From: a virus
Reading direction: 5' to 3' (one strand)
Length of the DNA stretch: 64,000 bases
IMG/VR virus record: IMGVR_UViG_3300024262_003767
The translations under genes were made by a program, and so were the position numbers. This document shows positions 1-64,000 of the stretch, piece by piece. How positions within the stretch are numbered: the stretch's first letter is position 1; each line of letters opens with the position of its first letter. The notes beneath the pieces were generated by a model. It saw nothing but the letters and a program-made list of their open reading frames with translations. It was not told where the DNA came from and did no database searches.

Positions 1-1280
1 AAGAAAAAGGCTAGTTTCTTAATATTTTTACCTTCACATTTTGGATTAACACACATAATTTCAACTCCACTTTTATTCCAAACTAACTCAGAACCACAAC
101 TTGGACAATGTGTTGGAACATCTGCTTGTGTCGGTACTGAAACTCCAACGATTTTAGGAATAACAGATCCTGAACGAATAATTTCCACAACAGCATCTTT
201 ACCAATTTTATTATCTAAAATAAATTTCGCATTATAACCAGTCGCTCTTGAAATTGTCACACCTTCAACGTCAAATGGTACAACATTCACAACAGGTTTT
301 ACATAACCATTTTTTGATGTTTCCCAATCATTGAAAAGTGTTGGTGTTGATATTGGTTTTGCCCAATCTGATTTGTATGCAATTGCGTATGATGGATTGT
401 TATTTGTTTCTCTACCTAATTGTTTTCGTAATTTTTCATCATTGACATCAAGAACAATACCATCAATTTCATATTTTTCACCCCAAGTGTAATATAATTC
501 ATCTAACATTTCTGATGTTAGTTCAGAAATGCGAATTTTTTTGAAAGGAACTTTAAATCCTGTTTCTTTTTCAATGAGTTCAATTTGTTCTAACTTGCTC
601 ATATCTTCATCAGCAACACCATAACGAACATGATCAACAAATTCCCAATAAGGCGATACTTCATCGTGATTAACTAAGCCAGCAACCATATTACGAGGAT
701 TTTTATAAGGTTCACCATTACTTCTCACAAAATTATTTTCTTCAAAAACTTGTCTTGGAATAATGAGTTCTCCAATTGTGTAAAATTCAACAGTTGATGG
801 TTTAGAATCTGTGAATGTGTTTAGATGTTCTGTGATATTTTGACCTTCAATACCATCACCTCTTGAGTGTGATACTTGTGTAAATTCATTTCTAAGTGCG
901 GAAACGCCATCATATTTGGCTGTTGCGATTAATATTGTATTTAAAGGTATACCTTTATTTTTTGCCCATTTTTTTACTTCTTCAACAGTTTTCTTTTTTT
1001 CAAGTGAGTACATTGGTTTATCCAATGTTTCCATTCTTTCTGTTGAACCTAAATCTTCAACATTTTCAATAACAGCGTTATCAAAAAGTTCATCATTTGG
1101 TTTGATTTCTTTCATTTTTTCAACTAATCTATCATAGTCTCTATCAGAAAGTTCACCACTTTTTTTACCTAAAAATTCTTGAATATCTTCTGTAAGTTCT
1201 GATATATCTACTGGATTACCAATTCTATACCTTGCATTTGAGATTAAAATTGCGTCTTTTAGGTTCTGTTGAAATGTCAT
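1..1280 (-). CDS. ligA: NAD-dependent DNA ligase (LigA), N-terminal ~426 aa; the 3' end runs off the window start
   Basis: Manual translation of minus strand from ATG (rc of 1278-1280): MTFQQNLKDAILISNARYRIGNPVDISELTEDIQEFLG...; adenylation motif KYDGVS (KxDG); Zn finger CPSCGSEL...C..C near window edge; no stop inside window so absent from ORF track. Confidence 0.85.
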   Translation of the reverse strand, partial: MTFQQNLKDAILISNARYRIGNPVDISELTEDIQEFLGKKSGELSDRDYDRLVEKMKEIKPNDELFDNAVIENVEDLGSTERMETLDKPMYSLEKKKTVEEVKKWAKNKGIPLNTILIATAKYDGVSALRNEFTQVSHSRGDGIEGQNITEHLNTFTDSKPSTVEFYTIGELIIPRQVFEENNFVRSNGEPYKNPRNMVAGLVNHDEVSPYWEFVDHVRYGVADEDMSKLEQIELIEKETGFKVPFKKIRISELTSEMLDELYYTWGEKYEIDGIVLDVNDEKLRKQLGRETNNNPSYAIAYKSDWAKPISTPTLFNDWETSKNGYVKPVVNVVPFDVEGVTISRATGYNAKFILDNKIGKDAVVEIIRSGSVIPKIVGVSVPTQADVPTHCPSCGSELVWNKSGVEIMCVNPKCEGKNIKKLAFF

Positions 1281-1421
1281 ATTTTATGATTTTAATTTTT
1301 TGTTTTAAATTATAGTACAAAAGTAAGGATAATATTTGAATAAAAAAAGAAAATTTAATTTTTATATATAAGATATACTGTCTTTGTTTTTGATGTGTCA
1401 AAAAAAAATAAATAAAAATTA

Positions 1422-2321
1422 ATGATAAAAGAAAAAGAAATTGAAATATCTATAGGTTCTAGCAATTATTCACATTATGAAAAATACAAACCATATAAAA
1501 AGGGTGATAAAATTTTAGTTAAGATATATGACTTAATAGAAAATTCCACAGTTATCATTACCGCAATTTGTGATATTTGTAATAAAGAGAAGAAAATAAA
1601 ATATCAACCATACAACAATCAAATAAAAAAAAGCAATTTTTATTGTTGTTCTGAATGTAAAATGGTGAAAACTAGAGCTACAAATAAAAAAAAATATGGA
1701 TTTGATTATCCTATGCAAAGAGTGGAGGTTATGGTAAAGTCTAAAAATACATTATTAGAAAAATATGGAATAGAAAACATATCACAACGAGATGATATTA
1801 AACAAAAACGGAGTAAAATAATGTGTGATCCAAAATACCAAAAAAAACTTAAAAATGGGGTAATTAAAAAATATGGAGTCGATAATGCATCTTCTTTACA
1901 ATATGTTAAAGATAAAAAGAAAGAAACTACATTATCAAACTATGGTGTTGAGAATCCTTCTCAATCATCCGAAATTTTCATTAAGGCTCAAAAATCAGGA
2001 AAAAAAATTAAAGAGCATCACACAGGATTATTCTATAGAGGTACATATGAAAAAGATTTTTTAGACTTTTGTTATAAACATAAAGTACCTATCGAAAAGG
2101 GTAAAACACTTAAATATACACTAAATGGTAAAGAACGATATTATCATTCTGACTATTATATGAAAAATCTAAATTTAATAATTGAAATAAAATCAAATTA
2201 TTATTATGAGAAGTATAAAGAACAAAATATACAAAAAAAGATTTCTTCTATTAAAAATGGCTTTAACTACATTATTATTATTGATAAAGAATATGACGAA
2301 TTTTTAAGTAAATTTTCTTAA
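1422..2321 (+). CDS. Lys-rich repeat protein, homing-endonuclease-like (repeated [EK]KYG[IV][ED]N.SQ modules, C-terminal PD-(D/E)xK-like segment)
   Basis: Four KYGxxNxSQ repeats (KYGFDYPMQ, KYGIENISQ, KYGVDNASS, NYGVENPSQ); C-terminal HSDYYM...LIIEIKS resembles the PDFYL...YVEVKG module of ORF 5658..6491; the same repeats occur in ORF 61267..62148. Confidence 0.45.
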   Translation: MIKEKEIEISIGSSNYSHYEKYKPYKKGDKILVKIYDLIENSTVIITAICDICNKEKKIKYQPYNNQIKKSNFYCCSECKMVKTRATNKKKYGFDYPMQRVEVMVKSKNTLLEKYGIENISQRDDIKQKRSKIMCDPKYQKKLKNGVIKKYGVDNASSLQYVKDKKKETTLSNYGVENPSQSSEIFIKAQKSGKKIKEHHTGLFYRGTYEKDFLDFCYKHKVPIEKGKTLKYTLNGKERYYHSDYYMKNLNLIIEIKSNYYYEKYKEQNIQKKISSIKNGFNYIIIIDKEYDEFLSKFS

Positions 2322-3175
2322 TAATTTCTTTCATACACTCGTATATAATCAACTACAAAATCAGCGGGCATTTCTGATGGTTCAGGTAAATATCCTAAAT
2401 CTCCTGCGGTGTTGACAATAACACTCATTTTATTATTAGGTACATTATAAATTTGTCTATATACTGGAACATTATCGATATACCATTCAACATAATTCCA
2501 TTCCCATCTACAAGCATATGTGTGAAAGTCTTTACTCCAATCAATTCTATTATTATAAGTTCTACCCAATTGTGTGCCAAAGTATCCAGTTTTTTCTTTT
2601 TTTCCAGGTGTACCAAAATGTGTGGTTAAACTAATACCTTTTGTATAATCTTTTCCAACATCACTTGTACTCATAAATTCAAAAATGTCAATCTCTGGGG
2701 GCCAGGTACTTCCATACAACCAGAACGCTGTCCACCATTTTAAACCTTGTGTTGGTGGTTTACATCGTATTTCAAAATATCCATATTGTTGATCAAATCC
2801 AATATCTTCCCATCTTGCAGTATTTAACCACCCTCTTTTGAGTTTATACTCACCCCCTGGGTTATCTTTAACATATAAATGTAAATAATTATCTTTTAAT
2901 TCTATACAGTCCAATGAAGATTCACCAGCAACCTGTTGTGGTGTGTGTTCTGTATGAGTAGAATACCATTTATTCCATTTTGTCCAATCCATTTCAGTAC
3001 CATTAAACTCATCATTAAATGTTAGTGTCCAACCTTCTTTGTCTATTGGATTGATTGGTGGGTTTGAGAACAGTTTTTTATTTGAAAAATAAAATTTACA
3101 GTAATAGTAACCATTTAAGAAAATAACATAAATGTTCCATAAAATCTCTTTAATAGCGTATAGTAAATAAGTCAT
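2318..3175 (-). CDS. Glycoside hydrolase family 16 (laminarinase/beta-glucanase-like) with N-terminal hydrophobic anchor
   Basis: GH16 catalytic signature E-I-D-I-F-E in WPPEIDIFEFMS; ConA-like jelly-roll features; hydrophobic N-terminus MTYLLYAIKEILWNIYVIFL. Confidence 0.8.
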   Translation of the reverse strand: MTYLLYAIKEILWNIYVIFLNGYYYCKFYFSNKKLFSNPPINPIDKEGWTLTFNDEFNGTEMDWTKWNKWYSTHTEHTPQQVAGESSLDCIELKDNYLHLYVKDNPGGEYKLKRGWLNTARWEDIGFDQQYGYFEIRCKPPTQGLKWWTAFWLYGSTWPPEIDIFEFMSTSDVGKDYTKGISLTTHFGTPGKKEKTGYFGTQLGRTYNNRIDWSKDFHTYACRWEWNYVEWYIDNVPVYRQIYNVPNNKMSVIVNTAGDLGYLPEPSEMPADFVVDYIRVYERNY

Positions 3176-3222
3176 ATCTATTTTTATTTTTATATATAAA
3201 AATGTTATGGTAATGTTATATT

Positions 3223-3483
3223 CTAATTTAGATTTTGTAACTTTTTTATTCTAACATATTTTAATAAGTCTGAAAAGTCTAATTTTACAACATTCAACAT
3301 TTGTCTCATATTAAATCTATTATAACTAGGTGTGGATTCAACATCAACAAAATATGCTATCTCACAATCACAATTAATATCTATAATACCGATATTTTTA
3401 TTATCAATTTGATAAATTGATTTGACACTCAAATTGTATTTGTGTTCTAAATAATCATTTATTATTTGTTCTTTGAAAACCAT
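3223..3483 (-). CDS. hypothetical protein
   Basis: 86-aa ORF co-oriented with neighbours; no recognisable motif. Confidence 0.4.
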   Translation of the reverse strand: MVFKEQIINDYLEHKYNLSVKSIYQIDNKNIGIIDINCDCEIAYFVDVESTPSYNRFNMRQMLNVVKLDFSDLLKYVRIKKLQNLN

Positions 3484-3671
3484 TTTCTTGTGATTTTATC
3501 GAAAATCTTATCTCCATAATATTTTATAACGGTGGCAATTGTTGATATAACAAAAGATGCAACGATACTATCAAGTAATCCGAAACCATAAAATACCATA
3601 GATATTGTTATTACTATAAATATTAGTAAAAATAAGATTTTATATTTCTCCATTATTTGTGTAACTTTCAT
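3462..3671 (-). CDS. small hydrophobic membrane protein
   Basis: 69-aa ORF, hydrophobic core LFLLIFIVITISMVFYGFGLL...ISTIATVI. Confidence 0.4.
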   Translation of the reverse strand: MKVTQIMEKYKILFLLIFIVITISMVFYGFGLLDSIVASFVISTIATVIKYYGDKIFDKITRKWFSKNK

Positions 3672-3689
3672 ATTATGATTTATTTATTT

Positions 3690-4088
3690 TTAGTAATAAT
3701 TTATATAATTTACAATTGGTAAAAATAAATTTTTAGGGAAATTTTTCCAATCAAACCATCCAATTTCTGTACATTTTTCAGGTTCCATAATTTTGGCATC
3801 ATACGATTTAGATTGACACCTTACAAAAATTGTAATATAATGCAAATCCTCTTCAATAAACATATCATTAGTAAATCTATCAACTTGTAAATTGATGATA
3901 TCTAGTCCTGTTTCTTCTTTTGCTTCTCTGATTGCACAATCTACAATTGTTTCAAATTTGTCTAATTTTCCACCAGGGAAACTCCAGGTTCCTTCGCTGT
4001 GAGCACCTTTTCTTTTCATTAGAAGAACTTTACCATCGTAATCTTCTATTATAACACCTACGCCTATGTGTGGTCTATTACATTTCAT
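3690..4088 (-). CDS. NUDIX hydrolase
   Basis: Nudix box GKLDKFETIVDCAIREAKEETGL fits Gx5Ex7REUxEExGU. Confidence 0.85.
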   Translation of the reverse strand: MKCNRPHIGVGVIIEDYDGKVLLMKRKGAHSEGTWSFPGGKLDKFETIVDCAIREAKEETGLDIINLQVDRFTNDMFIEEDLHYITIFVRCQSKSYDAKIMEPEKCTEIGWFDWKNFPKNLFLPIVNYINYY

Positions 4089-4437
4089 TTTCTATTTTAT
4101 TTAATTTGGTTTTTCTTATATCTTTTTCTAATTTTTTCTTTAATCTATCAAAATCTGATATTTCAAAGAAATACTCAAATGCATTTTCATATGTTTCTTT
4201 TGTGATATAATATGTCTCTCCGTCTTTGGTATATGTTCGGGGTGGTAGTATTTTAAAAAAGTATGTAGTATCACGATTAAATCCAGAACTTCTTTCTAAT
4301 CTGATTATATCACCACTATATAAAAAAGTAAACATTCCTCTATCTACATATTTAGTATTGGTATTTTCATCGGGTATATCATATCCTTTCTGAACCCCAA
4401 TATCAATCAATCCTAATATAAATTCATCATTCATCAT
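4078..4437 (-). CDS. hypothetical protein
   Basis: 119-aa ORF; start/stop overlap with neighbours suggests an operon. Confidence 0.5.
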   Translation of the reverse strand: MMNDEFILGLIDIGVQKGYDIPDENTNTKYVDRGMFTFLYSGDIIRLERSSGFNRDTTYFFKILPPRTYTKDGETYYITKETYENAFEYFFEISDFDRLKKKLEKDIRKTKLNKIENEM

Positions 4438-4705
4438 TTATTTGCTCTAATTTCTTTTTTCTCAAATTTTTTCTCAAATGTTCTTTATATCTATCAGATT
4501 TTAATAAGAAGTTTTTTATTTCATTTTGTGTTGATTTTAAACCACAAGTAATAGATCCACTTGAGTATGTTAGCCAACCATTATGAAAAAAAAGATATTG
4601 ACCTCTATTAATAATTATACATTCTCCTAGTAAACCACTATCTTTTTTCAAAACATATATATCCTCGGGTATATCAAAAAAATCTATTGCTTCTAATAAA
4701 GTCAT
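4427..4705 (-). CDS. hypothetical protein
   Basis: 92-aa ORF in co-oriented block. Confidence 0.5.
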   Translation of the reverse strand: MTLLEAIDFFDIPEDIYVLKKDSGLLGECIIINRGQYLFFHNGWLTYSSGSITCGLKSTQNEIKNFLLKSDRYKEHLRKNLRKKKLEQINDE

Positions 4706-5215
4706 TTAAATGTTATTTTGTCTAATTATTTCTTCGAAAATAGTTGATTTTAAATCTTCATACAAATCTTCAAGTGAATTATTAATTTTCTGAGATGTTC
4801 GTATCACTCTTGTTTGTATTATTACATCATCTTTTCTTTCATATTCTGGATCTATACCAACCACTAATCTCATTGCTGTAGGTAAATATTTGCCATATTC
4901 AAATAATGTAATAGGATTTAGTGAACCTTTAGAAAACCAAAAAAGTATAATATTTGATTCTTTTAATTTATTATGTTCCCAAATGATTTGTTCTTTTAAT
5001 TTATTTCTTGATATTTTCTTTGACATTTTCTTCCGTCTCGGATTAAAAATGTCCGTGTGTTCAAACATATTTTTAGTTTGTGGATATTTTTCAGACTTTA
5101 TCTTTTCAATTATTTCATTTTGCCAATTTGGACAATTTGAAATTCCACCTGCTAAAAATAATTTAATTTTATTCAGGCTTTTAAGTTTACTCGGGGCTTC
5201 TAATATTTTTAACAT
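4706..5215 (-). CDS. nucleoside 2-deoxyribosyltransferase / DNPH1(Rcl)-like protein (tentative)
   Basis: KLFLAGGI...W near N-terminus and ILFWFSKGSLNPITLFEYGKYLPTAMRLVVGIDPE resemble the YLAG.. and FEhGyA motifs of the NDT/Rcl family. Confidence 0.4.
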   Translation of the reverse strand: MLKILEAPSKLKSLNKIKLFLAGGISNCPNWQNEIIEKIKSEKYPQTKNMFEHTDIFNPRRKKMSKKISRNKLKEQIIWEHNKLKESNIILFWFSKGSLNPITLFEYGKYLPTAMRLVVGIDPEYERKDDVIIQTRVIRTSQKINNSLEDLYEDLKSTIFEEIIRQNNI

Positions 5216-5216
5216 T

Positions 5217-5651
5217 TTAATAGTCTGTTATTAATTTTCCAATTAGATGATCATATTCGTGTTGAATTATACGTGCCATAACACCTTCAAATTCTTGTTG
5301 TTTATACTCCCATGCTCTATTGTGATATTGTATTCTAACTCTACCTTTTCGTGTGACAGTTATTGGTATATCAGGCACACTCAAACAACCTTCAGTCATT
5401 TGTTCTGAATGACCAAATGCGTATATTTTAGGATTTATATATGTTTCCTCAAAACCTTCATATGAAACAATAAATAGGTTTAAATTTTTACTAACTTGTG
5501 GTGCTGCTAATCCAACCCCAGTTGATGATCTCAAAGTTTCAAACATATCCGATATTAACTTTTTAGAATGTTCATTATTTATAACATCTATGTTTGGTTT
5601 TCTTAATATACCTCTTGGATCTTGATTATATTTTATTACATCTAATATCAT
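5217..5651 (-). CDS. def: peptide deformylase
   Basis: All three PDF motifs present: GVGLAAPQV, EGCLS, QHEYDHL (HExxH). Confidence 0.9.
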   Translation of the reverse strand: MILDVIKYNQDPRGILRKPNIDVINNEHSKKLISDMFETLRSSTGVGLAAPQVSKNLNLFIVSYEGFEETYINPKIYAFGHSEQMTEGCLSVPDIPITVTRKGRVRIQYHNRAWEYKQQEFEGVMARIIQHEYDHLIGKLITDY

Positions 5652-5657
5652 TATTTG

Positions 5658-6491
5658 TTATATAATTTTTAATTTTTTAAGTTTATCTTTATCATAAACT
5701 TCTATTTTTTTGTCTCTATATTGTTTTTTAAAAGCAAGATATTTATCTTTTGCATCATCTCTCCACCAGCCTTTAACTTCAACATATAAATCACAATCAA
5801 TAAGGTAAAAATCTGGTCTATATGTTCCTTCAGCATTATTATAATTGATAGGAAATGCTTCTGGTTCAAAGAACCATTCTATGTTATTTTTATCCAAATA
5901 AGTTGCATATTTTATTTCCCAAGAACTTCTCATCCACACAGAATCACCATTTTTACATTTATACCATTCACCTTTACCATGATAACATTTACCATAAAAA
6001 TTAGATTCCTTACCTCTTTTTACATTTTTACTTTTATTGATTAGCATTTTTTGATATCTTATGTTTGCTTCTATTTCGCCATATTTTTCTAACCAAACAC
6101 TAAATACTGAACGACCATACATTGGATTTTTATCACCAGACATTTTGACACTTATCTTTTTTTTAGTTTTGTCTGAATGATAATTACCTATGTTAGATTG
6201 ACTTATTTTTTTCTTTACCTCGTCTGTTCTATGCTTACCTTTAAAATGATGTGTATTATTTTTGTGCCATTCGATAAGTTTTTCAATCTTAACATCTTTA
6301 TTTGTATTCGCATTCACTTTATTAGAACACGATAAGCATAGATCATTTTTAACTGCATATCTATATTTTTTTTCTACTTCAGCATCACAATCTTTACATT
6401 TCCAAATTACAGTCTTTTCGCTACTTGGTTTCAAATCATTTGAATAATACCCAAACATATCCTTTGTTTTTTGTTCTAAAATAATACCCAT
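5658..6491 (-). CDS. homing-endonuclease-like protein with NUMOD3-type repeats and C-terminal PD-(D/E)xK nuclease-like domain
   Basis: NUMOD3-like repeats (HSDKTKKKIS, GDKNPMYGRS), N-terminal Cys pairs CKDCD..CLSC; C-terminal RPDFYLIDCDLYVEVKGWW = PD...EVK. Confidence 0.55.
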   Translation of the reverse strand: MGIILEQKTKDMFGYYSNDLKPSSEKTVIWKCKDCDAEVEKKYRYAVKNDLCLSCSNKVNANTNKDVKIEKLIEWHKNNTHHFKGKHRTDEVKKKISQSNIGNYHSDKTKKKISVKMSGDKNPMYGRSVFSVWLEKYGEIEANIRYQKMLINKSKNVKRGKESNFYGKCYHGKGEWYKCKNGDSVWMRSSWEIKYATYLDKNNIEWFFEPEAFPINYNNAEGTYRPDFYLIDCDLYVEVKGWWRDDAKDKYLAFKKQYRDKKIEVYDKDKLKKLKII

Positions 6492-6554
6492 AACATTTAT
6501 ATATTTTTCGATTATATATAAATATATACCAGTTGTATTTGTACCAAAAACAAA

Positions 6555-7016
6555 TTATATTATATATTTCCAAAATTCTTCAGGTAAATGAATATTTGTT
6601 AAAAACAAAACATTTTTAAATAATGGTGCAATGTCTGATGCTGCATAACCTGCTAACCCGCAACCTATTGGAGTAACTAAAAATATTTGTTCCTTATGTT
6701 TACAAGCATATTCAATAAAATTACCAACATACTTTTGGATTTCGATTACTGATAATGTTTTAATATTTTTATCTTTTGTTGGTATTGCATATGTTTGACC
6801 CTGAATTCCTTCACCTTGACCATAAATTGCGCCCCATTTAATTGCTTGTTTTGCTGCCCCTTTACCATGTCTTCCCGATTTGTTAGATCCAAAAATAAAC
6901 ACTTCATTGTCTTTTAATTTAGTAATTTTTTCTGGTGTTACTCTTTTTTCTTTATTAATATATTTACTATCACTAAAGTAAGAACCTCTCATTGCTTCTG
7001 ATCTTCCATCTGACAT
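6555..7016 (-). CDS. macro-domain-like protein (tentative; possible ADP-ribose-1''-phosphate processing)
   Basis: VFIFGSNKSGRHGKGAAKQAI and FLVTPIGCGLAGY resemble macro-domain glycine-rich motifs (vvNAAN..GGGVagAI / aFPaIstGiyG); weak, by eye only. Confidence 0.35.
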   Translation of the reverse strand: MSDGRSEAMRGSYFSDSKYINKEKRVTPEKITKLKDNEVFIFGSNKSGRHGKGAAKQAIKWGAIYGQGEGIQGQTYAIPTKDKNIKTLSVIEIQKYVGNFIEYACKHKEQIFLVTPIGCGLAGYAASDIAPLFKNVLFLTNIHLPEEFWKYII

Positions 7017-7136
7017 TGTTTTAATTGTTTTAATTTTAATTTTCTTAAATAACTATTTAATCCTTTTTCATTATTTACAAAATGTGATAACCCCATATTT
7101 TATATAATGTATTTTACTTTTTGTGATTTGTTTAAA

Positions 7137-7164
7137 TAAAAAAAGGGCTACAATAGCCCTTTTT
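7137..7164 (-). terminator. rho-independent terminator overlapping the stop of ORF 7148..7390
   Basis: hairpin gggctacaatagccc flanked by A-run and T-run; the minus-strand transcript reads hairpin then TTTTTTT. Confidence 0.6.
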
Positions 7165-7390
7165 CAATCCATTTTCCATTAATTTTAACTTTATCAAGTT
7201 TTGTTAATGTAAATCTCCATTTTTCAGGAAAATCTAATAATCTTAGATTCATTTGTGTTACCATTTTATGAGCAGTTTTATACTCATTTTGATTAGTGTT
7301 CACCTCTATCAATTGATAAGGTGCGTGATACCCATTACGGTGTATCAGATCAACTCTCCAAAGTTGACATCTTTCGCTTGTGTTTGCCAT
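7148..7390 (-). CDS. hypothetical protein
   Basis: 80-aa ORF followed by terminator. Confidence 0.45.
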   Translation of the reverse strand: MANTSERCQLWRVDLIHRNGYHAPYQLIEVNTNQNEYKTAHKMVTQMNLRLLDFPEKWRFTLTKLDKVKINGKWIEKGLL

Positions 7391-7446
7391 AATCTGAACT
7401 AGTCAGACTACGATGTATTAAAATACCTCATACAACTATATATTAT

Positions 7447-7818
7447 TTATTCTGTGTGAAGTTTTCTTATTTTTGATTTTTTATTTAGTTCATCAAGTTT
7501 CATCTTTCTCAACGCCAAATTACCTAAAAATCGTTTAACAGTGGTCCAAACCATGGTGCCTTTATCACCTTGTATTTTTATTTTACCTGGTTTTTTATCT
7601 AAAACTTTATATACCTTACCAACTGTAAAAGATTGTATCTTTTCTGCTGTTCCATTTTTAGAAAATCTTGGATCAAATGATAAATCTCTATCATCAAAAC
7701 ACAATATAGTATCACCTATATTACAATCTCCATGTTTCAACAACATTCTATCAAGTTCTATTTGTTTTTGGTAGAAATGTAAATTATAAAATTTTTTTGA
7801 ACGTAATTTATTTATCAT
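7447..7818 (-). CDS. hypothetical protein
   Basis: 123-aa ORF. Confidence 0.45.
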   Translation of the reverse strand: MINKLRSKKFYNLHFYQKQIELDRMLLKHGDCNIGDTILCFDDRDLSFDPRFSKNGTAEKIQSFTVGKVYKVLDKKPGKIKIQGDKGTMVWTTVKRFLGNLALRKMKLDELNKKSKIRKLHTE

Positions 7819-7838
7819 ATAATGATATATGATAAACT

Positions 7839-8660
7839 TTAAGAAATGTTTTCAAGTTTTAATGCTCTGATTTGTTTTTTAGAAAAAATATTAGTTTTTG
7901 ACTTCTTTATTAAATGTGAAAATATTTTATTTTGTATTAATTTTTTCTTTACGGAAAAATCCGCATTTACTATTTTTTCTTCAAATTCAATTAAACATTC
8001 AGGCTCACGACCATCACCTAAATAAACTTTATCTCCTACTGTGTGAAACCAAAACCATTCTATTTTAATGTCATTTTCTTTAAACAATTTATCTACTTCT
8101 GAACTTAAATAATAATAAAAATATGTTAATAATTCAGTTAAAAATTCAGTTTCAGAAAATCCATCATTACTATTTAAATAATAATACCAAAAATTACTAG
8201 GTTCAACACCTAACTCAAGACAAAGATTATCAATTTTATCAATATTTTTGTTGGTTTTATTAAAAACATAGTCATTAAACAAACTTTTAAATGATTTAGT
8301 ATCTCCATTACCTTTATCACAATTACATTTTGAACACATTGTCTGATAATTGGTAGAAGTGTTTTTACCACCTTTAGATTTTGGTATGATGTGATCTTTC
8401 GTCATTAAAATTTCATCACCGTTTTCATTTACACCATACATATTGATGTGATATTTTTCAATTTCGGGTAAATGCTTCTCAATTGCTAAAAAAATTCCTT
8501 CAAGTCCACATTCAACACAGAATCTATTTTCTTGAAATAATTTGTATCGTTGTGAGGTTATCTTAACAGTAACCCCGTTAATTGTTCGGTATCTATTTGG
8601 TCCTACACTATCCTTTAGTTTTTTTAAATAACTTATATCTAATTTACTATGTCTTATCAT
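7839..8660 (-). mobile_element. HNH homing endonuclease
   Basis: HNH motif TKDHIIPKSKGGKNTSTNYQTMCSKCNCDKGN; Cys pairs CVECG; sits between conserved genes, typical of a free-standing HEG. Confidence 0.75.
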
Positions 8661-8675
8661 CTTTTTATTTAAAAA

Positions 8676-9188
8676 TTATTTCAGGTAAATAGGATCAACG
8701 TGATCAACTAACCATACACCATTTTCTGATTGATAAAATTTAATTTTATCAACAATCATTGGATAAGTATCAATTTTGAAGATATATGGAGTATCATTTT
8801 TACAATATCTATTTGCAACATCTAAAGCAGTATCATAATCAGCACTTAGATGTACATGATTTCTTTTCATTTTAGAAAGTCCATTTTTTCTAATTGATTT
8901 AACATTTCTAGATGCTGTGCCGTGATATAAAAATTTTGGTGGCATCTTTGATTTCAATTCAACATCAACTTTTAAAGAATGTCCTTGATTTGCTCTAATT
9001 TTAGTTTCATCTTCATTAAAACTAAATCTTTTCTTATCATTATTATCTACAATCCATTGTAAATCTTCAAATGATATATTAACTTTATTCAATAAATCAT
9101 CAACATCAACCCAACCATTTTTATCCATAGACAAATCTTCTGGGTTATGTCTTAATAAATAACTTATTTGTATTCCTTTATTTTTCAT
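8676..9188 (-). CDS. kptA: RNA 2'-phosphotransferase KptA/Tpt1
   Basis: Near-collinear with E. coli KptA: LLRHNPEDL, NGWVDVDDLL, RFSF, NQGHS, PPKFLYHGTASR, HVHLSAD, ENGVWL. Confidence 0.9.
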   Translation of the reverse strand: MKNKGIQISYLLRHNPEDLSMDKNGWVDVDDLLNKVNISFEDLQWIVDNNDKKRFSFNEDETKIRANQGHSLKVDVELKSKMPPKFLYHGTASRNVKSIRKNGLSKMKRNHVHLSADYDTALDVANRYCKNDTPYIFKIDTYPMIVDKIKFYQSENGVWLVDHVDPIYLK

Positions 9189-9227
9189 TTATTCCTTTAT
9201 TTTTCATCTATTTTATCTAATTACTCA

Positions 9228-9689
9228 TTATAATTGATTAAGTTTTAATTTTCTATTTTCTTTAATGAAAGAATTGTTGATTTTATTCCATAATTGTTCT
9301 TCTGAAAGTAGTTTTTGTATTTTATCATCAGAACAATACTCACATAAATATTTTTGTTTGATTAATCCCAAACAGACAGGACAATCTATGTCGCCATATT
9401 TACAGCCGTGGTTAATACAACAATGAGTTTCATGTACACCATATTTTTCCTTGGGTATTGTCGTTTTACCTTTTTTTACAGCTATCTCTTTTTCTTTTTG
9501 TTTTCGTTCAAACTCAGTTGTACTTTTGATATCTTCTAAAATATCATCACAAGTGAATTTGGAAAATTGATCTGATAATTTTTCATCCAAACCTTCAGTT
9601 CTCATTTTTTTAATAAAATCCGAAAATTCTTTCCTTTGCTCTTCATTTAAAGCAAATATTAAACTTGATATATCACTAAACATCTTCAT
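9228..9689 (-). CDS. Cys-rich hypothetical protein (putative Zn-binding)
   Basis: Cluster THCCINHGCKYGDIDCPVCLGLIKQKYLCEYC. Confidence 0.5.
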   Translation of the reverse strand: MKMFSDISSLIFALNEEQRKEFSDFIKKMRTEGLDEKLSDQFSKFTCDDILEDIKSTTEFERKQKEKEIAVKKGKTTIPKEKYGVHETHCCINHGCKYGDIDCPVCLGLIKQKYLCEYCSDDKIQKLLSEEQLWNKINNSFIKENRKLKLNQL

Positions 9690-9915
9690 CTTTCAACTTA
9701 TTATAAATTTCAAAATCAACACTACCATCTTCATTAATGTATTGTTCGTAAGTAAACTCACAACATGCTCTAATATGCATCATTGAAAATCCTTTTCGGT
9801 GACACATACACATACAAATATTTTCTTTTTTCTTTTCCATACGGCAAATATAAACAAAAATATGTAAATAAAAAATGTTCACTAAATAGAAAATGTGTTC
9901 GTTTTTGATGCACAT
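9676..9915 (-). CDS. small Cys-rich hypothetical protein (likely starts at internal Met MEKKKEN)
   Basis: CMCMCH...ACC motif; weak. Confidence 0.3.
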   Translation of the reverse strand: MCIKNEHIFYLVNIFYLHIFVYICRMEKKKENICMCMCHRKGFSMMHIRACCEFTYEQYINEDGSVDFEIYNKLKDEDV

Positions 9916-10019
9916 TTTTAATTCATTATTATCACATTATTATATAATATAATGCTAATTAAGTACTTAGTATTTTTGGCACACTTTATGAGATAGTAAT
10001 AAAAAACAATATAGAAATT

Positions 10020-10265
10020 ATGAAAAATTACTTTAAACAAAGATTAAAAAGAGACAAACAAAATAAGATGATTGCTGGCGTTTGTTCAGGAATCGCAAAT
10101 TATTTTGATGTAGATCCAGTATTAGTAAGATCGGTATTTCTCGTTGGATTATTAATGCCGATTAATGGTTTTCCATTGATATATATTGTATTATGGATTT
10201 TAACACCATACGAAGAAGTTGAAGTTAAACATTATAGTAATGAAAAATATTCAGATGAAAAATAA
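10020..10265 (+). CDS. PspC-domain membrane protein
   Basis: LKRDKQNKMIAGVCSGIANYFDVDPVLVRSVFLVGLL...LIYIVLWILTP matches the PspC domain consensus (R...iaGVCgGlA.Y...dp..vR..f). Confidence 0.7.
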   Translation: MKNYFKQRLKRDKQNKMIAGVCSGIANYFDVDPVLVRSVFLVGLLMPINGFPLIYIVLWILTPYEEVEVKHYSNEKYSDEK

Positions 10266-10275
10266 AATTAATAAA

Positions 10276-10515
10276 ATGAAAACAATGAAAACTATGCTAA
10301 TAATTTTAGCAATCCTAATGTTAGGAACAACACTTGGAACATCAACACCAAAAGTAAATGAATCTATTTTTGATTTTCCTGAAGAAGAATATATTGATGA
10401 TATTCCTTTTGATACAGATAAGGTAATTAACCAGGACACTTTTAAAATGGAAGAAGAAGGTTATATTGATGATATTCCATTTAATACAGAAAAAGTTGTA
10501 GAAGAATTATCATAA
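10276..10515 (+). CDS. small secreted protein with tandem acidic repeats
   Basis: Signal-like MKTMKTMLIILAILMLGTTLG; tandem repeat EEEYIDDIPFDTDKV / EEGYIDDIPFNTEKV; start moved to an internal Met after the PspC stop (track ORF begins 10219). Confidence 0.5.
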   Translation: MKTMKTMLIILAILMLGTTLGTSTPKVNESIFDFPEEEYIDDIPFDTDKVINQDTFKMEEEGYIDDIPFNTEKVVEELS

Positions 10516-11070
10516 TTCCTCTACAACTATATTTGTCTTATTGTGTTCGTGATCTGAATAAATATATTTACTTCCAAATAATGGCACTTCTTTCAAATTA
10601 TCTTTTACATACTTACCCCCCATTCCTTTCTTAACATAAGCAATTGTCATGTGTGCATGATAATCTGGATGATTATTTGTGTATTCAAATCTAAAGCACA
10701 TAGTCTTATTAAGTTCTCTTAACTTATCTGAGTGAATATCAAATTTAACAACATCATATTCATCTTGTTCAAATATTGTTATATCACCTCTCATAATATC
10801 ATCTATATCTTCCAATTTAGGTAAATATGTTTTGATATCTTTTGCTATACCATCATAGTGATGAAATCCATATAAAATTGTACAATGTGCCTCATCTTCA
10901 TATCCATAATCATTTGTATCATCATCATCTTGTGATGTGTAAATATCTTCTTCTGGTATCATTCTTCTAATAAATTCGATCCAATTACTAAAAGAAAAAT
11001 ATAACATCAGACAACCTAATTTTGGTTTATCATCTTCCATATAGTTATCAAATTTTAGTATTTCAGCCAT
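10510..11070 (-). CDS. 2H phosphoesterase (LigT/CPDase-like, 2',3'-cyclic phosphodiesterase family)
   Basis: Two H-x-T-x motifs HCTILYG and HMTIAYV; start placed at Met MAEILKFDNY (11070) because the track start at 11160 would overlap the divergent gene 11121. Confidence 0.75.
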   Translation of the reverse strand: MAEILKFDNYMEDDKPKLGCLMLYFSFSNWIEFIRRMIPEEDIYTSQDDDDTNDYGYEDEAHCTILYGFHHYDGIAKDIKTYLPKLEDIDDIMRGDITIFEQDEYDVVKFDIHSDKLRELNKTMCFRFEYTNNHPDYHAHMTIAYVKKGMGGKYVKDNLKEVPLFGSKYIYSDHEHNKTNIVVEEL

Positions 11071-11120
11071 AATTTTAATGCTTTTTCTTTTATATATAAA
11101 TAAAAATATTTTTTGTTTAA

Positions 11121-11684
11121 ATGACTGAAAATTTAATAATTGTTGATGTACAACCAACATATAACAAATTTATAGATTTTGATATTGGTGAATTTGTTAG
11201 TTGGATAAATAACTCATCTTTTGATGAGGTTTTTTGTTTATATAATGGTCCTGAATTAGGTTATGAAGATGATGAATGGAGAATATCAAATTGGTATTAT
11301 GATTGGGGATTAGATAGGGATATAAGTTTTAGATTTTTTGAAAAATCTTATGGTTGGTTTCGTGATTTTATGGAAGATATGGATGATGATAATATAATTT
11401 CTATTGGTAAATATATGATAGAACACGACATATGGGATTCGAGATATTTTAAAAAGAAAGATATAAAAATTTTAAAAGATAGAGGAATAAGTACAAGGTA
11501 TTTAGGTAAAGAAAGTAGAGTAATGTATATACCTGAATTAAAAGATTACTTATCAAATAATATATATACTAACGAAGAAATTATTATTTGTGGTGGTGGT
11601 GTCGATGAATGTTACAAAGAAGTTAATATGTTATTGGAAATGATGGGATATAAATTTAAAGAAAAAATAAAATTTGTCTATTAA
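11121..11684 (+). CDS. hypothetical protein
   Basis: 187-aa ORF with upstream TATATATAAATAAAAAT motif; TAATG overlap with next gene. Confidence 0.55.
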   Translation: MTENLIIVDVQPTYNKFIDFDIGEFVSWINNSSFDEVFCLYNGPELGYEDDEWRISNWYYDWGLDRDISFRFFEKSYGWFRDFMEDMDDDNIISIGKYMIEHDIWDSRYFKKKDIKILKDRGISTRYLGKESRVMYIPELKDYLSNNIYTNEEIIICGGGVDECYKEVNMLLEMMGYKFKEKIKFVY

Positions 11685-12703
11685 TGTATAGTAAAGAACC
11701 AATTATAAAGTTATTAACATCTATGATCAAATCTTATGTAGAATATGGAGATGAGATAGGTTATACAAAAAAAGAGATGGATGATATTATTGAAAAATAT
11801 GAGTTATTATATTTAGATTATGACTATAACGATGCAATCTTATTATATGACGAAAAATATGTAACAAAAAAAGAGTTTACAGATAAAATTCGTGAACTTT
11901 TTGATGATGCCCAAAATGGTCATTTAGATATTGATATCGTAGAATATATTGAGTTTTTAGAAAAAAATAGTTTAGTTAATATTTGTATAGATAAAATGGA
12001 ACGATCTGATATTAAAAAAGATGATGATGGTAATTGGTATTTTTATGCAAAAGGTGGTTGGGATTATTTTTGTGATTGGTTTAAGGTTGATAGTGATTAT
12101 AGAGACAATGTTGTTAAAATGATATTAAATGGTGAAGGTTATGAATTGTTTGATTATAATCCTAGCGATTATTCTGATTTTTCGTATATAAATATAAATG
12201 ATGATAATTTGAAATATTTGAAAACTATTGTTCAAAATATGAAAGATGATTTTGAACTTGATCAAGATGAAATAGATAATATAGGTGATATAGATGATGT
12301 TTATAGTATTGCTAAAAATAATGATTTAGATGATTTAGAGACTGCATTAACAATGGTAAATTGTAGAGCGCAGGGTTATGCTGATGAGGGTGAAGCATAT
12401 GACTACACAACTAATCTAATTCTAGAACATTTTAATCTTACTCTTGATGGATTAAAATGGGTAAAATTTAATAAAAATTCCGAATATGATGATACTTTAA
12501 AAATAAAATTTAAAGATGAAGAATCCGCAAAAAATGCTATAATTTTATTATATAAGATCGAAAATAGAACTTATGATGATGATGATTTTTTTATAGAATG
12601 GAGTTCACCCTACGGTGGTTGGATTGGAGACGCAGATAAATATATTGATGATGAAATACAAGAAAGAGTTCCAGATTATGTTGATGAAAAATATTTGCCT
12701 TAA
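11684..12703 (+). CDS. highly acidic hypothetical protein
   Basis: 339 aa, D/E-rich (DDDDFFIEW, DEIDNIGDIDD). Confidence 0.55.
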   Translation: MYSKEPIIKLLTSMIKSYVEYGDEIGYTKKEMDDIIEKYELLYLDYDYNDAILLYDEKYVTKKEFTDKIRELFDDAQNGHLDIDIVEYIEFLEKNSLVNICIDKMERSDIKKDDDGNWYFYAKGGWDYFCDWFKVDSDYRDNVVKMILNGEGYELFDYNPSDYSDFSYININDDNLKYLKTIVQNMKDDFELDQDEIDNIGDIDDVYSIAKNNDLDDLETALTMVNCRAQGYADEGEAYDYTTNLILEHFNLTLDGLKWVKFNKNSEYDDTLKIKFKDEESAKNAIILLYKIENRTYDDDDFFIEWSSPYGGWIGDADKYIDDEIQERVPDYVDEKYLP

Positions 12704-12724
12704 AAAATTAATATATACAGTACA

Positions 12725-12934
12725 ATGAAAAGATTGAAAAAGTTAAACGAATTATTTTTTGATAGAAGTGAATTAGATGATGGTAATGTTAGATTTTACC
12801 TATTAAATCCCGATACAAATAAAGGTTTTGCGTTTGATGTAGAACGTGAAGATATGAATACTTTAGAAGATATCCTGAAACGCAACAATGTAGTATATGA
12901 AATTGATGATGGTGGAAATGATTTACCGTTTTAA
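12725..12934 (+). CDS. small acidic hypothetical protein
   Basis: 69-aa ORF. Confidence 0.45.
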   Translation: MKRLKKLNELFFDRSELDDGNVRFYLLNPDTNKGFAFDVEREDMNTLEDILKRNNVVYEIDDGGNDLPF

Positions 12935-12964
12935 AAAATGAAATAAAAAATTAAATATATACAT

Positions 12965-13342
12965 TTGGAAAATAAAATACAACACATGTTTAAAAATACC
13001 TCTGAAAGATTTAAAGATATGAATTTCGGGCAAAAAATAATTATCGGCATTTTAACAACCGTTGGTGCCGCAATAATTATAGGGTTATTTATTATGGCAA
13101 CAAAAGTATATTCTTTTGAAGTTGATATAACAGACATTAAAGGTGATATGAAAGAAAAAGCGGCAATAGAGTATGTTGACAAATCTATCGAAAATATAGA
13201 TATTAGTGTTGGTACAAATGGCGAAAAAATAAAAGCTATCAAAGAAGAAGATATCAAAGACATAAAGGAAGGTATCAAAGATTTAAATAATAAAATAGAT
13301 GAAAACCAAAAATTCATCCTTGAGTATATCAAAAACAAATAA
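12965..13342 (+). CDS. single-pass membrane protein with coiled-coil
   Basis: TM segment IIIGILTTVGAAIIIGLFIMA followed by a K/E-rich heptad-like region. Confidence 0.5.
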   Translation: MENKIQHMFKNTSERFKDMNFGQKIIIGILTTVGAAIIIGLFIMATKVYSFEVDITDIKGDMKEKAAIEYVDKSIENIDISVGTNGEKIKAIKEEDIKDIKEGIKDLNNKIDENQKFILEYIKNK

Positions 13343-13423
13343 AAATTTCCATAAATTATACATTTTTTAAACTTCACAATATTTTTTAATATATAATCAT
13401 CAAATTAAAAAATAATTTGTGAT

Positions 13424-13771
13424 ATGAAAAGAAAATATAGTGATTATTTGGACGCATCAGGAAATTGGCAATTATTAGTAAATGGTGACGAAGATAGTTG
13501 GTGGGATTATAAAGGTGATTGTATTGAAAGAATTTTAGAATTATTAAGTTCAGAAAGTGGTTTACAGGAATTTGATTATGAAGGTGACATTCTAGATTTA
13601 GAAGATCTTAAATATGAATTGGAAAGTCTTTCTGAAGAAGATTTTTATACTGTATTAGAAGAAATAAAAAGAGAGTGTGATTTTTCAGGTGATATTAAAA
13701 TGTTTAATATATCAGATGAAGATGAAATAGATTTCTTAAAAGAAGAAAAAGAGTATTACGATTTCGATTAA
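13424..13771 (+). CDS. highly acidic small protein (DNA-mimic-like composition)
   Basis: 115 aa, large excess of D/E (GDEDSWWDY, DYEGDILDLEDLKYELESLSEEDF). Confidence 0.5.
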   Translation: MKRKYSDYLDASGNWQLLVNGDEDSWWDYKGDCIERILELLSSESGLQEFDYEGDILDLEDLKYELESLSEEDFYTVLEEIKRECDFSGDIKMFNISDEDEIDFLKEEKEYYDFD

Positions 13772-14487
13772 TCTTTATCCAACATAAATAAAGCCAAATC
13801 ATATTTTATTGGATCTTGGCTATCCATCTTTTTCAAATTATTAGTTAGTTCAATAACTGATTTCCAATCGTTTTGATTTCTGGTAAGTAATCCAAATTCT
13901 CTTGACATGTTTCCAACATGAACATCAAGAGGTATGTATAAATTGGACTTATCTATATTTTTCCATAATCCAAAATCTACATTATCATCTCTAACCATCC
14001 ATCTTAAAAACATATTTAATCTTTTTGCCGCTGAATTGTTTTCTACGTTGGAAAGGTGTTTTTCACTTCGTTGTTCATGTTCAAGAGAGAAAAAAATTTT
14101 CCAAAATCTAATTAAACTATTTTTTATATCATTCGTGAAAAATGTTTCCAATCCACTATAATTCAAATAAATATATCTTAGAGATTTCATATAATATATC
14201 ATATCAATATCCTTAATTGTTCTATGTTTAAATCCTTTAAGATTATTAAAATCTCCATATAAAATATAATTGTGAGGTTCATTATTCATTAATTCCATTA
14301 ATGAGTTTGACTTATTTATGATAATATCTCTCCTACCAAATGATATTATAGAAGTTAAAAATGCTGAGATTTCTATATCATAGAAACATTCAAATCTATG
14401 TGGAATTGATATTGGGTCATTTTCTATGAATAATTTATTATTATTAATTTTATAACTTTCTTCAAGTTGCTCTTTTATGTCTTTCAT
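13768..14487 (-). CDS. hypothetical protein
   Basis: 239-aa ORF, no confident motif. Confidence 0.5.
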   Translation of the reverse strand: MKDIKEQLEESYKINNNKLFIENDPISIPHRFECFYDIEISAFLTSIISFGRRDIIINKSNSLMELMNNEPHNYILYGDFNNLKGFKHRTIKDIDMIYYMKSLRYIYLNYSGLETFFTNDIKNSLIRFWKIFFSLEHEQRSEKHLSNVENNSAAKRLNMFLRWMVRDDNVDFGLWKNIDKSNLYIPLDVHVGNMSREFGLLTRNQNDWKSVIELTNNLKKMDSQDPIKYDLALFMLDKD

Positions 14488-14500
14488 TCTGTATTTCCAT

Positions 14501-15514
14501 TTATAAATTTTTTAAATTATATTTTAAATACCAATCTATAAATTTCTTTATTCCAATTTTGTATGATGTTGAAGGTTTAAAATCTATTGCTTCTTCCAGT
14601 AATGTGGTGTCTGCACCAGCATATCGAATATTTGTTATGTTGTTTCCAACAAAATCTTTTTCTGACTCTTTATTTAAATTTTTTTCAATCTCTTTAATAA
14701 AATCCATAATATTAATTGGTTCAGAATTACCAATATTATAAATTTTACATAAACCTATACTATTATCCTTCATTAATAAATAAATGCTTTTTACAACATC
14801 ATCAATATAAGTAAAATCTCTATAAATTTTACCATCATTATAAATTGTTATTGGTTTATTATTTATTATTTTTTTAGTAAAAATATAAGCGGCACTATCT
14901 GGTCTACCCCAAGGACCATAAACACTAAATAATCTCATACCTATTGTTTTAATGTTATGTATATGGCTATATGTGTGAGCCATTAATTCGTTAGATTTTT
15001 TAGTTGATGCACACATAGATATTGGTAAATTGGTGTTGTCTGTTTCTTTTAATAATATTTTACTTCTATCTGCTGTTAATCCATATACTGAAGATGCGCT
15101 TGCATACATTATTTTATCTACACCATAATCTTTTGATATTTCTAAAACACTATTAAACCCATGAATATTAATATTAATAAATTTGCTTGGATATACTTCA
15201 CTTAATTTTATTCCCGTAAGAGCAGCAAGATGTATAACAATTTTTACATGAAATTCTGAAAATATTTCTCTTAACCTTTTTGTATCGTTAATTTCTACAT
15301 ACGAAAAATCAAAATTTGAATATTTTTTACTTGTTACTGCTCTACCAATTTCTATTGTATCTATTCCTAATTCTTTAAGTCTATCTAATTTAATAGTATT
15401 ACTATAACCTATTTCTTCAAGAAAATCAACGCCAATAACATCTTCACCTTGTTCAATTAAATATTTTGCCAAATTAAACCCTACAAATCCAGCAACACCA
15501 GTAATTAGTATCAT
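14501..15514 (-). CDS. NAD-dependent epimerase/dehydratase (extended SDR, UDP-sugar 4-epimerase-like)
   Basis: Rossmann ILITGVAGFVGFNLAKYL; YASASSVYG; FSVYGPWGRPD; start placed at Met MILITG (15514) rather than track start 15598. Confidence 0.8.
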   Translation of the reverse strand: MILITGVAGFVGFNLAKYLIEQGEDVIGVDFLEEIGYSNTIKLDRLKELGIDTIEIGRAVTSKKYSNFDFSYVEINDTKRLREIFSEFHVKIVIHLAALTGIKLSEVYPSKFININIHGFNSVLEISKDYGVDKIMYASASSVYGLTADRSKILLKETDNTNLPISMCASTKKSNELMAHTYSHIHNIKTIGMRLFSVYGPWGRPDSAAYIFTKKIINNKPITIYNDGKIYRDFTYIDDVVKSIYLLMKDNSIGLCKIYNIGNSEPINIMDFIKEIEKNLNKESEKDFVGNNITNIRYAGADTTLLEEAIDFKPSTSYKIGIKKFIDWYLKYNLKNL

Positions 15515-15604
15515 AATTTTTTGATGTTTTATTTTTATATATTGATTTTTTATAAATAAAAAATAATTTTTAATATATAGATAGAGAAAAAATAACAATT
15601 TCTA

Positions 15605-16657
15605 ATGAAACATATTACACCTTTTAAAATTTTTGAAAATATCTCATATGATAAATTAGTTCCAATAGCAACAAATGAAATTAATTGGGGTTGGGAAGAC
15701 GATTCTGTTCATATTAAAGCGACAGTATTTTTCGATCCAACTGGTTCAGGCGAATTATTTTTAAGTATAAGAAGAGTACACACAAAACATGGACTTGGTG
15801 CTGGCAAATTTCCAAGTGATGTAATATCTTACGAACCAATAGGAACAATTGATAAACCAGATTTAAGAAAAGTACAACAATTATTGAGTAAACATAAATA
15901 TGGAACTTCATCTCGTGCGGGTGGAGGTGGTTTCAAAAGACAGTGGACTGACAATAAAGGTGATAATGTAGCTCTTGGTAAAATTATAACTAATTCTAGA
16001 TATCTTAAAATGTCCAATTTAAAAAACAAATTAGCAAAAAAACATACACCAAAAACTGAGATAATTGAAGATATAAAGATTATGAAATATGGTAGAGGTT
16101 ATGTTGTTTATGGACAAGGTACAAAGGCTATTAAGGATAAATTAAAACAAATTGGTGCTAGATTTAATTTTAGATTAACACATCCTGTAACAAAAGAAAA
16201 ATTTGTAGGTTGGGTTATTTCACCAAGCAAATTAAATGATGTTAAACAACTAGCTGGGGTTAAAATTATAACAGAATCTTATGTTTCCCAAAATTTAAAA
16301 AATGATATAAAAGAAAATTTTGATGATGGCGAATTGGTTAGATTTTTTCCAAAAATATATGAAGAATTTTTTGATATTATAACTGAAGATGATGAATTGG
16401 ATTATTCTGATTCTGATGAAGATGATATAGAATTTGATTTTGCTGAAGCCGTCAAAATGTACATTATGGATAATTTTGATGAAACATTAGAAATTAATTT
16501 CTTAGAATCATATTTAAATGAAAAGGAATTTAGTTCACCTTCAAAAGATTATAGAGATCTAAGTGAAAATGCTAAAATTATTTATGATAATTTAGAACAA
16601 AGATTAGAAATAGTTTTTTGGACTGCGTTAGAAAATCAATTAATAAGTAGTTTATGA
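15605..16657 (+). CDS. hypothetical protein with acidic C-terminus
   Basis: 350-aa ORF; Gly-rich SSRAGGGGFKRQW; upstream TTTTAATATATAGA motif. Confidence 0.55.
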   Translation: MKHITPFKIFENISYDKLVPIATNEINWGWEDDSVHIKATVFFDPTGSGELFLSIRRVHTKHGLGAGKFPSDVISYEPIGTIDKPDLRKVQQLLSKHKYGTSSRAGGGGFKRQWTDNKGDNVALGKIITNSRYLKMSNLKNKLAKKHTPKTEIIEDIKIMKYGRGYVVYGQGTKAIKDKLKQIGARFNFRLTHPVTKEKFVGWVISPSKLNDVKQLAGVKIITESYVSQNLKNDIKENFDDGELVRFFPKIYEEFFDIITEDDELDYSDSDEDDIEFDFAEAVKMYIMDNFDETLEINFLESYLNEKEFSSPSKDYRDLSENAKIIYDNLEQRLEIVFWTALENQLISSL

Positions 16658-16986
16658 AATATTTAAAAGTTTACGAAGAACACACCAAAAAGTATATGCC
16701 TATCTGTATATGGATTGGAGAAGGTGAGGATAGTTGGGATAGTTATTTTTCTGATGATATTGAATTTGATTTTGATGAGGCTCAAACTCGGTTATCAACT
16801 ATGAGAAGCGATTGGGAAAAGAATCAACCTGATGTGTATGATCATTATAAATTATCATTTATGGTTATACCATATTACAAATATGTTGCTATTCAAGATA
16901 TCGAAAAAGGTAGTGAGATAATGGAGTTATTAAATGATAATGAAAGATTAAATTTATTGATACAGTCAAAAAAATATAATTTATGA
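16654..16986 (+). CDS. hypothetical acidic protein
   Basis: ATGA overlaps with flanking genes. Confidence 0.5.
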   Translation: MKYLKVYEEHTKKYMPICIWIGEGEDSWDSYFSDDIEFDFDEAQTRLSTMRSDWEKNQPDVYDHYKLSFMVIPYYKYVAIQDIEKGSEIMELLNDNERLNLLIQSKKYNL

Positions 16987-17408
16987 AAAAATTTGAAGAA
17001 TTTAAAATTAATGAATCTTCAACACTCAAATACTCTGTTGTTGGAAGATTTATGACTAATAATGTTAAAAAATGGTTTTTTTCTGAGAATGACAATTTTG
17101 CTGAACTTAATTATTGGAACAAGAATCCAGATTATGCTTTTGAATTTAAACTCAAAAATTTCGATAAAGATATAATATCAAGGGTTGAAAAAATGAGAGA
17201 TTTTTTTAACTTAAAAAGAGATTGGAAAATAGTAGCAATAACATCAAGTAGAGTAGGGTTTTATTTTCATATAAAATCTGATGATATGCCTATAATCTTA
17301 GAAAGATTAAAAGAAATAGATCCTGAAAATATTAAAACAATTGATAGTCTTTTAAAAGGTTTAGAACAACGAAAAATATTAAATACTGCTAATAAATATA
17401 ATTTATAA
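16983..17408 (+). CDS. hypothetical protein
   Basis: 141-aa ORF, translationally coupled. Confidence 0.5.
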   Translation: MKKFEEFKINESSTLKYSVVGRFMTNNVKKWFFSENDNFAELNYWNKNPDYAFEFKLKNFDKDIISRVEKMRDFFNLKRDWKIVAITSSRVGFYFHIKSDDMPIILERLKEIDPENIKTIDSLLKGLEQRKILNTANKYNL

Positions 17409-17500
17409 TTATAAACTTTTTGACTAAATTTTTTTATATATAGACAAGTTTTAAAAGAATTAATTGGAGGTAATTTACTTACCTTTAAAAAAAAATTTTT

Positions 17501-18367
17501 ATGACGAAAGTAGATTACAAAACGAATTATATTGAACCTCAAGATTTTAACCTCTTAATTTCAAAATTAAGAGGATTTTTTATGGAAAATGGTTTCCTTG
17601 AGACATTTCCACAACCTAAATTAACAATACTTGCAGCGTGTGAAGACCCAAAAACTGTTAGAAGTTTTGAATTTGGTGGTGAAAAATTTCCACTACCCCA
17701 AACAAATCAGATGAACTTGGAAGAAGAACTTATGGTAGACTCAACAATAGATGGACTTTTTTGCTTAACAGCATCATATAGAGATGAACCAAACCCTATT
17801 GAAGGTCGCCACATGAAATCATTTCCAATGTTTGAAGCAGAACATAAAGGGGATTTTTCAAATCTAATACAAACAATAAGTGAGTGTTGTGTGTATTTAG
17901 GTTTAGTCGAAAAGGTTGCCGATATCCCAATATTCACATATGATGAACTTTGTGAACATTATAAAGTTGAAGATTTAACTTCTACTGAAGAAACATTGAT
18001 GTGTAAAGAATATGGTGATGTTGTCGCTATTACTATGTTTCCTGATAGGACAGATCCATTTTTCAACATGCGTGTTGATGGTTGTAACTTAAAAGGTGAA
18101 AAATTGTCCAACAAAGTAGATTTTATTGTTTGTGGACAGGAAACATTTGGTTGTGCTGAAAGAGAGATAGACATAAACTTAATGAGGAATAACTTCCACA
18201 CAATTAGTAATGGCGGGTATTCTGGACTATTATTTGAAAAATTTGGTAAGGAAAGAGTTGAAAAGGAATTGGAAGACTTTTTGAAATTGCCAATGATTGA
18301 AAGGTGGGGATTTGGTTGTGGTTTGACTAGATTATCAAGAGCAATGAAAAAGAAAGGATTAATTTAA
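17501..18367 (+). CDS. class II aminoacyl-tRNA-synthetase-like catalytic core protein (EpmA/GenX- or AsnA-like paralog)
   Basis: LRGFFMENGFLETFPQP resembles EpmA/LysRS motif 1 (IRRFFADRGVLEVETP); C-terminal ERWGFGCGLTRLSRAM resembles class II motif 3 (GxGxGxDRL); only 288 aa, so no anticodon-binding domain. Confidence 0.55.
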   Translation: MTKVDYKTNYIEPQDFNLLISKLRGFFMENGFLETFPQPKLTILAACEDPKTVRSFEFGGEKFPLPQTNQMNLEEELMVDSTIDGLFCLTASYRDEPNPIEGRHMKSFPMFEAEHKGDFSNLIQTISECCVYLGLVEKVADIPIFTYDELCEHYKVEDLTSTEETLMCKEYGDVVAITMFPDRTDPFFNMRVDGCNLKGEKLSNKVDFIVCGQETFGCAEREIDINLMRNNFHTISNGGYSGLLFEKFGKERVEKELEDFLKLPMIERWGFGCGLTRLSRAMKKKGLI

Positions 18368-18386
18368 TTAATCCTTTCTTTTTTTA
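18352..18386. terminator. bidirectional hairpin terminator between convergent genes
   Basis: gaaaggattaatttaattaatcctttc perfect inverted repeat followed by a T-run; overlaps both gene ends. Confidence 0.55.
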
Positions 18387-19362
18387 GTAAAATATAATTT
18401 TTACTGATGGAATTATTTATTATTCCTTCATAACTTATTCTATTTGAACCTATCAAATTTAATTTGATATTAAGTTCATTAAAATATTTTCTCATTTCAT
18501 TTCTACCTTGAAATTCTTCAATTTTATCATCTGGACATTTTATTGTATATAACATCAATTTTCTATGTGACATTTGTGATGATTTATTTGTTCTTTTATT
18601 TACACTCCAACTCATATTTCGATAATCATTAGATTTATTATATAGATTATATCCTTTAGATCCATTTTTATATAATATTGCTGCTGGGCTTATTTTGTGT
18701 TTACCTGTTAATTTTTTTTCTTCATTCAATTCTCTAAAATACCCATGTACATTTTTTGAACCACTCATTTTTATTATATCTCCTTGTGGTGTCTTTATTT
18801 CATAAATTACTGATAGTGTTTTTTTTATTTTGTCAATAGTAATGCTAGTTTTATTTTTTTTGTAATTGGCGTTTTTGTGTGTCTCATAATACCTTTTTAA
18901 AGAGTCTCCAATTTTTTTCAATTTAGTTGCACTTCGTTTACTTTCTTGAAATTTTTTTGATATTTTTAACGATGCTGATATATTCTTTTTATGTTTATCT
19001 GTAAAAATTACACCACTTTCACCTTCACCACCATCACTTAAATTTATTAATGATCCTAATTTTAAATCTTTCCTTCCTATCTTTTTTATTGTAAGTTTTT
19101 CTAAATTAAATGATATATTTTCCTTTAAATTTTCATACAATTTAATAATTATTGGTTCTACCCCACTCTCTCTAATTTTTTTAATTTTATAGTACCGTAT
19201 TTTACTTTTTTTTATAACACTTTCATATAAGTGTACTTTAAATCTATCACCCTTACCTTTACCGACATAAAATGGTTCATGATCAAAAATTAAATCATCA
19301 AAAATATATTTACCAGGTTTTCTTGGATCTAAATAAACATAAACATAAAATTCATCACACAT
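18364..19362 (-). mobile_element. GIY-YIG homing endonuclease
   Basis: N-terminal YVYVYLDPRKPGKYIFDDLIFDHEPFYVGKGKGDRF (GIY...YVG motifs); long K-rich DNA-binding tail. Confidence 0.75.
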
Positions 19363-19464
19363 TTCTTTTCTTTTTATTCTATATATAAAATAAAAAATGT
19401 CATATTTTTACACTTTTTTGTAAAAGTAGAACTTTATGAATTTATATATAAATATAAAAAGAAT

Positions 19465-19614
19465 ATGAAAAAAAAGAAAATAAAAGTATATTTTACTATG
19501 GACGAAGAATTATATATAGAATTTGAGAAACATATTGATAGAAATTTGGTAAATAAATCTAAACTTATTGAAAAATTAATAAAAGAATATATGAAAATTA
19601 AAAAATTAATATAA
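19465..19614 (+). CDS. ribbon-helix-helix (CopG/Arc-like) small DNA-binding protein
   Basis: 49-aa ORF (below the track cutoff): MKKKKIKVYFTMDEELYIEFEKHIDRNLVNKSKLIEKLIKEYMKIKKLI; beta-strand plus two helices RHH pattern. Confidence 0.4.
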   Translation: MKKKKIKVYFTMDEELYIEFEKHIDRNLVNKSKLIEKLIKEYMKIKKLI

Positions 19615-19619
19615 TAAAA

Positions 19620-19808
19620 ATGGAAAACAAAAAACGAATTTTTTGTCACACTTGCGAAAAAGAGTATGTTATTACTTCAAAAGAAAATAGTGAAAAATTA
19701 AAAAAAGATTATAAATGTGATTATTGTGACAATGAATTTATTCATGTTGAAAATGATAGAGGTCATAGCATATCTTTTAGATTCCAAAATTTAGATATGA
19801 TATATTAA
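19620..19808 (+). CDS. small zinc-ribbon protein
   Basis: CHTCEKEY...CDYCDNEF, two CxxC pairs. Confidence 0.4.
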   Translation: MENKKRIFCHTCEKEYVITSKENSEKLKKDYKCDYCDNEFIHVENDRGHSISFRFQNLDMIY

Positions 19809-20017
19809 GGATTTTTCAAATGTTTATTACAATTGTTATACATACATACACCCAAAATAATTGTAGACAATGCAACCAAACCTATAATTATTTTGTGGTA
19901 TAACATTGTGTCTACACCAGCGCAACAGCTAAAAAAACTAAATGTTATTATAAGTAGATAAGTTACAAATCCTATAGATGAACCTAATAGTGCAAAATTT
20001 ATTAAAAATGTTTTCAT
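19805..20017 (-). CDS. small membrane protein
   Basis: Two hydrophobic segments; 70 aa. Confidence 0.4.
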   Translation of the reverse strand: MKTFLINFALLGSSIGFVTYLLIITFSFFSCCAGVDTMLYHKIIIGLVALSTIILGVCMYNNCNKHLKNP

Positions 20018-20080
20018 ACACTATATATACTTATAATAACATTAAGTTGCTATTTTTGTGTGTGATAGATAATTCTATTT

Positions 20081-20100
20081 AATGTGATAAAAATCACATT
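20081..20100. promoter_or_regulatory. perfect palindrome aatgtgat-aaaa-atcacatt (operator-like) in an intergenic region
   Basis: 8-bp arms with 4-bp spacer; a related half-site tgtgtgat sits 20 bp upstream. Confidence 0.3.
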
Positions 20101-20113
20101 TTTATTTTAGTTT

Positions 20114-20431
20114 TTAATTTTTTTCAACTAAAATAATATCTTTTTTTGAAAATCTAATAATGAAAAATTTACTGAGAATATTTTTTAGTTCATTATCCAA
20201 ATTTGAATCTGGTAGGGTTTCAAAATCAAAAATTCGTAATTGCTTTCCAAATATCTTATTTTCTAAAATTAATTTAAATAGAAATTCTCCCGCATTTAAA
20301 ATTTCACCTTTAATATCCAATTCAATATCATTGGTAGTTTCACCATTAATTTTAATCTGCCCATTTTTAAACCGTTGTCTTATATCATTCGAAAAAAGCC
20401 CCATCGATTTAAGCACTTCTGAAATTTTCAT
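20114..20431 (-). CDS. hypothetical protein
   Basis: 105-aa ORF. Confidence 0.45.
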   Translation of the reverse strand: MKISEVLKSMGLFSNDIRQRFKNGQIKINGETTNDIELDIKGEILNAGEFLFKLILENKIFGKQLRIFDFETLPDSNLDNELKNILSKFFIIRFSKKDIILVEKN

Positions 20432-20433
20432 TA

Positions 20434-20676
20434 TTATATAATTTGTTCAATCTTGATTTGCGTATCAATGATTGTAAAAGTTAAACATTTCTTTATTTTT
20501 GATCCAAAGTAGATATATAATACTCTTACACTATCATAATGTTCATCTTTTACTTTACTTATTTTCACGTCAATAGAGTCTTTAAGCAAAGTTCTAACAT
20601 CTGATATTTTAAACTTGAAGTTGTTTTGTATAATAAAAGATTTTACAATAGCACTTATTAATTCACCATCTCTCAT
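20434..20676 (-). CDS. hypothetical protein
   Basis: 80-aa ORF. Confidence 0.45.
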   Translation of the reverse strand: MRDGELISAIVKSFIIQNNFKFKISDVRTLLKDSIDVKISKVKDEHYDSVRVLYIYFGSKIKKCLTFTIIDTQIKIEQII

Positions 20677-20790
20677 TTATATTAATTTTGAAGTTATTTA
20701 TACCATTTATATATTCAATGTTTTACACAAGTTTAAAAATTATTATATAAACTACATTGCAAAACTACTAAAAAGATTTAGAAATAAAAA

Positions 20791-21897
20791 CTATTTACCA
20801 AATCTACTTTTTGTTGAATTGTAAATTTGTAAACTCTCATCTGATGTTAAATTTCTATCATATATCATCAATTTACCAATAGAACCATTGCCGAAAGTAA
20901 AACTTCCATATTGGTTGAATTGTATCTGAGTCCATGATGATAATGCAACATTTTTAAATTCTAACATATGCCATTCACCATCTCGGATATAATCATATAT
21001 GTTTGGTGTATCAACCGTGTCCATATAAAAATCAGGAGTACCACAATTACCATAATATTCTTTGTTAGATGAACTATATGCACCAAGGTAAAATGCTGTC
21101 GTTTGTGCACCTAAAAATAATGCCTGTGTGTCTGTTGTTTTTATCCAAAATATAACCGTACAAGTATTTGAGTTTGTTATTGTGTCTGTACAGGTTATAC
21201 CACCATCAGTTAAATTAAATATTTCTTCAAAACTGTCATGAACTATACCAGAACCGTCAAGAGAGAAAGATAAGTTTCTATTCACATCATACCAAGTAGT
21301 GTTGGTTCGTTGAGGTCCAGTAAAATTTGTCATATAAGATTTCTGTTCTATTTGTGGCGCATAAAAAGCATATTTATTTCCAGTTGAACCACCATAAGAA
21401 CTAATATACATTGAAGTCACATCTGTAGCAGGAGTTGTAAAAGTTTTAGATATTCTTATCCATCTATTTGAGGGCCAGGTGTTCCACGATGAACTTCCTT
21501 TATATTCTAAATATCCTTGATTTGTGTTGTGTGGTTGAGGTCTACAATACGGTGAACTTCCACCAATTATAGGTTCATTTTGCCAGAACCAAACAGATGC
21601 GGTATATTCTGTAGATGTTGTGACTGCGGCATTTCCACATCCCATATGGAGACTACCTGTTGTTGTAACTAGTTCAGATAATACACTATAACCTGGAAAA
21701 GGAGGATCAATAGTCAAATCGTTTGAACTCCAAGTAGCAGCACCAGAATTAACCCAACTAGATCTCCAACTTAATGAATTGTCAGATTGATATGATAGAT
21801 TAGTAGTAGATTCACCAGGAAATGAATTCAAATCTTTGGCATCTAAATTTATTAAAAGTCCATCTGTTACTATTTTTGGTCCTATTGATACTCCCAT
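20791..21897 (-). CDS. LamG/ConA-like lectin-domain protein, paralog A (putative structural/receptor-binding)
   Basis: N-terminal MGVSIGPKIVTDGLLINLDAKD shared with the upstream paralog; C-terminal LMIYDRNLTSDESLQIYNSTKSRFGK matches the LamG C-terminal motif (iYnraLs..Ei..ly). Confidence 0.6.
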   Translation of the reverse strand: MGVSIGPKIVTDGLLINLDAKDLNSFPGESTTNLSYQSDNSLSWRSSWVNSGAATWSSNDLTIDPPFPGYSVLSELVTTTGSLHMGCGNAAVTTSTEYTASVWFWQNEPIIGGSSPYCRPQPHNTNQGYLEYKGSSSWNTWPSNRWIRISKTFTTPATDVTSMYISSYGGSTGNKYAFYAPQIEQKSYMTNFTGPQRTNTTWYDVNRNLSFSLDGSGIVHDSFEEIFNLTDGGITCTDTITNSNTCTVIFWIKTTDTQALFLGAQTTAFYLGAYSSSNKEYYGNCGTPDFYMDTVDTPNIYDYIRDGEWHMLEFKNVALSSWTQIQFNQYGSFTFGNGSIGKLMIYDRNLTSDESLQIYNSTKSRFGK

Positions 21898-23243
21898 TAT
21901 TTACCAAATTTACTTTTTGTTGAATTATAATTTTGAATGGCTTCTGACTCTAAAATTGCTCTATTGTAATATTTAAAAATTGATATATATCCGTCAAAAT
22001 AAGATCCATATGATGCGTGAGCAGTTCCATACCCTTTACCAATACTACTAATAGTCACATTATTGGTTGTGAATGATGGAGAATACACTCCGATATATTC
22101 CCCATCAAAATAAAGAGTTTGTGCTCCATTAGTTGATGTTATTATCACATGGTGCCAGTTTAAATCGGCAACAACACCAGTATTAAAAACTCCCCAATAT
22201 TCTTCATTAATATCTCTTTCACCTCTAAATTGAAATGTATTTGAAACTATTGTATAATCAAGAAGTTGCATATAACCAGCAACACCATTCAATAATCGTA
22301 ATGCGTTATTAGTATTTGTTACATCTTGTGAAGTTAATGTGTTTCGTTTAACCCAAAATTCAACAGTACAAGAATTGAGATCTATTATTGTTGTGTTTAT
22401 ATCAACTTTATTGCCGCTTGTTACACCACCACTAAAATATATTTGTTTGTTACTATCATAGGACATATTTGTAATGTCTCCATTATTGTTACCTATTAAA
22501 TCCACCCAACCTTTTGTTGGTGATACACCCAATAAATCTCTAATATAAGGTTCTGAACCATCACACTTATCCATTCTTGGGTCATAAAATTGTAATTGAG
22601 TTGTACCATCAGTACAATAGTAATGATAAGTTCTATGATATGATGTTGTTGTTGATGGGTTCCACTTACAATCAACACCTATATTACAACCATTAATATC
22701 ACCAATTCTACCACTAGTTGAATACACACCCGTATCATTGTGTCTAGTTGTACCGTCATATGTATGGTAAAAACAATGTCCAACATATAAATACCATTGA
22801 TCTTTTATTAAAGATGATGTTGCTGAACAATTCCAATATGGATTACCACCTTCAGAACCATCTAATTTTACAACAGTAGGACCTAATCCAAAATAAAAAG
22901 TGCCACCACCAGAATCAGAAATTCGTTTTACCCAAATGGAAAATCTATAAGTATAATTAACATCTACACTATAAGATGATGTATTCCAACCACCATCTGC
23001 GTCACTAATTGTGTTTCCACTTGTCTTCCATACAACTGCCGATTCCCCCATAGGGTTTATATCTACAATTCTACTATTCTCACTAGTTGCACCATTTTGA
23101 CTAAATCCAGTCACACCACCTGTTCCAACAGTCCAATTATCCATATTAATATCAGAATGTCTAACATAAGATCTACTATTTGTTGCATCTAAACATAAAA
23201 CTAAACCGTCTGTTACTATTTTAGGACCAACAGTTACACCCAT
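21897..23243 (-). CDS. LamG/ConA-like lectin-domain protein, paralog B
   Basis: N-terminal MGVTVGPKIVTDGLVLCLDATNS; C-terminal YYNRAILESEAIQNYNSTKSKFGK; Gly/Thr/Ser/Asn-rich beta-sandwich-like composition. Confidence 0.6.
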   Translation of the reverse strand: MGVTVGPKIVTDGLVLCLDATNSRSYVRHSDINMDNWTVGTGGVTGFSQNGATSENSRIVDINPMGESAVVWKTSGNTISDADGGWNTSSYSVDVNYTYRFSIWVKRISDSGGGTFYFGLGPTVVKLDGSEGGNPYWNCSATSSLIKDQWYLYVGHCFYHTYDGTTRHNDTGVYSTSGRIGDINGCNIGVDCKWNPSTTTSYHRTYHYYCTDGTTQLQFYDPRMDKCDGSEPYIRDLLGVSPTKGWVDLIGNNNGDITNMSYDSNKQIYFSGGVTSGNKVDINTTIIDLNSCTVEFWVKRNTLTSQDVTNTNNALRLLNGVAGYMQLLDYTIVSNTFQFRGERDINEEYWGVFNTGVVADLNWHHVIITSTNGAQTLYFDGEYIGVYSPSFTTNNVTISSIGKGYGTAHASYGSYFDGYISIFKYYNRAILESEAIQNYNSTKSKFGK

Positions 23244-23295
23244 AAAACTTTATTAGTTTTACAAATATATATTTTAATAAAAAATTGGGTATTTT

Positions 23296-24060
23296 TTAAC
23301 CGTAGTATTTTTCACACAAAACCTTATCATTATACATATCACCAGTTTCTAAAACCATAGGTATATCGTATAATTTAATCATATTTACAATATTATCAAC
23401 CTCACGATTATTAAATTTTCCTGTTTCATCGAAAAGAGAAATATTATGTCTATCAAGGTGTTTTCCAAATTCAACTTCGGGACTTGGATTATTTAGGTGA
23501 ACTAAATCAATATACTTATGATATTTTTCAATAATTTCAAGAACATCATAACCAGCAGCGTAAGAATGTGCAGTATCAAAACACATACCTAAATTTAATT
23601 CAGGATTATTATCAATAAATTCAATAATATCATTAAGATTTAACCGATTACCACCTTCAGCAGTACTTTCAATTAAAATTTTAGTTTTTGCATTTGTTTT
23701 TTGGTAGGCTCTTTTTAGATTATAAAGTGTGTTTTTAATACCTTCTTCTTTGTCTTTATTTGAACCCATATGTATAACTAATCCACTTGCTTCAATAGCA
23801 TCACAAAAATTAAGATTGTCGGCTAATGATTTAGGTAAAACTGGTTTATCTGATGCAAGGTTTACATAATAATTAATGTGTACAAATATAGGAATGCGCA
23901 ATTCTTTCATTGCTTGAACATTTTCGTTTGTGTGGTTTGAAGGAAAATAACTTCTTGGACTACCAGGAAAAATCTGTATAGAACCAAGTTTCTCAATCTT
24001 TGCTTGTTCAGCAGCGATTTTTAATCCTTTTGATATTGATAAGTGATATCCTATTTTCAT
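23296..24060 (-). CDS. nfo: endonuclease IV (Nfo, AP endonuclease family 2)
   Basis: Collinear with E. coli Nfo: GYHLS, HINYYVNL, HMGS, ESTAEGGN, CFDTAHSYAAGYD, HLNN..FGKHLDRH, VLETG. Confidence 0.85.
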   Translation of the reverse strand: MKIGYHLSISKGLKIAAEQAKIEKLGSIQIFPGSPRSYFPSNHTNENVQAMKELRIPIFVHINYYVNLASDKPVLPKSLADNLNFCDAIEASGLVIHMGSNKDKEEGIKNTLYNLKRAYQKTNAKTKILIESTAEGGNRLNLNDIIEFIDNNPELNLGMCFDTAHSYAAGYDVLEIIEKYHKYIDLVHLNNPSPEVEFGKHLDRHNISLFDETGKFNNREVDNIVNMIKLYDIPMVLETGDMYNDKVLCEKYYG

Positions 24061-24074
24061 ATATTTTAAAATTA

Positions 24075-24111
24075 AAAGTGTTTACCCATTATATAATGAG
24101 TAAACACTTTT
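24075..24111 (-). terminator. hairpin terminator downstream of gene 24114..24923
   Basis: aaaagtgtttac...gtaaacactttt 12-bp inverted repeat. Confidence 0.5.
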
Positions 24112-24113
24112 GT

Positions 24114-24923
24114 TTATTTGATATTTACAACATAAAATGCTTTCTTCTTATGAAGAACATCAATGAAAGTGATGCTAGTGTTGTCACCTTTATATGGTTT
24201 TAAAGTGTGAACATCACCACAAGGATTATGTCCAACTATCTGATGATATCCAACTATTGGTTTATTTGCCAATTCTTTATCTAACCATAGTGGTCCACCT
24301 ACTTTACAATGTCCACCTCTACGATGACCAACATCAAACATACATTCCATTCTATGAGTAAATGCCAAATTCAATTTATCTGCAAGGTTGTTGATTGTAT
24401 AATCAATTTCCATTCTTTTTAGAAATTCTTCTACTTTATAGAATTCTTTATCAAATCTAGTATTGTACCAACCTTTGTGTACGCCTGCGTGAGTGAATAG
24501 ATAATTTTCAACTTGAAATGCCATTTGAAACAACTCAAAGTTTTTATTAAATAGTTCATATAAATCAAATCGCATTTCTGGACGATAACCACTACATTCA
24601 TATTTATTGCTATGAATCCAAGGTGAAGTTAATGCGTAATGTAATTCGTGATTACCCCACAACAGAATAACATTCCGTGGATAAAGTGTTTTGAATTTAA
24701 TTAAATCAATTATATTTTCTCGTATCTGATTGTTATCTTTATCAAAAGCATCACAGTAGTCACCAAGAAAAACATAATAATCATAATCCATATCAACAAT
24801 ATCATATATCTGGTTGCCTTCTTCCATTTGAAGAAGGTAACTGATATCGGCAAAAGTTTTCCAAACATTTCTACCGTGCAAATCTCCTATGACCATTATT
24901 TTTTTCATAATGCAAAGATACAA
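24114..24923 (-). CDS. PPP-family metallophosphoesterase (Ser/Thr phosphatase / ApaH-like)
   Basis: GDLHG, GDYCDAFD (GDxxDRG-like), GNHE motifs in canonical order. Confidence 0.8.
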   Translation of the reverse strand: MYLCIMKKIMVIGDLHGRNVWKTFADISYLLQMEEGNQIYDIVDMDYDYYVFLGDYCDAFDKDNNQIRENIIDLIKFKTLYPRNVILLWGNHELHYALTSPWIHSNKYECSGYRPEMRFDLYELFNKNFELFQMAFQVENYLFTHAGVHKGWYNTRFDKEFYKVEEFLKRMEIDYTINNLADKLNLAFTHRMECMFDVGHRRGGHCKVGGPLWLDKELANKPIVGYHQIVGHNPCGDVHTLKPYKGDNTSITFIDVLHKKKAFYVVNIK

Positions 24924-24933
24924 CTTTTCTTAT

Positions 24934-24966
24934 TATAAAAAAAGAGGTATTACCTCTCTTTTTTTA
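24934..24966. terminator. hairpin terminator overlapping the 3' end of the hpf gene
   Basis: A-run, agagg-tatta-cctct, T-run. Confidence 0.5.
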
Positions 24967-25249
24967 ATCGTTTTGTTTTTTGTTTTCGTAATTGCCTTCG
25001 TAATGCTTCAGTTGCCATATCAATTGAACGTTCAAAGTTTTCAGATTGTTTTTTTGAATATAAAGAACAACCTTGACAATTTAATTTAATTTCAACAATT
25101 TTATTTTCAGGTTTATTCCCTATTCCTAATATTACGTCAACATCTATAATATGTTGATGATGTTCTGTTAATTTTTTAATTTTTTCTTTTATAAAAAAAA
25201 CGAGTTTATTGTCTGTTTTAAAATGAACAGATTCAATGTTTAAATTCAT
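24950..25249 (-). CDS. hpf: ribosome hibernation-promoting factor / RaiA (YfiA family, short form)
   Basis: 99 aa; beta-alpha-beta-beta-beta-alpha pattern collinear with E. coli YfiA (MNLNIESVHFK..., ERSIDMATEALRRQLRK). Confidence 0.75.
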   Translation of the reverse strand: MNLNIESVHFKTDNKLVFFIKEKIKKLTEHHQHIIDVDVILGIGNKPENKIVEIKLNCQGCSLYSKKQSENFERSIDMATEALRRQLRKQKTKRLKKER

Positions 25250-25333
25250 TGTGCGAATTTTTATTTGTGAAATGAGATTTGATCATCTTATGTTTTATAT
25301 AAGATATTTGAAATGAAGTTTTAAACTTTGGTA

Positions 25334-25684
25334 TTATTTTTCAACATTTTTTGGAATAAACACAGATTTGTTATATCTATTTGTTGTTTCATTATTTAGA
25401 GTGGCAACTTTTTGCACATTTCTAACATTTTTACTTGCATTAAGTACATCCATTTTAAATGCATCTATATAATGATATCTGATGATTTTATTCTTTTTAA
25501 CTTTAGTATAATCCTTTTCAAGATTGATTACTTTTTTTACTTCTAAAAGTGCATCTTCATACCTCTTAAATGGTAATTTATTATATTTTCTCCAATATTT
25601 TATAAATAAAAACCATTTGGTATATTGAATGGTATACTCTTTACTTTCTCCAATAATTATTTCTTTTATTCTAAAATGTCTCAT
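25334..25684 (-). CDS. hypothetical protein
   Basis: 116-aa ORF. Confidence 0.45.
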   Translation of the reverse strand: MRHFRIKEIIIGESKEYTIQYTKWFLFIKYWRKYNKLPFKRYEDALLEVKKVINLEKDYTKVKKNKIIRYHYIDAFKMDVLNASKNVRNVQKVATLNNETTNRYNKSVFIPKNVEK

Positions 25685-25701
25685 ATGTTATATATTATTA
25701 A

Positions 25702-25974
25702 TTAAAAATCCCCAGAAGTAGTAATTTTTTTCACCAAACCATTCTCATCAATTCTAACTGTGTCACCTTCAACTAATGATTTGCTGATTGCATTTGTGGT
25801 TGCTGTTTTATAAATAGTAAACACCTTATTATCACCATCTCTTAATACAATAGAACTTGTTTCTGGATCTATTGCTACCACAATTACTGGTGGTTTGCGA
25901 TTATTTATTCTATTATTTGATGAATAATGACACCCAAACATTAAGAATAATAATAATATGAGTATTTTTTTCAT
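25702..25974 (-). CDS. lipoprotein
   Basis: Signal peptide MKKILILLLFLMFGC with lipobox L-M-F-G-C. Confidence 0.6.
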   Translation of the reverse strand: MKKILILLLFLMFGCHYSSNNRINNRKPPVIVVAIDPETSSIVLRDGDNKVFTIYKTATTNAISKSLVEGDTVRIDENGLVKKITTSGDF

Positions 25975-26030
25975 ACTACTTTCTTTTTTTATTATATATT
26001 AAATATTATATTTGTAAAAAAATTGTACAT

Positions 26031-26282
26031 ATGTTTGATAAATTACCATATACATCTAAGTTGAAAGTTTGTGAATTGTTTTATCTTGAAACAATTAGGA
26101 TTCCTAAAGATTATTTGTTACCGAAAAAAATATTTTTTTCGTGGAGTTGGATAACTGTTGAAACGTTATCAGGTGAAAGACTATTTAGAAGGGTTGAGGT
26201 TGAGAATTGGTATAATAATAATTTAAAATCAATTAGAAAACATAAATTACTTAGCATAACAAAAAGAGAAATGGTTAGCTAA
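26031..26282 (+). CDS. hypothetical protein
   Basis: 83-aa ORF. Confidence 0.4.
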   Translation: MFDKLPYTSKLKVCELFYLETIRIPKDYLLPKKIFFSWSWITVETLSGERLFRRVEVENWYNNNLKSIRKHKLLSITKREMVS

Positions 26283-26324
26283 ACTAACTACCTCTCTTTA
26301 ATGTATATTTCTTAGGATGACTAT

Positions 26325-26473
26325 TTATCTTTTTTAGTCTCTTTGGTTTCCTTTTCTTCTTTCTTTTCAAGAACATCTTTAGCAACGTCTGTTCTCTTAG
26401 TTTTCTTTGCTGGCTTGTTGTACTTTTCACTATGTTCTGTGAAAGAAAGTAAGTTATTTAATTTATCTGCCAT
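26325..26473 (-). CDS. small K/E-rich protein (alternative to the + strand ORF 26343..26525)
   Basis: Minus-strand 49-aa ORF MADKLNNLLSFTEHSEKYNKPAKKTKRTDVAKDVLEKKEEKETKETKKDK preceded (in gene orientation) by the conserved TTTTAATATATAATAAAAAAT upstream motif. Confidence 0.3.
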
Positions 26474-26665
26474 TTCTTTGTTTTATTTTTTATTATATAT
26501 TAAAAATATAAACTCATTTTTATAGTCTATATATTAATATTTTTCTTTGTTTTTTCTAACTATCAGAAAAAAGAAAAAACTTATCATACACTTTTTTATA
26601 TATATTAGAAATTTAAACTATAAATGAAACATATTTATTCATACAAATCAGGTCTAACAGCGGAT

Positions 26666-26738
26666 TTTTGTTTTAGTGGTTTTAAACAAAAATTCCGTAT
26701 ATGATTTGCTATATAGTTTAAAACCACTTCATTACGAG
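26666..26738 (+). promoter_or_regulatory. attenuator-like alternative RNA structure with terminator, upstream of gene 26773
   Basis: 13-bp perfect inverted repeat agtggttttaaac (26666-78) / gtttaaaaccact (26706-18); IR2 overlaps the left arm of the hairpin aaaccac...gtggttt + T-run (26711-26738). Confidence 0.4.
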
Positions 26739-26772
26739 GTGGTTTTTTATTTTTAAAAACATACTATAAAAA

Positions 26773-27324
26773 ATGGAACAATTAATTTGGAAAAAATGGA
26801 ATCGGGAAACTATTGATGATATCAATCAGTATGTCTTGGATTATGTAAAAAATGTTGATAGGAATGTTAAGATTATTGTTGGTTGTGACTCACATCCACA
26901 TAGAAGAAGATTAGTATATGCTGTCACTATTATTTTATATAATGAATCACTCAGAAAGGGTGCTCACGTTGTTTATGCTAAAGTAAAAATACCAAGATTG
27001 CGTGATGTTAGTGCAAAAATTAGAAAGGAAGCAGAATTTGTTTATACTGTTGCTGAATCCTTAGACCAAACATTAAGGGGCACTTACTATCATAAGTTTG
27101 ATAAAAATACTTACGATGATACTATCCCAACCAAATTAGTTGAAGTTCACGTTGATGTTAATCCTAAGAGAAACACAAGAAATGGTAGAAAATATTCAAA
27201 TAACTTATCTAATGATGTATATCAAGAAATTATGGGTTGGTTATGTGGTTCAGGTTTCAAGGTGTTCGCTAAACCACATGCGTATGGTTCAACTGGATCT
27301 GCGGATAAATTATCAAAAAGTTAA
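26773..27324 (+). CDS. hypothetical protein
   Basis: 183-aa ORF; IIVGCDSH motif of unknown affinity. Confidence 0.55.
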   Translation: MEQLIWKKWNRETIDDINQYVLDYVKNVDRNVKIIVGCDSHPHRRRLVYAVTIILYNESLRKGAHVVYAKVKIPRLRDVSAKIRKEAEFVYTVAESLDQTLRGTYYHKFDKNTYDDTIPTKLVEVHVDVNPKRNTRNGRKYSNNLSNDVYQEIMGWLCGSGFKVFAKPHAYGSTGSADKLSKS

Positions 27325-27352
27325 ATTAAAAAGCCTAATTATATTAGGCTTT

Positions 27353-28216
27353 TTAATTTAATTCACCTTCCCAAACAATTTTATATTCATATTTACCTGG
27401 TAGTAGTATAATTTCTCTTTGATTTGTATGGTAATATTGTGTTGGTAATTTCTGTACGTCAACTAGTACATCTTTAGGTTGTACTTCCATCATAATAACA
27501 AAAGGTGGTGATGATGGTTGTTCATCCACAAATCTTCTAGCCACTAATATATTTGTAGTCCAAGATGTCGACATATTGAAATCGGATATAACTTTTTCAC
27601 CAACTTTGTATGGTGGGGTTTTTTTTGAAAAATGTTTTATTTGAACTTCTTCAATACCTTTATAAATCTTTAAAGGTTTATCTGGTTTAAAAGGTTTTAA
27701 TTCGTCTATAATATCTTGTGTTAATTTTGATAATAACAAAGAGCCAGAACCTATATATGAATATAACCAATCATCAGTTTTTTCAGATAATTCAACATTT
27801 ATCCTTTCAGGTGTATGTTTATCATATTTAGTAAATCCTCCAATGTAACGAAAAGATATCACATCTCCATTTTTAATTCTTGCTAACCATTCACCTGTTA
27901 TTGAATGTTTATAAAAATAACCAGAATAATCATCAACATCAACTTCTTCATCTTCACTAAATCCAAAAAAATCTACAATTTGTTTATATAGAGGTTTTTT
28001 TGTTTTAATTTGATAGATATATTCACTATTTATATCAGATGCGTCTGCTCTATTTGTTAAATAGATTCTTTTTAAATGATTTAGATTACTAAAATCTATA
28101 TCTTCTAATTTTAATGGTTCATCAGAATATAAATATAAATTTCCATTATATGTTTTTTGATCGTAATCTACTTCATTATAATCTACAAGTTCAAATAATT
28201 TGAATTTAGTTATCAT
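27353..28216 (-). CDS. hypothetical protein
   Basis: 287-aa ORF overlapping the start of the cca gene. Confidence 0.55.
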   Translation of the reverse strand: MITKFKLFELVDYNEVDYDQKTYNGNLYLYSDEPLKLEDIDFSNLNHLKRIYLTNRADASDINSEYIYQIKTKKPLYKQIVDFFGFSEDEEVDVDDYSGYFYKHSITGEWLARIKNGDVISFRYIGGFTKYDKHTPERINVELSEKTDDWLYSYIGSGSLLLSKLTQDIIDELKPFKPDKPLKIYKGIEEVQIKHFSKKTPPYKVGEKVISDFNMSTSWTTNILVARRFVDEQPSSPPFVIMMEVQPKDVLVDVQKLPTQYYHTNQREIILLPGKYEYKIVWEGELN

Positions 28217-29465
28217 TCATAAGATATTCATTTTTGAAACGCACAATCTCTCGTCTTTTCTTTTCTATTTCAATTTCAATTCCTTTGAAACCTTCAGCAG
28301 CTAAATCATTACCATTAACCACAAATCCATCATTACAATAATCAACAAATGGTTTATAGAATTCTTCACCCAAAAACTCATAAATTAAATCATCATCAAT
28401 ATGATATTGATTTTTCATTTTAGCCAAACCGTAAACATTTGAAACGTCAATGTTTTTAAATGATTTCCAATGTAAATCTAATTCCTTCTCAAGTTTGAGC
28501 AAAAATTCAATCTGGTTCACTAACTTGGAACTAAATTTCAATTCACTAATCATATATTTTCTCAATTTACGAATATCATTATCACGAAGTAAATGTGCAA
28601 ATAATATTGCGGAAATAGGTTTTGGTGTAAATCCATCGGGAGATATTTTCAATTTGGGAAACATTTGTTCCCACATATCATATTCAGTTAATAGTCTGAT
28701 ATAATTTTCTAATATTTTGTTTCCGCCTTTTTCTGCGTGTTCAATTACCTTATTCCATTCTTCATGTATTCTTTCTTGTGATACATCTTCTTTGGTACTT
28801 ATACCACGTAGTCTGTTATCACTTTTAATGGCTCTTGATGTCTCAGGTGATATGATACCACCTTTTCTACCTTGGGCTCTTGCAGCGAATCTAAATACTC
28901 TTAAAATTCTTAATCTATCTTCTTTAAATCTCTCAGCAGGATCACCAACAGCACGTATAACATTATTTTCAATATCTTTAACTCCACCAACCAAATCTAC
29001 AATTTCTTTTTTATTTATATCATAGAAAAGAGCATTGATAGTTAAATCTCTACGTTTAACATCATCTTCGATTGTAATATGGTTTCCAATTTCTACTTTA
29101 TCATCATCACCTTTTGTATCTCTACCTCCAGAAATATCTTTTCTAAAAGTTGCTAATTCGTGTCCGAGTGGTTCATCTTCAGTATAAATTCTAAGTACGC
29201 CAAAATTTTTACCTTGTTCATCAGAAACATTCCAACCTTTCAAAATTCTTTTACTTTCTTCTGGTAGAGCATTTGTGACTAAATCAAAATCATGTGGTAT
29301 CTTTTTTTGCAAAAAATCACGAACCGCTCCACCAACAACATAGATATCTTTACCAGCATTATTGAAGGCTCTTGATATTTCTTTAATGTCATAAGGAATA
29401 GGCATCTCAACAGAGATAGTATTTTCAGTTATAAATTCTAAATATTTTTTTAATTTTTCTACCAT
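28206..29465 (-). CDS. cca: tRNA nucleotidyltransferase (CCA-adding enzyme) / poly(A) polymerase family
   Basis: Head-domain motifs YVVGGAVRDFLQKKIPHDFDLVT and RRDLTINALFYD. Confidence 0.85.
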   Translation of the reverse strand: MVEKLKKYLEFITENTISVEMPIPYDIKEISRAFNNAGKDIYVVGGAVRDFLQKKIPHDFDLVTNALPEESKRILKGWNVSDEQGKNFGVLRIYTEDEPLGHELATFRKDISGGRDTKGDDDKVEIGNHITIEDDVKRRDLTINALFYDINKKEIVDLVGGVKDIENNVIRAVGDPAERFKEDRLRILRVFRFAARAQGRKGGIISPETSRAIKSDNRLRGISTKEDVSQERIHEEWNKVIEHAEKGGNKILENYIRLLTEYDMWEQMFPKLKISPDGFTPKPISAILFAHLLRDNDIRKLRKYMISELKFSSKLVNQIEFLLKLEKELDLHWKSFKNIDVSNVYGLAKMKNQYHIDDDLIYEFLGEEFYKPFVDYCNDGFVVNGNDLAAEGFKGIEIEIEKKRREIVRFKNEYLMNDN

Positions 29466-29529
29466 TTTACAAAGATAAGGTTTTTCTGTTTACATTTTTT
29501 ATATATATTAAAAAGAATTTTTTAGTTTC

Positions 29530-30435
29530 ATGAAAATAAAATTATTTGAAAATTTTGGGGGTGACACTATATTAGATAAACCTTTTGTTAAAAAAATAAG
29601 AGGTAAATATTTTTTACCAAATGTTGACTTTACCTGTTTTGATTTGAATTGTCTTAAAACCAGCAAAAAATTATCTACACTTAATTATTCATCACTTATT
29701 AGATTTTATTTATTTGTTTGGTTGTTAAAATATAATGGTACTGATGATTGGACTAATTATATTATTAGTGTTTTGAAAGATCCATCTAATCCAACATATG
29801 ATAAAGTGTGGAGAAATTTAAATCAGATGGGAAATAATAACGCAGTTCTCAAATATTTTAAATCTAAACTTGGGTTAAATATAAAAGATAATAAAGATGA
29901 TAATATTGATACTCTCACCAAAATGGATGAAATGAAAGATATGCTATTTAATGATATGAATTTTAGAGAAATAACATCTATTGTAAGTGATTTAACTAAA
30001 AAGGCAACAGAAAGTGAAACTAATGTTAAATTTTTCTTGAAAAGAATATGGGGTAAATATTATAAGATTAACGACCCTACTGATGCGGAAGATATAAAAG
30101 GTGTTGATTTATGGAGGTTGAATATTAAAACTGGTGATAGAGATAGATTACAAGTTAAAAATATTAGTGAAAGTGTAAGTGTTAATGTGTCTGGTGAAAC
30201 AATTGCGATTAAACCTTCAAGAATAGATCTAAGAGATTACTATTCAGGTACAGATACTTTAAAATTTGACTATTTAATTTTATATGATAAATTTAGAGAA
30301 AAATTGTGGGTTATAAATGGTAAAGCCATTTTCAAAATTAAGAAATATGATAGTATGGTTTTAATTATTTTGAAAAAATGGGATCCTAAATATAATCCTA
30401 TGAAAGAGTATGATATACCTAAAAGATTTACTTAA
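29530..30435 (+). CDS. hypothetical protein
   Basis: 301-aa ORF with upstream TTTTTTATATATATTAAAAAG motif. Confidence 0.55.
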
Positions 30436-31357
30436 TAGATTCTAAATAAGATTCATATGTCATTTTAATACCTTCTTCTAGAGAATATTTATGTTTCCAA
30501 CCTAAATTGTGTAATTTATCAACATTCAATAATTTTCTTGGTGTACCATCAGGTTTAGTTGTATCATATTTAATTTCACCTTCATAACCAATAACGTTTT
30601 TCATTATTTCAACTAATTCTGTAATCGACACATCTTCACCTGTTCCAATATTTACAATTTCACCATCTTCATATGTTTGCATCAAATAAAAACACGCATC
30701 AGCAACATCATCAACATATAAAAATTCACGTTTTGGTGTTCCTGTTCCCCACATTTCAATAAATGGTGTGTTGTTTATTTTAGCTTCATGAACTTTTCTA
30801 ATTAACGCAGGAAAAACGTGAGATGTTTCTAAATTATAATTATCATTTGGTCCATATAAATTTGTTGGCATCATTGAGATAAATTTAGTGCCATATTGAT
30901 TGTTATAACTTTGGCACATTTTAATTCCTGCAATTTTTGCAGTTGCATAAGCGTCATTAGTTGGTTCTAAGTAACCACTCATCAATTCAGATTCTTCTAT
31001 TGGTTGTTTTGCAAATTTTGGATAAATACAAGAACTACCTAAAAACAACAATTTTTTAACACCAAATACACAAGAATTATGAATTAAATTGTTTTGTATT
31101 TGTAAATTATCATAAATAAATTCTGCTGGATAATCTTTATTTGCCATTATACCACCAACTTTAGCCGCTGCGATAAAAACATAATCTGGTTTTTCTTCTT
31201 CAAAAAATTTTTGAGTATCGATTTGATTTTTTAAATCCAGTTGTGAATGTGTTCTAGTTATTATATTTTCATATCCTTCAGATTGTAATTTTCTAACAAT
31301 TGCACTTCCAACCATACCTCTATGACCTGCAACATAAATTTTATCATATTTATCCAT
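30428..31357 (-). CDS. fcl: GDP-L-fucose synthase (GDP-4-keto-6-deoxymannose 3,5-epimerase/4-reductase)
   Basis: Collinear with E. coli Fcl: [68 protein letters not shown]. Confidence 0.9.
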
Positions 31358-31366
31358 TTAATAATA

Positions 31367-31774
31367 TTATTTTTTTTGAAACTTTTTTATACGCTTAATA
31401 GTTTCTTTAAGATCTTCTTCATAATATAATATTAAAAAGTCAACATCCCTCTCATTAATATTATATCTTTTCATTAAATCATCTATCTCTTCTTTTTTAA
31501 ATTTAGATTTGATTTTTGTGGTTTTATTTATTTTAGTTTGCCAATACCAACCAGGTATATTTGTTGTACTACCAAATATTGCGAACCAAATATCTAATGA
31601 TGATGGTTTATTTATATTTTTATTATTAAAAAATTGTGCTTTTTTTATATCCTTATAGGCGAATTTGCGATTGAGAATAAAAAAATTTCTTTCTTTATCA
31701 TCATCAGTAATAAACCTATATTTATCTTTATCTTTGAAGATGATGTTTCCTAAACTTATAAAATCAATTGCCAT
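31367..31774 (-). CDS. hypothetical protein
   Basis: 135-aa ORF. Confidence 0.5.
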   Translation of the reverse strand: MAIDFISLGNIIFKDKDKYRFITDDDKERNFFILNRKFAYKDIKKAQFFNNKNINKPSSLDIWFAIFGSTTNIPGWYWQTKINKTTKIKSKFKKEEIDDLMKRYNINERDVDFLILYYEEDLKETIKRIKKFQKK

Positions 31775-33954
31775 TAATAAAATTGTTTAAATATTTTTGA
31801 GATTTTTTCTTTTGTTATTGGTTTTACAATTTGAAAATCTATATTCTTCTCTACCATATCTGTGGTAGATATTGTAATTATAGTTAACTCTTCATCTATT
31901 TGTTTTAATTTTTCTATGAAATCTAGTATATTAATATTTGATAAACTCATATCTATAAATATTGCATCAATATCACCTAATTTTTCTTCAAGTACATCAA
32001 GTGTTTCCTTTGATGATAGTGTCCATTTAATTTTAACATTCATAGATTTTAACATTATACCTAATAATGAATAGTTTTCAGGTATATCTTCTAATACTAT
32101 CACTTTAATATTAGAAAAATCATACACAATTTTATTAACTTGTTTTGTTTGAATATTTTGAACTTCTTGTAATGGAAGAGTAAAAAAGAATGTGCTTCCT
32201 TCTTTTTGAGTTGAATCTACCCATATATTTCCACCAAGTATATTAACTATACTTTTTGCGATAGATAATCCCAATCCTGTACCTTGGTATTGTTTTTTTG
32301 ATGATGCATCAACTTGCATAAATTTATCAAAAACTATTTCTAATTTATCTTCTGGAATACCAATACCAGTATCTTCAACAAAGAATGTTATAATATTGTC
32401 TTTTATTCTTGTACCAATTCTTATATGTCCACTTTCAGTAAATTTAATTGCATTACTAATCAAATTATATAATACCTGTTTTAATCTAAGAAAATCAGAC
32501 ACTATTATTTCATTATCTTCTCGTTTTTCGAAAGTTAATTTTACCGAATCTATATTCTTTCTAATATTTATATCTATAAAAATTTCTTCTAATTCTTCAA
32601 ATAAATCATTGATTGGGAATCGTTCATATAATAGTTCTAAATTTAATTCACCTGCTTCAATTTTAGCATAATCTAATATGTTATTTAATAATTCTTCTAA
32701 ATGTTTTGCATTAGCATTTATAGTTTTAAGAAATTTTTTATTATTGGTAGTATCAAACTTATCATCTAATAATATATCTGAAAAGCCTATAATCGAATTC
32801 ATTGGCGTTCTTATTTCGTGACTCATATTTGCCAAAAATAGTGACTTTAAAAGATCACTTTTTTCTGCTTCTATTTTTGATTTTTCTAATTCTATTTTAA
32901 TATTTTCTTGTTCTGTAATATCTTTACAATGAATTGCAATATACTCCGTTGAGCCATTATCATTTAAAATGGGATATATGTAATTTTCAAAATATTTATT
33001 ATTTATAACATCAATAAAATGTACTGGTTTGCCTGTAAATATTGCTTCAAGTGTTCTTTTTCTTTTGGGTTCTACACTCTCTTTAGGTAAAATCTGTGAT
33101 ATGTTCACTCCTACTAATTCTTCTCTTGTTTTATTAAAATATTTACAACCTCTATCATTTATTGCTAATAACTCACCTACTTTATTTGTTAAATAAGATG
33201 CACTTAATGTTGAATTTATAATATCTAAGTGTTGTCTCTCCTTTATTTTCATATCAGTAATATCTTGAAATATGGTAACAAAACGATGTGAGTTTTGTTT
33301 ATATGCATCAATTAAAAACCATTTCTGAAAAATATATGAATATTTTTCAAAATGTAAAGTCTTATTATCAGTAAATATTTGAGAATATATCCTTATCCAT
33401 TCACTCGAATCTTTATCTAATATTTCAGTTATATTTTTTCCAATAATTTCTGAATCTAAACCTGTGGTTTCGGTGAACGCTTTATTTATTCTAACAAATT
33501 TATAATCAATAGGTTTGCCACTATTATCAAATATCATTTCATGTAGAGAAAATGCTCGACTCATATTATCAATAATCTTTTCAAGTTCTTCACTTTTAAA
33601 AATATAATCTTTACTTATTTGAGATAAATGTTTTTCATCTTGATATACAACATGTACAAAATTTTCCTCACCTCGATAGATATAATTATATCTCCAACGA
33701 TTAAATTTATCGTCTTTATACTCTTTTAATTCGTGTGTCATACATTCTCCACTATCATACACTTTTAATATTTTATCATAAATACCAAAGTCGATTACTT
33801 TAGAAAAAACATCAACCAATTTTTTATCAATAACATCATATTCAATTCTTTCTACCGTATAAAAATTTTCTGATACTTCGTGAAAATATATATCTTCATC
33901 GATAATTTTATATGTGATAGAAACAAAATCAAAAATTTTTTCAAAATTTTTCAT
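31774..33954 (-). CDS. soluble hybrid sensor histidine kinase (PAS-like repeats + HisKA + HATPase + receiver)
   Basis: H-box SHEIRTPMNSIIGFSDIL; N-box NLISNAIKFT; G1 DTGIGI; G2 GTGLGLSI; C-terminal REC-like VIVLED...IFIDMSL...ITIS..KP; no N-terminal TM segment. Confidence 0.85.
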   Translation of the reverse strand: MKNFEKIFDFVSITYKIIDEDIYFHEVSENFYTVERIEYDVIDKKLVDVFSKVIDFGIYDKILKVYDSGECMTHELKEYKDDKFNRWRYNYIYRGEENFVHVVYQDEKHLSQISKDYIFKSEELEKIIDNMSRAFSLHEMIFDNSGKPIDYKFVRINKAFTETTGLDSEIIGKNITEILDKDSSEWIRIYSQIFTDNKTLHFEKYSYIFQKWFLIDAYKQNSHRFVTIFQDITDMKIKERQHLDIINSTLSASYLTNKVGELLAINDRGCKYFNKTREELVGVNISQILPKESVEPKRKRTLEAIFTGKPVHFIDVINNKYFENYIYPILNDNGSTEYIAIHCKDITEQENIKIELEKSKIEAEKSDLLKSLFLANMSHEIRTPMNSIIGFSDILLDDKFDTTNNKKFLKTINANAKHLEELLNNILDYAKIEAGELNLELLYERFPINDLFEELEEIFIDINIRKNIDSVKLTFEKREDNEIIVSDFLRLKQVLYNLISNAIKFTESGHIRIGTRIKDNIITFFVEDTGIGIPEDKLEIVFDKFMQVDASSKKQYQGTGLGLSIAKSIVNILGGNIWVDSTQKEGSTFFFTLPLQEVQNIQTKQVNKIVYDFSNIKVIVLEDIPENYSLLGIMLKSMNVKIKWTLSSKETLDVLEEKLGDIDAIFIDMSLSNINILDFIEKLKQIDEELTIITISTTDMVEKNIDFQIVKPITKEKISKIFKQFY

Positions 33955-33955
33955 A

Positions 33956-34525
33956 TCATTTTAATTTTTTGAAACAAACTCTACATAAAGGTTTATAACT
34001 TTCATTACCACCAATTTCTATTTGTTCTCCTTCGGTAACTATAATATTATCTTTAAATCTACTATTTACAATGGCTTTTTTGTTTTTACATTCAGAACAT
34101 ATCGTTTTTATTTCTTCTATACTATCTGCCATCGTCATTAAATATTTTGAACCTTCAAATGGTTCCAATCTATAGTCTGATCTTAAACCATAACATATTA
34201 CAGGTATGTTTAATATATCGACAATATCTGACAATTGAAAAATGTGGTCTTTTGTTAAAAATTGTGATTCGTCCACTAAAATAGCCTTTATTTCATATGC
34301 CATTGGTTTAACATATTGGTATATATTTAATTTTTTATCTACAGGAATTGCAGGTTTACTTAAACCTACCCGAGACTTAACCACACCTTCTCCATACCTA
34401 GTATCTAAGGCTGATGTGAAGATTAAAATTTTTTCATTATTCTCTTCATAATTATATGAAACTTTCAGTAAATCAAGGCTTTTACCAGCACCCATGCTGG
34501 AATATCGGAAAAATAATTTTGCCAT
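33956..34525 (-). CDS. tdk: thymidine kinase (TK1 family)
   Basis: P-loop YSSMGAGKS; DESQF; C-terminal zinc ribbon CSEC...CRVC. Confidence 0.9.
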   Translation of the reverse strand: MAKLFFRYSSMGAGKSLDLLKVSYNYEENNEKILIFTSALDTRYGEGVVKSRVGLSKPAIPVDKKLNIYQYVKPMAYEIKAILVDESQFLTKDHIFQLSDIVDILNIPVICYGLRSDYRLEPFEGSKYLMTMADSIEEIKTICSECKNKKAIVNSRFKDNIIVTEGEQIEIGGNESYKPLCRVCFKKLK

Positions 34526-34663
34526 TTTTTTAATTATTTTTTGTAAAAAGTCATTTTATATTCTCATAATTTTATATATACTTTCGATGACTTTAGTTAT
34601 TATAATTCCGAATTTTATAAAGGTTGAATTCTCAGCCTTATTTTTAAAAAATAATCATTCATT

Positions 34664-34876
34664 ATGGAAGATGTTAAAAAATCTAATGGTAATTTACCAT
34701 GGAAGCTTGTATGGGATGCTGAAACAAAAGAAGTTTTGTTTTGCAATAAAATTGATGGGGAATTTGAAACAATCAACGAACTCTTTGAGTCAAAAACGAA
34801 AGTTGATGTTTTTAGAAAAATAGATGAATTGGGACTCAAATATAACCCAAGTATTTTAGAAGAAGAATGGGTATAA
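34664..34876 (+). CDS. small hypothetical protein
   Basis: 70-aa ORF terminated by a bidirectional terminator. Confidence 0.4.
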   Translation: MEDVKKSNGNLPWKLVWDAETKEVLFCNKIDGEFETINELFESKTKVDVFRKIDELGLKYNPSILEEEWV

Positions 34877-34878
34877 AA

Positions 34879-34912
34879 TAAAAAAAGGGAGATGAAAGTC
34901 TCCCTTTTTTTT
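34879..34912. terminator. bidirectional rho-independent terminator between convergent genes
   Basis: A-run, gggagatgaaagtctccc, T-run. Confidence 0.7.
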
Positions 34913-35438
34913 ATTTGTAATATAAGTTGTCAAGTTCTTTCCACATATCAGGATATAAACCTCTAACTTTTAATGCGTACTTAAAGATTGGATATTCTTT
35001 TTTATACATTTGAAATAGAGAATCACCATTTGAGTTTGTTTCAAATGATTTTTTACTATTTCGAGTATTTGCGATTCTATCACAAAGTTTTACAAAAATT
35101 GAAAAATCACAACCCCAAATTTTAGGATATGTTTTGAAGTTTTTTTCTTTTCTATCTAATCCTCTTTCATTTGATACATTGAAGATAATTCTACTTACTC
35201 GTTCATTTGTCCATTGAACAATATCTCTTACTGAAACTTCTGTATCTTCTATTAAATCATGACCCAAACAAGCGTGTTCAACATCTTCTTTATCTTCATC
35301 TTTTAGGTAATACTCATATTCTTTCATCACATCGACTACATCTTGTAGATGTTTTGAATAAGGTGCGGAACCGTAACGTTGTGAGCCTGAAGGTTGGTTG
35401 TGTTTTTCTGTTACAAAGATTTTAAATTTTTCGTTCAT
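34911..35438 (-). CDS. SpoT/Mesh1-like HD-domain hydrolase (small alarmone hydrolase candidate)
   Basis: HLQDVVDVM...EDVEHACLGHDLIEDTEVSVRDIVQWT matches the RelA/SpoT HD motif (H...LHDvvEDT). Confidence 0.6.
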   Translation of the reverse strand: MNEKFKIFVTEKHNQPSGSQRYGSAPYSKHLQDVVDVMKEYEYYLKDEDKEDVEHACLGHDLIEDTEVSVRDIVQWTNERVSRIIFNVSNERGLDRKEKNFKTYPKIWGCDFSIFVKLCDRIANTRNSKKSFETNSNGDSLFQMYKKEYPIFKYALKVRGLYPDMWKELDNLYYK

Positions 35439-35490
35439 AGTTTTTATCTCCTTTCTTTTGCTAAGATAATAAATATTGTTGAATAAAAAA

Positions 35491-35772
35491 TTAAATATTA
35501 AGCTTATTTTTATTCTTGATAGCAGTTTTTAAGAGATACTTCATTAGAGCATCAAATTTAATTCCTTTTTCTTGACATAGTTCTGATGTTTCTTTTAACA
35601 ATTCATCATCCAAATCTAACAAAACAACATTATCACTTTCTACATAAAACTTGGAGAAGTTTCTGAGAACTTCAGACATTGTTTTATTTTTATCATCACA
35701 AGTCTCTTGAAAATACCCATACAACTCTTCTGATATTCTTAATTTTAAAAATTTTTGTTTTTCCATAGACAT
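35491..35772 (-). CDS. ribbon-helix-helix-like regulator (tentative)
   Basis: N-terminal KFLKLRISEELYGYFQETCDDKNKTMSEVLRNF fits the RHH beta-alpha-alpha pattern. Confidence 0.4.
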   Translation of the reverse strand: MSMEKQKFLKLRISEELYGYFQETCDDKNKTMSEVLRNFSKFYVESDNVVLLDLDDELLKETSELCQEKGIKFDALMKYLLKTAIKNKNKLNI

Positions 35773-35799
35773 ATATATTATAGAAATTGAGGAAAGTTT

Positions 35800-36228
35800 T
35801 TATAAATAAATTGGATCTCTATATGGATATAATTGATTAAAGAGGTTATTATAAAAATCTAATGACTCTCTTGAAAATATATTATCATAGGAATCTAATA
35901 TAGTATCTGTCACTAATGAAATCATACTACCTTCATACTCATTAATATTAACTACGTATAGTCTATCTTTAAAAGATAATAACCAATAATAATTAACACC
36001 ATCTTCATCAATGTATGGTGTTCCAAATTTTAATTTCATCAAAGCTATTGGTATACCGTGCGGGTTTCTTGTTTTTCTAATTTCATCAGAAGAATCGTAA
36101 AATTTACTTATAAAATAATGTGCGTTTGATATTGGTTCTCTATCATTTTCTTCTAAGAATTTTTTCAATTCATAGTCTGATTTATGTACTTTTTCTATTT
36201 TAGAAAATGTTTTAAGTGAATCTAACAT
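35800..36228 (-). CDS. hypothetical protein
   Basis: 142-aa ORF. Confidence 0.5.
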   Translation of the reverse strand: MLDSLKTFSKIEKVHKSDYELKKFLEENDREPISNAHYFISKFYDSSDEIRKTRNPHGIPIALMKLKFGTPYIDEDGVNYYWLLSFKDRLYVVNINEYEGSMISLVTDTILDSYDNIFSRESLDFYNNLFNQLYPYRDPIYL

Positions 36229-36229
36229 A

Positions 36230-36649
36230 TTATATATATTTTTCTTTTATTATTACAATTTCTCTTGCTTTTGAGTTATGAAATTTTCTGATAAATCTAT
36301 CAAGAGTGCGAACAAAATCATCATTATGGTTTGCTCCTGATTTAAAATGGTAATTGTGTGCGTGTGCGAATTCGTGAACTAATGTACCAACACTTTTGTC
36401 ACAATTTGCAATGGTGACAAAAGGTTTACCTCTCCTTTTACCACCCCAAGAACGATTACAATTTCTGAAATTGATATTCAATTCCATTTGGCATGAACGA
36501 GCCAACCATTTCAGTATTGTTTCAGATTCTTCTTGTGTTACACGAATCTTATTATATTTAAGTAATAACTCATATTCTTTGGTTTTATATGAAACCATAT
36601 GATATTCCCCTGGTATTTTTTCACGATTAGTGTACGTTGTTAATTTCAT
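36230..36649 (-). CDS. SprT-like zinc metallopeptidase-domain protein
   Basis: HExxHxxxxxH: LVHEFAHAHNYH. Confidence 0.5.
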   Translation of the reverse strand: MKLTTYTNREKIPGEYHMVSYKTKEYELLLKYNKIRVTQEESETILKWLARSCQMELNINFRNCNRSWGGKRRGKPFVTIANCDKSVGTLVHEFAHAHNYHFKSGANHNDDFVRTLDRFIRKFHNSKAREIVIIKEKYI

Positions 36650-36869
36650 ATTACTTTTGTTCTAAGTTAAATAATCTAAATTCGAGCCATTCTACGTATT
36701 CATATGTGTTTCCAACATATGATAATCCTGTTTCTTTTTTGAATTCTTTTTTAAGTTTATCTGTATAACTCATAATTTCTACCCATTTTTATTTTTTAAA
36801 TAGTTAAACACCAATTATGATACAAAGATATAAATTTAGTTTCGATTAAAAAAATTAATATATAATGAT

Positions 36870-37331
36870 ATGATTACCATTTTTAAAATATATGAGACTT
36901 GGAATGATGATACCATAGATAAATCGTTATTTGTTAGTGGTCGTGCTAAACATAATCCTAAAGTAAAAAACGATATAATAGAGTATAAAACTGATAATGG
37001 TAAATATGTAGCAAAGATTAAAAAATTGTCAAATGGTAAGTTTATTTGCAAAGTATATAGAATAAGAGACGATGGTAGTAAAATTAGAATTAGAAAGAAA
37101 GTAAAAAAAACGTTACAAACCGCTCATAATTTTATTAGAGAATTTCTAAATGATAGACTTGAAGGTAAAAAAATTAAAAAATCTAAAAAGAAAGAAAACA
37201 AAAAACAAAAGGATGATGATCCTCTTGATAAATTATTTGTGGATATTGACGAACCTGGGTTTTCAGATTCAGATTTTGATTTTAGCGAACCTAAAAAACC
37301 AAGAAAAACTATAATTAGAAGGTTTACTTAA
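36870..37331 (+). CDS. basic Lys-rich protein (possible DNA-binding/histone-like)
   Basis: K-rich throughout (KKIKKSKKKENKKQK); acidic patch before a basic C-terminal tail. Confidence 0.5.
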   Translation: MITIFKIYETWNDDTIDKSLFVSGRAKHNPKVKNDIIEYKTDNGKYVAKIKKLSNGKFICKVYRIRDDGSKIRIRKKVKKTLQTAHNFIREFLNDRLEGKKIKKSKKKENKKQKDDDPLDKLFVDIDEPGFSDSDFDFSEPKKPRKTIIRRFT

Positions 37332-38334
37332 TCTTATTTTCTAAAATATTTTCAATATTTTTAAATTGAGTGTAGGCTATTCTCAACATTTTTATATCAT
37401 TTTCCTTACAATATTTATTTTTAATTTTATCATTTTGTTTCGTATATTTTAATCTTTCTTCACCTCCAAAATGTTCAACAGATTTATAATGTTGTATACC
37501 ATCATATTCCACACACATATTAAGTTCAGGTAAATAAAAATCAAAATGTAAAACTTGTTTATTTTTACATCCATTGAAAGTATATTGAGGTTCAAATTTA
37601 ATATTATTTTCTTTCAAATAATTTAATATTATTTCTTCTCCTTTAGATTGTTTACAACCTGGACAACCAACACCTCGCAAAATAGCGTTTGGTGTTATTT
37701 CCCATATATTATCACATTGATTACATTTTATTTTAACTTTATTATTTGCTTTAATATATTTACCTATAACTTCATATTTATCACCATGTACATTAAAAAC
37801 ATCTTTGATAAATTGTTCAGGTGTTTTTCTTTGTTTTTCACCCTTTTCTTTTGCTGAACATTCTGGACATTCACATTTTGTGTGTGATAAATGATACGGT
37901 TTAATTTTCCATATATTTTCACATATTTTACACCTAACCTTTACTTTTGTATTAGCATTAATATAATCTGATAAAAGTTCATACTTATCACCATAGTTAT
38001 TATTAAATTCTTCTTTAAATTTTTCTGGGGTTTTTCTTTGTTTTAAAACTGCACATTGTTTACAACCTCTACCCCTTAATAATGAATTACCGTTAGTTTT
38101 CCATTTATATCCACATTCATTACATCTAACTTCTATTTCTGATTTAGAATTTATGTAAGGTGATAATGTTGTAAATTTATCACCATAATTTTCCTTTAGT
38201 CTTTTTTGAAACCTTTCTTCTGAAAAACTTTTTGGTGCTAATTCGTGTGTTTCCCTATATTTTTCTTTTAGTTTTTTAAGTATTTTTTCTTTATTTTTTA
38301 GATAATATTGTTTATGCCATTCCTTATTATACAT
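37324..38334 (-). mobile_element. homing-endonuclease-like protein: three zinc-ribbon repeats + C-terminal DUF559/Vsr-like PD-(D/E)xK domain
   Basis: Three ~55-aa repeats each with CxxC...CxxC (CNECGYKW..GCKQCA; CKICENIW..CECPECS; CNQCDNIW..GCPGCK); C-terminal FDFYLPELNMCVEYDGIQHY. Confidence 0.55.
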
Positions 38335-38389
38335 ATAAGTTTTTATTCTTATATATTAAAATAAAATTATGGCTTTTTTCTCCCATCAA

Positions 38390-39280
38390 TCAAAATATAA
38401 GGCTACTTTTCGTTTCCCAACGTGAATATAATTTTCCGTTCTCCCTCAATATCAAATATTTGTATGTATCTTTAACTTCTTCATTCATACAATCATCATC
38501 AACTACGACAGACATTTCATCAATATCGTAAATTGATGCACCAAAAGGAAGTTTACCTAAATATCTACCATTCTTTACAACATATTCAGAAATTTTATCA
38601 TAAAATATTGAAGATGCGTTTTCTTCAATCCATTTATCAATTTCATTGTTTGTTTCTGATTTGTAAAGTTTCCTAAATGTAATCTGATCTGCACCCATTT
38701 CTTTACATTTATTTAAAACTTCATCAACTGAATATTTATCATAATCATCAACAAGATTTAATGATAATCTAAGATTGAAATCATATTTTTTGATAAGAGA
38801 AATAATTTCATTCATATCAAATTTCAATTTATCTTTACATCCAATTATACTCATATTTTTTTCATTATCAAAAACATTAGATATTGAAAGTGAGATTGTT
38901 GTTACTCCAATATTCCTTAAAAATTTAAGGCTTATATCATCTAATAACACACCTGTACTTTGAATTTCAATACTTTTAAAAGGTGTAATCAATTTTGAAT
39001 TTGTCTCAGAAAAGAATTTCAAAAATGGAAAATTTTGTGTTGGTTCACCTGTACCTGTTAATATAACAACATTACAACCATTATCTCTTGCAAATTGTAA
39101 ACGATTAAAATAATCTTTATATTCAATTGTAGTAGTATCTACATCAACCCAAAATTTATCTTTCTTTTTTAAACAATTAGAAACTTTATCACTATAAGGA
39201 TTTGTGTGCGTCCTACTCACACAAAATTTTACACATTTGTTTTTTGTAGGGACAACAATCGATAAACTCTGTATATTCAT
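38390..39280 (-). CDS. radical-SAM-like TIM-barrel protein with non-canonical Cys motif (tentative)
   Basis: VVILTGTGEPTQNF resembles the radical-SAM GGEP motif; Cys motif CVKFCVSRTH...C (C-x3-C, third Cys displaced) instead of CxxxCxxC. Confidence 0.3.
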   Translation of the reverse strand: MNIQSLSIVVPTKNKCVKFCVSRTHTNPYSDKVSNCLKKKDKFWVDVDTTTIEYKDYFNRLQFARDNGCNVVILTGTGEPTQNFPFLKFFSETNSKLITPFKSIEIQSTGVLLDDISLKFLRNIGVTTISLSISNVFDNEKNMSIIGCKDKLKFDMNEIISLIKKYDFNLRLSLNLVDDYDKYSVDEVLNKCKEMGADQITFRKLYKSETNNEIDKWIEENASSIFYDKISEYVVKNGRYLGKLPFGASIYDIDEMSVVVDDDCMNEEVKDTYKYLILRENGKLYSRWETKSSLIF

Positions 39281-39402
39281 TTCTTTGTATTTTAACGTTA
39301 TAATTTTATTTTATATTGCAAATATATAACTTTTATTCAACACAAAAAAGAAATGTGAAATAATTTATATTAATTATTAACAAATAAAAATCAAAAATAT
39401 TT

Positions 39403-39912
39403 ATGAATTGGTATGTAATACGAGTAGTAACTAGTAAAGAAAAGAAAACAAAAGAATTAATTGAAAAAGAATTGGAACTATATAAATTAGATAATAAAGT
39501 GTCTCAAATTTTGGTTCCAAGTAAGAAAGTGATGCAAATGAGAAATGGTAAAAAATATACTATTGAAAAGAATGATTTTCCAGGATATATTCTCATCGAA
39601 ACGGATAAAGTTGATGAACTAGTTTCAACTATTAAAAATGTTTCAAATGTTTTAGGGTTTTTAGGTGTGACTCACCCAGAACCACTAAGGCAAAGAGAGG
39701 TGGAAACAATCGTTGGTAGACAAAATAACACAATAGTTGAAGATAAATATTTTATTGGTGAAGTTGTAAAAGTCACCGACGGTCCTTTTAACTCATTTGT
39801 TGGTGAAATTATTCTAGTGAATGATAAGAAGAAAGCTGTAAAAGTGAACATTAAAGTTTTTGGACGTGATGTTCCAGTAGATTTGACTTATATTCAGATA
39901 GAAAAGAATTAG
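39403..39912 (+). CDS. nusG: transcription termination/antitermination factor NusG
   Basis: Collinear with E. coli NusG: WYVIRV (NGN), FPGYILIE, KVTDGPFNSFVGEI (KOW), VFGRDVPVDL. Confidence 0.85.
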   Translation: MNWYVIRVVTSKEKKTKELIEKELELYKLDNKVSQILVPSKKVMQMRNGKKYTIEKNDFPGYILIETDKVDELVSTIKNVSNVLGFLGVTHPEPLRQREVETIVGRQNNTIVEDKYFIGEVVKVTDGPFNSFVGEIILVNDKKKAVKVNIKVFGRDVPVDLTYIQIEKN

Positions 39913-39931
39913 AACAAAAACTTTTCTAAAC

Positions 39932-39959
39932 AAAAAAAGAGGCTCACGCCTCTTTTTTT
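39932..39959. terminator. bidirectional rho-independent terminator between nusG and the convergent S1 gene
   Basis: A-run, agaggctcacgcctct, T-run. Confidence 0.7.
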
Positions 39960-39975
39960 GTTTAGAAAAAATGGA

Positions 39976-41106
39976 TTATTCCTCTTTTTCTTTAACTAAG
40001 TTAAGATATATCTTTCTATCATCTTTGATAACAGAAATAACCTTAACTTTTACTTGATCACCTTTCGTTAATTTGGCATTATTCTTCACAAGGTATGTGG
40101 TTTGTATTAACCCCATAGTTTCATAGTCAAGTGAAATTAATGCTCCAAAATTTTTCACATCAATTACTTTTCCTGATAATATTTTACCTACTTTAATTTT
40201 ATCCCAAAGAGACTCTTTTAAAGATTGTGTTAGTATAATCTTTTGACTTTTTGTGATTTCCTTAACATAAAAATCAATTGCCATACCAGGTAGGATTTGG
40301 TGCCATCTATCTTGCCACTCAGTATTTATGTTCATTTTATGAATCATACCTGTAAGACAATTATTGAATTGAACAAATACTCCAAATGGTGTTGTTCCAG
40401 TAACTTCGCCTGCATAAACGACATCATTTTTTAGTTTTTTGATCTCTTCTGGTATAAGTGTCTTAAGATATTTTCTTCGTGAAACAACATAAACCCCCTT
40501 TTCTTGTTGCAATGTCTCTAACATCACATTTAGAGTTTCACCAATAATTGATTCAGGATTTGCGAGTTTATTAACATCAGCTAATGTATTTGGCATAAAC
40601 GCATCGATAGTTACATTATCCATATAAATATCAAGCATATAGCCTGCTGGTATTAATTCCTTCACCTTAGCAACAAGTGATAATCTTTCTTCATAATAAG
40701 TTTTCAATTTATTATGAACATTCATTTTAATTAATTCTGTAATAGATCCTCTTATTAAGAATGGATCGTCTTGAATTGATGTTATTAGTACATCAATTTG
40801 TGAACCAGGCTCTAACCCTATCACTAATTTTCCTTTTGGTGTGTCAACATAAATGTAGTCTTTATACCCAAAATCAACAGTTATTTCTGTATCATCTATA
40901 GATACTATCACACCTTTGATTATTTCCCCTTCTCTTACTTCTCTTAAATCAAGAAAAGTTTTTTCCATCATACGATAAAGATTTTGATAATCTTCAGTAA
41001 GATTAGATAAATCACCTTTTACTTTGATTATTTCTCTATCATTAGTTAGAAACGGAAAAGGATCAGGAAGTGATCCTACATTTACGCCTTCGATTAATTT
41101 CGACAT
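39976..41106 (-). CDS. S1 RNA-binding-domain repeat protein (ribosomal protein S1-like, ~4 S1 domains)
   Basis: Repeated S1 signatures: GEIIKGVIVSIDDTEITVDFG, GEVTGTTPFGVFVQFNNCLTGMIH, GKILSGKVIDVKNFGALISL. Confidence 0.7.
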   Translation of the reverse strand: MSKLIEGVNVGSLPDPFPFLTNDREIIKVKGDLSNLTEDYQNLYRMMEKTFLDLREVREGEIIKGVIVSIDDTEITVDFGYKDYIYVDTPKGKLVIGLEPGSQIDVLITSIQDDPFLIRGSITELIKMNVHNKLKTYYEERLSLVAKVKELIPAGYMLDIYMDNVTIDAFMPNTLADVNKLANPESIIGETLNVMLETLQQEKGVYVVSRRKYLKTLIPEEIKKLKNDVVYAGEVTGTTPFGVFVQFNNCLTGMIHKMNINTEWQDRWHQILPGMAIDFYVKEITKSQKIILTQSLKESLWDKIKVGKILSGKVIDVKNFGALISLDYETMGLIQTTYLVKNNAKLTKGDQVKVKVISVIKDDRKIYLNLVKEKEE

Positions 41107-41175
41107 ACGATTTTTTTTAAGTTAAACATTTATTTTAATTACTCACAATATTATAGAACCATTAAAAATAAAGGT

Positions 41176-41832
41176 TTACTTTTCTTTATCTTCTTTGTAA
41201 ATATTTTGTTTTCTTTGTGAAGGTAATTGCTCGGTATGAGTCCAAACTTCTGTATCATAGATACTTTCTTCTTGAATTTCTTGTGTTGTGCTAAGAGCCC
41301 AATCTATATCCAAATATAAAAATTTGAAAGTTAATGAGAATGTTTGTTCTGATATGTCTTGTATATTATATGCAAGTCTAAGTTCAGATTCTGATTTCCA
41401 TAAAACTGAACGAAACTTAACTACATAAATCACATCTCCATCCTTATCAAGAATATCTAAAGTTAACCAAGGCATATAATATTTTCTTGTATTATTATAA
41501 TATTCAGTTAGTATTTGTCTTAACATGAAATAGTTGGCATGCGAATCTATACTTCTAAATGTTATATCTAATTCTTGGGAATTTAAATCGTGAATATTTT
41601 GTGTTGGTTTATATTCAATTTGTTTACTATATTTATGAACCTGTTGTGAACCATCAATTTGCATTGATGGAAAAACAATTTCTTTTATTGTTGAATTTAA
41701 GTAATCAATAGGTTTATTATATGGTATAAAATTCTTATCCATAAACCTTTGAAGTTTATCATTTGTTTCTTCTGAAACAAAATCAGTTGGAAAATTAAAC
41801 TTAAATTGATTATTTTGTGATCCTAATCTCAT
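41176..41832 (-). CDS. hypothetical protein
   Basis: 218-aa ORF in a co-oriented block with the 614-aa ORF. Confidence 0.5.
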   Translation of the reverse strand: MRLGSQNNQFKFNFPTDFVSEETNDKLQRFMDKNFIPYNKPIDYLNSTIKEIVFPSMQIDGSQQVHKYSKQIEYKPTQNIHDLNSQELDITFRSIDSHANYFMLRQILTEYYNNTRKYYMPWLTLDILDKDGDVIYVVKFRSVLWKSESELRLAYNIQDISEQTFSLTFKFLYLDIDWALSTTQEIQEESIYDTEVWTHTEQLPSQRKQNIYKEDKEK

Positions 41833-41846
41833 TTTTAAACATTATT

Positions 41847-42188
41847 TTATCCTGCAACACCACCTGCGCCAGGAACATTTTCACTATCATCTGTACTTTC
41901 ATTTGATAAATCTTGAAAGGCGATAGTCGTATTTTGTACTGTTACTGTTGGAATATCAGAAGTTTGATTGTTGCTGTATCTCTTTAATGGTAGCACTTCT
42001 AATGCTTCTATGTATGGACTTTTTAACAATTCTCTATATAACTCTTCTGATATTTCAGAAGCTACAATTATATTACCAGATTGATATACAACTGAACCAC
42101 CTTCATTTTTAATTAAGTTAGATATTTCAGGATTAAATGTTGAAGCTATTACTGATTCTGCTGTATTATTAGATGATGATGTTGCCAT
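41847..42188 (-). CDS. hypothetical protein
   Basis: 113-aa ORF. Confidence 0.45.
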   Translation of the reverse strand: MATSSSNNTAESVIASTFNPEISNLIKNEGGSVVYQSGNIIVASEISEELYRELLKSPYIEALEVLPLKRYSNNQTSDIPTVTVQNTTIAFQDLSNESTDDSENVPGAGGVAG

Positions 42189-42205
42189 TTTTATATTATT
42201 AATTT

Positions 42206-44050
42206 TTAAGTTGCTCTTATTTGCTCTGCTGGTGAACTTGTTACAGAACTTCGTGATTTCGTGTAAATTATTAACGTTTTACCTGCTTTTGGTTGCCATC
42301 CAGTATTTCCAATATTTACTGGTTTAATATTTGATGTATTAGATGAACTTAATGAACCATCATCCGTTATAGTTATACCATCTTCAACAAATCTAACATC
42401 TTCATAAAATGTGAACGTACCTGAGTATAATAATGTTTTTAATTTGTTGGCTTCTAACGCTATATAAAAATTATTATATCCCTTATCATATATTTTCTTT
42501 AGTACATTTAAATCATTTTCAGCAATTTTAAAATTAACTATACCTAATGTGAAATTATTTGTAGATTCTTTAAAAATTGATTTTTCAATTGATTCTGAAT
42601 CAGATTTAAATATTAATTTAACATCTGAACCTTTTGTTAATTCTGATAAATTAAAAGGTTGTAAACTTTTATTATTTATTAATTTTCCAAGTTTAAATTG
42701 AATCACATTATCAAACGGGGTTATAATTATGTTCAATAACCCCATACCTTTATAATTTTGTGGTTGTGAACTCTTTGGACTATTTACAATAACTTTACCA
42801 ACATCTATTAGAAGAGGATAAGGTATTTTTCTAATTTCAGTCACAAGAGGCTTAGTGCTAAAATCCCTATTAAGTTGAATTTGCTCTGGTTTAGCATTGT
42901 ATATCTTTAAATTATTAATATTTCCAACATCAAGAGAAATTAATCTTTTACCATATTTATGAATACTATCCCTAATTCCAAGTGTTGTAAATCTCACAAT
43001 TTGTGACATATCAACCAAATCAACAACTCTCATTGTAACTTTAATGGCAGCGGTTGTATTAGAGAATGTCATAATTGGTCTATAATATAATTTCTTTGTG
43101 AATATAGCTAAACCTAATGTTGGATCTTCTTCAACAGAAAATGTTTGTTTTGACGTTTGAATATTTTCTTCATAAAGATATACATCATATTCAAATTTTA
43201 CTCGTCTACCTTTTGTATATACATCTTCAATAAATTCGTTAAGATTCTCATTTGATTCACCATAAGTGCCATATATTTCAAAAAAATCACCTTCAGTAGA
43301 TTCTTCGACTTTAACTGCAAGAGTTTGATATTCAGGTGTTTGTGGTATAGACATTCTATACTCATTTGTGGCATAATAGTAATTCACCCCTAATATCGTA
43401 TCTTTACTAGTTAAAAATCTAAAATCTAAGAATATAGGTGCAGTTTGACTTAATCCTTCATGACTTGTTGTTAAATTATAATTTATAGTATTAGGTATTA
43501 CACTATTTGTGTTATCACTTAAAACTCGTTGATTAGATACGTAATTTATAGAAGGCACCTCAAATTCAAAATATTTACCCCATTCAATTTCATCATATAT
43601 GAATGGTATTGCCAAATTCAATAATGTTGAACCACTACGAGCATCTGTATTATCATAGAAAATGTTACTTAGATTATATGTTTTTGTATTATCAAATCCA
43701 TAAGCGAATGTTTTTAAATAAAATCCAACATAACCTTCTGTTTCAAAATTGTAATTTGTTGGTAAATAAACTCTTACCCTATCATATTGTATTGGTGCTG
43801 AACTATAATCTTGTTCTTGTAGATAATTATAACTATTATCAAATACGGTATATTTTCTTAAAACTGGATCGATTTGAAATAAGTTTCTACTTTTACTATT
43901 TAAAAGTGATGTTGAAAGGAAATTTTTCGTATTGTTTTCGTTAATATTTGTTATTATCTGATAATTCTCTGATATAAAATTATTACTATCAAATCCCCAC
44001 TCAATTAATACTTTTGGGTTTATTTTTATATACTTAGAAACAGTCGCCAT
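42206..44050 (-). CDS. large hypothetical protein (possibly virion structural)
   Basis: 614 aa, N/S/T/Y-rich; no catalytic motif seen. Confidence 0.5.
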   Translation of the reverse strand: MATVSKYIKINPKVLIEWGFDSNNFISENYQIITNINENNTKNFLSTSLLNSKSRNLFQIDPVLRKYTVFDNSYNYLQEQDYSSAPIQYDRVRVYLPTNYNFETEGYVGFYLKTFAYGFDNTKTYNLSNIFYDNTDARSGSTLLNLAIPFIYDEIEWGKYFEFEVPSINYVSNQRVLSDNTNSVIPNTINYNLTTSHEGLSQTAPIFLDFRFLTSKDTILGVNYYYATNEYRMSIPQTPEYQTLAVKVEESTEGDFFEIYGTYGESNENLNEFIEDVYTKGRRVKFEYDVYLYEENIQTSKQTFSVEEDPTLGLAIFTKKLYYRPIMTFSNTTAAIKVTMRVVDLVDMSQIVRFTTLGIRDSIHKYGKRLISLDVGNINNLKIYNAKPEQIQLNRDFSTKPLVTEIRKIPYPLLIDVGKVIVNSPKSSQPQNYKGMGLLNIIITPFDNVIQFKLGKLINNKSLQPFNLSELTKGSDVKLIFKSDSESIEKSIFKESTNNFTLGIVNFKIAENDLNVLKKIYDKGYNNFYIALEANKLKTLLYSGTFTFYEDVRFVEDGITITDDGSLSSSNTSNIKPVNIGNTGWQPKAGKTLIIYTKSRSSVTSSPAEQIRAT

Positions 44051-44139
44051 GTTATTTGATTATTTATTATTTACTTATATATATTAAATTGTAAACTTTA
44101 AACCGAAAAATTAATAAAAAGTAAAAATAAAGTCCAACA

Positions 44140-44694
44140 ATGTCATTAACAACAACTGCGGTAAGTTCTAACTATGGCACATTAACCGTCTCAGGTACAC
44201 TTTCAGGTTACACAACAACATCATCGACAATAACAATATGTACAGGGTACACTTACGCAGGTTATGGGTATTCACCTTATCTAATGGGTGTTGATGTTGC
44301 TTATTCAAAATTATCAAATTTAGATTATGAAATAGAATTTTCATATGATGTTGACGATCATTTAAAAAATAGTGTAAGTTTTATAAATCATAAAAAAATC
44401 ACATTTAATTGTGATTTTGTGGAGAAAGATAGAATTCAACCTTATGAACTAATAATGAAAATGATAAGTGAAAAAATAAAATTCGATATCACAATTGATG
44501 TGAGTGATATTTTAACAGTTAAATATCTAGATGTTAGGTTTAAAGATATTGAAAATAATTTTTTATTTAATGGTAAGTGTGACTTTAGTACATTACAAGT
44601 TAAAATTAAATATAAGAGTATAATTTACGATAACCATAAATTACACATAACAGAAAAACGAAAAGATAAATTAAATAAAATAATGGAATTGTGA
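44140..44694 (+). CDS. hypothetical protein with S/T/G/Y-rich N-terminus
   Basis: 184-aa ORF. Confidence 0.5.
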   Translation: MSLTTTAVSSNYGTLTVSGTLSGYTTTSSTITICTGYTYAGYGYSPYLMGVDVAYSKLSNLDYEIEFSYDVDDHLKNSVSFINHKKITFNCDFVEKDRIQPYELIMKMISEKIKFDITIDVSDILTVKYLDVRFKDIENNFLFNGKCDFSTLQVKIKYKSIIYDNHKLHITEKRKDKLNKIMEL

Positions 44695-45284
44695 TAGATA
44701 GAAGAAATGATATATACAAAATTCTCAATTTAAAAAATTATAAACTTGGTATAGAAGTGGGTACTTTTGAAGGTGATTTTTCAAGAACTATTTTAAGTAC
44801 TTGGAATGGTACATTATATTCTTTAGATATTTGGAAAACATTAGATAATGAAGAATATGTTGATACTAGTAATAATATCACACCATTTGACACATTAGGT
44901 AAGACTATTATTAATATTGAAGGATTTGAAGATAGGAGTGTCTTAATAAGAACCTCATCAGAAAATGGTTCAAAAATATTTCCTAATGAATATTTTGATT
45001 TTGTTTATATTGATGCAAATCATAAATATTCTTATGTTAAACAAGATATAGAATTGTGGTATCCAAAAATAAAACATGGTGGTATGATATCAGGTCACGA
45101 TTATATTAACGATTATAAACCTGATCAAACGGTTAATGGATATGATACTAATGTATGGATAGATAATAATTTTTGTGGATTGTTTGGAGTAAATCCTGCG
45201 GTTGATGAATTTGTTAAAAAATATAATCTAGATTTAAATATAACAAGTGAATATTTTGGTACATGGTACACATTTAAAAAATAA
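44691..45284 (+). CDS. class I SAM-dependent methyltransferase-like protein (TylF/MycF-type, tentative)
   Basis: Motif-I-like LGIEVGTFEGDFS; acidic residue after beta2 (YSLDIW); GHDY. Confidence 0.4.
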   Translation: MIDRRNDIYKILNLKNYKLGIEVGTFEGDFSRTILSTWNGTLYSLDIWKTLDNEEYVDTSNNITPFDTLGKTIINIEGFEDRSVLIRTSSENGSKIFPNEYFDFVYIDANHKYSYVKQDIELWYPKIKHGGMISGHDYINDYKPDQTVNGYDTNVWIDNNFCGLFGVNPAVDEFVKKYNLDLNITSEYFGTWYTFKK

Positions 45285-45291
45285 TTAAATT

Positions 45292-45495
45292 ATGAAAACG
45301 TTAAAGAAAAACAATGAAATTAAAAGAGTAAAAGATTCTTCACCATCAGACGAGGCACAAATTCAAAGTTTATTAAACTCTGGATGGAAATATTGTCCGA
45401 AAAGTGAATGGAAAGCAACAAGACCTGTAAAGGAAAAAGTTGACAAGAAAAAAGTTGACAAGAAAGAGAATAAAAAAAGAGGTATAGATTCGTGA
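45292..45495 (+). CDS. small Lys-rich protein with tandem KKVDKK repeat
   Basis: 15-bp tandem repeat gaaaaagttgacaag x2 encoding KVDKKKVDKK. Confidence 0.4.
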   Translation: MKTLKKNNEIKRVKDSSPSDEAQIQSLLNSGWKYCPKSEWKATRPVKEKVDKKKVDKKENKKRGIDS

Positions 45496-46370
45496 GTTTA
45501 AAATTGAAAAAAATTGTAAAATCAACACATGATAATACAATTAAATACATTTATTACACCAACGACAATTTAATTATAGAATTTTCTTACATAGATAAAA
45601 ATGATGGTAAAAATATTATATGTGCACCATCACAAACAATGTGTAATATTGGTTGTAAATTTTGTCACACCACAGATCATATTGGAAAAATCAAAACTAG
45701 AAATTTAACGGAATATGAAATATCTGATGGTGTTGAATATATATATAATGATTTGAATTTATCAAAAAATCCAAAAACATTATTGATATCATATATGGGT
45801 TGTGGTGAACCAATTCTCAATGTAGATGGTGTAGTTAACTCTATGCGTATCATAAACGAGATGTATGATGTATATACAAGGTTTGCAATTGCAACATCAA
45901 TACCAGAATATAAATATATTGAATTTTTTAATTTTACTAATAAAATTGATGAATTAAAATTACCAGTAAAATTACACTTATCGTTACACTATACTATGGA
46001 TCAAATTAGATCGCAATGGATGCCAAAATCTATGAATATTATTGAATCTTTAGCTGCTGTTGATTTTTTCAAAAAGAAAACTAATAATTCAGTTGAAATA
46101 CATTACGCTTTACTTGATGGTGTTAATGATACTGAACAAGATGCAATACTTTTAACTAATTTAATAAAAGATAGAGACTTTAATGTAAAATTTTTATTTT
46201 ATAATAAAAGAGAGATATTGGATATTGAACCATCAGACAAACAAAAATTGAGAACATTTAAAAGATATTTCAATAAATATAATATTGAACATGAGTATTA
46301 TATACCACCAGGATTAGATGTTGGGGCATCATGTGGACAATTCTTAATGGAAGAATATACCGAAAAATAA
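45492..46370 (+). CDS. RlmN/Cfr-family radical SAM RNA methyltransferase, short form lacking the N-terminal domain
   Basis: IICAPSQTMCNIGCKFCHT (RlmN: vSsQvGCal.CkFCsT), MGCGEPILN (GMGEPLLN), C-terminal VGASCGQF (AACGQL). Confidence 0.75.
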   Translation: MSLKLKKIVKSTHDNTIKYIYYTNDNLIIEFSYIDKNDGKNIICAPSQTMCNIGCKFCHTTDHIGKIKTRNLTEYEISDGVEYIYNDLNLSKNPKTLLISYMGCGEPILNVDGVVNSMRIINEMYDVYTRFAIATSIPEYKYIEFFNFTNKIDELKLPVKLHLSLHYTMDQIRSQWMPKSMNIIESLAAVDFFKKKTNNSVEIHYALLDGVNDTEQDAILLTNLIKDRDFNVKFLFYNKREILDIEPSDKQKLRTFKRYFNKYNIEHEYYIPPGLDVGASCGQFLMEEYTEK

Positions 46371-46380
46371 AATAAACACA

Positions 46381-46914
46381 ATGAAAGTAATAGTAATTAA
46401 TGGTACAGCACAAACTGGAAAGGATAAGTTTGTCTCTTTTTTTAATGAAGTCGCAACCGAACTAAGAGTAAAGAATTATTCATCAATTGATAGAGTTAAA
46501 CAAATAGCCGAAATATGTTTTGGTTGGGACACTAAAAAGAATGATAAATCTAGAAGATTTTTATCAGAAATTAAAAGAATTTGGACTGATTTTAATGATG
46601 GTCCGTTTGAGGTTATTAAAAATCAAATAGATGTTGATATAATATATTCAAAAAATAATAATAAAGATGTAAGTAAAAATATCTATTTTATACATATACG
46701 AGAACCAGAAGAAATAAAAAAAGTTAAAAAATATTACGATATTTTCTGTGTTACACTTTTAATAAAAAAAGATGTAGATTTTATTCCTGATAATGATTCA
46801 GATAAAAATGTTGAAAATTTTGATTATGATTATATTGTAGATAATAATGGTTCAGAAGAAGAATTAAAAATACGAGCCGAAGAATTTCTAACACACATAA
46901 AAAAAACCTTGTAA
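46381..46914 (+). CDS. deoxynucleoside monophosphate kinase (T4 gp1-like)
   Basis: N-terminal MKVIVINGTAQTGKDKF parallels T4 gp1 MKLIFLSGVKRSGKDT (Walker A ending in GKD). Confidence 0.55.
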   Translation: MKVIVINGTAQTGKDKFVSFFNEVATELRVKNYSSIDRVKQIAEICFGWDTKKNDKSRRFLSEIKRIWTDFNDGPFEVIKNQIDVDIIYSKNNNKDVSKNIYFIHIREPEEIKKVKKYYDIFCVTLLIKKDVDFIPDNDSDKNVENFDYDYIVDNNGSEEELKIRAEEFLTHIKKTL

Positions 46915-46933
46915 GAAATTACAAGGTTTTTTT
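46901..46933. terminator. bidirectional terminator between the dNMP kinase gene and the convergent clpB
   Basis: A-run, ccttgtaagaaattacaagg, T-run; hairpin overlaps the stop codon. Confidence 0.65.
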
Positions 46934-46955
46934 ATGCTTATTGGCGGGTTAATTT

Positions 46956-49472
46956 TTAGGCTTCTAAAAGTGGAGTTTCATCTTTTGGTGGTAATTCTTT
47001 ACTATTCAAATTAACAATAGTAATCTCACCATCTTTACTTCTAAGTGAAACTTTATCACCAATTTTAATTTCACCATTGAGAATAGCATCTGTTAGAGTA
47101 TCTTCAATGTGTCGTTGAATTGCTCTTTTCAATGGTCTTGCACCATATTCAGCATCCCATCCTTCTTCAAATAAGAAGTCTTTAAGTGACTTTGTGATAT
47201 TTACAACATAACCAATATCTTTAAGTCTATCGAGAGTTGTTTTAATTTCAAGGTCAATAATTCTGAAAATGTTGTCTTTTGAAAGAGCGTTGAACATTAT
47301 AAGTTCATCAACTCTATTAAGAAATTCTGGTGCAAATTTCTTTTTCAATTCTTTATCAATAACAGCGTTCTTCTTATCTTGAATGTTTTTGTTGGTGGCA
47401 TTTGTTTGAAATCCCATACCTGTACCAAAATCTTTAAGTTGTCTTGAACCTGTATTCGATGTCATTATGATAATTGCGTTTTTAAAATTAACTCTTCTAC
47501 CATAACTATCAGTAAGAATTCCATCATCAAGAACTTGTAGAAGTATATTAAATACGTCTGGATGCGCTTTTTCCATTTCATCAAGAAGAACAATTGAATA
47601 TGGTTTTCTTCTGATGGCTTCAGTTAATTCACCACCATCATCATAACCAACATATCCTGGAGGCGCTCCAATCAATTTTGAAACTGAATGTTTTTCCATA
47701 TATTCAGACATATCAATTCTAATGAGGTTTTCTTCTGAACCAAAGAGTTCTTTTGCTAGAACCTTTGCTAAGTAAGTTTTACCGACACCTGTAGCACCTA
47801 AGAACATAAATGTTCCGACAGGTTTTTTAGGATCTTTGATACCAATTCTACTACGTTTGATTGAACGAACAATTTTATCAACAGCATCATCTTGTCCAAT
47901 AACAATATTTTTCATTTTAGTTCCAAGATTTCTCAATTTGTTTGATTCATCATCATCAACAGCATCAAGTGGGATTTTGGTCATCATTGAAACAACTTCA
48001 GCAATATCTTCTTTTCCAACGATTTCACGATTTTCGTCCAATTTTTCGTTCCATTCCTCTTTCAATTTTTTCAATTGTTCTGTAAGGTTTCTTTCTTTAT
48101 CTCTCCAAGAAGCAGCTTTTTCAAATTTCTGTTCGTCAACACATTCAGTTTTCTTTTTCTCGGCTTCTGAAATTTTACTTTCAAGAATAGAAATAGCTTT
48201 AGGTTGATTTGAATTTGAATCTACATGAACTTTGGCACCAGCTTCATCCAAAGCGTCAATTGCTTTATCTGGCATAAATCTATCATTCATATATTTATCA
48301 GTCAATTTTACACAAGCTTCAATTGCTTCATCTGTGTACACGACTTTGTGATAATCCTCATATCTAACTTTGAGTTGTTTAAGGATTTCAATAGTTTCTT
48401 CAATGGTAGTAGGTTCTACCACAACTTTTTGAAATCTTCTTTCTAATGCACCATCTTTTTCAATATGTTTTCTATATTCTTCGAGAGTAGTTGCACCAAT
48501 ACATTGGAATGTTCCTCTTGCTAATGCTGGTTTTAACATATTAGATGCATCAAGTGAACCTTGTGCGCTACCAGCACCAATAATTGTATGAATTTCATCA
48601 ATAAAAAGTATAATGTTTGATGTTTCTTCAATTTCTTTGATAATTCCTCTTAAACGAGATTCAAATTCGCCACGATATTTTGTTCCTGCAACAAGGGCAC
48701 CCATATTAAGGGTGAAAATTCTTTTATCTTTAATGTTGTTTGGCACTTTACCATCAACAATTCGTTGTGCTAAACCTTCAACAATTGCAGATTTGCCAAC
48801 TCCAGGCTCACCTATAAGAATAGGATTATTTTTCTTTCTACGTGAAAGAATTTGACTTATTCTTTTAATCTCAATTTTTCTACCAACAACTGGATCGAGA
48901 GAACCTTCTTTTGCTTTTTTGGTAATATCTTCACCAAATTGTTCAATAAGTTTAGGTTTCTTATTTTTATTTGATGCTGTTGTATCACTATGATGCATTT
49001 CTGGATCATCCCAATCTGCACTATTACTTATTCCAGTAACTTTTTCGTGTAATTTTTTAATTATCTCACCTTCATCAATTTTTGAAAACATATCATTTAA
49101 AATATTATTTTTAGTATTTAAGAGTGAAAGTAATACTACATCAGTATCAACATATTTGACATCCATTTCATCAATTATTCCAACACAATTTTCAAGTATG
49201 TCCGTAACTTCTTGTGATAATTGTACTTTATCTTTTCTCTCTGCCAATTGAATATGCTCCATTTGGTTTCTCATTACCAAAGCATCTTGAATAGTTTTTT
49301 TGATTGTTGGAATACGAATATCAATTTCTTGAAGAACTTGATAAGCACGATAATTTTCATCCTCAATTAGAGCCAAAAACAAGTGTTCTGGTTCAATTTC
49401 AGATGATTTATATTGCAACGCAATCGTCTTACTATTCTTAATCACATTATCTACGTCTTTGTTAAAGTTCAT
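46956..49472 (-). CDS. clpB: ClpB/ClpC-family AAA+ chaperone (two nucleotide-binding domains)
   Basis: N-terminal Clp-N repeats; NBD1 GEPGVGKS + LFIDEIH; NBD2 [10 protein letters not shown] + [14 protein letters not shown]; sensor GARPLKR. Confidence 0.9.
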
Positions 49473-49538
49473 AATTAATTTTTTTAGTTATAATTTATAT
49501 ATTTAATTTTCTTTATAGGAGTTTTCCTCTTTTGTTTA

Positions 49539-49760
49539 TTAAAATAAATTGAAAATATCAATGTTTTTTGTTTCTCTCTCAAATATCATACCAAGATAAA
49601 ATAATGGAAAAAAGATAATAGATGCTACCCAAATATATATTCCTCGTACAAACCAAGCTGGTTTGATAAATGGTATCGCCCAATTTTTATATAAGTCCCA
49701 ATCTTCTTTCACAAAATTTAGATAAATATATAACATATATTTTGCTATAAATATTTTCAT
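49539..49760 (-). CDS. small membrane protein
   Basis: 73 aa, two hydrophobic segments. Confidence 0.35.
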   Translation of the reverse strand: MKIFIAKYMLYIYLNFVKEDWDLYKNWAIPFIKPAWFVRGIYIWVASIIFFPLFYLGMIFERETKNIDIFNLF

Positions 49761-49777
49761 TCGTTTTTTATTATTTT

Positions 49778-50080
49778 TTAATCTTTCTCAATCGTGAGTG
49801 TTAATCCTTGTTCTTCAAGTGCGGATTTAAAAGGTTTTAATTTATCTTTTGAACCAGTTTTTAAGATACTCGCACCTTTCATATGAACTGTCCAAGCTGT
49901 GTTTTCAGCTTTTTCTGGACTAAAACTCATAATTGATATCAGACATAAAATTACATGATCAAAAGAATTGACTTCATCATTCCATAAAATCAATTTATAG
50001 ACTTTATCATCCGATGGTTCAATACCCGCTTTACTGAGTATTTCTTCTAATGTTTTTGTTATTTCTTTTGTGTCGCTCAT
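49778..50080 (-). CDS. clpS: ATP-dependent Clp protease adaptor ClpS
   Basis: YKLILWNDEVNSFDHVI...AENTAWTVHMKGAS, typical ClpS core. Confidence 0.85.
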   Translation of the reverse strand: MSDTKEITKTLEEILSKAGIEPSDDKVYKLILWNDEVNSFDHVILCLISIMSFSPEKAENTAWTVHMKGASILKTGSKDKLKPFKSALEEQGLTLTIEKD

Positions 50081-51375
50081 ATTCCTAATTCCTCTTTATA
50101 TAGTTTAACAGTATTAAAGTTTCCAGTATATTTTCCTTCACTATCAGACAACTTTACACAATCTCTCCAAACTTTCATTCCTTCAGGTAAGGCTTCAGAC
50201 ATCTTAATTACCATATTTAAAGGTTTTGCCTTTTTTAAAGTTTCCATAAAATAACCACCATTTGGATTTGGTATCGATTCCCAATTAAATTGGTTATGAT
50301 AATCTTCATCATAGATACCATTTTGTGAAACCAAAACAACATCGTTTGATAGCCAAGTACCTATACCATAGGAAGATAATATTTTATTTCTCACACAATT
50401 TTCAATTGTTTTAATTTTTTCTATACTATTTATAGAGTCAGAAAATACAATTGTTTTTGGAATCATACCATTAGGCATTTTAATACCTTTATTTATGTAA
50501 TGTTTGATAGTTTTTTCTGCGAATTCAACAGGTTCACCAGAATCTTGACGAACACCGTCAAATAATTTTGAATAAAATAAATCAAAACCTTCAAAGAAAA
50601 TATCTGTTGTATATGTATCAGAAAGTGCAATTCCTAATGCTCCTTTATAAGCATCTACCCAACGACCCATTCCTACACGATTAGCCATCATCACACCGTA
50701 TTTAGCAGCGTGAAACATAAACCATTCGTGTGCCTGAGTTCCAATTGCTTTAATACCATATTTACGAGCAAACATCACATTGGATGTACCAACGATTGTT
50801 TTTGGTGCAACTTTCAAAAATTCTTCAATAACTCTACCTTGGATAAATTTTGAAAATCTTCTGCGGGTTCCAAATTCAGATAATGAAATTCCAAGTTCAG
50901 ATAATTGTTTAAATTTTTCATCCCAAATTTCCATTGACTTTTCTAAGTCAACTTCTTCACCTGAGAAAAGGAAGAATAATTCTGATATTAAAGCCATTAA
51001 TTGAACTTCCCAAAATATAGTTTTGTGCCAAAAACCTTCAATTTCTATTTCTAATACACCATTTTTTTGAGTAACTTTAACTTCATTAGGATCATATTGA
51101 TAACTCCTAAGATACATATAATAGGAAATATCAAAGAATGGAAGTTTACTTTTCAAATGTTCTTCAATTTCTTTGGTAAATTTTAAATTTTTGAAATGAG
51201 CAATCTGTTCTTTTAACTCGGTAGCAAAACCTTTTGGAAATTTACGGGTTTTATCTCTGAGTATGAACTTATACTTAACCTTAGCGTTAGGATAGTGTTT
51301 TAGTATGGCAAATTGCATGAAATACTTATAGGCGTCCTGATCATCAAATTCGGTAATTATTGGTTTAAATCTCAT
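50077..51375 (-). CDS. pncB: nicotinate phosphoribosyltransferase
   Basis: Collinear with E. coli PncB: DAYKYFMQ, FWEVQLMALISE, FGTRRRFS, GTSN, GTQAHEW. Confidence 0.9.
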   Translation of the reverse strand: MRFKPIITEFDDQDAYKYFMQFAILKHYPNAKVKYKFILRDKTRKFPKGFATELKEQIAHFKNLKFTKEIEEHLKSKLPFFDISYYMYLRSYQYDPNEVKVTQKNGVLEIEIEGFWHKTIFWEVQLMALISELFFLFSGEEVDLEKSMEIWDEKFKQLSELGISLSEFGTRRRFSKFIQGRVIEEFLKVAPKTIVGTSNVMFARKYGIKAIGTQAHEWFMFHAAKYGVMMANRVGMGRWVDAYKGALGIALSDTYTTDIFFEGFDLFYSKLFDGVRQDSGEPVEFAEKTIKHYINKGIKMPNGMIPKTIVFSDSINSIEKIKTIENCVRNKILSSYGIGTWLSNDVVLVSQNGIYDEDYHNQFNWESIPNPNGGYFMETLKKAKPLNMVIKMSEALPEGMKVWRDCVKLSDSEGKYTGNFNTVKLYKEELGI

Positions 51376-51376
51376 A

Positions 51377-52078
51377 TTATAAAAATTTTCCTATTGTTTC
51401 TGATTCAATTTCAATATCTTTTACTGAATTAATAACAAGTATATTATAATCGATTACTAACATTTCAATATATTTATCTAATTCTTCTTCTGTTCCTAAC
51501 CCTTTTGTTGCGGCAAGATTTAAGATAACTTGAAATCCAGCATTGGACAAATCCTTTAAAGTTTCACCTACACAGTAATTAAGTGCTAATCCACCAACAA
51601 TAATTGTTGTTATATTGTGATAATTATAAAATTCAATCAACCCAGTCGAAATTTTACCTTCTTGATCGTGATAAACACTTGTGTAAGGGTGTAGGTGTGG
51701 ATCGACTCCCTTATTTACAATAAAGTTAAAATCTTCAATTTTACCAAGTTCATCAAGAATTTCCGAACCAAATGTTCCTGATTCACAATGCAAATTCCAA
51801 AACATATCAACATTTTTGTGTCCAACTATAGGTGTGAATTGAGGATTTTCTTCAGTTGCTACCCATAACGCATTTTTTGAGTGCATATCTCTTGATATGG
51901 TTTTAACAATTCCTATTAAATTTTGTTTTGCTAATTCTTTACCAATTAGGTGTCCATCAGGTACAGGTAGTTCATTAGGACAGAGTGGAGTAAATCCCTT
52001 TTGAGGGTCAACGTTGTGACTTGCTGTTCTTTCGCTAATCACTCTAATCTTATTCGTATTTTCAAAACTTATATTCAT
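51377..52078 (-). CDS. pncA: nicotinamidase/pyrazinamidase (isochorismatase family)
   Basis: DPQKGF, K, and catalytic Cys in IIVGGLALNYCVGETL. Confidence 0.85.
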   Translation of the reverse strand: MNISFENTNKIRVISERTASHNVDPQKGFTPLCPNELPVPDGHLIGKELAKQNLIGIVKTISRDMHSKNALWVATEENPQFTPIVGHKNVDMFWNLHCESGTFGSEILDELGKIEDFNFIVNKGVDPHLHPYTSVYHDQEGKISTGLIEFYNYHNITTIIVGGLALNYCVGETLKDLSNAGFQVILNLAATKGLGTEEELDKYIEMLVIDYNILVINSVKDIEIESETIGKFL

Positions 52079-52164
52079 AATATTTTATTTATTTTTATGT
52101 TACAAAAGTAATACTTTTTTTAATAATAAAAAAATTGTATTGTTAAAGAATAACAATACAATTT

Positions 52165-52569
52165 TTATTCGTGAATTCTTTTAAAGTTTTCAATATATTT
52201 AGACATATTTACGGAGCCTATAATATTTTGAGTGTGAATTATACATATTGGTAATTTTTCATTATTATCAATACAGTAATCACACAACCATTTGACACAC
52301 TCCATACCTGTTTTTTCGGTGTATTTTGAGTAATCAACATCATCTTGATTTAATAAATATTGATAATGTTCATCTGCTAAATCGTGATCAAAACTAATCA
52401 TTTGAGGTAAACCATTTAACTCAATACATTTAATAAATTGATCGTAAGACCTAACAATAACCCAATCGAGATTTATATAGTCCATATTTTGTGTATAGTA
52501 ATATGCGTCCTCATAATTTCCATGAGGGGAATATGGAACTCTTTCATCATCTAAAAACAAATTGTACAT
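52165..52569 (-). CDS. hypothetical protein
   Basis: 134-aa ORF; LFLDDER...SFDHDL motif of unknown family. Confidence 0.5.
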   Translation of the reverse strand: MYNLFLDDERVPYSPHGNYEDAYYYTQNMDYINLDWVIVRSYDQFIKCIELNGLPQMISFDHDLADEHYQYLLNQDDVDYSKYTEKTGMECVKWLCDYCIDNNEKLPICIIHTQNIIGSVNMSKYIENFKRIHE

Positions 52570-52620
52570 AATTTTACCTTTTAAGTGTGCTAAATTAATA
52601 AAAAAAATTGGAATAAAAAA

Positions 52621-52974
52621 TTACAGTTTCTGTAACATAGTTATTATTTCGGTTAATGTTTCATCGTAATTGAGAATTCTTTTGTGTAAACTCTCATATC
52701 TTTCGTGGAAAAAGACATCACGATTTTTTACTGTAATATATGTGTCGTCTTTTTTGAAATTTATCTTAAATTGGTAGTTTCTATTATCATACTCAATATT
52801 ATGAATAACTTCATTATATTGAAAATCTCTCCACGTTCTACTAAATCTAGTTTTAATAACAAATTTGCATGGTTCATTTTTAAAAACCTTATTTAGATTT
52901 TCCAGTTCAATACGTATATGTCGTCCTCTTTGGTTATACATATTATATTCATCTATTTTTGTTATCATAATCAC
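52621..52974 (-). CDS. hypothetical protein
   Basis: 117-aa ORF. Confidence 0.5.
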   Translation of the reverse strand: MIMITKIDEYNMYNQRGRHIRIELENLNKVFKNEPCKFVIKTRFSRTWRDFQYNEVIHNIEYDNRNYQFKINFKKDDTYITVKNRDVFFHERYESLHKRILNYDETLTEIITMLQKL

Positions 52975-52981
52975 TATATAT

Positions 52982-53016
52982 AAAAAAAACCTCCCAAAAA
53001 ATTGAGAGGTTTTTTA
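52982..53016. terminator. bidirectional terminator downstream of the flotillin gene
   Basis: A-run, aacctc-ccaaaaaattga-gaggtt, T-run. Confidence 0.65.
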
Positions 53017-53033
53017 AGATTAAACATTAAAGT

Positions 53034-54539
53034 TTACTTCTTATCAGGTTTTTCAGTTTTTTTGGTTTTTGCTTTTTCTTCAAGCAATTTAACCATATCT
53101 GCATTACCTTCTAAGAATCCAGGCATATTCTGACCAACCATTTTAAAAGCGTCATCCATTGGAGGAACAGATTTTAAAAGGTTTGTCAACCAATTAGAAG
53201 TAGATGATCCAGCACCTTCACCACCATTACCAGTATCCCAAACTGTGATGTTATCAAATTTAATTTCTTTGATAGCTTCAACTTGAGTTCTAATAATTTC
53301 TGGAAGTTTGTCTGCAATCATCATTTGGACAGCCTTATCAGGATCACCACCCGCTGCACTTACATAAGCGGCAAAACCTTCGGCTTGTTTTGTCATTTGT
53401 TCAAACGTACCACGAGCCTGAGCATCCATCATAAAGAATACTCCATCAGCCTTACCTTTTTCAACTCTACGAATTCTTTCAGCTTCAGCCTCAGCATCTA
53501 CTTCAATTTTTTCTTTTTGAATCTGTGCAGGTACAACAATATCAGCGAATTTTTGAGAACGTTCTCTTTCTGCTCTCGCATCTTCAGCGATTTTCTCAGC
53601 TTTGTATGACTCTTCAAGAGCGTTTGCTGATTTTGTTTTTTGAGCAACGACAATTTTACGATCAGCCTCAGCTTCGGCTTCTCTCCTACCAGCAATAGAA
53701 TTTGCGATTTCAATAGCCGCTTTATTTTCACCATCAACAGCAGTTGAGTTAAAGGCTGCAGTATCAATTCTCATATTCTTATCTGCTTCTTTTTCACCAA
53801 TAACGGCTCTTGAATTAGCAGATGCGACTTTAATTCTTTGCTCTCTTTGAGCCTCAGCGACACCAATATCCCCATCTCTATCTTTCTCAGCAACTGATTT
53901 CTTTGCTTCGTTAATAGCCTGAGCCGCAGCTTCTTTACCAAGAGCCTCAATATAACCAGATTCATCATCAATATCTTTAATATTAACGTTGATAAGTTTC
54001 AAACCAACTTTCTTAAGTTCGTTTTCAACATTATCTTGAATCTTACTCAAGAAAGCGTCACGGTTAGCGTTGATTTCTTCAATAGTAAGAGTTGCGATAA
54101 TCGCCCTCATTTGACCAAAAATAATATCCTGAGCCAACGCTACGATTTGTGTATCTTGAAATCCCAACATTCTTTCAGCGGCATTAATTTTGAATTCATC
54201 TTCTGATGAAATCGCAACGGTGTACGTTGAAGGAACATTTACACGAATATTCTGATTCGAAAGTGCAGATTTCAAATCAACTTCAAAAGACATAGGTTTC
54301 AGAGATAAGAACTTGTATTCCTGAATGATAGGCCAAACAAATACACCACCTCCGTGATATACTCTGGCGCTGGCGTGTCCTGACCGTCCTTGTGAGTCGG
54401 CTTTTCCCTTCACACGCCCATATACAACTAAAAGTTGATCAGAAGGGCACCTTTTATATCTTGCTTTAAAAGTAAAGAAGAATGCGAAAAAGGCAATCGC
54501 TGCTAATCCAATGATAATAGCAATCGAAAATGATACCAT
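53034..54539 (-). CDS. flotillin-like SPFH/band-7 protein (YqiK/FloA-like)
   Basis: N-terminal TM; SPFH core; long Ala/Glu/Lys-rich coiled region (EAEAEADRKIVVAQ...AEAEAERIRRVE). Confidence 0.85.
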   Translation of the reverse strand: MVSFSIAIIIGLAAIAFFAFFFTFKARYKRCPSDQLLVVYGRVKGKADSQGRSGHASARVYHGGGVFVWPIIQEYKFLSLKPMSFEVDLKSALSNQNIRVNVPSTYTVAISSEDEFKINAAERMLGFQDTQIVALAQDIIFGQMRAIIATLTIEEINANRDAFLSKIQDNVENELKKVGLKLINVNIKDIDDESGYIEALGKEAAAQAINEAKKSVAEKDRDGDIGVAEAQREQRIKVASANSRAVIGEKEADKNMRIDTAAFNSTAVDGENKAAIEIANSIAGRREAEAEADRKIVVAQKTKSANALEESYKAEKIAEDARAERERSQKFADIVVPAQIQKEKIEVDAEAEAERIRRVEKGKADGVFFMMDAQARGTFEQMTKQAEGFAAYVSAAGGDPDKAVQMMIADKLPEIIRTQVEAIKEIKFDNITVWDTGNGGEGAGSSTSNWLTNLLKSVPPMDDAFKMVGQNMPGFLEGNADMVKLLEEKAKTKKTEKPDKK

Positions 54540-54567
54540 AATTTTAAAATTTAAATGTTAATAATTA

Positions 54568-55134
54568 TTAATTTGATTTACTTACTTTAACTAAATTATC
54601 TGTGATAAATTCAGTTACAATTACTTGTGAATTTGTATCAATTTTTTCACCAGTTTCTGAAAGAGCGTCAATAGTTCTCAATGCGCCACGAATGGACATT
54701 TGAATTTTTCCTCTCTTATCTTTTCCTGGTATAACCAGATACACGGTTGCAGGTTGTTTCAATACATCATTTTTATCGATGTCATTTGGTGTTGCTTGAA
54801 GTTTTTTGAAACCGAACATAATAGATGCGAAGATGATAGTTAGAACTAAACCAGAACCAACCGAAATTATAATTGATAGCCAAGTATTATAACCTTGTTC
54901 AATGCAAAAAACACCTACCCAACCAAAGAATGCTAAAAAATTAATCAAACTTCTTAGAGTAAATGCTTCACCCATTATACCACTTGCACCATCAACATCA
55001 AAATCACCATCTACGTCACCTATACCATCAGCATCCATATCTGAATCCATTCCGAAAAAGGCAGAACCATTCAAAAATAAAAAAATCGCACCGAATACGA
55101 TTGCGATGATGTAAAATACTGTTAAAAGTGTCAT
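54568..55134 (-). CDS. NfeD/YqiJ-like membrane protein (flotillin partner)
   Basis: Three TM segments followed by a C-terminal OB-like domain (ATVYLVIPGKDKRGKIQMSIRG...QVIVTEF); immediately upstream of the flotillin gene, as in bacterial operons. Confidence 0.7.
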   Translation of the reverse strand: MTLLTVFYIIAIVFGAIFLFLNGSAFFGMDSDMDADGIGDVDGDFDVDGASGIMGEAFTLRSLINFLAFFGWVGVFCIEQGYNTWLSIIISVGSGLVLTIIFASIMFGFKKLQATPNDIDKNDVLKQPATVYLVIPGKDKRGKIQMSIRGALRTIDALSETGEKIDTNSQVIVTEFITDNLVKVSKSN

Positions 55135-55265
55135 TTGTGTTAATTTAGAGATTAAACTTAATTATTTATCTGTATTTCTTAGTAATCGAAAAATAAAAAG
55201 TTTAGAAATTTTAATTAAAATCACTAAACTTTTATACCCCATAAGGGTTTTTGATCACCTTTCAG

Positions 55266-55721
55266 TTATAAATTATATTTATCCATTTGATCCATTTGAT
55301 CTTTCACATTCTTTCTCAAATCATCCAAATTTGTGAGTTGTTGTCTTGGATGACGAATTTTCAGTCTATCAGATATTGCATCCAATATAAAAGGTTCTAT
55401 ATCTTGATATCCTTTATTTTCTACCATATCACTAATATCTTTTGGTAACCAAATTTGATAATATTTAAGTTCACTATCAAAATTTCCTCTTGCTTGCAAT
55501 CCTTGTATATTAGACATTCCTTGACGGTCTTTATTAATTTTTATCATCTTTTCAATACCTAGAACTTTTTTAAATCTACCATCTTTTTCTTCAATAAATT
55601 CAGGTCTTGCCACAAAAGCAAATAAGTCATGTTCTTTACTATTTGGATTCATATCAAATAGTTCTTGAAATACTTTTAAATCTTCTTCACTATATCCTTC
55701 AAAATATTTTAAATGTTCCAT
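55266..55721 (-). CDS. hypothetical protein
   Basis: 151-aa ORF sharing a start/stop nucleotide with the C1 peptidase gene. Confidence 0.5.
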   Translation of the reverse strand: MEHLKYFEGYSEEDLKVFQELFDMNPNSKEHDLFAFVARPEFIEEKDGRFKKVLGIEKMIKINKDRQGMSNIQGLQARGNFDSELKYYQIWLPKDISDMVENKGYQDIEPFILDAISDRLKIRHPRQQLTNLDDLRKNVKDQMDQMDKYNL

Positions 55722-56407
55722 TATATTACGTTTATTTCATTAGCCATACAAACTTCACCATAATCTTTGATAAGTTTGTCCATATCATCAAATGAGATAT
55801 ATGCAAATCCTTTTTTACCCCATTCTCTACCCCAAGAATTTTTAATTCTTATTAGTTTCTTTTTAACATTAACACCATCTAATAAATATGCGTGTCCGCC
55901 CATTTTATTTCCTGTTGGAGTTATAATACCTTCACTATTTGGAAAAAACATATCATAGTACCACCAAGTACCAACAACAACAGGACCTAATGTTAATAAT
56001 GCGTTTACTGTTGTGTCAATATCCCAAGCCCAATTATATCCATTAATATACCCTGCAGATTGTAAAACTTTAGCACCAGCTCTAACACTAGTTCCATCAT
56101 AATCTTCACCAGGCCAACGATCTATCTTTTGTGCTTCATTATATAAATATTCTGTATCATAAGGTGCTACTCCACCTTTTCTACTTGCTTTTTGTGTTAT
56201 TGGACCAGAGGCTAACCAATGTATCCAACTAAATGCAACACAATGAGGTTTATAACCTTGATTTCCCCACCATCCATTTGTCCACCAATATTTATAATCT
56301 ATACCTGGTAATTTTTTAGGTAGCATTGAACTAATTAGGAATTGATGATCCCTATCATCAGGTTTTATAAATCTACCTAATCTTGATTTTAATTGATTTT
56401 CATTCAT
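55721..56407 (-). CDS. papain-like cysteine peptidase (C1 family), no signal peptide
   Basis: Gln/Cys: GNQGYKPHCVAFSW (QG.C.AFS); His: GGHAYLL; Asn: NSWGREWGKKGF. Confidence 0.8.
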   Translation of the reverse strand: MNENQLKSRLGRFIKPDDRDHQFLISSMLPKKLPGIDYKYWWTNGWWGNQGYKPHCVAFSWIHWLASGPITQKASRKGGVAPYDTEYLYNEAQKIDRWPGEDYDGTSVRAGAKVLQSAGYINGYNWAWDIDTTVNALLTLGPVVVGTWWYYDMFFPNSEGIITPTGNKMGGHAYLLDGVNVKKKLIRIKNSWGREWGKKGFAYISFDDMDKLIKDYGEVCMANEINVI

Positions 56408-56431
56408 AGAATGTGATTTTTATTCTATATA

Positions 56432-57583
56432 TTAAAATTCAGAATTATAAATGGATTTGTAAAATTTACCCCAATTAAAATACTTATCCATTGTTTGAAA
56501 TATATCATCAAGAGTTATCTTATGAATAAGGTGTTCCATACTCCAACATTCAGGTTCAATATATTTATTGACATTTGCGTGTCTTAATATGTCGTTCTTT
56601 TTTAGTTTAACTAAAAAATTATCTTTAATAATATCAAATCTATCTTGTGTCAAATAAATTTCTTTATTACTTAATACTTTACCTATTTCTTCTTGCAAAT
56701 GCTCTACATTCTTATTTGAAGTCTCAGTTAAGATTGTAACAACTGAAGATGTATTATTTAATTTTTGGTTAATACATTGAACATAATATGCTAATCCTGA
56801 TTTTTCTCTAATTTCTTGATATAGTGGAGAATTTAATCCAGAACCTAACATACTACAAGTATAACTAATTAATGGAAAATCTTCAGTTGCAACATTTGAA
56901 ATATTTATAATTGATTGTTTATTTTTATATTCGTTAATTAACTCTAACGGCACTAAACCTTCGGGTATAATGATATCATCATTAGTTCTAATTCCAAATG
57001 TTTCCGTTTCGATAAATTTGAATGGGGTATTTATAATACTATCTCTAAAATCAACATTAAAATCAAAATCATTGTTTTTAGATACATTAATTATCATTGT
57101 AGGTTTCTTATAGAAAAGATTTAAATATTCTTTACAATCATCTAAAGTGAAATTTTCTATATCACACCTTAATCCTATTGGGTGATAATAACCAAACATT
57201 TTTCTATTTAAATTTAGAAAATGGTTATTCATCTGTTCATTAAATGAATCTTTATATTCTTCCAAAACAATTTTTTTCTCATTTTCTAATTCTTCTTCTG
57301 TTGGATCATAAGATAGAATCAATTCTAGAAATTCATATTTATATTTATTAACATATTCATCCAATCCATTCATATAAAAAACTACTTCTGTATTAGATGT
57401 ATATGCGTTCCAAGCGACACCATATCTTTGAAAATCATCTTGTAAATGTTCAAATGACTTACAAATTAAATGCTCACAGATATGGGAGGCTCCAAATGTT
57501 CCAACTTTTTCTACCATTGTAGATCCATCAAATATTATATAAAATGAGGATAATTCTATTTCACTTTTAATGTTTTTTATCAT
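56432..57583 (-). CDS. M16 (insulinase/pitrilysin)-like zinc peptidase
   Basis: Inverted zinc motif HxxEH: HICEHL; 383 aa. Confidence 0.55.
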   Translation of the reverse strand: MIKNIKSEIELSSFYIIFDGSTMVEKVGTFGASHICEHLICKSFEHLQDDFQRYGVAWNAYTSNTEVVFYMNGLDEYVNKYKYEFLELILSYDPTEEELENEKKIVLEEYKDSFNEQMNNHFLNLNRKMFGYYHPIGLRCDIENFTLDDCKEYLNLFYKKPTMIINVSKNNDFDFNVDFRDSIINTPFKFIETETFGIRTNDDIIIPEGLVPLELINEYKNKQSIINISNVATEDFPLISYTCSMLGSGLNSPLYQEIREKSGLAYYVQCINQKLNNTSSVVTILTETSNKNVEHLQEEIGKVLSNKEIYLTQDRFDIIKDNFLVKLKKNDILRHANVNKYIEPECWSMEHLIHKITLDDIFQTMDKYFNWGKFYKSIYNSEF

Positions 57584-57879
57584 AATATTCTTTTTAATTT
57601 TATTTTACGAATTCTTTTTTCTATTTCTCTTAATTGTTTATCTGATATTTCACCTTTATCTATCTTACTTAAATATACATCAAATAGTGCTTCATCAGGT
57701 TCTTTACCTGTATATCCTAAAACACAATGTTTAAAGGCTTCTAATATTTCTTCACCATTTTCAACCTTTTTAATGTCACCATGATGATTATAATACACAT
57801 CCCCATTATTTCTAAATTCGAGTAATGGTTTATCTATTCCATTAATTGTGAATACTACTCCTGGAGTTAATCCTATCAC
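57580..57879 (-). CDS. hypothetical protein
   Basis: 99 aa, ATGA overlap. Confidence 0.45.
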   Translation of the reverse strand: MIGLTPGVVFTINGIDKPLLEFRNNGDVYYNHHGDIKKVENGEEILEAFKHCVLGYTGKEPDEALFDVYLSKIDKGEISDKQLREIEKRIRKIKLKRIL

Positions 57880-58097
57880 ATACCTAATATTTTTTTATAA
57901 TATTCTGATTGAATATTTTTTAATGAGCCATATAATTTATCTAAAAAATCTATTCTATCTTCAAGATTATCTATTTCTTCATCTGAACCATCTGTTATTT
58001 TTTCATCAAGTTCATCTCTAGTCTTTTTTACTTCTTCCATTAAATCTTCTAAACTAATATAAGGTTTCCCATCATCCCCACGCATTGTTTTTAACAT
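57876..58097 (-). CDS. small acidic hypothetical protein
   Basis: 73 aa. Confidence 0.45.
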   Translation of the reverse strand: MLKTMRGDDGKPYISLEDLMEEVKKTRDELDEKITDGSDEEIDNLEDRIDFLDKLYGSLKNIQSEYYKKILGM

Positions 58098-58111
58098 ATA
58101 TTCTATTATTT

Positions 58112-61100
58112 TTAAAAATCTGTTATCAAAGATGATATCAAATTATCATTTTTCTTAACAGTTATTAATCCATCATAATTTATTGGATGAACATGCTCAA
58201 TTATAATAATTTTATCAATTTTATTTTTTATTTCGTCTAATAGTTCAATAAATTCCATAACAGATTTTTCATATAATTTGCCCATAATCTCATCAAGAAT
58301 AATAAAATTAGGTCTTGATTTTACATTAATTTGTCTTAATGCAATTTTTAATGTTAATGCACAAAATGTTCTTTCTTTACCTGATGATTCGATTGCATTT
58401 TGTGAAACATCTAATCTATCATCCATACTTAATTTTAAAATTAAATCATCATTAAAGAATAATGTAAAATCAACATTAGTCAATAAGTCGTTCAATTCTT
58501 TATTTATTAGATGTATAGATTTTTTTAGAAGATAAGTAGGAATACCGTCTCTGGATATACATCTCTGGTACTCTTTCATTAGTTCTTCTTGCTTTTTTTG
58601 TTGAATAAATTTCTCAATTCGTGATTGAATATCTTCTATTGATTTTTCTAATAATGCTATTTCTTTTTTAATTTCAGATATTACTATATATTTTTCATCA
58701 ATATTACTTTTCAATTCTAAAATATACACATCTTTATCATCAATGTCTAATTGAGTTTGTTTATTTTCCTCAATTTGTGATTCATACATTTTAAAATTAT
58801 TAATAGTTTGTTCTATTTCTTTAATCTTCAAAAGATAATTATCAATATTTAATGTTAGTTTTTCTTTTAAATTGACTTTATCTTTTCTTAGTTCGTAATT
58901 TTCTTTAATTTTTTCTTCATGTTGAATATCATCTTCAATAGATTCAATATTTAATGATTTTAACTCGTTTTCAAGATTTTTAATTACCGATAAATTGTCA
59001 TTTTTATCTTTATCTAATTTTTTCAATAACATTTTACCTTTATCAAATTTATTTTTTAATTCTTCATTAATTGATAAATCATTATTTTTTAATCTTTCAA
59101 TTAACGATTCAATCATTAATATTTCATTCTCAAGATATTTAGTATCTTGAAGAACGTTTAATTCTGATAATATTTCTTCGTCATATTCACCACTTGTTAA
59201 TTTATCTCGTTTTAATCTGAGAGTCTGAATTTTTTCCTCTAATTCGGGTATAATAGGTGTTAAATCTTTATATTCCTCAATTAAATCCTTTATTTTAATA
59301 GTATTAATTTCTATATCATGTTCTAATGTTTTAATCTTTTCTTGAATGTGTTCTAAATGATCGGGTGTAGATTCGTCATAATCTCTACCACATGCAGGAC
59401 AAAAACTTGAATTTTTAAATTCTTCAATTTCTTGAAGTTTCTCATCATTTCGTGATTTTAAATTTGAACCATCTTTTTTCAGATTTCTAATTTTATTTTC
59501 GAGATTAATTTTTTCAAGTTCATTCTTCTTTATCTCATCTTTAATTGATATTATTTTTGAGTTTATTATACTCAATTTTTCACTTTCAACATTAGAAATT
59601 TCTTTTTCTTTAATGTTAATTTTGTCTTTTAAATTATTAATTTCTTTATCTCTAAACTCTCTAAGTTTTTGTTTTACTTTATCAACCTTCGTATCAATTT
59701 CATTATTATTTGTTTTAACTGATGATATTTCTTCTTTTATTTTTGAAATTTTATCATTAGTTAATTTTAATTTATCTTTTAAATTGTTAAGTTTATCTGG
59801 CTCAAATTTAGAAGGTAATTCATTTATATCTCTATCATAGATACTTATTTGTACTTTATTATCATCAATCTTTTGATTATAATTTGATAATGTATTATTT
59901 GAAATATTCAGATCAAAATTGATCATCGATTCATCAATTTTATTTAATTTTTTAATTAAATTATCTCTTAAAGAATTTTCACTATCCAATTCTAATTTAA
60001 AATCTATAATCAATTTCTTTTGTTCTTTTATCGTATTTTTCTTCTCTTCTATTACATTTACGATTTCAGAAATCTCTTGCTCTGATTGACTAACATCAAC
60101 TATAATTTTTTCAATGTTGAGATCTTTTTTATAATCTTTATATTCATTTTGTTTCTTTTCAAAAATATCATAACCAGCATCTCTAATGATGCTATCCATA
60201 AACACACTTCTATCAGCAGATAAAAGTTCATTCAAATTATCTGCATTAGTTAATGATATTCTAACAAAATCTTTAAAATCACCAAGAATAAGATCTAATT
60301 TCTTTTGAGTTTGAGTTTTTCTTTCACCAGTTTGTTTATTCTTTTCTTTTATTTCTTCAGTATCATAATAGTCCACATTGGTAGAACAAGATTTTATTTC
60401 TCCACTTCTATTTTCATCTCGTTCAGTTTTTCTCAAAATTGTAATTTTTTCACCATCAATATCTAAAACAGCGCCACCTGAACATTTATTTAATTTTCGT
60501 TTATTGTTAATATATCTATTATCACCGTGTTTTTCTCTTTTTACGGTAGTTGTGGTTGTACCATAAAGAATATATGTTATAACATCTAAAATAGTAGTTT
60601 TTCCTTGTTGGTTTTCACCATGAATTTGTATGATACCATTTAAATCTTTCCAATCAATTTTATTTTTATCACCAAAAACTCTAAAATTATCAAACCAAAA
60701 TTTTTCAATTTTCCACTCAATGTTAGTTTTTTGTTCTTTAATCTCTAATCTATCATTAATTAAATCATCAATTTTTAAAATTTCATCAATATCATTTTTT
60801 TTATATCCTTGTTCTTCAAGATATTCTTTAAATATTTTACGTTGAGTTTCAACATTTGTTAAATCTAATGTTTCAGATAACATTTTAGATGAAACCATAT
60901 CTGTATAAATGTATGTTTTATCAAATTTTACTTTGGTTGAATCATATTTATTTTTAATAAAGTTTCGTATTTTTCTTTCATTTTCAGTATTGATGTTGGA
61001 ACTTAAATCTTTCCAATGCACTTTAAATTCAGGAAAATTTCCAATTCTTTCATTTGTGTGTAATGTCAAATTATCATAATCTTCACCTTCATTGATATAT

Positions 61101-61279
61101 AAATTGATAAATGTATATTCATTAAGAATATCTATTTCTTCAACTCTAAAGTCAGTTTTACTTTTTATATCCCAAACCAAAAATCCATGTTTATCAACAT
61201 CTTCACCAAATGATTGTTGAACTGGACTACCAGGGTAACCAATAGTTGGTATTTTTTTCTTTATTTTTATTTTAGACAT
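58112..61279 (-). CDS. Rad50/SbcC (T4 gp46-like) ATPase with an N-terminal ~185-aa segment matching the C-terminal part of Mre11/SbcD
   Basis: aa 10-25 IPTIGYPGSPVQQSFGE = SbcD/Mre11 GSP..SF.E motif; Rad50 Walker A GENQQGKTTILDVITYILYG at ~aa 215; long coiled coil; zinc hook CPACG; Walker B/D-loop FIILDE near C-terminus. Confidence 0.8.
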   Translation of the reverse strand: MSKIKIKKKIPTIGYPGSPVQQSFGEDVDKHGFLVWDIKSKTDFRVEEIDILNEYTFINLYINEGEDYDNLTLHTNERIGNFPEFKVHWKDLSSNINTENERKIRNFIKNKYDSTKVKFDKTYIYTDMVSSKMLSETLDLTNVETQRKIFKEYLEEQGYKKNDIDEILKIDDLINDRLEIKEQKTNIEWKIEKFWFDNFRVFGDKNKIDWKDLNGIIQIHGENQQGKTTILDVITYILYGTTTTTVKREKHGDNRYINNKRKLNKCSGGAVLDIDGEKITILRKTERDENRSGEIKSCSTNVDYYDTEEIKEKNKQTGERKTQTQKKLDLILGDFKDFVRISLTNADNLNELLSADRSVFMDSIIRDAGYDIFEKKQNEYKDYKKDLNIEKIIVDVSQSEQEISEIVNVIEEKKNTIKEQKKLIIDFKLELDSENSLRDNLIKKLNKIDESMINFDLNISNNTLSNYNQKIDDNKVQISIYDRDINELPSKFEPDKLNNLKDKLKLTNDKISKIKEEISSVKTNNNEIDTKVDKVKQKLREFRDKEINNLKDKINIKEKEISNVESEKLSIINSKIISIKDEIKKNELEKINLENKIRNLKKDGSNLKSRNDEKLQEIEEFKNSSFCPACGRDYDESTPDHLEHIQEKIKTLEHDIEINTIKIKDLIEEYKDLTPIIPELEEKIQTLRLKRDKLTSGEYDEEILSELNVLQDTKYLENEILMIESLIERLKNNDLSINEELKNKFDKGKMLLKKLDKDKNDNLSVIKNLENELKSLNIESIEDDIQHEEKIKENYELRKDKVNLKEKLTLNIDNYLLKIKEIEQTINNFKMYESQIEENKQTQLDIDDKDVYILELKSNIDEKYIVISEIKKEIALLEKSIEDIQSRIEKFIQQKKQEELMKEYQRCISRDGIPTYLLKKSIHLINKELNDLLTNVDFTLFFNDDLILKLSMDDRLDVSQNAIESSGKERTFCALTLKIALRQINVKSRPNFIILDEIMGKLYEKSVMEFIELLDEIKNKIDKIIIIEHVHPINYDGLITVKKNDNLISSLITDF

Positions 61280-62148
61280 TTATTTAATTTTATTTTAAAT
61301 TCACCATTTAGAATATTGGTTTCCCAGAACCTTAAAATATTAAAATTATTAGATTTTGAAAGTTCATCTTTAAAAATATCATTTTCAATATTTAACATCT
61401 GAGTCTTATTTAATTCATTTATATTAAATATGTTGGGGTTAGCATGCCAATAATCACCATCTGCCTCAATAATTATATTTTTATCTATTAACATAAAATC
61501 ATATATTTTATATCTTAATTTACCATCAAGTTTATAGTATATTCTAAATTGTGGTTTATATTTTATTGATTTTTCATCTAAAAAATCACCTATAATTTTT
61601 TCTATTTTAGTTTTACTTTTTTTAAATAACCCTTTATGTGCGATTTCCGTCATACTTAAACCATATCTTTCAATGCAAGTATTATTAATTTTTTTTCTAC
61701 ATTCATCGTCTTTCCAATTATGTGTTGTACCATATCGTTCTAAGAACGTATTTTTTCTTTTTATTTTTGATTCAGGTTTCCATCCAAATGGAAATTCATT
61801 ATTTTGATTATATTCTAATTTAGATTTCCTAACTTTATTTTTATAATTTTCATCACTCCACAATTTTTTAGTTATTTTTGAATGTAAATCTTTACTTTCT
61901 TGTGTTTTTACCTTACCAAACATTGGATTTTTTTCACCAACATATATAATTTTTTTATGCTCATCACAACATTTCCTTGAGCAATATTTTTTATCATCAG
62001 ATACTAATACTTCAATATCAACTCCACAATTTATACAATAAATAATTTTTCTTTCAACCTTAGATTTCTTATAATCTTTATATTGACATTTCCTTGAACA
62101 ATATTTCTTATTATTATGTTTCTCACCACAAACTATACATTTTTTCAT
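61267..62148 (-). mobile_element. homing-endonuclease-like ORF inserted between the two halves of mre11
   Basis: N-terminal Cys pairs (CIVCG..CSRKC; CINCG; CSRKC); NUMOD3-like NPMFGK; ERYG repeats as in ORF 1422; C-terminal DUF559/Vsr-like YKIYDFMLIDKNIIIEADGDYWH. Confidence 0.55.
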
Positions 62149-62191
62149 AGATTTTTTGTTGTTTTATAGTATATATAAAAATATAATACTA

Positions 62192-62848
62192 CTATTCTGA
62201 TAATATCCAACCATTTTTTAAATATTCATCTAAGTCTTTATCATCTATCTCCATTTCTACTTCTTTATATTTGAAAAACTGCCTTTTATGTATATCACCA
62301 AGAAAAAGAAAATCATTCTTTTTAAAATCATTAATACTCTTGTACATACTATCAGTAAAAAATTTACCTCTATCGGTAGAACTATTTTGTATAGGGTCAT
62401 GAAACAAACCTATATAAATTTGTTCTTTTTTCTTTGTTTGTCCAACCCAAGGATCATTTAATTTGTCAGGGTGATCATATACAACCCAAGATATATTACC
62501 TTCATCATAAATACCTGTTGTGTCATAATATGTCACATTAGGATTATCAATCAATTTAACTACAACCTTTATACTATCAGTTCTATTTAAATTTTTCTTA
62601 CGCAAATCGTGATTACCTCTTGTTATAATAACTTTGGCTATATGTGAAAGTTTGTTTAAAAATTCACCACCGAGTATTTTTGCTTCATTGGAAATTTCAA
62701 TAAAATTTTCAAATAAATCACCAACAATTACAATTTTTTCTGGTTGTCTTATTTTTAATTCGTTATATATTTTTTCAAATACTTCTCTATACTCATCATG
62801 TCTCTCTACATTTCTAATGTGTACATCTGCTAAATGTGCTATCTTCAT
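62192..62848 (-). CDS. Mre11/SbcD (T4 gp47-like) nuclease, N-terminal phosphoesterase half only
   Basis: Motifs I HLADVH, II VGDLFE, III RGNHD, IV LFHDP, V GDIH; ends after 218 aa, before the GSP/SF.E motif that reappears at the start of ORF 58112..61279. Confidence 0.8.
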   Translation of the reverse strand: MKIAHLADVHIRNVERHDEYREVFEKIYNELKIRQPEKIVIVGDLFENFIEISNEAKILGGEFLNKLSHIAKVIITRGNHDLRKKNLNRTDSIKVVVKLIDNPNVTYYDTTGIYDEGNISWVVYDHPDKLNDPWVGQTKKKEQIYIGLFHDPIQNSSTDRGKFFTDSMYKSINDFKKNDFLFLGDIHKRQFFKYKEVEMEIDDKDLDEYLKNGWILSE

Positions 62849-62967
62849 TCAACTTCTTATTTTTTATTTAGAATAAATCTAATTATTATATGTTATACCC
62901 TTGAAATAGTTTAATGAAAAATAAATTATGAATTTTTATATATAAAAGAAAATTAATCATTAGTCAC

Positions 62968-63768
62968 ATGAAAAATATTACAAGTAGAGAAAAATTTCTA
63001 AAAAAAGTATATGAATATAGTCAAGGAATCCAAGATTATATAGGTTTAGTAGATTATACTATGTTAGGTTTAGATGCCACGGAAGGAGATATACTAGGTT
63101 TGTGTAAAAGAGCAAAAGAATATGGAGTCGCAACTGTTTGCGTTAGACCTAATATGGTATCTTTAGCAAAAAGAGAACTCGATGGTTCAGATGTTGGAGT
63201 TACAACAGTTATATCGTTCCCTGAAGGTACAAATTCTAAAGAAGCAAAATTATTTGAATGTAAGAAAGCGATTTCTGATGGTGCTGATGATATTGATATG
63301 GTTTTAAATTATCAAAAACTTAAAGAAGTATGGAATAAAATTGGTTCCGCTGATGAAGATGAACGTGAAGAGGAAATGTTTGATGTTATCTATTATGAAT
63401 TGGTTGATGAAGTTAAAGCATTAGTGGATATGTGTCATAATGCTAGTAAAATTTTAAAAGTTATTGTTGAATCTGGTAAATTAAATTCTGAACAAACAAA
63501 ATTTGTTACAGAGATATGTATAGAAGCAGGAGCAGATTTTATTAAAACATCAACTGGTATGGTAGATATTGGTGCGGAATTAGATAAAATTAAAATTTTC
63601 TATGATACAATTAAAGAAAAAGGTTCAGATATGTTAATTAAAGCATCAGGTGGAATTAGAACAATTGAAGATATTAAAAAATTCGCACCATACACAGATA
63701 GATTTGGTGTTGGTTCGGGTTCTATTGATAATATGATGGGTGTTAGTTCGGGTAGTTCATCATACTAA
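62968..63768 (+). CDS. deoC: deoxyribose-phosphate aldolase
   Basis: Collinear with E. coli DeoC: VCVRP, ISFPEG, GADDIDMV, KVIVESG, AGADFIKTSTG (Schiff-base Lys), KASGGIRT. Confidence 0.9.
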   Translation: MKNITSREKFLKKVYEYSQGIQDYIGLVDYTMLGLDATEGDILGLCKRAKEYGVATVCVRPNMVSLAKRELDGSDVGVTTVISFPEGTNSKEAKLFECKKAISDGADDIDMVLNYQKLKEVWNKIGSADEDEREEEMFDVIYYELVDEVKALVDMCHNASKILKVIVESGKLNSEQTKFVTEICIEAGADFIKTSTGMVDIGAELDKIKIFYDTIKEKGSDMLIKASGGIRTIEDIKKFAPYTDRFGVGSGSIDNMMGVSSGSSSY

Positions 63769-63787
63769 ATGAAATTCTAAATACAAA

Positions 63788-63822
63788 TAAAAAAACCAAT
63801 CATTTTTGATTGGTTTTTTTAT
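63788..63822 (+). terminator. rho-independent terminator after deoC
   Basis: aaccaatcatttttgattggtt hairpin + T-run. Confidence 0.7.
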
Positions 63823-64000
63823 TTGTATTTTTTTATTACTTTTGTGACATTATTATAAAATTTTTAATATGTCATATCATAATAAATTATCAGAAGTCAC
63901 ACACAAATTAAATACTCTTAAAATTAGGGTTACTATTTTATCGGTTTTTACCATATTGATATGGTTATTTAATGTTAGTTTATCAACATCTATTTTACTA

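Follow-up and report, generated by a model that had tools for sequence, protein, structure and literature searches.

A predicted huge-phage transcription unit joining nicotinamidase and nicotinate phosphoribosyltransferase genes to a clpS-clpC module

Results

Genes and boundaries of the unit

The window analyzed here is the whole 64-kb stretch of DNA. Its minus strand carries a predicted unit in the order orf117, cREC, pncA, pncB, clpS, a 73-aa hydrophobic ORF (orf73) and a Clp ATPase gene. At the 5' boundary of the unit, an intrinsic terminator-like hairpin on the minus strand (52984..53015; 14-bp stem and T-run) ends the upstream SPFH gene, and at the 3' boundary a bidirectional intrinsic terminator with a 15-bp stem (46900..46933) lies just 3' of the clpC stop. 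Between these two terminators, with stems of 14-15 bp, we found one weak 6-bp hairpin only. The first gene, orf117 (52621..52974, minus strand, as are all genes of the unit), has no family match and shows 62% identity to the sister contig L032. It is followed by the gene of a cyclic-phosphate-processing receiver (cREC) domain protein (52165..52569; PF20274, 75.8 bits), whose position upstream of pncA is kept in L032; the cREC family has been reported only in NAD+/ADP-ribose-processing neighbourhoods (PMC7824862). The pncA gene (51377..52078), encoding a PncA-like nicotinamidase of a divergent subtype (233 aa), stops 1 nt before the start of pncB (50077..51375), which encodes a nicotinate phosphoribosyltransferase of 432 aa. 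The pncB stop in turn overlaps, as ATGA, the start codon of clpS (49778..50080), the gene of a 100-aa N-degron adaptor. The small hydrophobic protein gene orf73 (49539..49760) is kept between clpS and clpC clade-wide at 40-76% identity, and clpC (46956..49472), which starts 305 nt downstream of clpS on the same strand, encodes an 838-aa ClpC-type double-ring AAA+ unfoldase with Clp_N, D1, a short UVR M-domain and D2.

The ORF coordinates and strands given in the initial annotation, and the motifs FGTRRRFS, GTQAHEW and NYCVGET, were all present in the translations. Its placement of pncA, pncB and clpS in one minus-strand unit agrees with the bracketing terminators, the pncB/clpS overlap and the pncA-pncB gap. 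The family matches of PncB, ClpS and PncA given below all lie far above chance level. We predict from the sequence that these genes are transcribed together from the minus strand, as one unit joining two self-sufficient modules.

PncB passed the curated cutoffs of NF003704 (381.1 bits vs. 379) and TIGR01514 (358.6 vs. 269.55), contained both the N-terminal domain PF17767 (110.7 bits) and the catalytic barrel PF04095 (155.6 bits), and matched the structures 2im5 and 1vlp over its full length. H216, R276/D278/S279/G280 and G337/G339/T340 were invariant in an 11-sequence alignment, and GTQAHEW aligned with the yeast GTVAHEW. The histidine of GTxAHE is the conserved (auto)phosphorylated residue, and the residue roles of the RxDSGD and GIGT motifs are likewise known from the literature. 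Judged by these residues, PncB looks catalytically intact. It carries an insertion of ~37 aa near residues 347-383 and is only 27-46% identical to the PncB proteins of reference phage genomes.

ClpS and a ClpC-type ATPase

The ClpS domain was recognized by PF02617 (60.3 bits vs. the Pfam cutoff of 23), and N34, D35 and H66, which we take to be the N-degron pocket residues by E. coli numbering, were invariant among 16 phage and metagenome ClpS sequences. The protein scored below all NCBIfam ClpS equivalog cutoffs (best, 39.2 bits vs. 117). The ATPase gave a single-stretch colinear match to B. subtilis ClpC (residues 9-819, 785 bits) and contained the UVR motif (PF02151, 32.1 bits vs. 21.5), and the MGF of its D2 aligned with the VGF ClpP-docking loop of ClpC. 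Loops of the form (I/L/V/M)-G-(F/L) are known to dock ClpP. ClpB structures matched in two separate stretches only, and the TIGR03346 score of 896 bits was below the cutoff of 1232. The neighbour first labelled clpB is thus a ClpC-type ATPase, with a short UVR M-domain and an MGF docking loop, and not a ClpB disaggregase. ClpS-orf73-ClpC would form a module in which an N-degron adaptor is paired with a ClpP-docking unfoldase, laid out as in bacterial clpS-clpA/clpC. Its most likely role is to deliver certain proteins to a ClpP peptidase, which could be that of the host or a phage enzyme with its gene in another part of the genome. The module would have to depend on a clpP that is host-supplied or unseen, as none was found in the window or in the 7.7 kb to its left.

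Stable core and accessory cassette

We compared clade contigs of up to 531 kb. The clpS-orf73-clpC trio was a stable core present in all clade members, whereas pncA-pncB was present in the window, L032, L279, L280, L281/282 and L266/267 and absent within 10 kb in L283-L287; by synteny, pncA-pncB is an accessory cassette of the clade. The length of the pncB/clpS junction varied between the 4-nt overlap and 2.7 kb, ORFs had been inserted into it, and in L032 it was interrupted by an endonuclease-like gene on the opposite strand. The identities of PncA, ClpS and ClpC were congruent within the clade, and PncB fell into three unrelated allele groups; as these comparisons read, the pncB allele has been replaced at least twice. 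In LR756502 and LR745206, PncB is missing, and ~235-243 kb separate ClpS from the homologue of ClpC. The 80 bacterial loci with the closest PncB all lacked a nearby ClpS or ClpC. The proposal that NAD salvage and Clp genes had been fused into an operon is weak in the light of this comparison, because the trio occurs without pncAB, the junction is variable, and related huge phages have ClpS, ClpC and PncB hundreds of kb apart or lack them.

The explanation that we favour, with somewhat better than even confidence, is that two modules, one for NAD+ upkeep and one for Clp delivery, lie in one unit, and that their adjacency reflects an inherited genome backbone and not mechanistic coupling; the juxtaposition looks mostly inherited. 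We consider it unlikely that ClpS, alone or together with ClpC, works as part of the NAD-salvage module and that the operon is a single counter-defence device, in which ClpS might control the stability of the salvage enzymes or might hand over NADase effectors of the host, or further proteins linked to NAD, for degradation by Clp. Such coupling would fit the common predicted transcript with its ATGA overlap, and an arrangement kept in the sub-clade down to 54-63% protein identity. ClpS was also found in 7 of 81 viral PncB loci vs. 0 of 80 bacterial loci. Outside the clade, ClpS leads or sits in the NAD clusters of two unrelated phages, L001 (clpS-pncB-x-Nudix-nadE) and L011 (clpS-x-nadD-rSAM-pncB-nadE-pncA), within 4 kb of PncB and with ClpC not nearby, and in four Mycolicibacterium genomes and M. 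tuberculosis (Rv1330c/Rv1331) pncB lies next to clpS in divergent orientation, with 66 bp between them. The closeness of ClpS and PncB in L001, L011 and Mycobacteriaceae suggests that chance alone may not account for the adjacency. Against coupling, a survey of ClpS loci, 98 of them viral and 80 metagenomic, showed PncB nearby only in the clade itself and in L001/2, sister clade members retain clpS-clpC without pncAB, the junction varies and is broken in L032, and the independent cases number only ~3. We are not aware of any biochemistry that connects ClpS with NAD metabolism.

A proposed route from nicotinamide to NAD+

Two NAD+-consuming enzymes are encoded on the minus strand of the window outside the unit: a KptA/Tpt1 RNA 2'-phosphotransferase (8676..9188; PF01885, 160 bits) and the N-terminal 427 aa of an NAD-dependent DNA ligase, LigA (about 1..1280), which runs off the left edge and is 653 aa at full length on contig L221. 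KptA consumes NAD+ and releases nicotinamide, whereas LigA releases NMN and not nicotinamide, so PncA would be unable to recycle the ligase by-product. Both enzymes had been named as nicotinamide sources; both genes are present and KptA holds as a source, but the ligase does not. A Nudix protein and a 2H/Acb1-like protein are also encoded in the window, and a NADAR protein just outside it.

We propose that cREC-PncA-PncB forms the other module of the unit. PncA would deamidate nicotinamide, supplied by the phage KptA and by host SIR2/TIR-type NADases if present, to nicotinate, and PncB would convert nicotinate, PRPP and ATP to NaMN. NaMN would then become NAD+ through NadD and NadE, presumably host-supplied because neither gene was seen. 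The genes nadD, nadE and pncC were absent from the window and from the 7.7 kb to its left, so the nadD/nadE-like genes expected to complete the pathway did not turn up there; these stretches cover a minor part of a genome that is likely ~0.5 Mb long. Since these three genes and clpP were not found, both the salvage and the Clp pathways would have to be completed by the host or by genes beyond the covered region. The net effect would be a continued supply of NAD+ to phage enzymes, with or without a defence depleting it, and a counter-defence role of pncAB is plausible as a prediction.

Nicotinamide is a product inhibitor of KptA and of sirtuin-type and ADP-ribosyl-transferring enzymes, and a base-exchange substrate. 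It is conceivable, but improbable in our judgement, that PncA serves mainly to clear nicotinamide and not to rebuild NAD+, PncB merely disposing of the nicotinate. The cREC gene directly upstream, together with KptA, Nudix, 2H/Acb1-like and NADAR, suggests a set of tools for clearing away what NAD+ cleavage leaves behind, and the missing nadD and nadE in the covered region would fit such a role. However, pncB has been retained and swapped in situ for foreign alleles at least twice, which argues for selection on the phosphoribosyltransferase step, and other phages group pncB with nadD and nadE (L011, L001; PMC11662467).

PncA as a divergent, probable nicotinamidase

PncA has the isochorismatase fold (PF00857, 35.0 bits vs. 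the Pfam gathering cutoff of 27), and its PDB matches were nicotinamidases with a single exception, a weak match to a structure deposited under the name alpha/beta-hydrolase-like protein. D24 (VDPQKGF), K122 (VNKG) and C168 (NYCV) aligned with the triad of A. baumannii and other solved nicotinamidases, and D63/H65 (RDMH) and H97 (WNLHC) aligned with the DWH...HC metal site of 2wt9. The roles of the triad residues are established from structures, and the Asp/His/His metal site sets nicotinamidases apart from other isochorismatase-family members. By its residues, PncA looks catalytically intact; pncA and pncB are genuine genes that appear undamaged. PncA scored well under the NCBIfam PncA equivalog cutoff (NF008623, 48.9 bits vs. 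174). The nearest homologues of PncA and PncB are adjacent genes of one bacterial locus, L141, with 52% identity each, indicating a captured functional pair, and PncA-PncB proximity recurs across many viral loci. On these alignments, PncA is a divergent subtype common to L141. The low scores and the atypical motifs DPQKGF, DMHS and NYCV could instead indicate a different isochorismatase-family hydrolase, but this is very unlikely given the PDB matches, the aligned triad and metal residues, and the same subtype adjoining PncB in bacteria and phages.

Source of the window

Over ~20 kb, the window is syntenic with IMG/VR contigs that are 86-531 kb long, and the closest matches to its DNA are curated genomes of huge phages (LR7565xx). 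It is rich in homing-endonuclease genes and encodes an SbcC-like phrog as well as a domain resembling virion proteins; the 64 kb contained neither tRNA nor rRNA genes, nor any of the usual bacterial core genes. Phage origin is supported at the sequence level by synteny with the contigs of 235-531 kb and by the huge-phage similarity, and all these features speak against bacterial or other mobile-element DNA, a source that we regard as highly improbable even though the 64 kb yielded no clear-cut gene for a capsid, portal or terminase protein. The genome is likely that of an AT-rich huge phage of roughly the 0.5-Mb class, it is related to Mahaphage-type genomes, and its host is probably a member of Bacteroidota. 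Genomes >634 kb have been predicted to infect Bacteroidetes (PMC7162821).

Discussion

A PncA-PncB version of phage NAD+ reconstitution in an operon with ClpS had been thought distinctive, but jumbo-phage Preiss-Handler genes and ClpS/ClpA-like genes are already published: 'NAD-jumbo phages' with pncB/nadD/nadE and pncA in 2024 (Microbiome; PMC11662467), and ClpS with ClpA-like ATPases, as well as ClpP, in jumbo phages in 2021 (Iyer et al.; PMC7824862). Phage PA5oct induces the host pncA-pncB1-nadE operon (PMC7318152). A pncB gene is annotated in Agrobacterium phage Atu_ph07 and Sinorhizobium phage Phosso. Like the NAD-jumbo phages, ours is a very large phage with a NAPRTase (pncB), a nicotinamidase and the NAD+ consumers LigA and KptA, and the proposed role is the same, sustaining NAD+ for the phage. 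Their published clusters are complete (e.g., pncB-nadD-nadE), whereas here only pncA and pncB were seen in the window and the adjoining 7.7 kb.

The validated phage NAD+ reconstitution pathways are NARP1 (Adps and Namat), NARP2 (Nampt and Nmnat) and NARP3 (PnuC and NadR). As in these, a route encoded by the phage could regenerate NAD+ precursors from what NADases release, but the chemistry would be deamidating, via nicotinate and NaMN, without use of ADP-ribose. It would also need four enzymes, two of which were not seen. None of the window ORFs scanned contained NARP components, their signature pairs or the NMNAT motif.

Bacterial-type ClpS systems include E. coli ClpS-ClpAP and the cyanobacterial, plastid and actinobacterial ClpS-ClpC. 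The unit resembles them in having an adaptor gene immediately upstream of a double-ring Clp unfoldase, with the pocket residues of ClpS and the ClpP-docking tripeptide of ClpC both conserved. It differs in being phage-encoded, in its conserved 73-aa hydrophobic ORF between adaptor and ATPase, in a ClpS below the NCBIfam equivalog cutoffs, and in that clpP was not seen in the window or the 7.7 kb.

To our knowledge, no functional link has been reported for the mycobacterial pncB1/clpS neighbourhood. There, too, NAPRTase and ClpS genes are immediate neighbours (Rv1330c and Rv1331; PMC7873932, PMC8280819), but they are transcribed divergently and not as one operon. The mycobacterial PncB proteins have 434-435 aa.

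The Iyer et al. catalogue (PMC7824862) proposed, as we do here, that jumbo-phage ClpS brings targets to Clp proteolysis, and it lists AAA+ Clp chaperones in some phages. In that catalogue ClpS is described as working with host ClpAP, whereas the ClpS of this clade is encoded with its own ClpC-type partner in a conserved trio.

Two probable modules in one predicted transcription unit

Our preferred reading of the locus is that two standard modules share one transcription unit of a huge phage: an accessory cREC-PncA-PncB module, predicted to salvage nicotinamide, and a conserved ClpS-orf73-ClpC module, predicted to be an N-degron unfoldase. The ORF map places the genes for a PncA-like protein (51377-52078), PncB (50077-51375), ClpS (49778-50080), a hydrophobic 73-aa protein, orf73 (49539-49760), and an 838-aa Clp ATPase (46956-49472) on the minus strand. 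A single nucleotide separates the pncA stop from the pncB start, and the pncB stop overlaps the clpS start in an ATGA. A terminator scan showed two strong minus-strand hairpins (53015-52984 and 46933-46900) and, between them, a single weak 6-bp stem located within pncB. These data bear out the initial annotation, which had put pncA, pncB and clpS in one minus-strand unit and whose gene coordinates and motifs were found in the ORF translations. Because the strong hairpins bracket the region, the predicted unit exceeds the one described there and comprises orf117, cREC (52165-52569), pncA, pncB, clpS, orf73 and clpC. A sigma-70 promoter scan was uninformative (45 sites, 48 expected; not above shuffled sequence). 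Rfam and tRNA scans of the entire window gave zero matches, suggesting that it holds no NAD+ riboswitch.

Directly upstream of the unit (53034-55134, minus strand) lie genes for an SPFH/Band-7 protein of 501 aa and a 188-aa membrane ORF. A strong terminator separates both from the pncA-pncB-clpS-clpC unit, and the SPFH protein is kept in the sister contig L032 (77-90% identity).

Genome surroundings

The window has a GC content of 27%, many HNH, GIY-YIG and endonuclease-I-like genes, and genes for a thymidine kinase, an SbcC-like protein and a peptide deformylase. It also carries a host-like regulatory and translation set: a hybrid PAS histidine kinase with a receiver domain (31774-33954), NusG (39403-39912), an S1-domain protein (39976-41106), a class II aaRS-like protein (17501-18367), a PolyA_pol/CCA-type nucleotidyltransferase (28206-29465) and an RlmN/Cfr-like radical-SAM RNA methyltransferase (45492-46370; 138.8 bits, under the cutoff of 290). 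The window shares synteny with contigs of 86-531 kb from IMG/VR and ENA. The reference phage collection held no close relative, and the DNA-level match there was limited to the Clp ATPase gene, which is about 70% identical to those of LR756502 and LR745206; the ClpC proteins of the window and LR756502 share 60% identity. Both of these phages belong to a group of genomes larger than 634 kb that is predicted to infect Bacteroidetes (PMC7162821).

A 296-aa radical-SAM-like (rSAM-like) protein (38390-39280, minus strand) with a degenerate CxxxCxS motif and a conserved C264 gave no PDB sequence match. Its family has 1,755 matches, on contigs of up to 711 kb, and includes homologues in L003-L022, L011 and other comparison loci. 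Of 81 viral PncB loci, 19 had such a gene as the immediate upstream neighbour of pncB, against 0 of 80 bacterial loci; in the window's clade, the related phage contigs sharing clpS-orf73-clpC, it adjoins NusG/S1 and not pncB.

PncA and PncB

PncB scored over both curated NCBIfam cutoffs (381.1 vs 379 and 358.6 vs 269.55) and could be aligned over its full length with NAPRTases of solved structure, the best match being that of Porphyromonas gingivalis (2im5, 1.8e-70). The histidine of GTQAHEW, RxDSGD and GIGT were invariant in 11 phage homologues. At 48.9 bits, the PncA-like protein falls short of the NCBIfam cutoff of 174 and represents a divergent subtype. In the PDB it matched nicotinamidases, the one exception being a weak match to an entry deposited as alpha/beta-hydrolase-like, and its D24/K122/C168 align with the catalytic triad and D63/H65/H97 with the metal site. 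With these residues and the PncB motifs aligned, the loss of catalytic residues that the initial annotation had allowed for was not seen. PncA matches under the name 'Listeria phage' in the reference-phage search were short, unannotated records. PncB also carries an insertion of about 37 aa (residues ~347-383, VLVSQNGIYDEDYHNQFNWESIPNPNGGYFMETLKKA) that is missing from solved NAPRTases and from the PncB of the bacterial locus L141.

The nearest cellular PncB sequences were almost all from Bacteroidota. L141, a locus of 48% GC with ordinary bacterial genes, gave the best non-clade match for both PncA and PncB of the window (52% identity each); in it, pncA and pncB lie side by side in divergent orientation. 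Because both proteins best match the same bacterial locus, where their genes are neighbours, the comparison supports PncA-PncB as a genuine functional pair whose genes have probably been transferred together between bacteria and phages.

ClpS, orf73 and the Clp ATPase

ClpS scored above its Pfam cutoff (60 bits), and its N34, D35 and H66 were invariant among 16 phage and metagenome ClpS sequences. The ATPase had been annotated as ClpB. Its match to Bacillus subtilis ClpC is continuous (residues 9-819, 785 bits), its M-domain is short and of the UVR type, its MGF aligns with VGF, the ClpP-docking tripeptide of ClpC, and ClpB structures match it solely as two pieces. We therefore rejected a ClpB disaggregase in favor of a ClpC-type ATPase; with this one correction, the original observation is confirmed. 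Between clpS and clpC, orf73 is present in all clade members (40-76% identity) and had no family match. Judged from sequence, clpS-orf73-clpC is a conserved phage-encoded predicted N-degron unit. In locus L278 (11896-15441), the ClpC homologue is one ORF of 1,181 aa with an in-frame insertion of about 340 aa, possibly an intein, between two ClpC-matching parts.

NAD chemistry in the window

The annotated pairing of KptA with an NAD-dependent ligase in the same window was located: KptA at 8676-9188, and LigA as a minus-strand ORF at 1-1280 that runs off the left edge. LigA, which has no stop codon inside the window, was found by scanning frames that touch the window edges; on contig L221 it is 653 aa long, with adenylation, OB, Zn-finger and BRCT domains. 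Together with a Nudix gene (3690-4088), a 2H/Acb1-like phosphoesterase (10510-11160), cREC, and NADAR, encoded about 6 kb beyond the window's left edge (L221, 17826-18272), these genes make a dense NAD+/ADP-ribose toolkit.

By established enzymology, nicotinamide, the substrate of PncA, is released by KptA/Tpt1 and by SIR2/TIR NADases, whereas the NAD-dependent ligase releases NMN. PncA-PncB would thus be unable to recycle the ligase by-product, and LigA was rejected as a nicotinamide source. The conversion of NaMN, the product of PncB, to NAD+ requires NadD and NadE. A search of the window and of the 7.7 kb leftward of it gave no nadD, nadE, NMNAT-type or clpP gene; the pathway-completing genes that the initial annotation had proposed to look for were not seen there. 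Taken together, the initial interpretation is partly supported: the gene set, the single predicted unit and a possible recycling from KptA hold, but the ClpB identity and recycling from the ligase do not.

Replacement of pncB

Pairwise identities of PncA, ClpS and ClpC were congruent, at 71-88% between the window and L032 and 54-63% with the others. PncB alleles formed three groups: that of the window, L280 and bacterial L141 (52-56%), that of L032, L281 and L266 (68-72%), and L279 alone. Identity between groups was 35-44%, that of unrelated alleles, while PncA, ClpS and ClpC of the clade are orthologous. This incongruence indicates that pncB was swapped in situ at least twice. The positions concerned are 50077-51375 (minus strand) in the window, 5057-7146 in L032, and 7822-8556 and 10001-11341 in L278. 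Homing-endonuclease-like genes (GIY-YIG or CapR/Zn-finger endonuclease-like) flank it in L032 and L278, which suggests that homing endonucleases may have driven the allele exchange.

ClpS and NAD-salvage genes

The order pncA...pncB...clpS-orf73-clpC is found in the window, L032, L279, L280, L281/282 and L266/267, clade members recovered with a ClpS profile. Divergent ClpS genes were missed by single-query tblastn and required an HMM; the sole close relative from a scan of metagenomes for ClpS was on the same contig as L032. A mechanistic coupling of ClpS/Clp to NAD salvage would be an alternative to two modules lying side by side, and we consider it unlikely. Other profile-recovered members of the clade (L283-L287) keep clpS-(orf73)-clpC, but neither pncA nor pncB lies within 10 kb of it. 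The junction of pncB and clpS ranges from the 4-nt overlap in the window to a 16-nt gap in L278, about 1.6 kb holding an opposite-strand CapR/Zn-finger endonuclease-like gene in L032, and 2.7 kb with three ORFs in L266. PncB alleles were swapped beside congruent PncA, ClpS and ClpC. LR756502 and LR745206 have ClpS and ClpC about 235-243 kb apart and lack PncB, and LR756500, LR756501 and LR756511 have PncB with no ClpS, ClpC or PncA within 20 kb. ClpS/ClpC were near 0 of the 80 closest bacterial PncB loci, and of 178 viral and metagenomic loci anchored on ClpS, those with PncB were confined to the clade and L001/2.

Coupling is nevertheless favored by 7 of the 81 viral PncB loci, which have a same-strand ClpS gene less than 4 kb from PncB. 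Two of these contexts, L001/2 and L011, fall outside the clade; they lack ClpC and have NAD enzymes for neighbours: clpS, pncB, an 81-aa ORF, Nudix and nadE in L001, and clpS-like, orf125, nadD, rSAM-like, pncB, nadE and pncA in L011 (7751-12600; IMGVR_UViG_3300017971_000200, 161 kb). L011, from an unrelated phage, is a complete nicotinamide-to-NAD+ gene cluster with a canonical pncA. In four Mycolicibacterium chromosomes (L352-L355, 2630-4303), NAPRTase and ClpS genes are divergent neighbours 66 bp apart, the arrangement of Mycobacterium tuberculosis Rv1330c/Rv1331; all matches to the mycobacterial ClpS were from Mycobacteriaceae. Genes for DUF2017, Peptidase_S58, a JAB domain protein, ThiS and a PALP enzyme follow ClpS there. 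Since the independent phage cases number only about three, we hold coupling as a rival and keep the two-module reading as the main one.

What remains novel is the repeated, unexplained presence of ClpS alongside genes for NAD salvage. That ClpS is a true partner of Preiss-Handler NAD salvage, overlooked until now, is quite improbable; such a partnership would mean that either the salvage enzymes or effectors that degrade NAD are controlled through N-degrons. The recurrence, if statistically upheld, would indicate an unknown link between proteolysis and NAD homeostasis.

Comparison with known systems

A study of 668 gut jumbo-phage genomes reported NAD+ synthesis genes including Preiss-Handler clusters (pncB-nadD-nadE) and pncA (PMC11662467). 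ClpS, ClpA/ClpX and ClpP are among the jumbo-phage proteins listed by Iyer et al. (2021), who also defined cREC as a domain tied to NAD+/ADP-ribose processing (PMC7824862). PncA and PncB genes having already been catalogued in jumbo phages, the locus adds an example and not a concept; the more useful results are comparative, namely the clpS-orf73-clpC unit, the replacement at the pncB slot, and ClpS in NAD-salvage clusters and mycobacteria. Jumbo phage PA5oct raises expression of the host pncA-pncB1-nadE operon (PMC7318152), showing that jumbo phages make use of the PncA-PncB route. A 2022 virus-wide NAD+-ADPr survey gave NadV, NadM and NadR as the principal phage enzymes, with PncA/PncB unmentioned (PMC9503650). 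Among antiphage strategies NAD+ depletion is a major one, and the phage counter-pathways validated to date number three: NARP1 (Adps and Namat), NARP2 (Nampt and Nmnat) and NARP3 (PnuC and NadR). PncA/PncB are in none of these, and a deamidating PncA-PncB route would be the fourth.

Follow-up and report, generated by a model that had tools for sequence, protein, structure and literature searches.

Separately inherited units, probably, rather than one machine: two peptidase genes beside a phage-borne NfeD-flotillin cassette

When a virus carries a flotillin and its membrane partner next to two peptidases, do the four proteins work together? The question is raised by the window analyzed here, a 64,000-nucleotide stretch of IMG/VR virus record IMGVR_UViG_3300024262_003767, in which five intact minus-strand ORFs lie at the coordinates first assigned to them: an M16 peptidase (56432-57583, 383 aa), a C1 peptidase (55721-56407, 228 aa), a 151-aa protein, u151 (55266-55721), an NfeD-like protein (54568-55134, 188 aa), and a flotillin (53034-54539, 501 aa). 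The initial annotation treated these as a single operon in which flotillin and NfeD are functionally linked to two proteases. The genes are co-oriented, and the junctions between M16 and C1 (+24 nt), C1 and u151 (-1, the u151 start overlapping the C1 stop by 1 nt), and NfeD and flotillin (+28 nt) are short or overlapping as described, but the u151/NfeD gap of 131 nt holds a terminator-like hairpin, and the co-directional array is longer than five genes, reaching at least from 62848 to 46956. Two small minus-strand ORFs lie upstream of the reported block: u73 (57876..58097), which is kept in the related contigs L016 and L110 and matched no family above threshold in a profile search, and u99 (57580..57879), which is kept in L016. 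A 4-nt overlap translationally couples u73 and u99, and the 3' end of u99 overlaps the M16 start by another 4 nt. M16 is not the first gene of its unit, and the 5' limit of the reported block is arbitrary because these overlaps couple M16 to u99 and u73.

The neighbors of these genes in the window are non-structural (SbcCD, NAD salvage, Clp), and no structural hallmark gene was found in the window. Homology to huge-phage records and membership in IMG/VR support a phage origin, and the window probably derives from an AT-rich, huge-phage-like genome with a Bacteroidota host. Against a genome background of about 27% GC, the GC3 of flotillin (0.25) and NfeD (0.21) is slightly higher than that of the peptidases (0.13-0.16) but stays within the phage range.

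The first peptidase had been recognized by its HxxEH motif as M16, and profile searches agree (Pfam Peptidase_M16 1.8e-8, M16_C 5.5e-11), with both domains (PF00675 and PF05193) passing their cut-offs. H34xxE37H38, E102, and E109 are invariant across 7 phage homologs, and the nearest solved structures are the M16B proteins of H. pylori (5euf) and B. halodurans (3hdi), with which the HxxEH and ExxxxxxE motifs align. With these enzymes the phage protein has in common the fold signature of two domains, M16 and M16_C, the HxxEH motif, and the distal glutamate, but at 383 aa it is shorter than typical M16B members. Hydropathy revealed no transmembrane or hydrophobic segment, and no gene for a partner subunit was seen alongside. 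The product is thus predicted to be a soluble M16B-type zinc metallopeptidase with H34xxE37H38 and E109 as its key residues. The huge phages LR756501-4 / LR745206 have M16 as a stand-alone gene, at 41-47% identity to that of the window.

The papain-family assignment of the second peptidase is equally secure (Pfam Peptidase_C1 8.9e-8, phrog_16701 2.9e-61), and so is the report of an intact active site: Q50/C56/H172/N190, which align with papain Q19/C25/H159/N175, are kept in 6 phage homologs including those of XacN1, RAS14, and Wakanda, and the histidine and asparagine also align in a phmmer match to 3ois. C1A peptidases typically carry an N-terminal inhibitory propeptide and a secretion signal. 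The phage protein begins only about 35 residues ahead of the mature-domain motif with an N-terminus that is not hydrophobic, and propeptide, signal peptide, transmembrane segment, and cell-wall-binding domain are all absent, which from its sequence makes it a family member reduced to the mature domain and predicted to be cytoplasmic. Full-length homologs at 30-43% identity occur in phrog_16701 (XacN1 ORF382, Stenotrophomonas phages RAS14/CM1, and Streptomyces/Gordonia/Mycobacterium phages); they have the same Q/C/H/N residues and likewise lack a propeptide, but stand alone in unrelated contexts, whereas C1 in the clade of the window is coupled to u151. The latter contains an unnamed domain with its core at residues 28-119, and a Mom-like gene takes its place in L110.

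The NfeD assignment of the 188-aa protein held at the level of fold and not of sequence family, with no match in Pfam (E <= 0.01), including the NfeD family, NCBIfam (E <= 0.1), PHROG, or PDB sequences. A medium-confidence AF2 model (pLDDT 69.5) places three transmembrane helices at residues 3-26, 53-79, and 84-113, matching three hydrophobic segments seen by hydropathy, ahead of a C-terminal, OB-like barrel of five strands (128-186); the protein also has an acidic loop. The best three Foldseek matches of this model in the PDB are all NfeD proteins, namely YbbJ (8z5g), PH1510-C (3wwv, TMt 0.73), and YuaF (2k14, TMt 0.61), although scores of 0.6-0.7 cover the barrel only and the whole-chain value for YbbJ is 0.28-0.35. 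The model therefore points to a protein that is NfeD-like by fold only, a short form without a protease domain.

The flotillin call is well founded (Band_7 2.2e-30; FloT model NF058507 8.8e-51), and the protein is of the FloT/YqiK type. The SPFH/Band_7 domain (PF01145) spans residues 33-220, the FloT model aligns over 9-461, and human flotillin-1 matches residues 61-459 (E 4e-30). An N-terminal hydrophobic anchor (residues 1-27, KD19 maximum 2.68) precedes these regions, and a long EA-rich coiled-coil region can be aligned with bona fide flotillins. The phage protein reproduces the cellular flotillin conservatively and over its full length, with no domain added. Its score against the NCBIfam FloT equivalog, 173 bits, falls far below the 700-bit cut-off, and by this measure it is a flotillin-family member and not a FloT equivalog.

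Bacteria have flotillin operons in which an NfeD-family partner comes first, as in B. subtilis yuaF-floT and E. coli yqiJ-yqiK. The window pair resembles such operons in having a partner with transmembrane helices and a C-terminal barrel, and a full-length flotillin with N-terminal anchor, SPFH domain, and EA-rich coiled coil, but it resides on a huge-phage-like genome and is recoded to about 27% GC. The closest likeness is to Bacteroidota. In the Bacteroidota flotillin pairs (L023, L024), a membrane partner of about 190 aa lies directly upstream of a flotillin of about 500 aa with similar spacing; the gene 6-10 nt upstream of flotillin in Proteiniphilum and Roseivirga encodes 189/193 aa, and the 188-aa phage protein is 31-33% identical to these partners over the full length (E 2e-22 and 3e-24). 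After about 10 close relatives at 71-100% identity, the nearest named relatives of the flotillin are likewise from Bacteroidota, at 50-60%. From these comparisons, the cassette is related to, and was probably captured from, a Bacteroidota flotillin operon.

Flotillins also recur in other viruses. A profile scan of IMG/VR yielded 161 flotillin-encoding contigs, of which 80 were kept for a neighborhood check. In 76 of the 80, an NfeD-like gene lies directly upstream of flotillin, and in none do M16, C1, or u151 occur within 8 kb of it. In the complete phage csAssE-Sib (OR575929), as in IMG/VR contigs of 74-597 kb, the flotillin gene comes after one for a small membrane protein that belongs to the same family as the NfeD-like partner; in the complete Vibrio phage KIT04 (LC487410), the upstream gene encodes only 82 aa and is at most a putative relative of that partner. 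These flotillins are only 33-54% identical to that of the window and lie in different neighborhoods, among replication genes in the case of the crAss-like csAssE-Sib, and the peptidases are not nearby; both complete phages have flotillin without them. What is moderately new here is the module itself, a recurrent and apparently undescribed phage-borne NfeD-flotillin pair, whose role we infer.

Comparison within the clade separates the cassette from the peptidases. The block recurs, with cassette and peptidases together, in L016, L018-20 (one lineage), and L110, and the cassette follows the peptidase unit directly in four clade lineages. It is therefore neither unique to one genome nor host contamination. 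In L021, however, M16-C1-u151 are followed directly by cREC and the cassette is absent. In L011, a 1069-bp deletion takes out NfeD and about 159 flotillin codons, leaving a pseudogene, and a 725-bp insertion is also present. L109 carries an NfeD-flotillin pair (78% identical) in a different neighborhood and without the peptidases. L011 and L021 are each a single metagenomic contig, so assembly artifacts are possible for these two. Conservation across related contigs is thus real for the block, but the cassette is inherited independently of the peptidases, as seen in L021, L011, L109, and the 80 IMG/VR neighborhoods. Each peptidase is also found singly: huge phages have M16 by itself, and C1 is solitary in XacN1, RAS14, and other jumbo phages as well as in actinophages.

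A second line of evidence comes from RNA structure. The u151/NfeD spacer holds an AU-rich hairpin followed by a U-run (55189..55233, minus strand; RNA fold z -3.3), which is a candidate terminator or attenuator ending the peptidase unit. A hairpin and U-run follow u151 in four of the five lineages that have this gene (the window, L011, L018, and L021) and are missing in L016; the equivalents in L011, L018, and L021 show compensatory changes, and in L110 the hairpin follows C1. Beyond the flotillin gene, 19 nt past its stop, lies a stronger, intrinsic-terminator-like hairpin (52976..53015, minus strand) with a 14-bp stem and a T-run (RNA fold -19 kcal/mol, z -6.4); both L016 and L018 retain it, the latter with a compensatory change. 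Together, the hairpin after u151 and the strong terminator after flotillin suggest two transcription units, split between u151 and NfeD, although there may be read-through from u151 into NfeD.

We consider it likely that the locus consists of separately inherited units juxtaposed in a long co-directional, non-structural array. The first would comprise u73-u99-M16-C1-u151, end at the hairpin and U-run, and supply two peptidases that are soluble, cytoplasmic, and intact in their catalytic residues. The M16B clamshell and the pro-region-less papain-like peptidase would break down or process peptides and proteins of the cytoplasm, perhaps at a step after the phage ClpS and ClpC-like unfoldase encoded nearby. 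The second, NfeD and flotillin with their own strong terminator, is facultative: some close relatives keep it, whereas others have lost it, show it in decay, or carry it at another site. By analogy, the flotillin, with its N-terminal anchor, and its NfeD partner, with three TM helices, would assemble together at the host inner membrane, on the cytoplasmic side, into an SPFH cage or microdomain. Two assemblies serve as models: the QmcA-YbbJ cage (PDB 8z5g; Tan et al. 2024, as cited in PMC13086221), whose YbbJ is the best fold match of the 188-aa protein, and the human flotillin-1/2 dome (9bq2, 9l3g; PMC11260169, PMC13000311), whose flotillin-1 is the best sequence match of the phage flotillin. 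Like FloA-NfeD of S. aureus, an ATP-independent holdase (PMC11222466), such a cage could organize and stabilize membrane proteins and membrane integrity during a long infection. The position of the cassette directly after the peptidase unit in four clade lineages may nonetheless bring some local functional benefit.

The same architecture could instead serve phage-phage or phage-host conflict rather than general membrane or proteostasis upkeep, either by excluding superinfecting phages or by shielding the membrane from depolarizing abortive-infection effectors. A membrane-located product, the patchy, facultative spread of the cassette in the clade, and its recurrence across phage lineages would fit, the last two being typical of conflict genes. 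We nevertheless regard this role as unlikely, since PADLOC returned no match, the flotillin retains its conservative cellular form, and no precedent was found in the literature.

Somewhat less likely still is a morphogenetic or lytic role for the peptidases, in prohead or virion processing or the cleavage of cell-wall peptides, in place of cytoplasmic degradation. The C1 homolog of XacN1 was named a potential lytic enzyme by its authors (PMC5852040), the annotation of a homolog in a Gordonia phage reads putative lysin, and the Wakanda homolog adjoins the terminase. An intein that splits the C1 gene in L018-20 suggests that this gene is conserved and important, which would also be in keeping with such a role. 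XacN1 ORF382 is, however, absent from the enzymes found packed in virions (PMC5852040). The lack of any export, membrane, or cell-wall-binding feature in C1 and the non-structural neighborhood also argue against it, as does family knowledge: M16B enzymes are oligopeptidases.

An integrated machine, in which a flotillin/NfeD cage recruits or regulates M16 and C1 at the membrane in the manner of HflK/C-FtsH, prohibitin-m-AAA, or stomatin-STOPP, appears very improbable. In its favor, the window, L016, L018-20, and L110 all have the genes side by side in one orientation, and SPFH proteins are described as partners of proteases in PMC13086221 and PMC12330512. As in HflK/C-FtsH, or in the pairing of stomatin PH1511 and PH1510, a long NfeD/STOPP protease whose PH1510-C matches the C-terminal barrel of the window NfeD in fold, an SPFH gene stands beside proteolytic enzymes. 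The protease of those systems is, however, membrane-anchored and either fused to an NfeD domain or caged, whereas the window NfeD is short and has no ClpP-class protease domain, and its M16 and C1 are soluble, of other classes, and separately inherited. The proteases known to associate with SPFH proteins belong to the membrane-anchored AAA+ or ClpP-class enzymes; M16 and C1 are not among them. Neither peptidase has a transmembrane or hydrophobic segment; both stay intact where the cassette is lost or decayed (L021, L011), the cassette does without them in L109 and in all 80 other viral contigs, each occurs alone in other phages, and the stretch between the units holds a hairpin and U-run. The functional link proposed at the outset is thus not supported, in view of independent inheritance, the solubility of the peptidases, and the intervening hairpin.

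That the block is host DNA, as contamination or a bacterial island, is scarcely credible: the close Bacteroidota relatives of flotillin and NfeD, the placement of L016 within an NCBI MAG assembly, and the want of a structural gene in the window are outweighed by a syntenic array that recurs in no fewer than 6 contigs, some of them viral contigs of IMG/VR, by M16 and ClpC-like genes 46% and 60% identical to those of huge phages, by a flotillin whose identity to named cellular copies is only 50-60%, by GC3 ameliorated to the 27% GC background, and by the presence of a homing endonuclease, an intein, and numerous ORFans.

The minus-strand block between 53034 and 57583 was initially annotated as a single co-oriented operon in which two proteases are linked to an NfeD and SPFH/flotillin pair. 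The five open reading frames agree exactly with the ORF list, and encode an M16 peptidase, a C1 peptidase, a 151-amino-acid protein (u151), an NfeD-like protein and a flotillin. The initial interpretation is borne out in part: the linkage did not hold up among relatives, where the cassette formed by the NfeD-like and flotillin genes is lost, decayed or located elsewhere without the peptidases. Relatives were located through homologues of u151, NfeD and flotillin, and their contigs were compared. Conservation of the block is complete in the relative contigs L016, L018, L019 and L020 and breaks down in four others. L110 retains both peptidases and the cassette with a Mom-like gene in place of u151, and L021 has M16, C1 and u151 followed directly by a cREC gene, with neither NfeD nor flotillin. 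L011 runs colinear with the window as far as the start codon of NfeD and then lacks window positions 55131-54063, which comprise the whole NfeD gene and about 159 codons of flotillin; farther along come an insertion of 725 bp and frameshifts, and its flotillin is a pseudogene. L109 lacks M16, C1 and u151 and carries NfeD and flotillin (78% identical) in another neighborhood, downstream of genes for a methyltransferase and SmpB. The "protease-flotillin operon" of five genes is a mosaic of separately inherited units, and the pairing of proteases with flotillin is an accident of synteny that should therefore not be carried forward as if it were a novel system.

Two of these contigs have features of their own. 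The insertion in the L011 pseudogene (L011:1797-2522) contains two short ORFs of 64 and 89 amino acids, the latter resembling by eye a tyrosine recombinase N-terminal domain, and may be the remnant of a mobile element. In the phage-like contig L109, the homologue of SmpB, the tmRNA partner, lies a few genes upstream of the cassette (L109:3787-4227).

Phage-borne flotillin occurs on at least 161 viral contigs, the number recovered by a profile scan of IMG/VR, including crAss-like gut phages and phages of 400 to 600 kb. Outside the window's own clade, 80 of the 161 were kept for neighborhood analysis. They span 8 kb to 597 kb, with two contigs at 425 and 597 kb, and about 60 of them are akin to the crAss-like phage csAssE-Sib. 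An NfeD-like gene lies directly upstream of flotillin in 76; in 3 of the 4 exceptions the contig edge coincides with the flotillin start and cuts away the gene upstream. M16, C1 and u151 were found within 8 kb of flotillin in none of the 80, and csAssE-Sib and Vibrio phage KIT04, both complete genomes, have flotillin and lack M16 and C1. A near-identity search of GenBank phages with the block DNA gave no match, and M16 as a single-protein query against IMG/VR gave no confirmed locus. The new element is the recurrent presence of NfeD-flotillin on phage genomes, not the protease linkage, and the negative result on that linkage is equally useful. The searchable literature yielded no description of a phage, huge-phage or crAss-like flotillin, except for an SPFH lipoprotein of a Schitoviridae phage, mentioned as unexplained; a jumbo-phage survey (PMC7824862) discusses ClpS and ClpP, not SPFH.

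Every annotated gene from 62848 down to 46956 lies on the minus strand. M16 shares 4 nt with the small upstream ORF u99, which in turn overlaps a second, u73, by another 4 nt; the 5' boundary of a five-gene unit is therefore arbitrary. A GC-containing hairpin of 14 bp with a T-run (z −6.4) begins 19 nt past the flotillin stop and is kept in L016 and, with a compensatory change, in L018. An AU-rich hairpin with a U-run behind it lies in the 131-nt spacer between u151 and NfeD. L011, L018 and the cassette-less L021 have it too, with compensatory changes, and L110 has the same type of hairpin directly after C1. The simplest reading is of 2 predicted transcription units, u73-u99-M16-C1-u151 and NfeD-flotillin. 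Transcriptional read-through from one to the other may occur, and the spacer hairpin is absent in L016. The sequence upstream of NfeD (AGTTTAATCTCTAAA) was rejected as a repeated phage promoter motif, with 16 matches versus 13 expected and hence no enrichment. A sigma-70 promoter scan likewise gave no signal (48 versus 42.5 in shuffles), and promoters of that type are probably not used by the host. For each of the 16 genes between 46956 and 62848, the 25 nt upstream are free of Shine-Dalgarno-like motifs, and the leaders are A/T-rich. Both features fit translation initiation of the Bacteroidota kind and agree with the affinity of the flotillin cassette to Bacteroidota.

Bacterial operons that pair NfeD with flotillin are well documented, and their physiological role is debated. 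The product of 53034-54539 (minus strand) is, on sequence grounds, a genuine flotillin: it matches Band_7 and the FloT model, the latter well under the equivalog cut-off, aligns with human flotillin-1 over residues 61-459, and is built from a single N-terminal anchor, an SPFH domain and an extended coiled-coil region. The flotillin half of the initially proposed pair therefore stands, while the NfeD half (54568-55134, minus strand) found no confirmation in Pfam, NCBIfam or PDB sequence searches and is supported by fold. Its AF2 model, of medium confidence (pLDDT 69.5), has 3 transmembrane helices and a C-terminal five-strand OB-like barrel, and NfeD proteins make up its best 3 fold matches in the PDB: YbbJ from the QmcA-YbbJ cage, PH1510-C and YuaF.

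About ten clade members share 71% to 100% identity in flotillin, and the next relatives, at 50% to 60%, are mostly Bacteroidota where the source is named (Bacteroidales, Proteiniphilum, Schleiferiaceae and Roseivirga). In Proteiniphilum and Roseivirga, a gene for a protein of 189 or 193 amino acids without a Pfam match lies 6 to 10 nt upstream of flotillin and has 31% to 33% full-length identity to the 188-amino-acid protein of the window. This homologous upstream partner indicates that the phage carries an entire cellular two-gene operon, an ordinary member of the NfeD-flotillin kind, which was likely captured from a Bacteroidota-like host. GC3 is only slightly higher in flotillin (0.25) and NfeD (0.21) than in the peptidases (0.13 to 0.16), a gap small enough to suggest that the acquisition is probably old and the genes ameliorated. 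A rough neighbor-joining tree, star-like in shape, interleaves at least 5 viral flotillin groups with Bacteroidota and gives no count of captures.

The NfeD-like protein and flotillin are predicted to form a cage or microdomain at the inner membrane of the host, on its cytoplasmic face, with analogues for assembly in QmcA-YbbJ (8z5g; Tan et al. 2024 via PMC13086221) and in flotillin domes (PMC11260169, PMC13000311). FloA-NfeD of S. aureus is an ATP-independent holdase with which stressed cells stay viable (PMC11222466), so the most economical role is membrane maintenance: a facultative phage cassette that would sustain membrane-protein function and membrane integrity through a long infection. 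Superinfection exclusion or protection against membrane-targeting defense is a live alternative; PADLOC defense models matched none of 8 proteins. Beyond membrane maintenance, large Bacteroidota phages, both huge and crAss-like, might repeatedly capture the host cassette to build SPFH cages of their own, joined here with ClpS, a ClpC-like unfoldase, M16 and C1 as a quality-control hub for membrane and proteins, a proposal we consider improbable. Such a hub, if real, would be phage-controlled and would keep the infected cell functional or resist membrane-targeting defense during a long infection. The phage-borne copy is in effect a natural "gain-of-function" experiment on NfeD-flotillin, with plus and minus variants in one clade, and its function would inform both SPFH biology and the handling of host membranes by large phages.

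SPFH proteins are classically tied to proteases, as in HflK/C-FtsH and stomatin-STOPP. Proteases of such systems are anchored in the membrane and inherited along with the SPFH gene, whereas here the M16, C1 and u151 products are soluble by hydropathy, nothing was found tying M16 or C1 to the membrane, and co-inheritance was tested and not seen. Both peptidase calls of the initial annotation, an HxxEH enzyme and a papain-family enzyme with an intact Q/C/H/N site, were upheld. M16 (56432-57583, minus strand) matches Pfam Peptidase_M16 and M16_C, and H34, E37, H38, E102 and E109 are invariant across 7 phage homologues. Among solved structures, 5euf and 3hdi, both M16B enzymes, are nearest, with alignments that span the zinc motif, and M16B enzymes are clamshell oligopeptidases. 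The gene is 41% to 47% identical to stand-alone genes of the huge phages LR756501-4 and LR745206. C1 (55721-56407, minus strand) matches Pfam Peptidase_C1 and, very strongly, phrog_16701. Its Q50/C56/H172/N190 correspond to papain Q19/C25/H159/N175 in an alignment with papain and 5 phage homologues, all conserved. Alignment and hydropathy revealed no inhibitory propeptide, signal or hydrophobic segment, and XacN1, RAS14 and many actinophages have C1 as an isolated gene. M16 and C1 may process or recycle cytoplasmic proteins in concert with ClpS and the ClpC-like unfoldase of the phage, whose genes lie 3 to 6 kb downstream.

In L018 (1658-2611), and also in L019 and L020, C1 has an in-frame insertion of about 320 amino acids (WPGE|CVDIET...FITGN|SYDGTS) at the equivalent of window residues E101/D102, about 56105. 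With LAGLIDADG-like motifs, an initial Cys and Ser as the +1 residue, the insertion resembles an intein that contains a homing endonuclease; we know of no reported intein in a papain-family peptidase.

For u151 (55266-55721, minus strand), family searches and fold comparison returned no match. The suggestion that it is a cognate inhibitor or chaperone of C1 in the manner of staphostatin or chagasin was rejected as unsupported; a C1 domain was found in none of 10 larger proteins with the u151 domain, a homologue at 36% identity has no C1 neighbor, and in L110 a Mom-like gene takes the place of u151. The core domain (...IE+M.+I...MRA+...Y.IW.PK) defines a family without a name, with about 77 representative clusters (P0159, P0188 and P0164-P0169 among the representative proteins). 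It occurs solo or as the C-terminal part of larger proteins, in one case behind an N6/N4 DNA methylase, in another behind MORN repeats and otherwise with domains without assignment. The Mom-family protein at the u151 position in L110 (L110:8400-9284) is 294 amino acids in length (PF25680).

The window has a GC content of 27%, no tRNA genes, and many ORFans and auxiliary genes. A hybrid PAS/histidine-kinase/receiver protein (31774-33954), a CCA-adding (PolyA_pol) enzyme (28206-29465), an S1-domain protein (39976-41106) and a homing endonuclease (1422-2321) are typical huge-phage auxiliary content. Phage origin is well supported, but the support is indirect because no structural hallmark gene lies within the window. 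Directly downstream of the block, 46956-52569 encodes a cREC_REC protein, nicotinamidase (PncA), NAPRT, ClpS and an 838-amino-acid ClpC/ClpA-like unfoldase that is 60% identical to "uncultured phage" genes (LR756501-4, LR745206; genomes of 630 to 735 kb). A search of the window with E. coli ClpP, which would complete a Clp protease, found no such gene. The NAD-salvage and Clp-adaptor set is kept in all clade relatives, its ClpS-Clp end being observed in L012, L016, L018, L019 and L021. SbcCD is also encoded in the window, and in L110 SbcD and SbcC are fused into a single ORF of 1,240 amino acids (L110:2136-5858).

Follow-up and report, generated by a model that had tools for sequence, protein, structure and literature searches.

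A gene in the window, the 64,000-nucleotide stretch of the IMG/VR virus record IMGVR_UViG_3300024262_003767 that was analysed, is a large phage's single-chain Mre11-Rad50 gene that has been split by a homing cassette bearing a Vsr-like endonuclease gene (HEG); its two polypeptides probably reassemble without splicing, helped by a clasp between a C-terminal tail and an N-terminal leader. Here, we describe the components of this locus, its relatives with and without the insert, and the alternative explanations for its architecture.

Organization of the split locus

Three open reading frames (ORFs) on the minus strand make up the locus: ORF1 at 62192-62848 (218 aa), the HEG at 61267-62148 (293 aa), and the downstream ORF at 58112-61279 (1055 aa), which shares one reading frame with ORF1. 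ORF1 and the HEG are separated by 43 nt (62149-62191), and the last 13 nt of the HEG (61267-61279) are shared with the downstream ORF; the ORFs, gap, and overlap given in an initial annotation of this DNA were all confirmed. The features are listed in Table 1.

Table 1. Features of the split mre11-rad50 locus
Feature	Position	Strand	Basis or remark
Mre11/SbcD N-terminal catalytic fragment, native part, aa 1-192, motifs I-V, ending ...GDIHKRQFF	62273..62848	-	Pfam Metallophos 6.5e-14
Insert-derived acidic C-terminal tail KYKEVEMEIDDKDLDEYLKNGWILSE, 26 aa, net charge -5, plus stop codon	62192..62272	-	Absent in intact alleles
43-nt AT-rich spacer, the 5' UTR of the HEG	62149..62191	-	Holds ACAACAAAA, the 3' hairpin half
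Free-standing Vsr-like (EDxHD-type) homing endonuclease, 293 aa	61267..62148	-	Pfam and PHROG matches
Vsr-like nuclease domain of the HEG, aa 183-281, YDF...IIEADGDYWH...RFWE	61306..61602	-	Family profile matches
Insert-derived start codon and basic leader MSKIKIKKK, net charge +5	61253..61279	-	Absent in intact alleles
Mre11 remainder, aa 10 to ~190: last nuclease-domain beta-strands (IPTIGYPGSPVQQSFGE...HGFLVWDI), capping region, linker to Rad50	60710..61252	-	
Rad50/SbcC-like ATPase, aa ~191-1055	58112..60709	-	Pfam AAA_23 and SMC_N

ORF1 carries metallophosphoesterase motifs I-V (DVH at 8-10, GD at 43-44, GNHD at 78-81, H150, and GDIH at 184-187) and can be aligned with intact homologues as far as aa ~197. 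Its AlphaFold model (AF2 pLDDT 91.8 over the native part, aa 1-192) matched Mre11/SbcD at probability 1.0, and the top PDB matches were all Mre11/SbcD. Motif positions, Pfam, and structure matches agree with the earlier description of this ORF as an Mre11/SbcD phosphoesterase with motifs I-V. The downstream ORF begins with MSKIKIKKK-IPTIGYPGSPVQQSFGE and continues into Rad50, with Walker A GENQQGKT at aa 221-228 (60596-60619), the zinc hook CPAC at aa 627-630 (59390-59401), a signature-like SSGKER (58370-58387), Walker B at aa 992-997 (58289-58306), and the H-loop at aa 1025-1029 (58193-58207). The Rad50 part matched the SbcC-like phrog_77 (1.3e-34), and the ORF matched the PDB Rad50 chains 5F3W and 3AUX.

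The parent gene is a single-chain Mre11-Rad50

Uninterrupted single-chain homologues are present in a 735-kb uncultured phage, in Microcystis phages, and in Tenacibaculum phages. The intact gene of locus L001 is a 1202-aa ORF in which the homologies to ORF1 and the downstream ORF adjoin in one frame; fused genes also occur in Mel-JY01, PTm1, and pT24, and phrog_35725 covers both pieces. The initial annotation had anticipated an intact gene in relatives free of the HEG, and the homologues found are indeed intact and lack the ~1 kb insert. By comparison with these large phages, the parent gene is a single-chain Mre11-Rad50, comprising nuclease, capping region, and ATPase in one polypeptide, and its fusion is ancestral. 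The fusion of the Mre11 C-terminal part to Rad50 is not a consequence of the split. It had been noted as an unusual fusion; the fusion stands, but it is not unusual, as the type has already been described. Single-chain Mre11/Rad50 (SbcD/SbcC) proteins were reported for Mimivirus R555 and metagenomic relatives and are plentiful in viral metagenomes from aquatic environments (Yoshida, Claverie, Ogata 2011, Virol J 8:427, PMC3175470). As in the window's gene, an N-terminal Mre11-like nuclease and capping region lead straight into a Rad50-like ATPase that contains a coiled coil and a zinc hook. The window's gene differs in being interrupted inside the nuclease domain, so that only the C-terminal third of Mre11 stays fused to Rad50.

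The insert carries a Vsr-like homing endonuclease

The HEG contains two CxxC...YCSxxC zinc-ribbon-like repeats (aa 4-60), a NUMOD3 motif (71-86), a DUF7487 region (97-167), and a nuclease domain (183-281), and was matched by DUF7487, NUMOD3, and DUF559. Several of its 155 homologues bear the JGI name very-short-patch-repair endonuclease, and the residues invariant in the family (E183, D217, E228, G231, D232, H235, D257, and W275) are all present. The family profile matched 3HRL (7.8e-4), I-Bth0305I (3R3P; 2.4e-3, near full length), and Vsr (1CW0; 8.1e-3). These matches substantiate the earlier view that the middle ORF is HEG-like, and they identify the insert as a free-standing Vsr-like (EDxHD-type) homing-endonuclease cassette.

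I-Bth0305I is the prototype of the EDxHD homing endonuclease family (Taylor et al. 2011, NAR 39:9705, PMC3239194; PDB 3R3P). The two enzymes share a Vsr-like nuclease domain at the C terminus, in which E/D/H/D are conserved, and a DNA-binding region of NUMOD type at the N terminus; both are phage-borne and target a recombination/repair gene. Their sequence similarity is detectable only profile-to-sequence. I-Bth0305I resides in a recA group I intron, whereas the window's HEG is free-standing in mre11-rad50 and additionally has the two N-terminal CxxC/YCSxxC repeats and the DUF7487 region.

The 5' UTR of related cassettes contains a conserved hairpin, with stem GUUUUGUUGU/ACAACAAAA and loop UAUUUAUU in eight of nine related loci and compensatory changes at 4 pairs. 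The window has kept only the 3' half, ACAACAAAA, and the upstream regulatory hairpin is degenerate here; its own small spacer hairpin was not significant (fold z-scores -0.35 and -1.27).

The cassette occupies a fixed site within the nuclease fold

The insert lies in a beta-hairpin turn just after phosphoesterase motif V (GDIH). For the intact allele P0003, AF2 predicts strand RQFF, a turn of five residues, and strand AAYC with pLDDT ~97, and the split falls in the turn. The profile of intact alleles also spans the split when aligned with S. aureus SbcD (7DOG, YSGSLLQYSFSE). Together, the alignment and the model place the split point inside the nuclease fold and not between domains.

A direct view of the insert boundary is given by two related loci, L006 with the HEG and L007 without it, which are 100% identical over ~610 nt and then diverge completely and abruptly at the first tail codon. 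Because identity ends there, the 26-aa acidic tail belongs to the insert. Related HEGs occupy the same site in 11 IMG/VR loci, whose Mre11 N-fragments are only 31-39% identical to that of the window. All HEG relatives of at least 36% identity that were checked (these 11 loci plus P0155 and P0192) sit between a Metallophos ORF and a downstream piece. The signature of HEG mobility is presence or absence at one fixed site. The insert-free homologues, the L006/L007 pair, and the 11 loci support the initial proposal of a gene-splitting, free-standing HEG.

Tail and leader as a candidate clasp

The tail and the 9-aa basic leader are conserved over at least 12 split loci and absent from intact alleles other than the loop-only ones described below. 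The tail is conserved in 11 loci, with an invariant core Y and W; AF2 of ORF1 alone predicts a helix in it at 203-211, the tail pLDDT being only moderate (62-80). Each downstream ORF opens with an ATG, located at the HEG end or overlapping it, and a basic alternating leader; the ATG and K/R-I/L alternation are conserved in 9 loci. In 10/10 loci the tail carries a charge of -3 to -10 and the leader one of +2 to +6, while non-acidic tails occur in a few family members (P0006, +2; P0099, +6). In three uninterrupted alleles (P0058, P0260, and P0344) tail and leader are joined as one 33-aa loop of identical length, and the C-terminal end of the tail and the N-terminal end of the leader are therefore only a few residues apart.

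Non-covalent reassembly of two polypeptides is the likeliest mechanism. The homing cassette of ~1.0 kb in the hairpin turn consists of 26 acidic-tail codons with a stop, the 43-nt 5' UTR, the HEG, and an ATG with a 9-codon basic leader overlapping the HEG 3' end. Two products would result, one of 218 aa with motifs I-V and one of 1055 aa with the remaining nuclease strands, capping region, and Rad50, and these would reassemble through complementation of the nuclease-core beta-sheet, with neither RNA nor protein splicing. The clasp would assist this, with the acidic end of the tail (GW-I/V-x-E) and the basic leader (K-I-K-I-K-K) forming the two strands of a small hairpin. On the model of I-Bth0305I, the endonuclease would be expected to cleave alleles without the insert close to this site during co-infection; repair templated by an HEG+ genome would then transfer the entire cassette together with its tail and leader.

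It is possible, if rather unlikely, that tail and leader have no dedicated role in assembly and are simply the two parts of a 33-aa surface loop that one Mre11 lineage already had and that was permissive for HEG landing; the core beta-sheet complementation alone would then suffice, and the loop would spread only by HEG co-conversion. The loop-only uninterrupted alleles, with their fixed length in three diverged genes, are consistent with this, as is the Aeh1 NrdA heterodimer, which formed without need for its tails (PMC3045599). At two related loci the same site is split without a Y/W tail, in L065 by a LAGLIDADG HEG and in L066 without any HEG; the tail is therefore not the sole way to tolerate the split and may not be strictly required. 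Against a role-free loop, its conservation equals that of the catalytic domain (amino-acid identity 0.40 for the tail, 0.38 for Mre11N, and 0.39 for the HEG), its Y and W are invariant, and charge complementarity is found in every one of the 10 loci. Moreover, it occurs in only 3/183 uninterrupted alleles, scattered among loop-less relatives of 63-73% identity, a pattern that fits a cassette footprint better than an ancestral lineage trait.

Since the split lies inside the nuclease fold, it could also have inactivated the nuclease, leaving a decaying pseudogene pair or a Rad50 part that functions alone. This is improbable: both ORFs are intact, and ORF1 retains all the catalytic residues, which are invariant or nearly so in an 85-sequence alignment of mixed split and unsplit copies. 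The split architecture has been kept by 12 or more lineages that now share ~30-40% identity, and it outlasts decay of the HEG in L020, where the HEG is truncated to 124 aa and split, tail, and leader are still there.

Relation to known split genes

Each component of this arrangement has been published (Dassa 2009; Yoshida 2011; Crona 2011). The split of an SbcD-like gene by a Vsr-like HEG was itself reported once, at a Lake Gatun GOS locus fractured by a free-standing HEG with no intein, where the upstream ORF is extended by ~25 residues at its C terminus and the downstream ORF by 9 at its N terminus, both absent in intact SbcD (Dassa et al. 2009, NAR 37:2560, PMC2677866). That locus and the window share host gene type, HEG family, extra terminal residues, and a HEG 3' end overlapping the downstream ORF, and a hairpin in the HEG 5' UTR is common to Dassa-type and window-related cassettes. 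The 2009 study concerned one locus only and did not analyse the extra residues further. The present analysis shows in addition that the downstream piece runs on into full Rad50, that tail and leader form a conserved charge-complementary pair in at least 12 lineages, and that loop-only and empty alleles are identified.

A precedent for the tails is nrdA of Aeromonas phage Aeh1, split by mobE, where the insert contributes tails of opposite charge that are essential (Friedrich 2007; Crona et al. 2011, NAR 39:1381, PMC3045599). In both systems an essential gene of DNA metabolism is interrupted near its active site by a free-standing HEG, and the insert supplies new, oppositely charged C- and N-terminal tails; there is no RNA or protein splicing in NrdA and probably none at the window's locus. 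They differ in host gene and HEG family (mobE is HNH-type), and the polarity is reversed: the NrdA C-tail is basic and its N-tail acidic, whereas the window's C-tail is acidic and its leader basic. The NrdA tails are without detectable homologues, in contrast to the conserved motif of the window's tail, and their function is proven biochemically, whereas a role for the window's tail is predicted.

Splicing alternatives

Vsr-like HEGs are known in recA group I introns (PMC2677866; PMC3239194), and the common frame of ORF1 and the downstream ORF would suit a self-splicing group I or II intron that houses the HEG and yields an mRNA for one continuous Mre11-Rad50, with tail and leader outside the functional protein. 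The initial annotation had judged an intron unlikely, and we regard it as very improbable. Rfam E-value scans of the window region and five related loci found no group I/II intron, although a highly divergent one could escape Rfam, and only ~120 nt upstream of the HEG ORF and ~0 nt downstream would be available. The tail is conserved as a peptide, with nucleotide identities of 0.61/0.67/0.44 by codon position and third positions the most variable; each of the downstream pieces opens with a conserved ATG and leader of its own, and the loop-only alleles translate both in frame.

Least probable of all is that tail and leader are a very short split intein that ligates the pieces by protein trans-splicing: the order of host-N, Vsr-like HEG, and host-C with a HEG/downstream overlap is that of Dassa-type fractured genes, and related loci have a genuine, atypically split intein in the Rad50 P-loop, but Pfam gave no intein or Hint match in the window locus, 26 and 9 aa are far below any functional intein, the sequences lack both a conserved Cys/Ser where the tail begins and an HN-C/S/T where the leader ends, the loop-only alleles hold the 33 aa in a contiguous ORF, and the SbcD-like locus of Dassa 2009 was likewise judged intein-less (PMC2677866). 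The real split inteins of related loci L007 and L066 gave weak Intein_splicing matches, as did that of L067 in precomputed annotation.

Results

A single-chain Mre11-Rad50 gene divided within its nuclease domain

Three minus-strand ORFs make up the locus, with a 43-nt gap after the first and a 13-nt overlap between the second and the third, in agreement with the initial annotation. ORF1 matches Pfam Metallophos (6.5e-14) and, as had been reported from the sequence, carries phosphoesterase motifs I-V in order (DVH, GD, GNHD, H150 and GDIH); the Mre11 motifs are invariant or nearly so among 85 homologues. The AlphaFold (AF2) model of ORF1 has a pLDDT of 91.8, and the top 50 matches in a fold search of this model against the PDB are all Mre11/SbcD, at probability 1.0. 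ORF1 closes with a 26-aa acidic tail, and ORF3 opens with a 9-aa basic leader (MSKIKIKKK), to which IPTIGYPGSPVQQSFGE-DVDKHGFLVW is joined. The rest of ORF3, from about aa 190, amounts to a full Rad50/SbcC: it has the Walker A and Walker B motifs, an H-loop and a long coiled coil with a CPAC zinc hook. This part matches Pfam AAA_23 and SMC_N, phrog_77 and PDB Rad50 entries at 1.7e-8, and its signature motif is a variant, SSGKER.

The segment that follows motif V (Y-x-G-S...F-x-E) is contiguous with the catalytic core in the intact fusion of locus L001, in P0003 and in SbcD 7DOG. In the window it sits apart from that core, on ORF3 (aa 14-36), where the capping region also lies, and the window therefore encodes a split Mre11. 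Of the uninterrupted alleles that the protein search recovered, P0003 is the closest (65% identity to ORF1), and its AlphaFold model places a five-residue turn (RKNKS) between strands R190-F193 (RQFF) and A199-C202 (AAYC), a region with pLDDT of about 97; the insert takes the place of the turn. A profile of intact alleles aligns through the split site to Staphylococcus aureus SbcD (GHLH...YSGSLLQYSFSE), so that the split must lie inside the nuclease fold: ORF1 carries motifs I-V, and ORF3 at least three of the core strands. The alignment to 7DOG and the P0003 model thus bear out the proposal that the split point falls within the nuclease domain.

In related phages both pieces lie in one reading frame. 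On the phrog_35725 profile (1376 positions) ORF1 covers 8-231 and ORF3 covers 428-914, and in LR756501 (L001), a 735-kb uncultured phage, the two homologies adjoin in frame in one 1202-aa ORF that has no insert and is 46% identical to each of ORF1 and ORF3. Uninterrupted fusions also occur in Microcystis phage Mel-JY01 (1066 aa) and in Tenacibaculum phages PTm1 and pT24 (about 1310 aa), so that comparison with relatives lacking the endonuclease does reveal an intact gene. Mre11/Rad50 fusions have been described before, with many metagenomic relatives that are probably phage-derived (Yoshida et al. 2011, PMC3175470). In the window only Mre11 from about aa 200 onward is joined to Rad50. Because fused homologues without the insert exist, this ORF is a remnant of a fused parent and not a product of the split, and the fusion itself is probably ancestral. 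The initial annotation was therefore right that ORF3 is a Mre11C-Rad50 fusion, and its view of that fusion as unusual does not hold.

GC content is about 23%. A terminator scan found no minus-strand terminator within the locus, and a sigma-70 promoter scan gave no useful signal (52 sites against 48 expected). Other genes of the window match phage families, including an ATP-dependent protease, a tRNA nucleotidyltransferase and a peptidase. A second DUF7487 protein weakly resembles aa 125-235 of the endonuclease and may be another free-standing endonuclease-like gene of the same genome.

Coordinates of the split locus, other window genes and related loci
Feature	Coordinates	Strand	Description
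ORF1	62192-62848	-	218 aa, calcineurin-like phosphoesterase
Spacer	62149-62191		between ORF1 and endonuclease
Endonuclease (HEG)	61267-62148	-	293 aa; begins 43 nt past ORF1 stop
ORF3	58112-61279	-	1055 aa; 13-nt overlap with HEG
ATP-dependent protease	46956-49472	-	phrog_4871, 2.6e-260
tRNA nucleotidyltransferase	28206-29465	-	
Peptidase	55721-56407	-	
Second DUF7487 protein	1422-2321	+	299 aa, E 5.7e-25
L003 (LR756508) endonuclease	3040-3957		
L020 endonuclease remnant	3890-4264		124 aa
L065 split Mre11	5001-9332		LAGLIDADG_3 endonuclease, 287 aa, 6.9e-10
L066 split Mre11	5001-6433		68-nt spacer
L007, about 270-aa Mre11 and scattered Mre11C-Rad50 ORFs	6001-11510		
L067 Rad50 split intein	4372-5109 + 6434-7879		
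L007 Rad50 split intein	7315-7905 + 9273-11510		
L066 Rad50 split intein	5687-6433 + 6460-8910		

The insert behaves as a mobile cassette dedicated to one site

Two loci from the same sampling project, L006 and L007, are 100% identical in nucleotide sequence across their first ~610 nt and diverge totally directly past ...TTCAATCATAA. Beyond this boundary L007 continues with native NGVIIAYPSSLIQQNFGE, and L006 with KQTKEIDENELDYYKKNGWVLDE, a stop and then a homologue of the window's endonuclease. Because the identity ends right before the tail, the acidic tail belongs to the insert.

A search of IMG/VR with the endonuclease recovered 55 loci; the same search with ORF1 alone recovered no relatives there. 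All 11 loci with 39-45% identity to the endonuclease (L010-L020) have the order Mre11N-with-tail, endonuclease, Mre11C(-Rad50), and their Mre11 N-fragments are 31-39% identical to that of the window. P0155 and P0192 (44% and ~37% endonuclease identity) have the same neighbours as the window, those of P0195 (31%) differ, and in LR756508 the same split is occupied by an endonuclease that is more divergent. More distant relatives (24-31% identity; L021-L029, L046, L048, P0195) lie outside Mre11 and cause no obvious gene splitting. Alleles with and without the insert differ at a single fixed site, identity breaks off sharply at its edge, and diverged hosts have the same site occupied; this points, indirectly, to a mobile cassette that would home by cutting the insert-free allele. 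The endonuclease lineage appears to be dedicated to the Mre11 split site. Intact relatives, the L006/L007 boundary and the shared site thus favour the gene-splitting, free-standing endonuclease that had been suspected. Distances of the endonuclease and of the host gene are weakly correlated (rho 0.33, p 0.09), and vertical and horizontal histories are therefore not separable by this measure.

At L020 the endonuclease is cut to a remnant, while the split, tail and leader persist. The remnant keeps the nuclease core (LIEADGDYWH); its DNA-binding part (zinc-ribbon, NUMOD and DUF7487) is gone, so that the endonuclease appears to be decaying in a still-split gene.

Among 54 homologues of the endonuclease E183, D217, E228, G231, D232, H235, D257 and W275 are invariant; the family motif is IIEADGDYWH ... 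RFWE, in which Y233-W234 precede H235. The N-terminal region has CxxC/YCSxxC repeats. A single-sequence phmmer search against the PDB returned nothing meaningful. The family profile matches the DUF559 protein 3HRL, I-Bth0305I (3R3P, E 2.4e-3), whose catalytic domain is covered almost completely, and Escherichia coli Vsr (1CW0, E 8.1e-3). Of the Pfam matches, DUF7487 is above cutoff, NUMOD3 is exactly at it (20.4) and DUF559 falls below (18.6 vs 20.6). Several family members are named 'very-short-patch-repair endonuclease' by JGI, and the sequence features fit the Vsr-like/EDxHD homing-endonuclease family (Dassa 2009, PMC2677866; Taylor 2011, PMC3239194). I-Bth0305I carries NUMOD2-like repeats (PMC3239194); the window's protein has the borderline NUMOD3 and DUF7487. 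The L003 endonuclease sits at this very site, next to the same tail, and shares just 22-29% identity with the others; it has ...PDFFIEYQSQNVLEEVKGW... in place of EADGDYWH, which looks like a canonical PD-ExK rather than a Vsr-like motif.

In the endonuclease 5' UTR, downstream of the Mre11N stop, eight of nine related cassettes (L010, L011, L014, L015, L017, L019, L067 and L006) have a conserved hairpin with stem GUUUUGUUGU/ACAACAAAA and loop UAUUUAUU. Four stem pairs show compensatory changes, and some loops hold TATAAATA-like sequences. The window's spacer retains only the 3' half of this hairpin, and its own small hairpin is not significant. The cassette hairpin echoes those of Dassa 2009 (PMC2677866).

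Alternatives to a free-standing gene split

We consider it likely that a free-standing endonuclease has split the gene into two polypeptides that reassemble. The endonuclease lies between two halves that have a stop and a start codon of their own, and the tails are absent from intact homologues. Decay of the split gene into a pseudogene is unlikely, since the ORFs are intact, the catalytic residues are conserved, and the split persists across lineages diverged to 30-40% identity. A split intein was rejected: Pfam gave no intein match on ORF1 or ORF3, flanks of 26 and 9 aa are far too short, and the tail and leader sequences compared show no conserved splice-junction residues (Cys/Ser at +1; terminal HN plus nucleophile). 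As a positive control, weak Intein_splicing matches were obtained in L007 and L066, with L067 identified by precomputed annotation. A group I or II intron is very unlikely, given the near absence of non-coding room for a ribozyme core and the result of Rfam, which found no intron family at E<=10 in 60800-62900 or at E<=1 in L003, L010, L014, L065 and L066, as the initial annotation anticipated for group I.

Tail and leader are conserved and oppositely charged

The tails of 11 split loci share the core x-E-I-x-E-x-[DE]-L-x-x-Y-x-x-x-G-W-x-[IV], in which Y and W are invariant. Pairwise nucleotide identity in the tail is 0.61/0.67/0.44 at codon positions 1/2/3, a pattern that argues for selection on the peptide and not on the RNA; the tail is thus under purifying selection. 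Its amino acid identity (0.40) equals that of Mre11N (0.38), of the endonuclease (0.39) and of the downstream piece over its initial 60 native residues (0.37). Each downstream ORF has its ATG at or overlapping the endonuclease stop, and the leaders are basic and alternating (KIKIKKK, KKIKIRRK, RIKIKK, MLRLRKR etc.). Net charges are -3 to -10 for tails and +2 to +6 for leaders in 10/10 loci where both are known; tail and leader make up a conserved, charge-complementary pair. Modelled within ORF1 by itself, the tail has a helix at 203-211, of moderate confidence.

In P0058, P0260 and P0344 (on 3, 1 and 6 contigs, none of which has an endonuclease close by) Mre11 is uninterrupted and tail and leader are joined in frame as an internal loop, for example GDIHKRQIFIH-KQTMEVDKENLERYIKIGWVVDD-DKNS-AKINIKK-VIPICYSGS. 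The GDIH-to-GS-motif distance is 48 residues in 3/3 of these loop-only alleles; among loop-less alleles, 167 have 15 residues and another 13 have between 12 and 19. Because the loop-only alleles join the two, only a few residues of one chain separate the tail's end from the leader's start. The pattern of an acidic strand, a short turn and a basic strand suggests a small hairpin with the endonuclease sitting at its turn. The tail had also been considered a degenerate duplicate of the downstream HGFLVW strand, an idea that came from a forced alignment and was discarded because both coexist in one loop-only chain.

Empty, loop-only and split alleles thus coexist as three allelic states; the loop-only alleles are either footprints of endonuclease loss or the original target. 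It is nearly an even question whether tail and leader form a functional clasp. The clasp reading is limited by L065 and L066, which are split at the same site without a Y/W tail. More tentatively, the 33-aa loop may be a portable clasp, a mini-domain that travels with the endonuclease lineage as a conserved, transferable split-protein adaptor and is left behind as a footprint. With such a clasp, breaking the Mre11 nuclease fold in two would be neutral for the phenotype, a third solution beside introns and inteins, and the clasp would remain in frame once the endonuclease was lost, as in P0058, P0260 and P0344.

Discussion

A single Lake Gatun locus has been described at which a Vsr-like endonuclease, unaccompanied by an intein, divides an SbcD-like gene; the upstream half has 25 additional residues at its C-terminus, the downstream half 9 at its N-terminus, and the endonuclease overlaps the downstream gene (Dassa et al. 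2009, PMC2677866). The window has the same anatomy, with 26 and 9 residues and a 13-nt overlap. The NrdA of phage Aeh1, split by mobE, cannot do without tails that stem from the insert and bear opposite charges, and such tails were proposed as a possible general way to neutralise gene fragmentation, from one case with tails that lack homologues (Crona et al. 2011, PMC3045599). The window's tails are likewise oppositely charged; those of Aeh1 NrdA are one-off and unalignable, whereas a portable clasp would be conserved and transferable. We found no later paper treating the split at family level in the literature searched. New here are the single-chain parent, the apparently site-dedicated endonuclease lineage, the charge-complementary pair with its conservation, and the coexistence of three allelic states. 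These states make the tail-neutralisation idea directly testable, and split-protein engineering could gain from tail and leader a short adaptor of natural origin.

The locus is a clear case, from nature, of how a selfish endonuclease can interrupt an essential enzyme within its catalytic fold and probably leave it functional. The T4 Mre11-Rad50 homologue (gp46/47) helps to process endonuclease-made breaks in homing, and the endonuclease therefore targets a gene on which its own spread may depend. Such a dependence, if real, would strongly favour insertion that does not disrupt the gene. When large phages are annotated, short 'SbcD-like' ORFs and 'AAA domain' ORFs should be treated as pieces of one Mre11-Rad50 gene.

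The same post-motif-V site is split at L065 by a LAGLIDADG_3 endonuclease, with a tail of only 4 aa (YLTK), the leader MNNKKILG and no intron detected by Rfam; mobile elements of different kinds appear to have this site as a hotspot. At L066 Mre11 is split there by a spacer only, with no endonuclease. The upstream ORF ends in GDIHKKQLFYRS* and the following one starts with MKKNENKLLGGFAGSLIAQD; here the split may have persisted after its endonuclease was lost.

Related phages have an atypically split intein within the Walker A loop of Rad50 (GK|S/T); the P-loop of the window (GENQQGKTT) is uninterrupted. The intein N-half is only ~29 aa (e.g. CVEESTEIDIEFDEQYIIDKLGFLPDELK*), and the C-half, of ~125 aa, ends in ...YYSNGI(I/V)SHN followed by S or T. 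A free-standing ORF lies between the halves at L067 (422 aa) and L007 (338 aa), and none at L066.

In a very large clade (>1100 database proteins; L007, also L009, L011-L016 and L069-L072) Mre11 is ~270 aa long, with a conserved ...L(T/I)N-x at its stop, and homology to the Mre11C-Rad50 of the window is scattered over several ORFs between small unknown ORFs (87, 87, 196, 338, 96 and 745 aa at L007). In this clade the gene is either more fragmented or differently organised.
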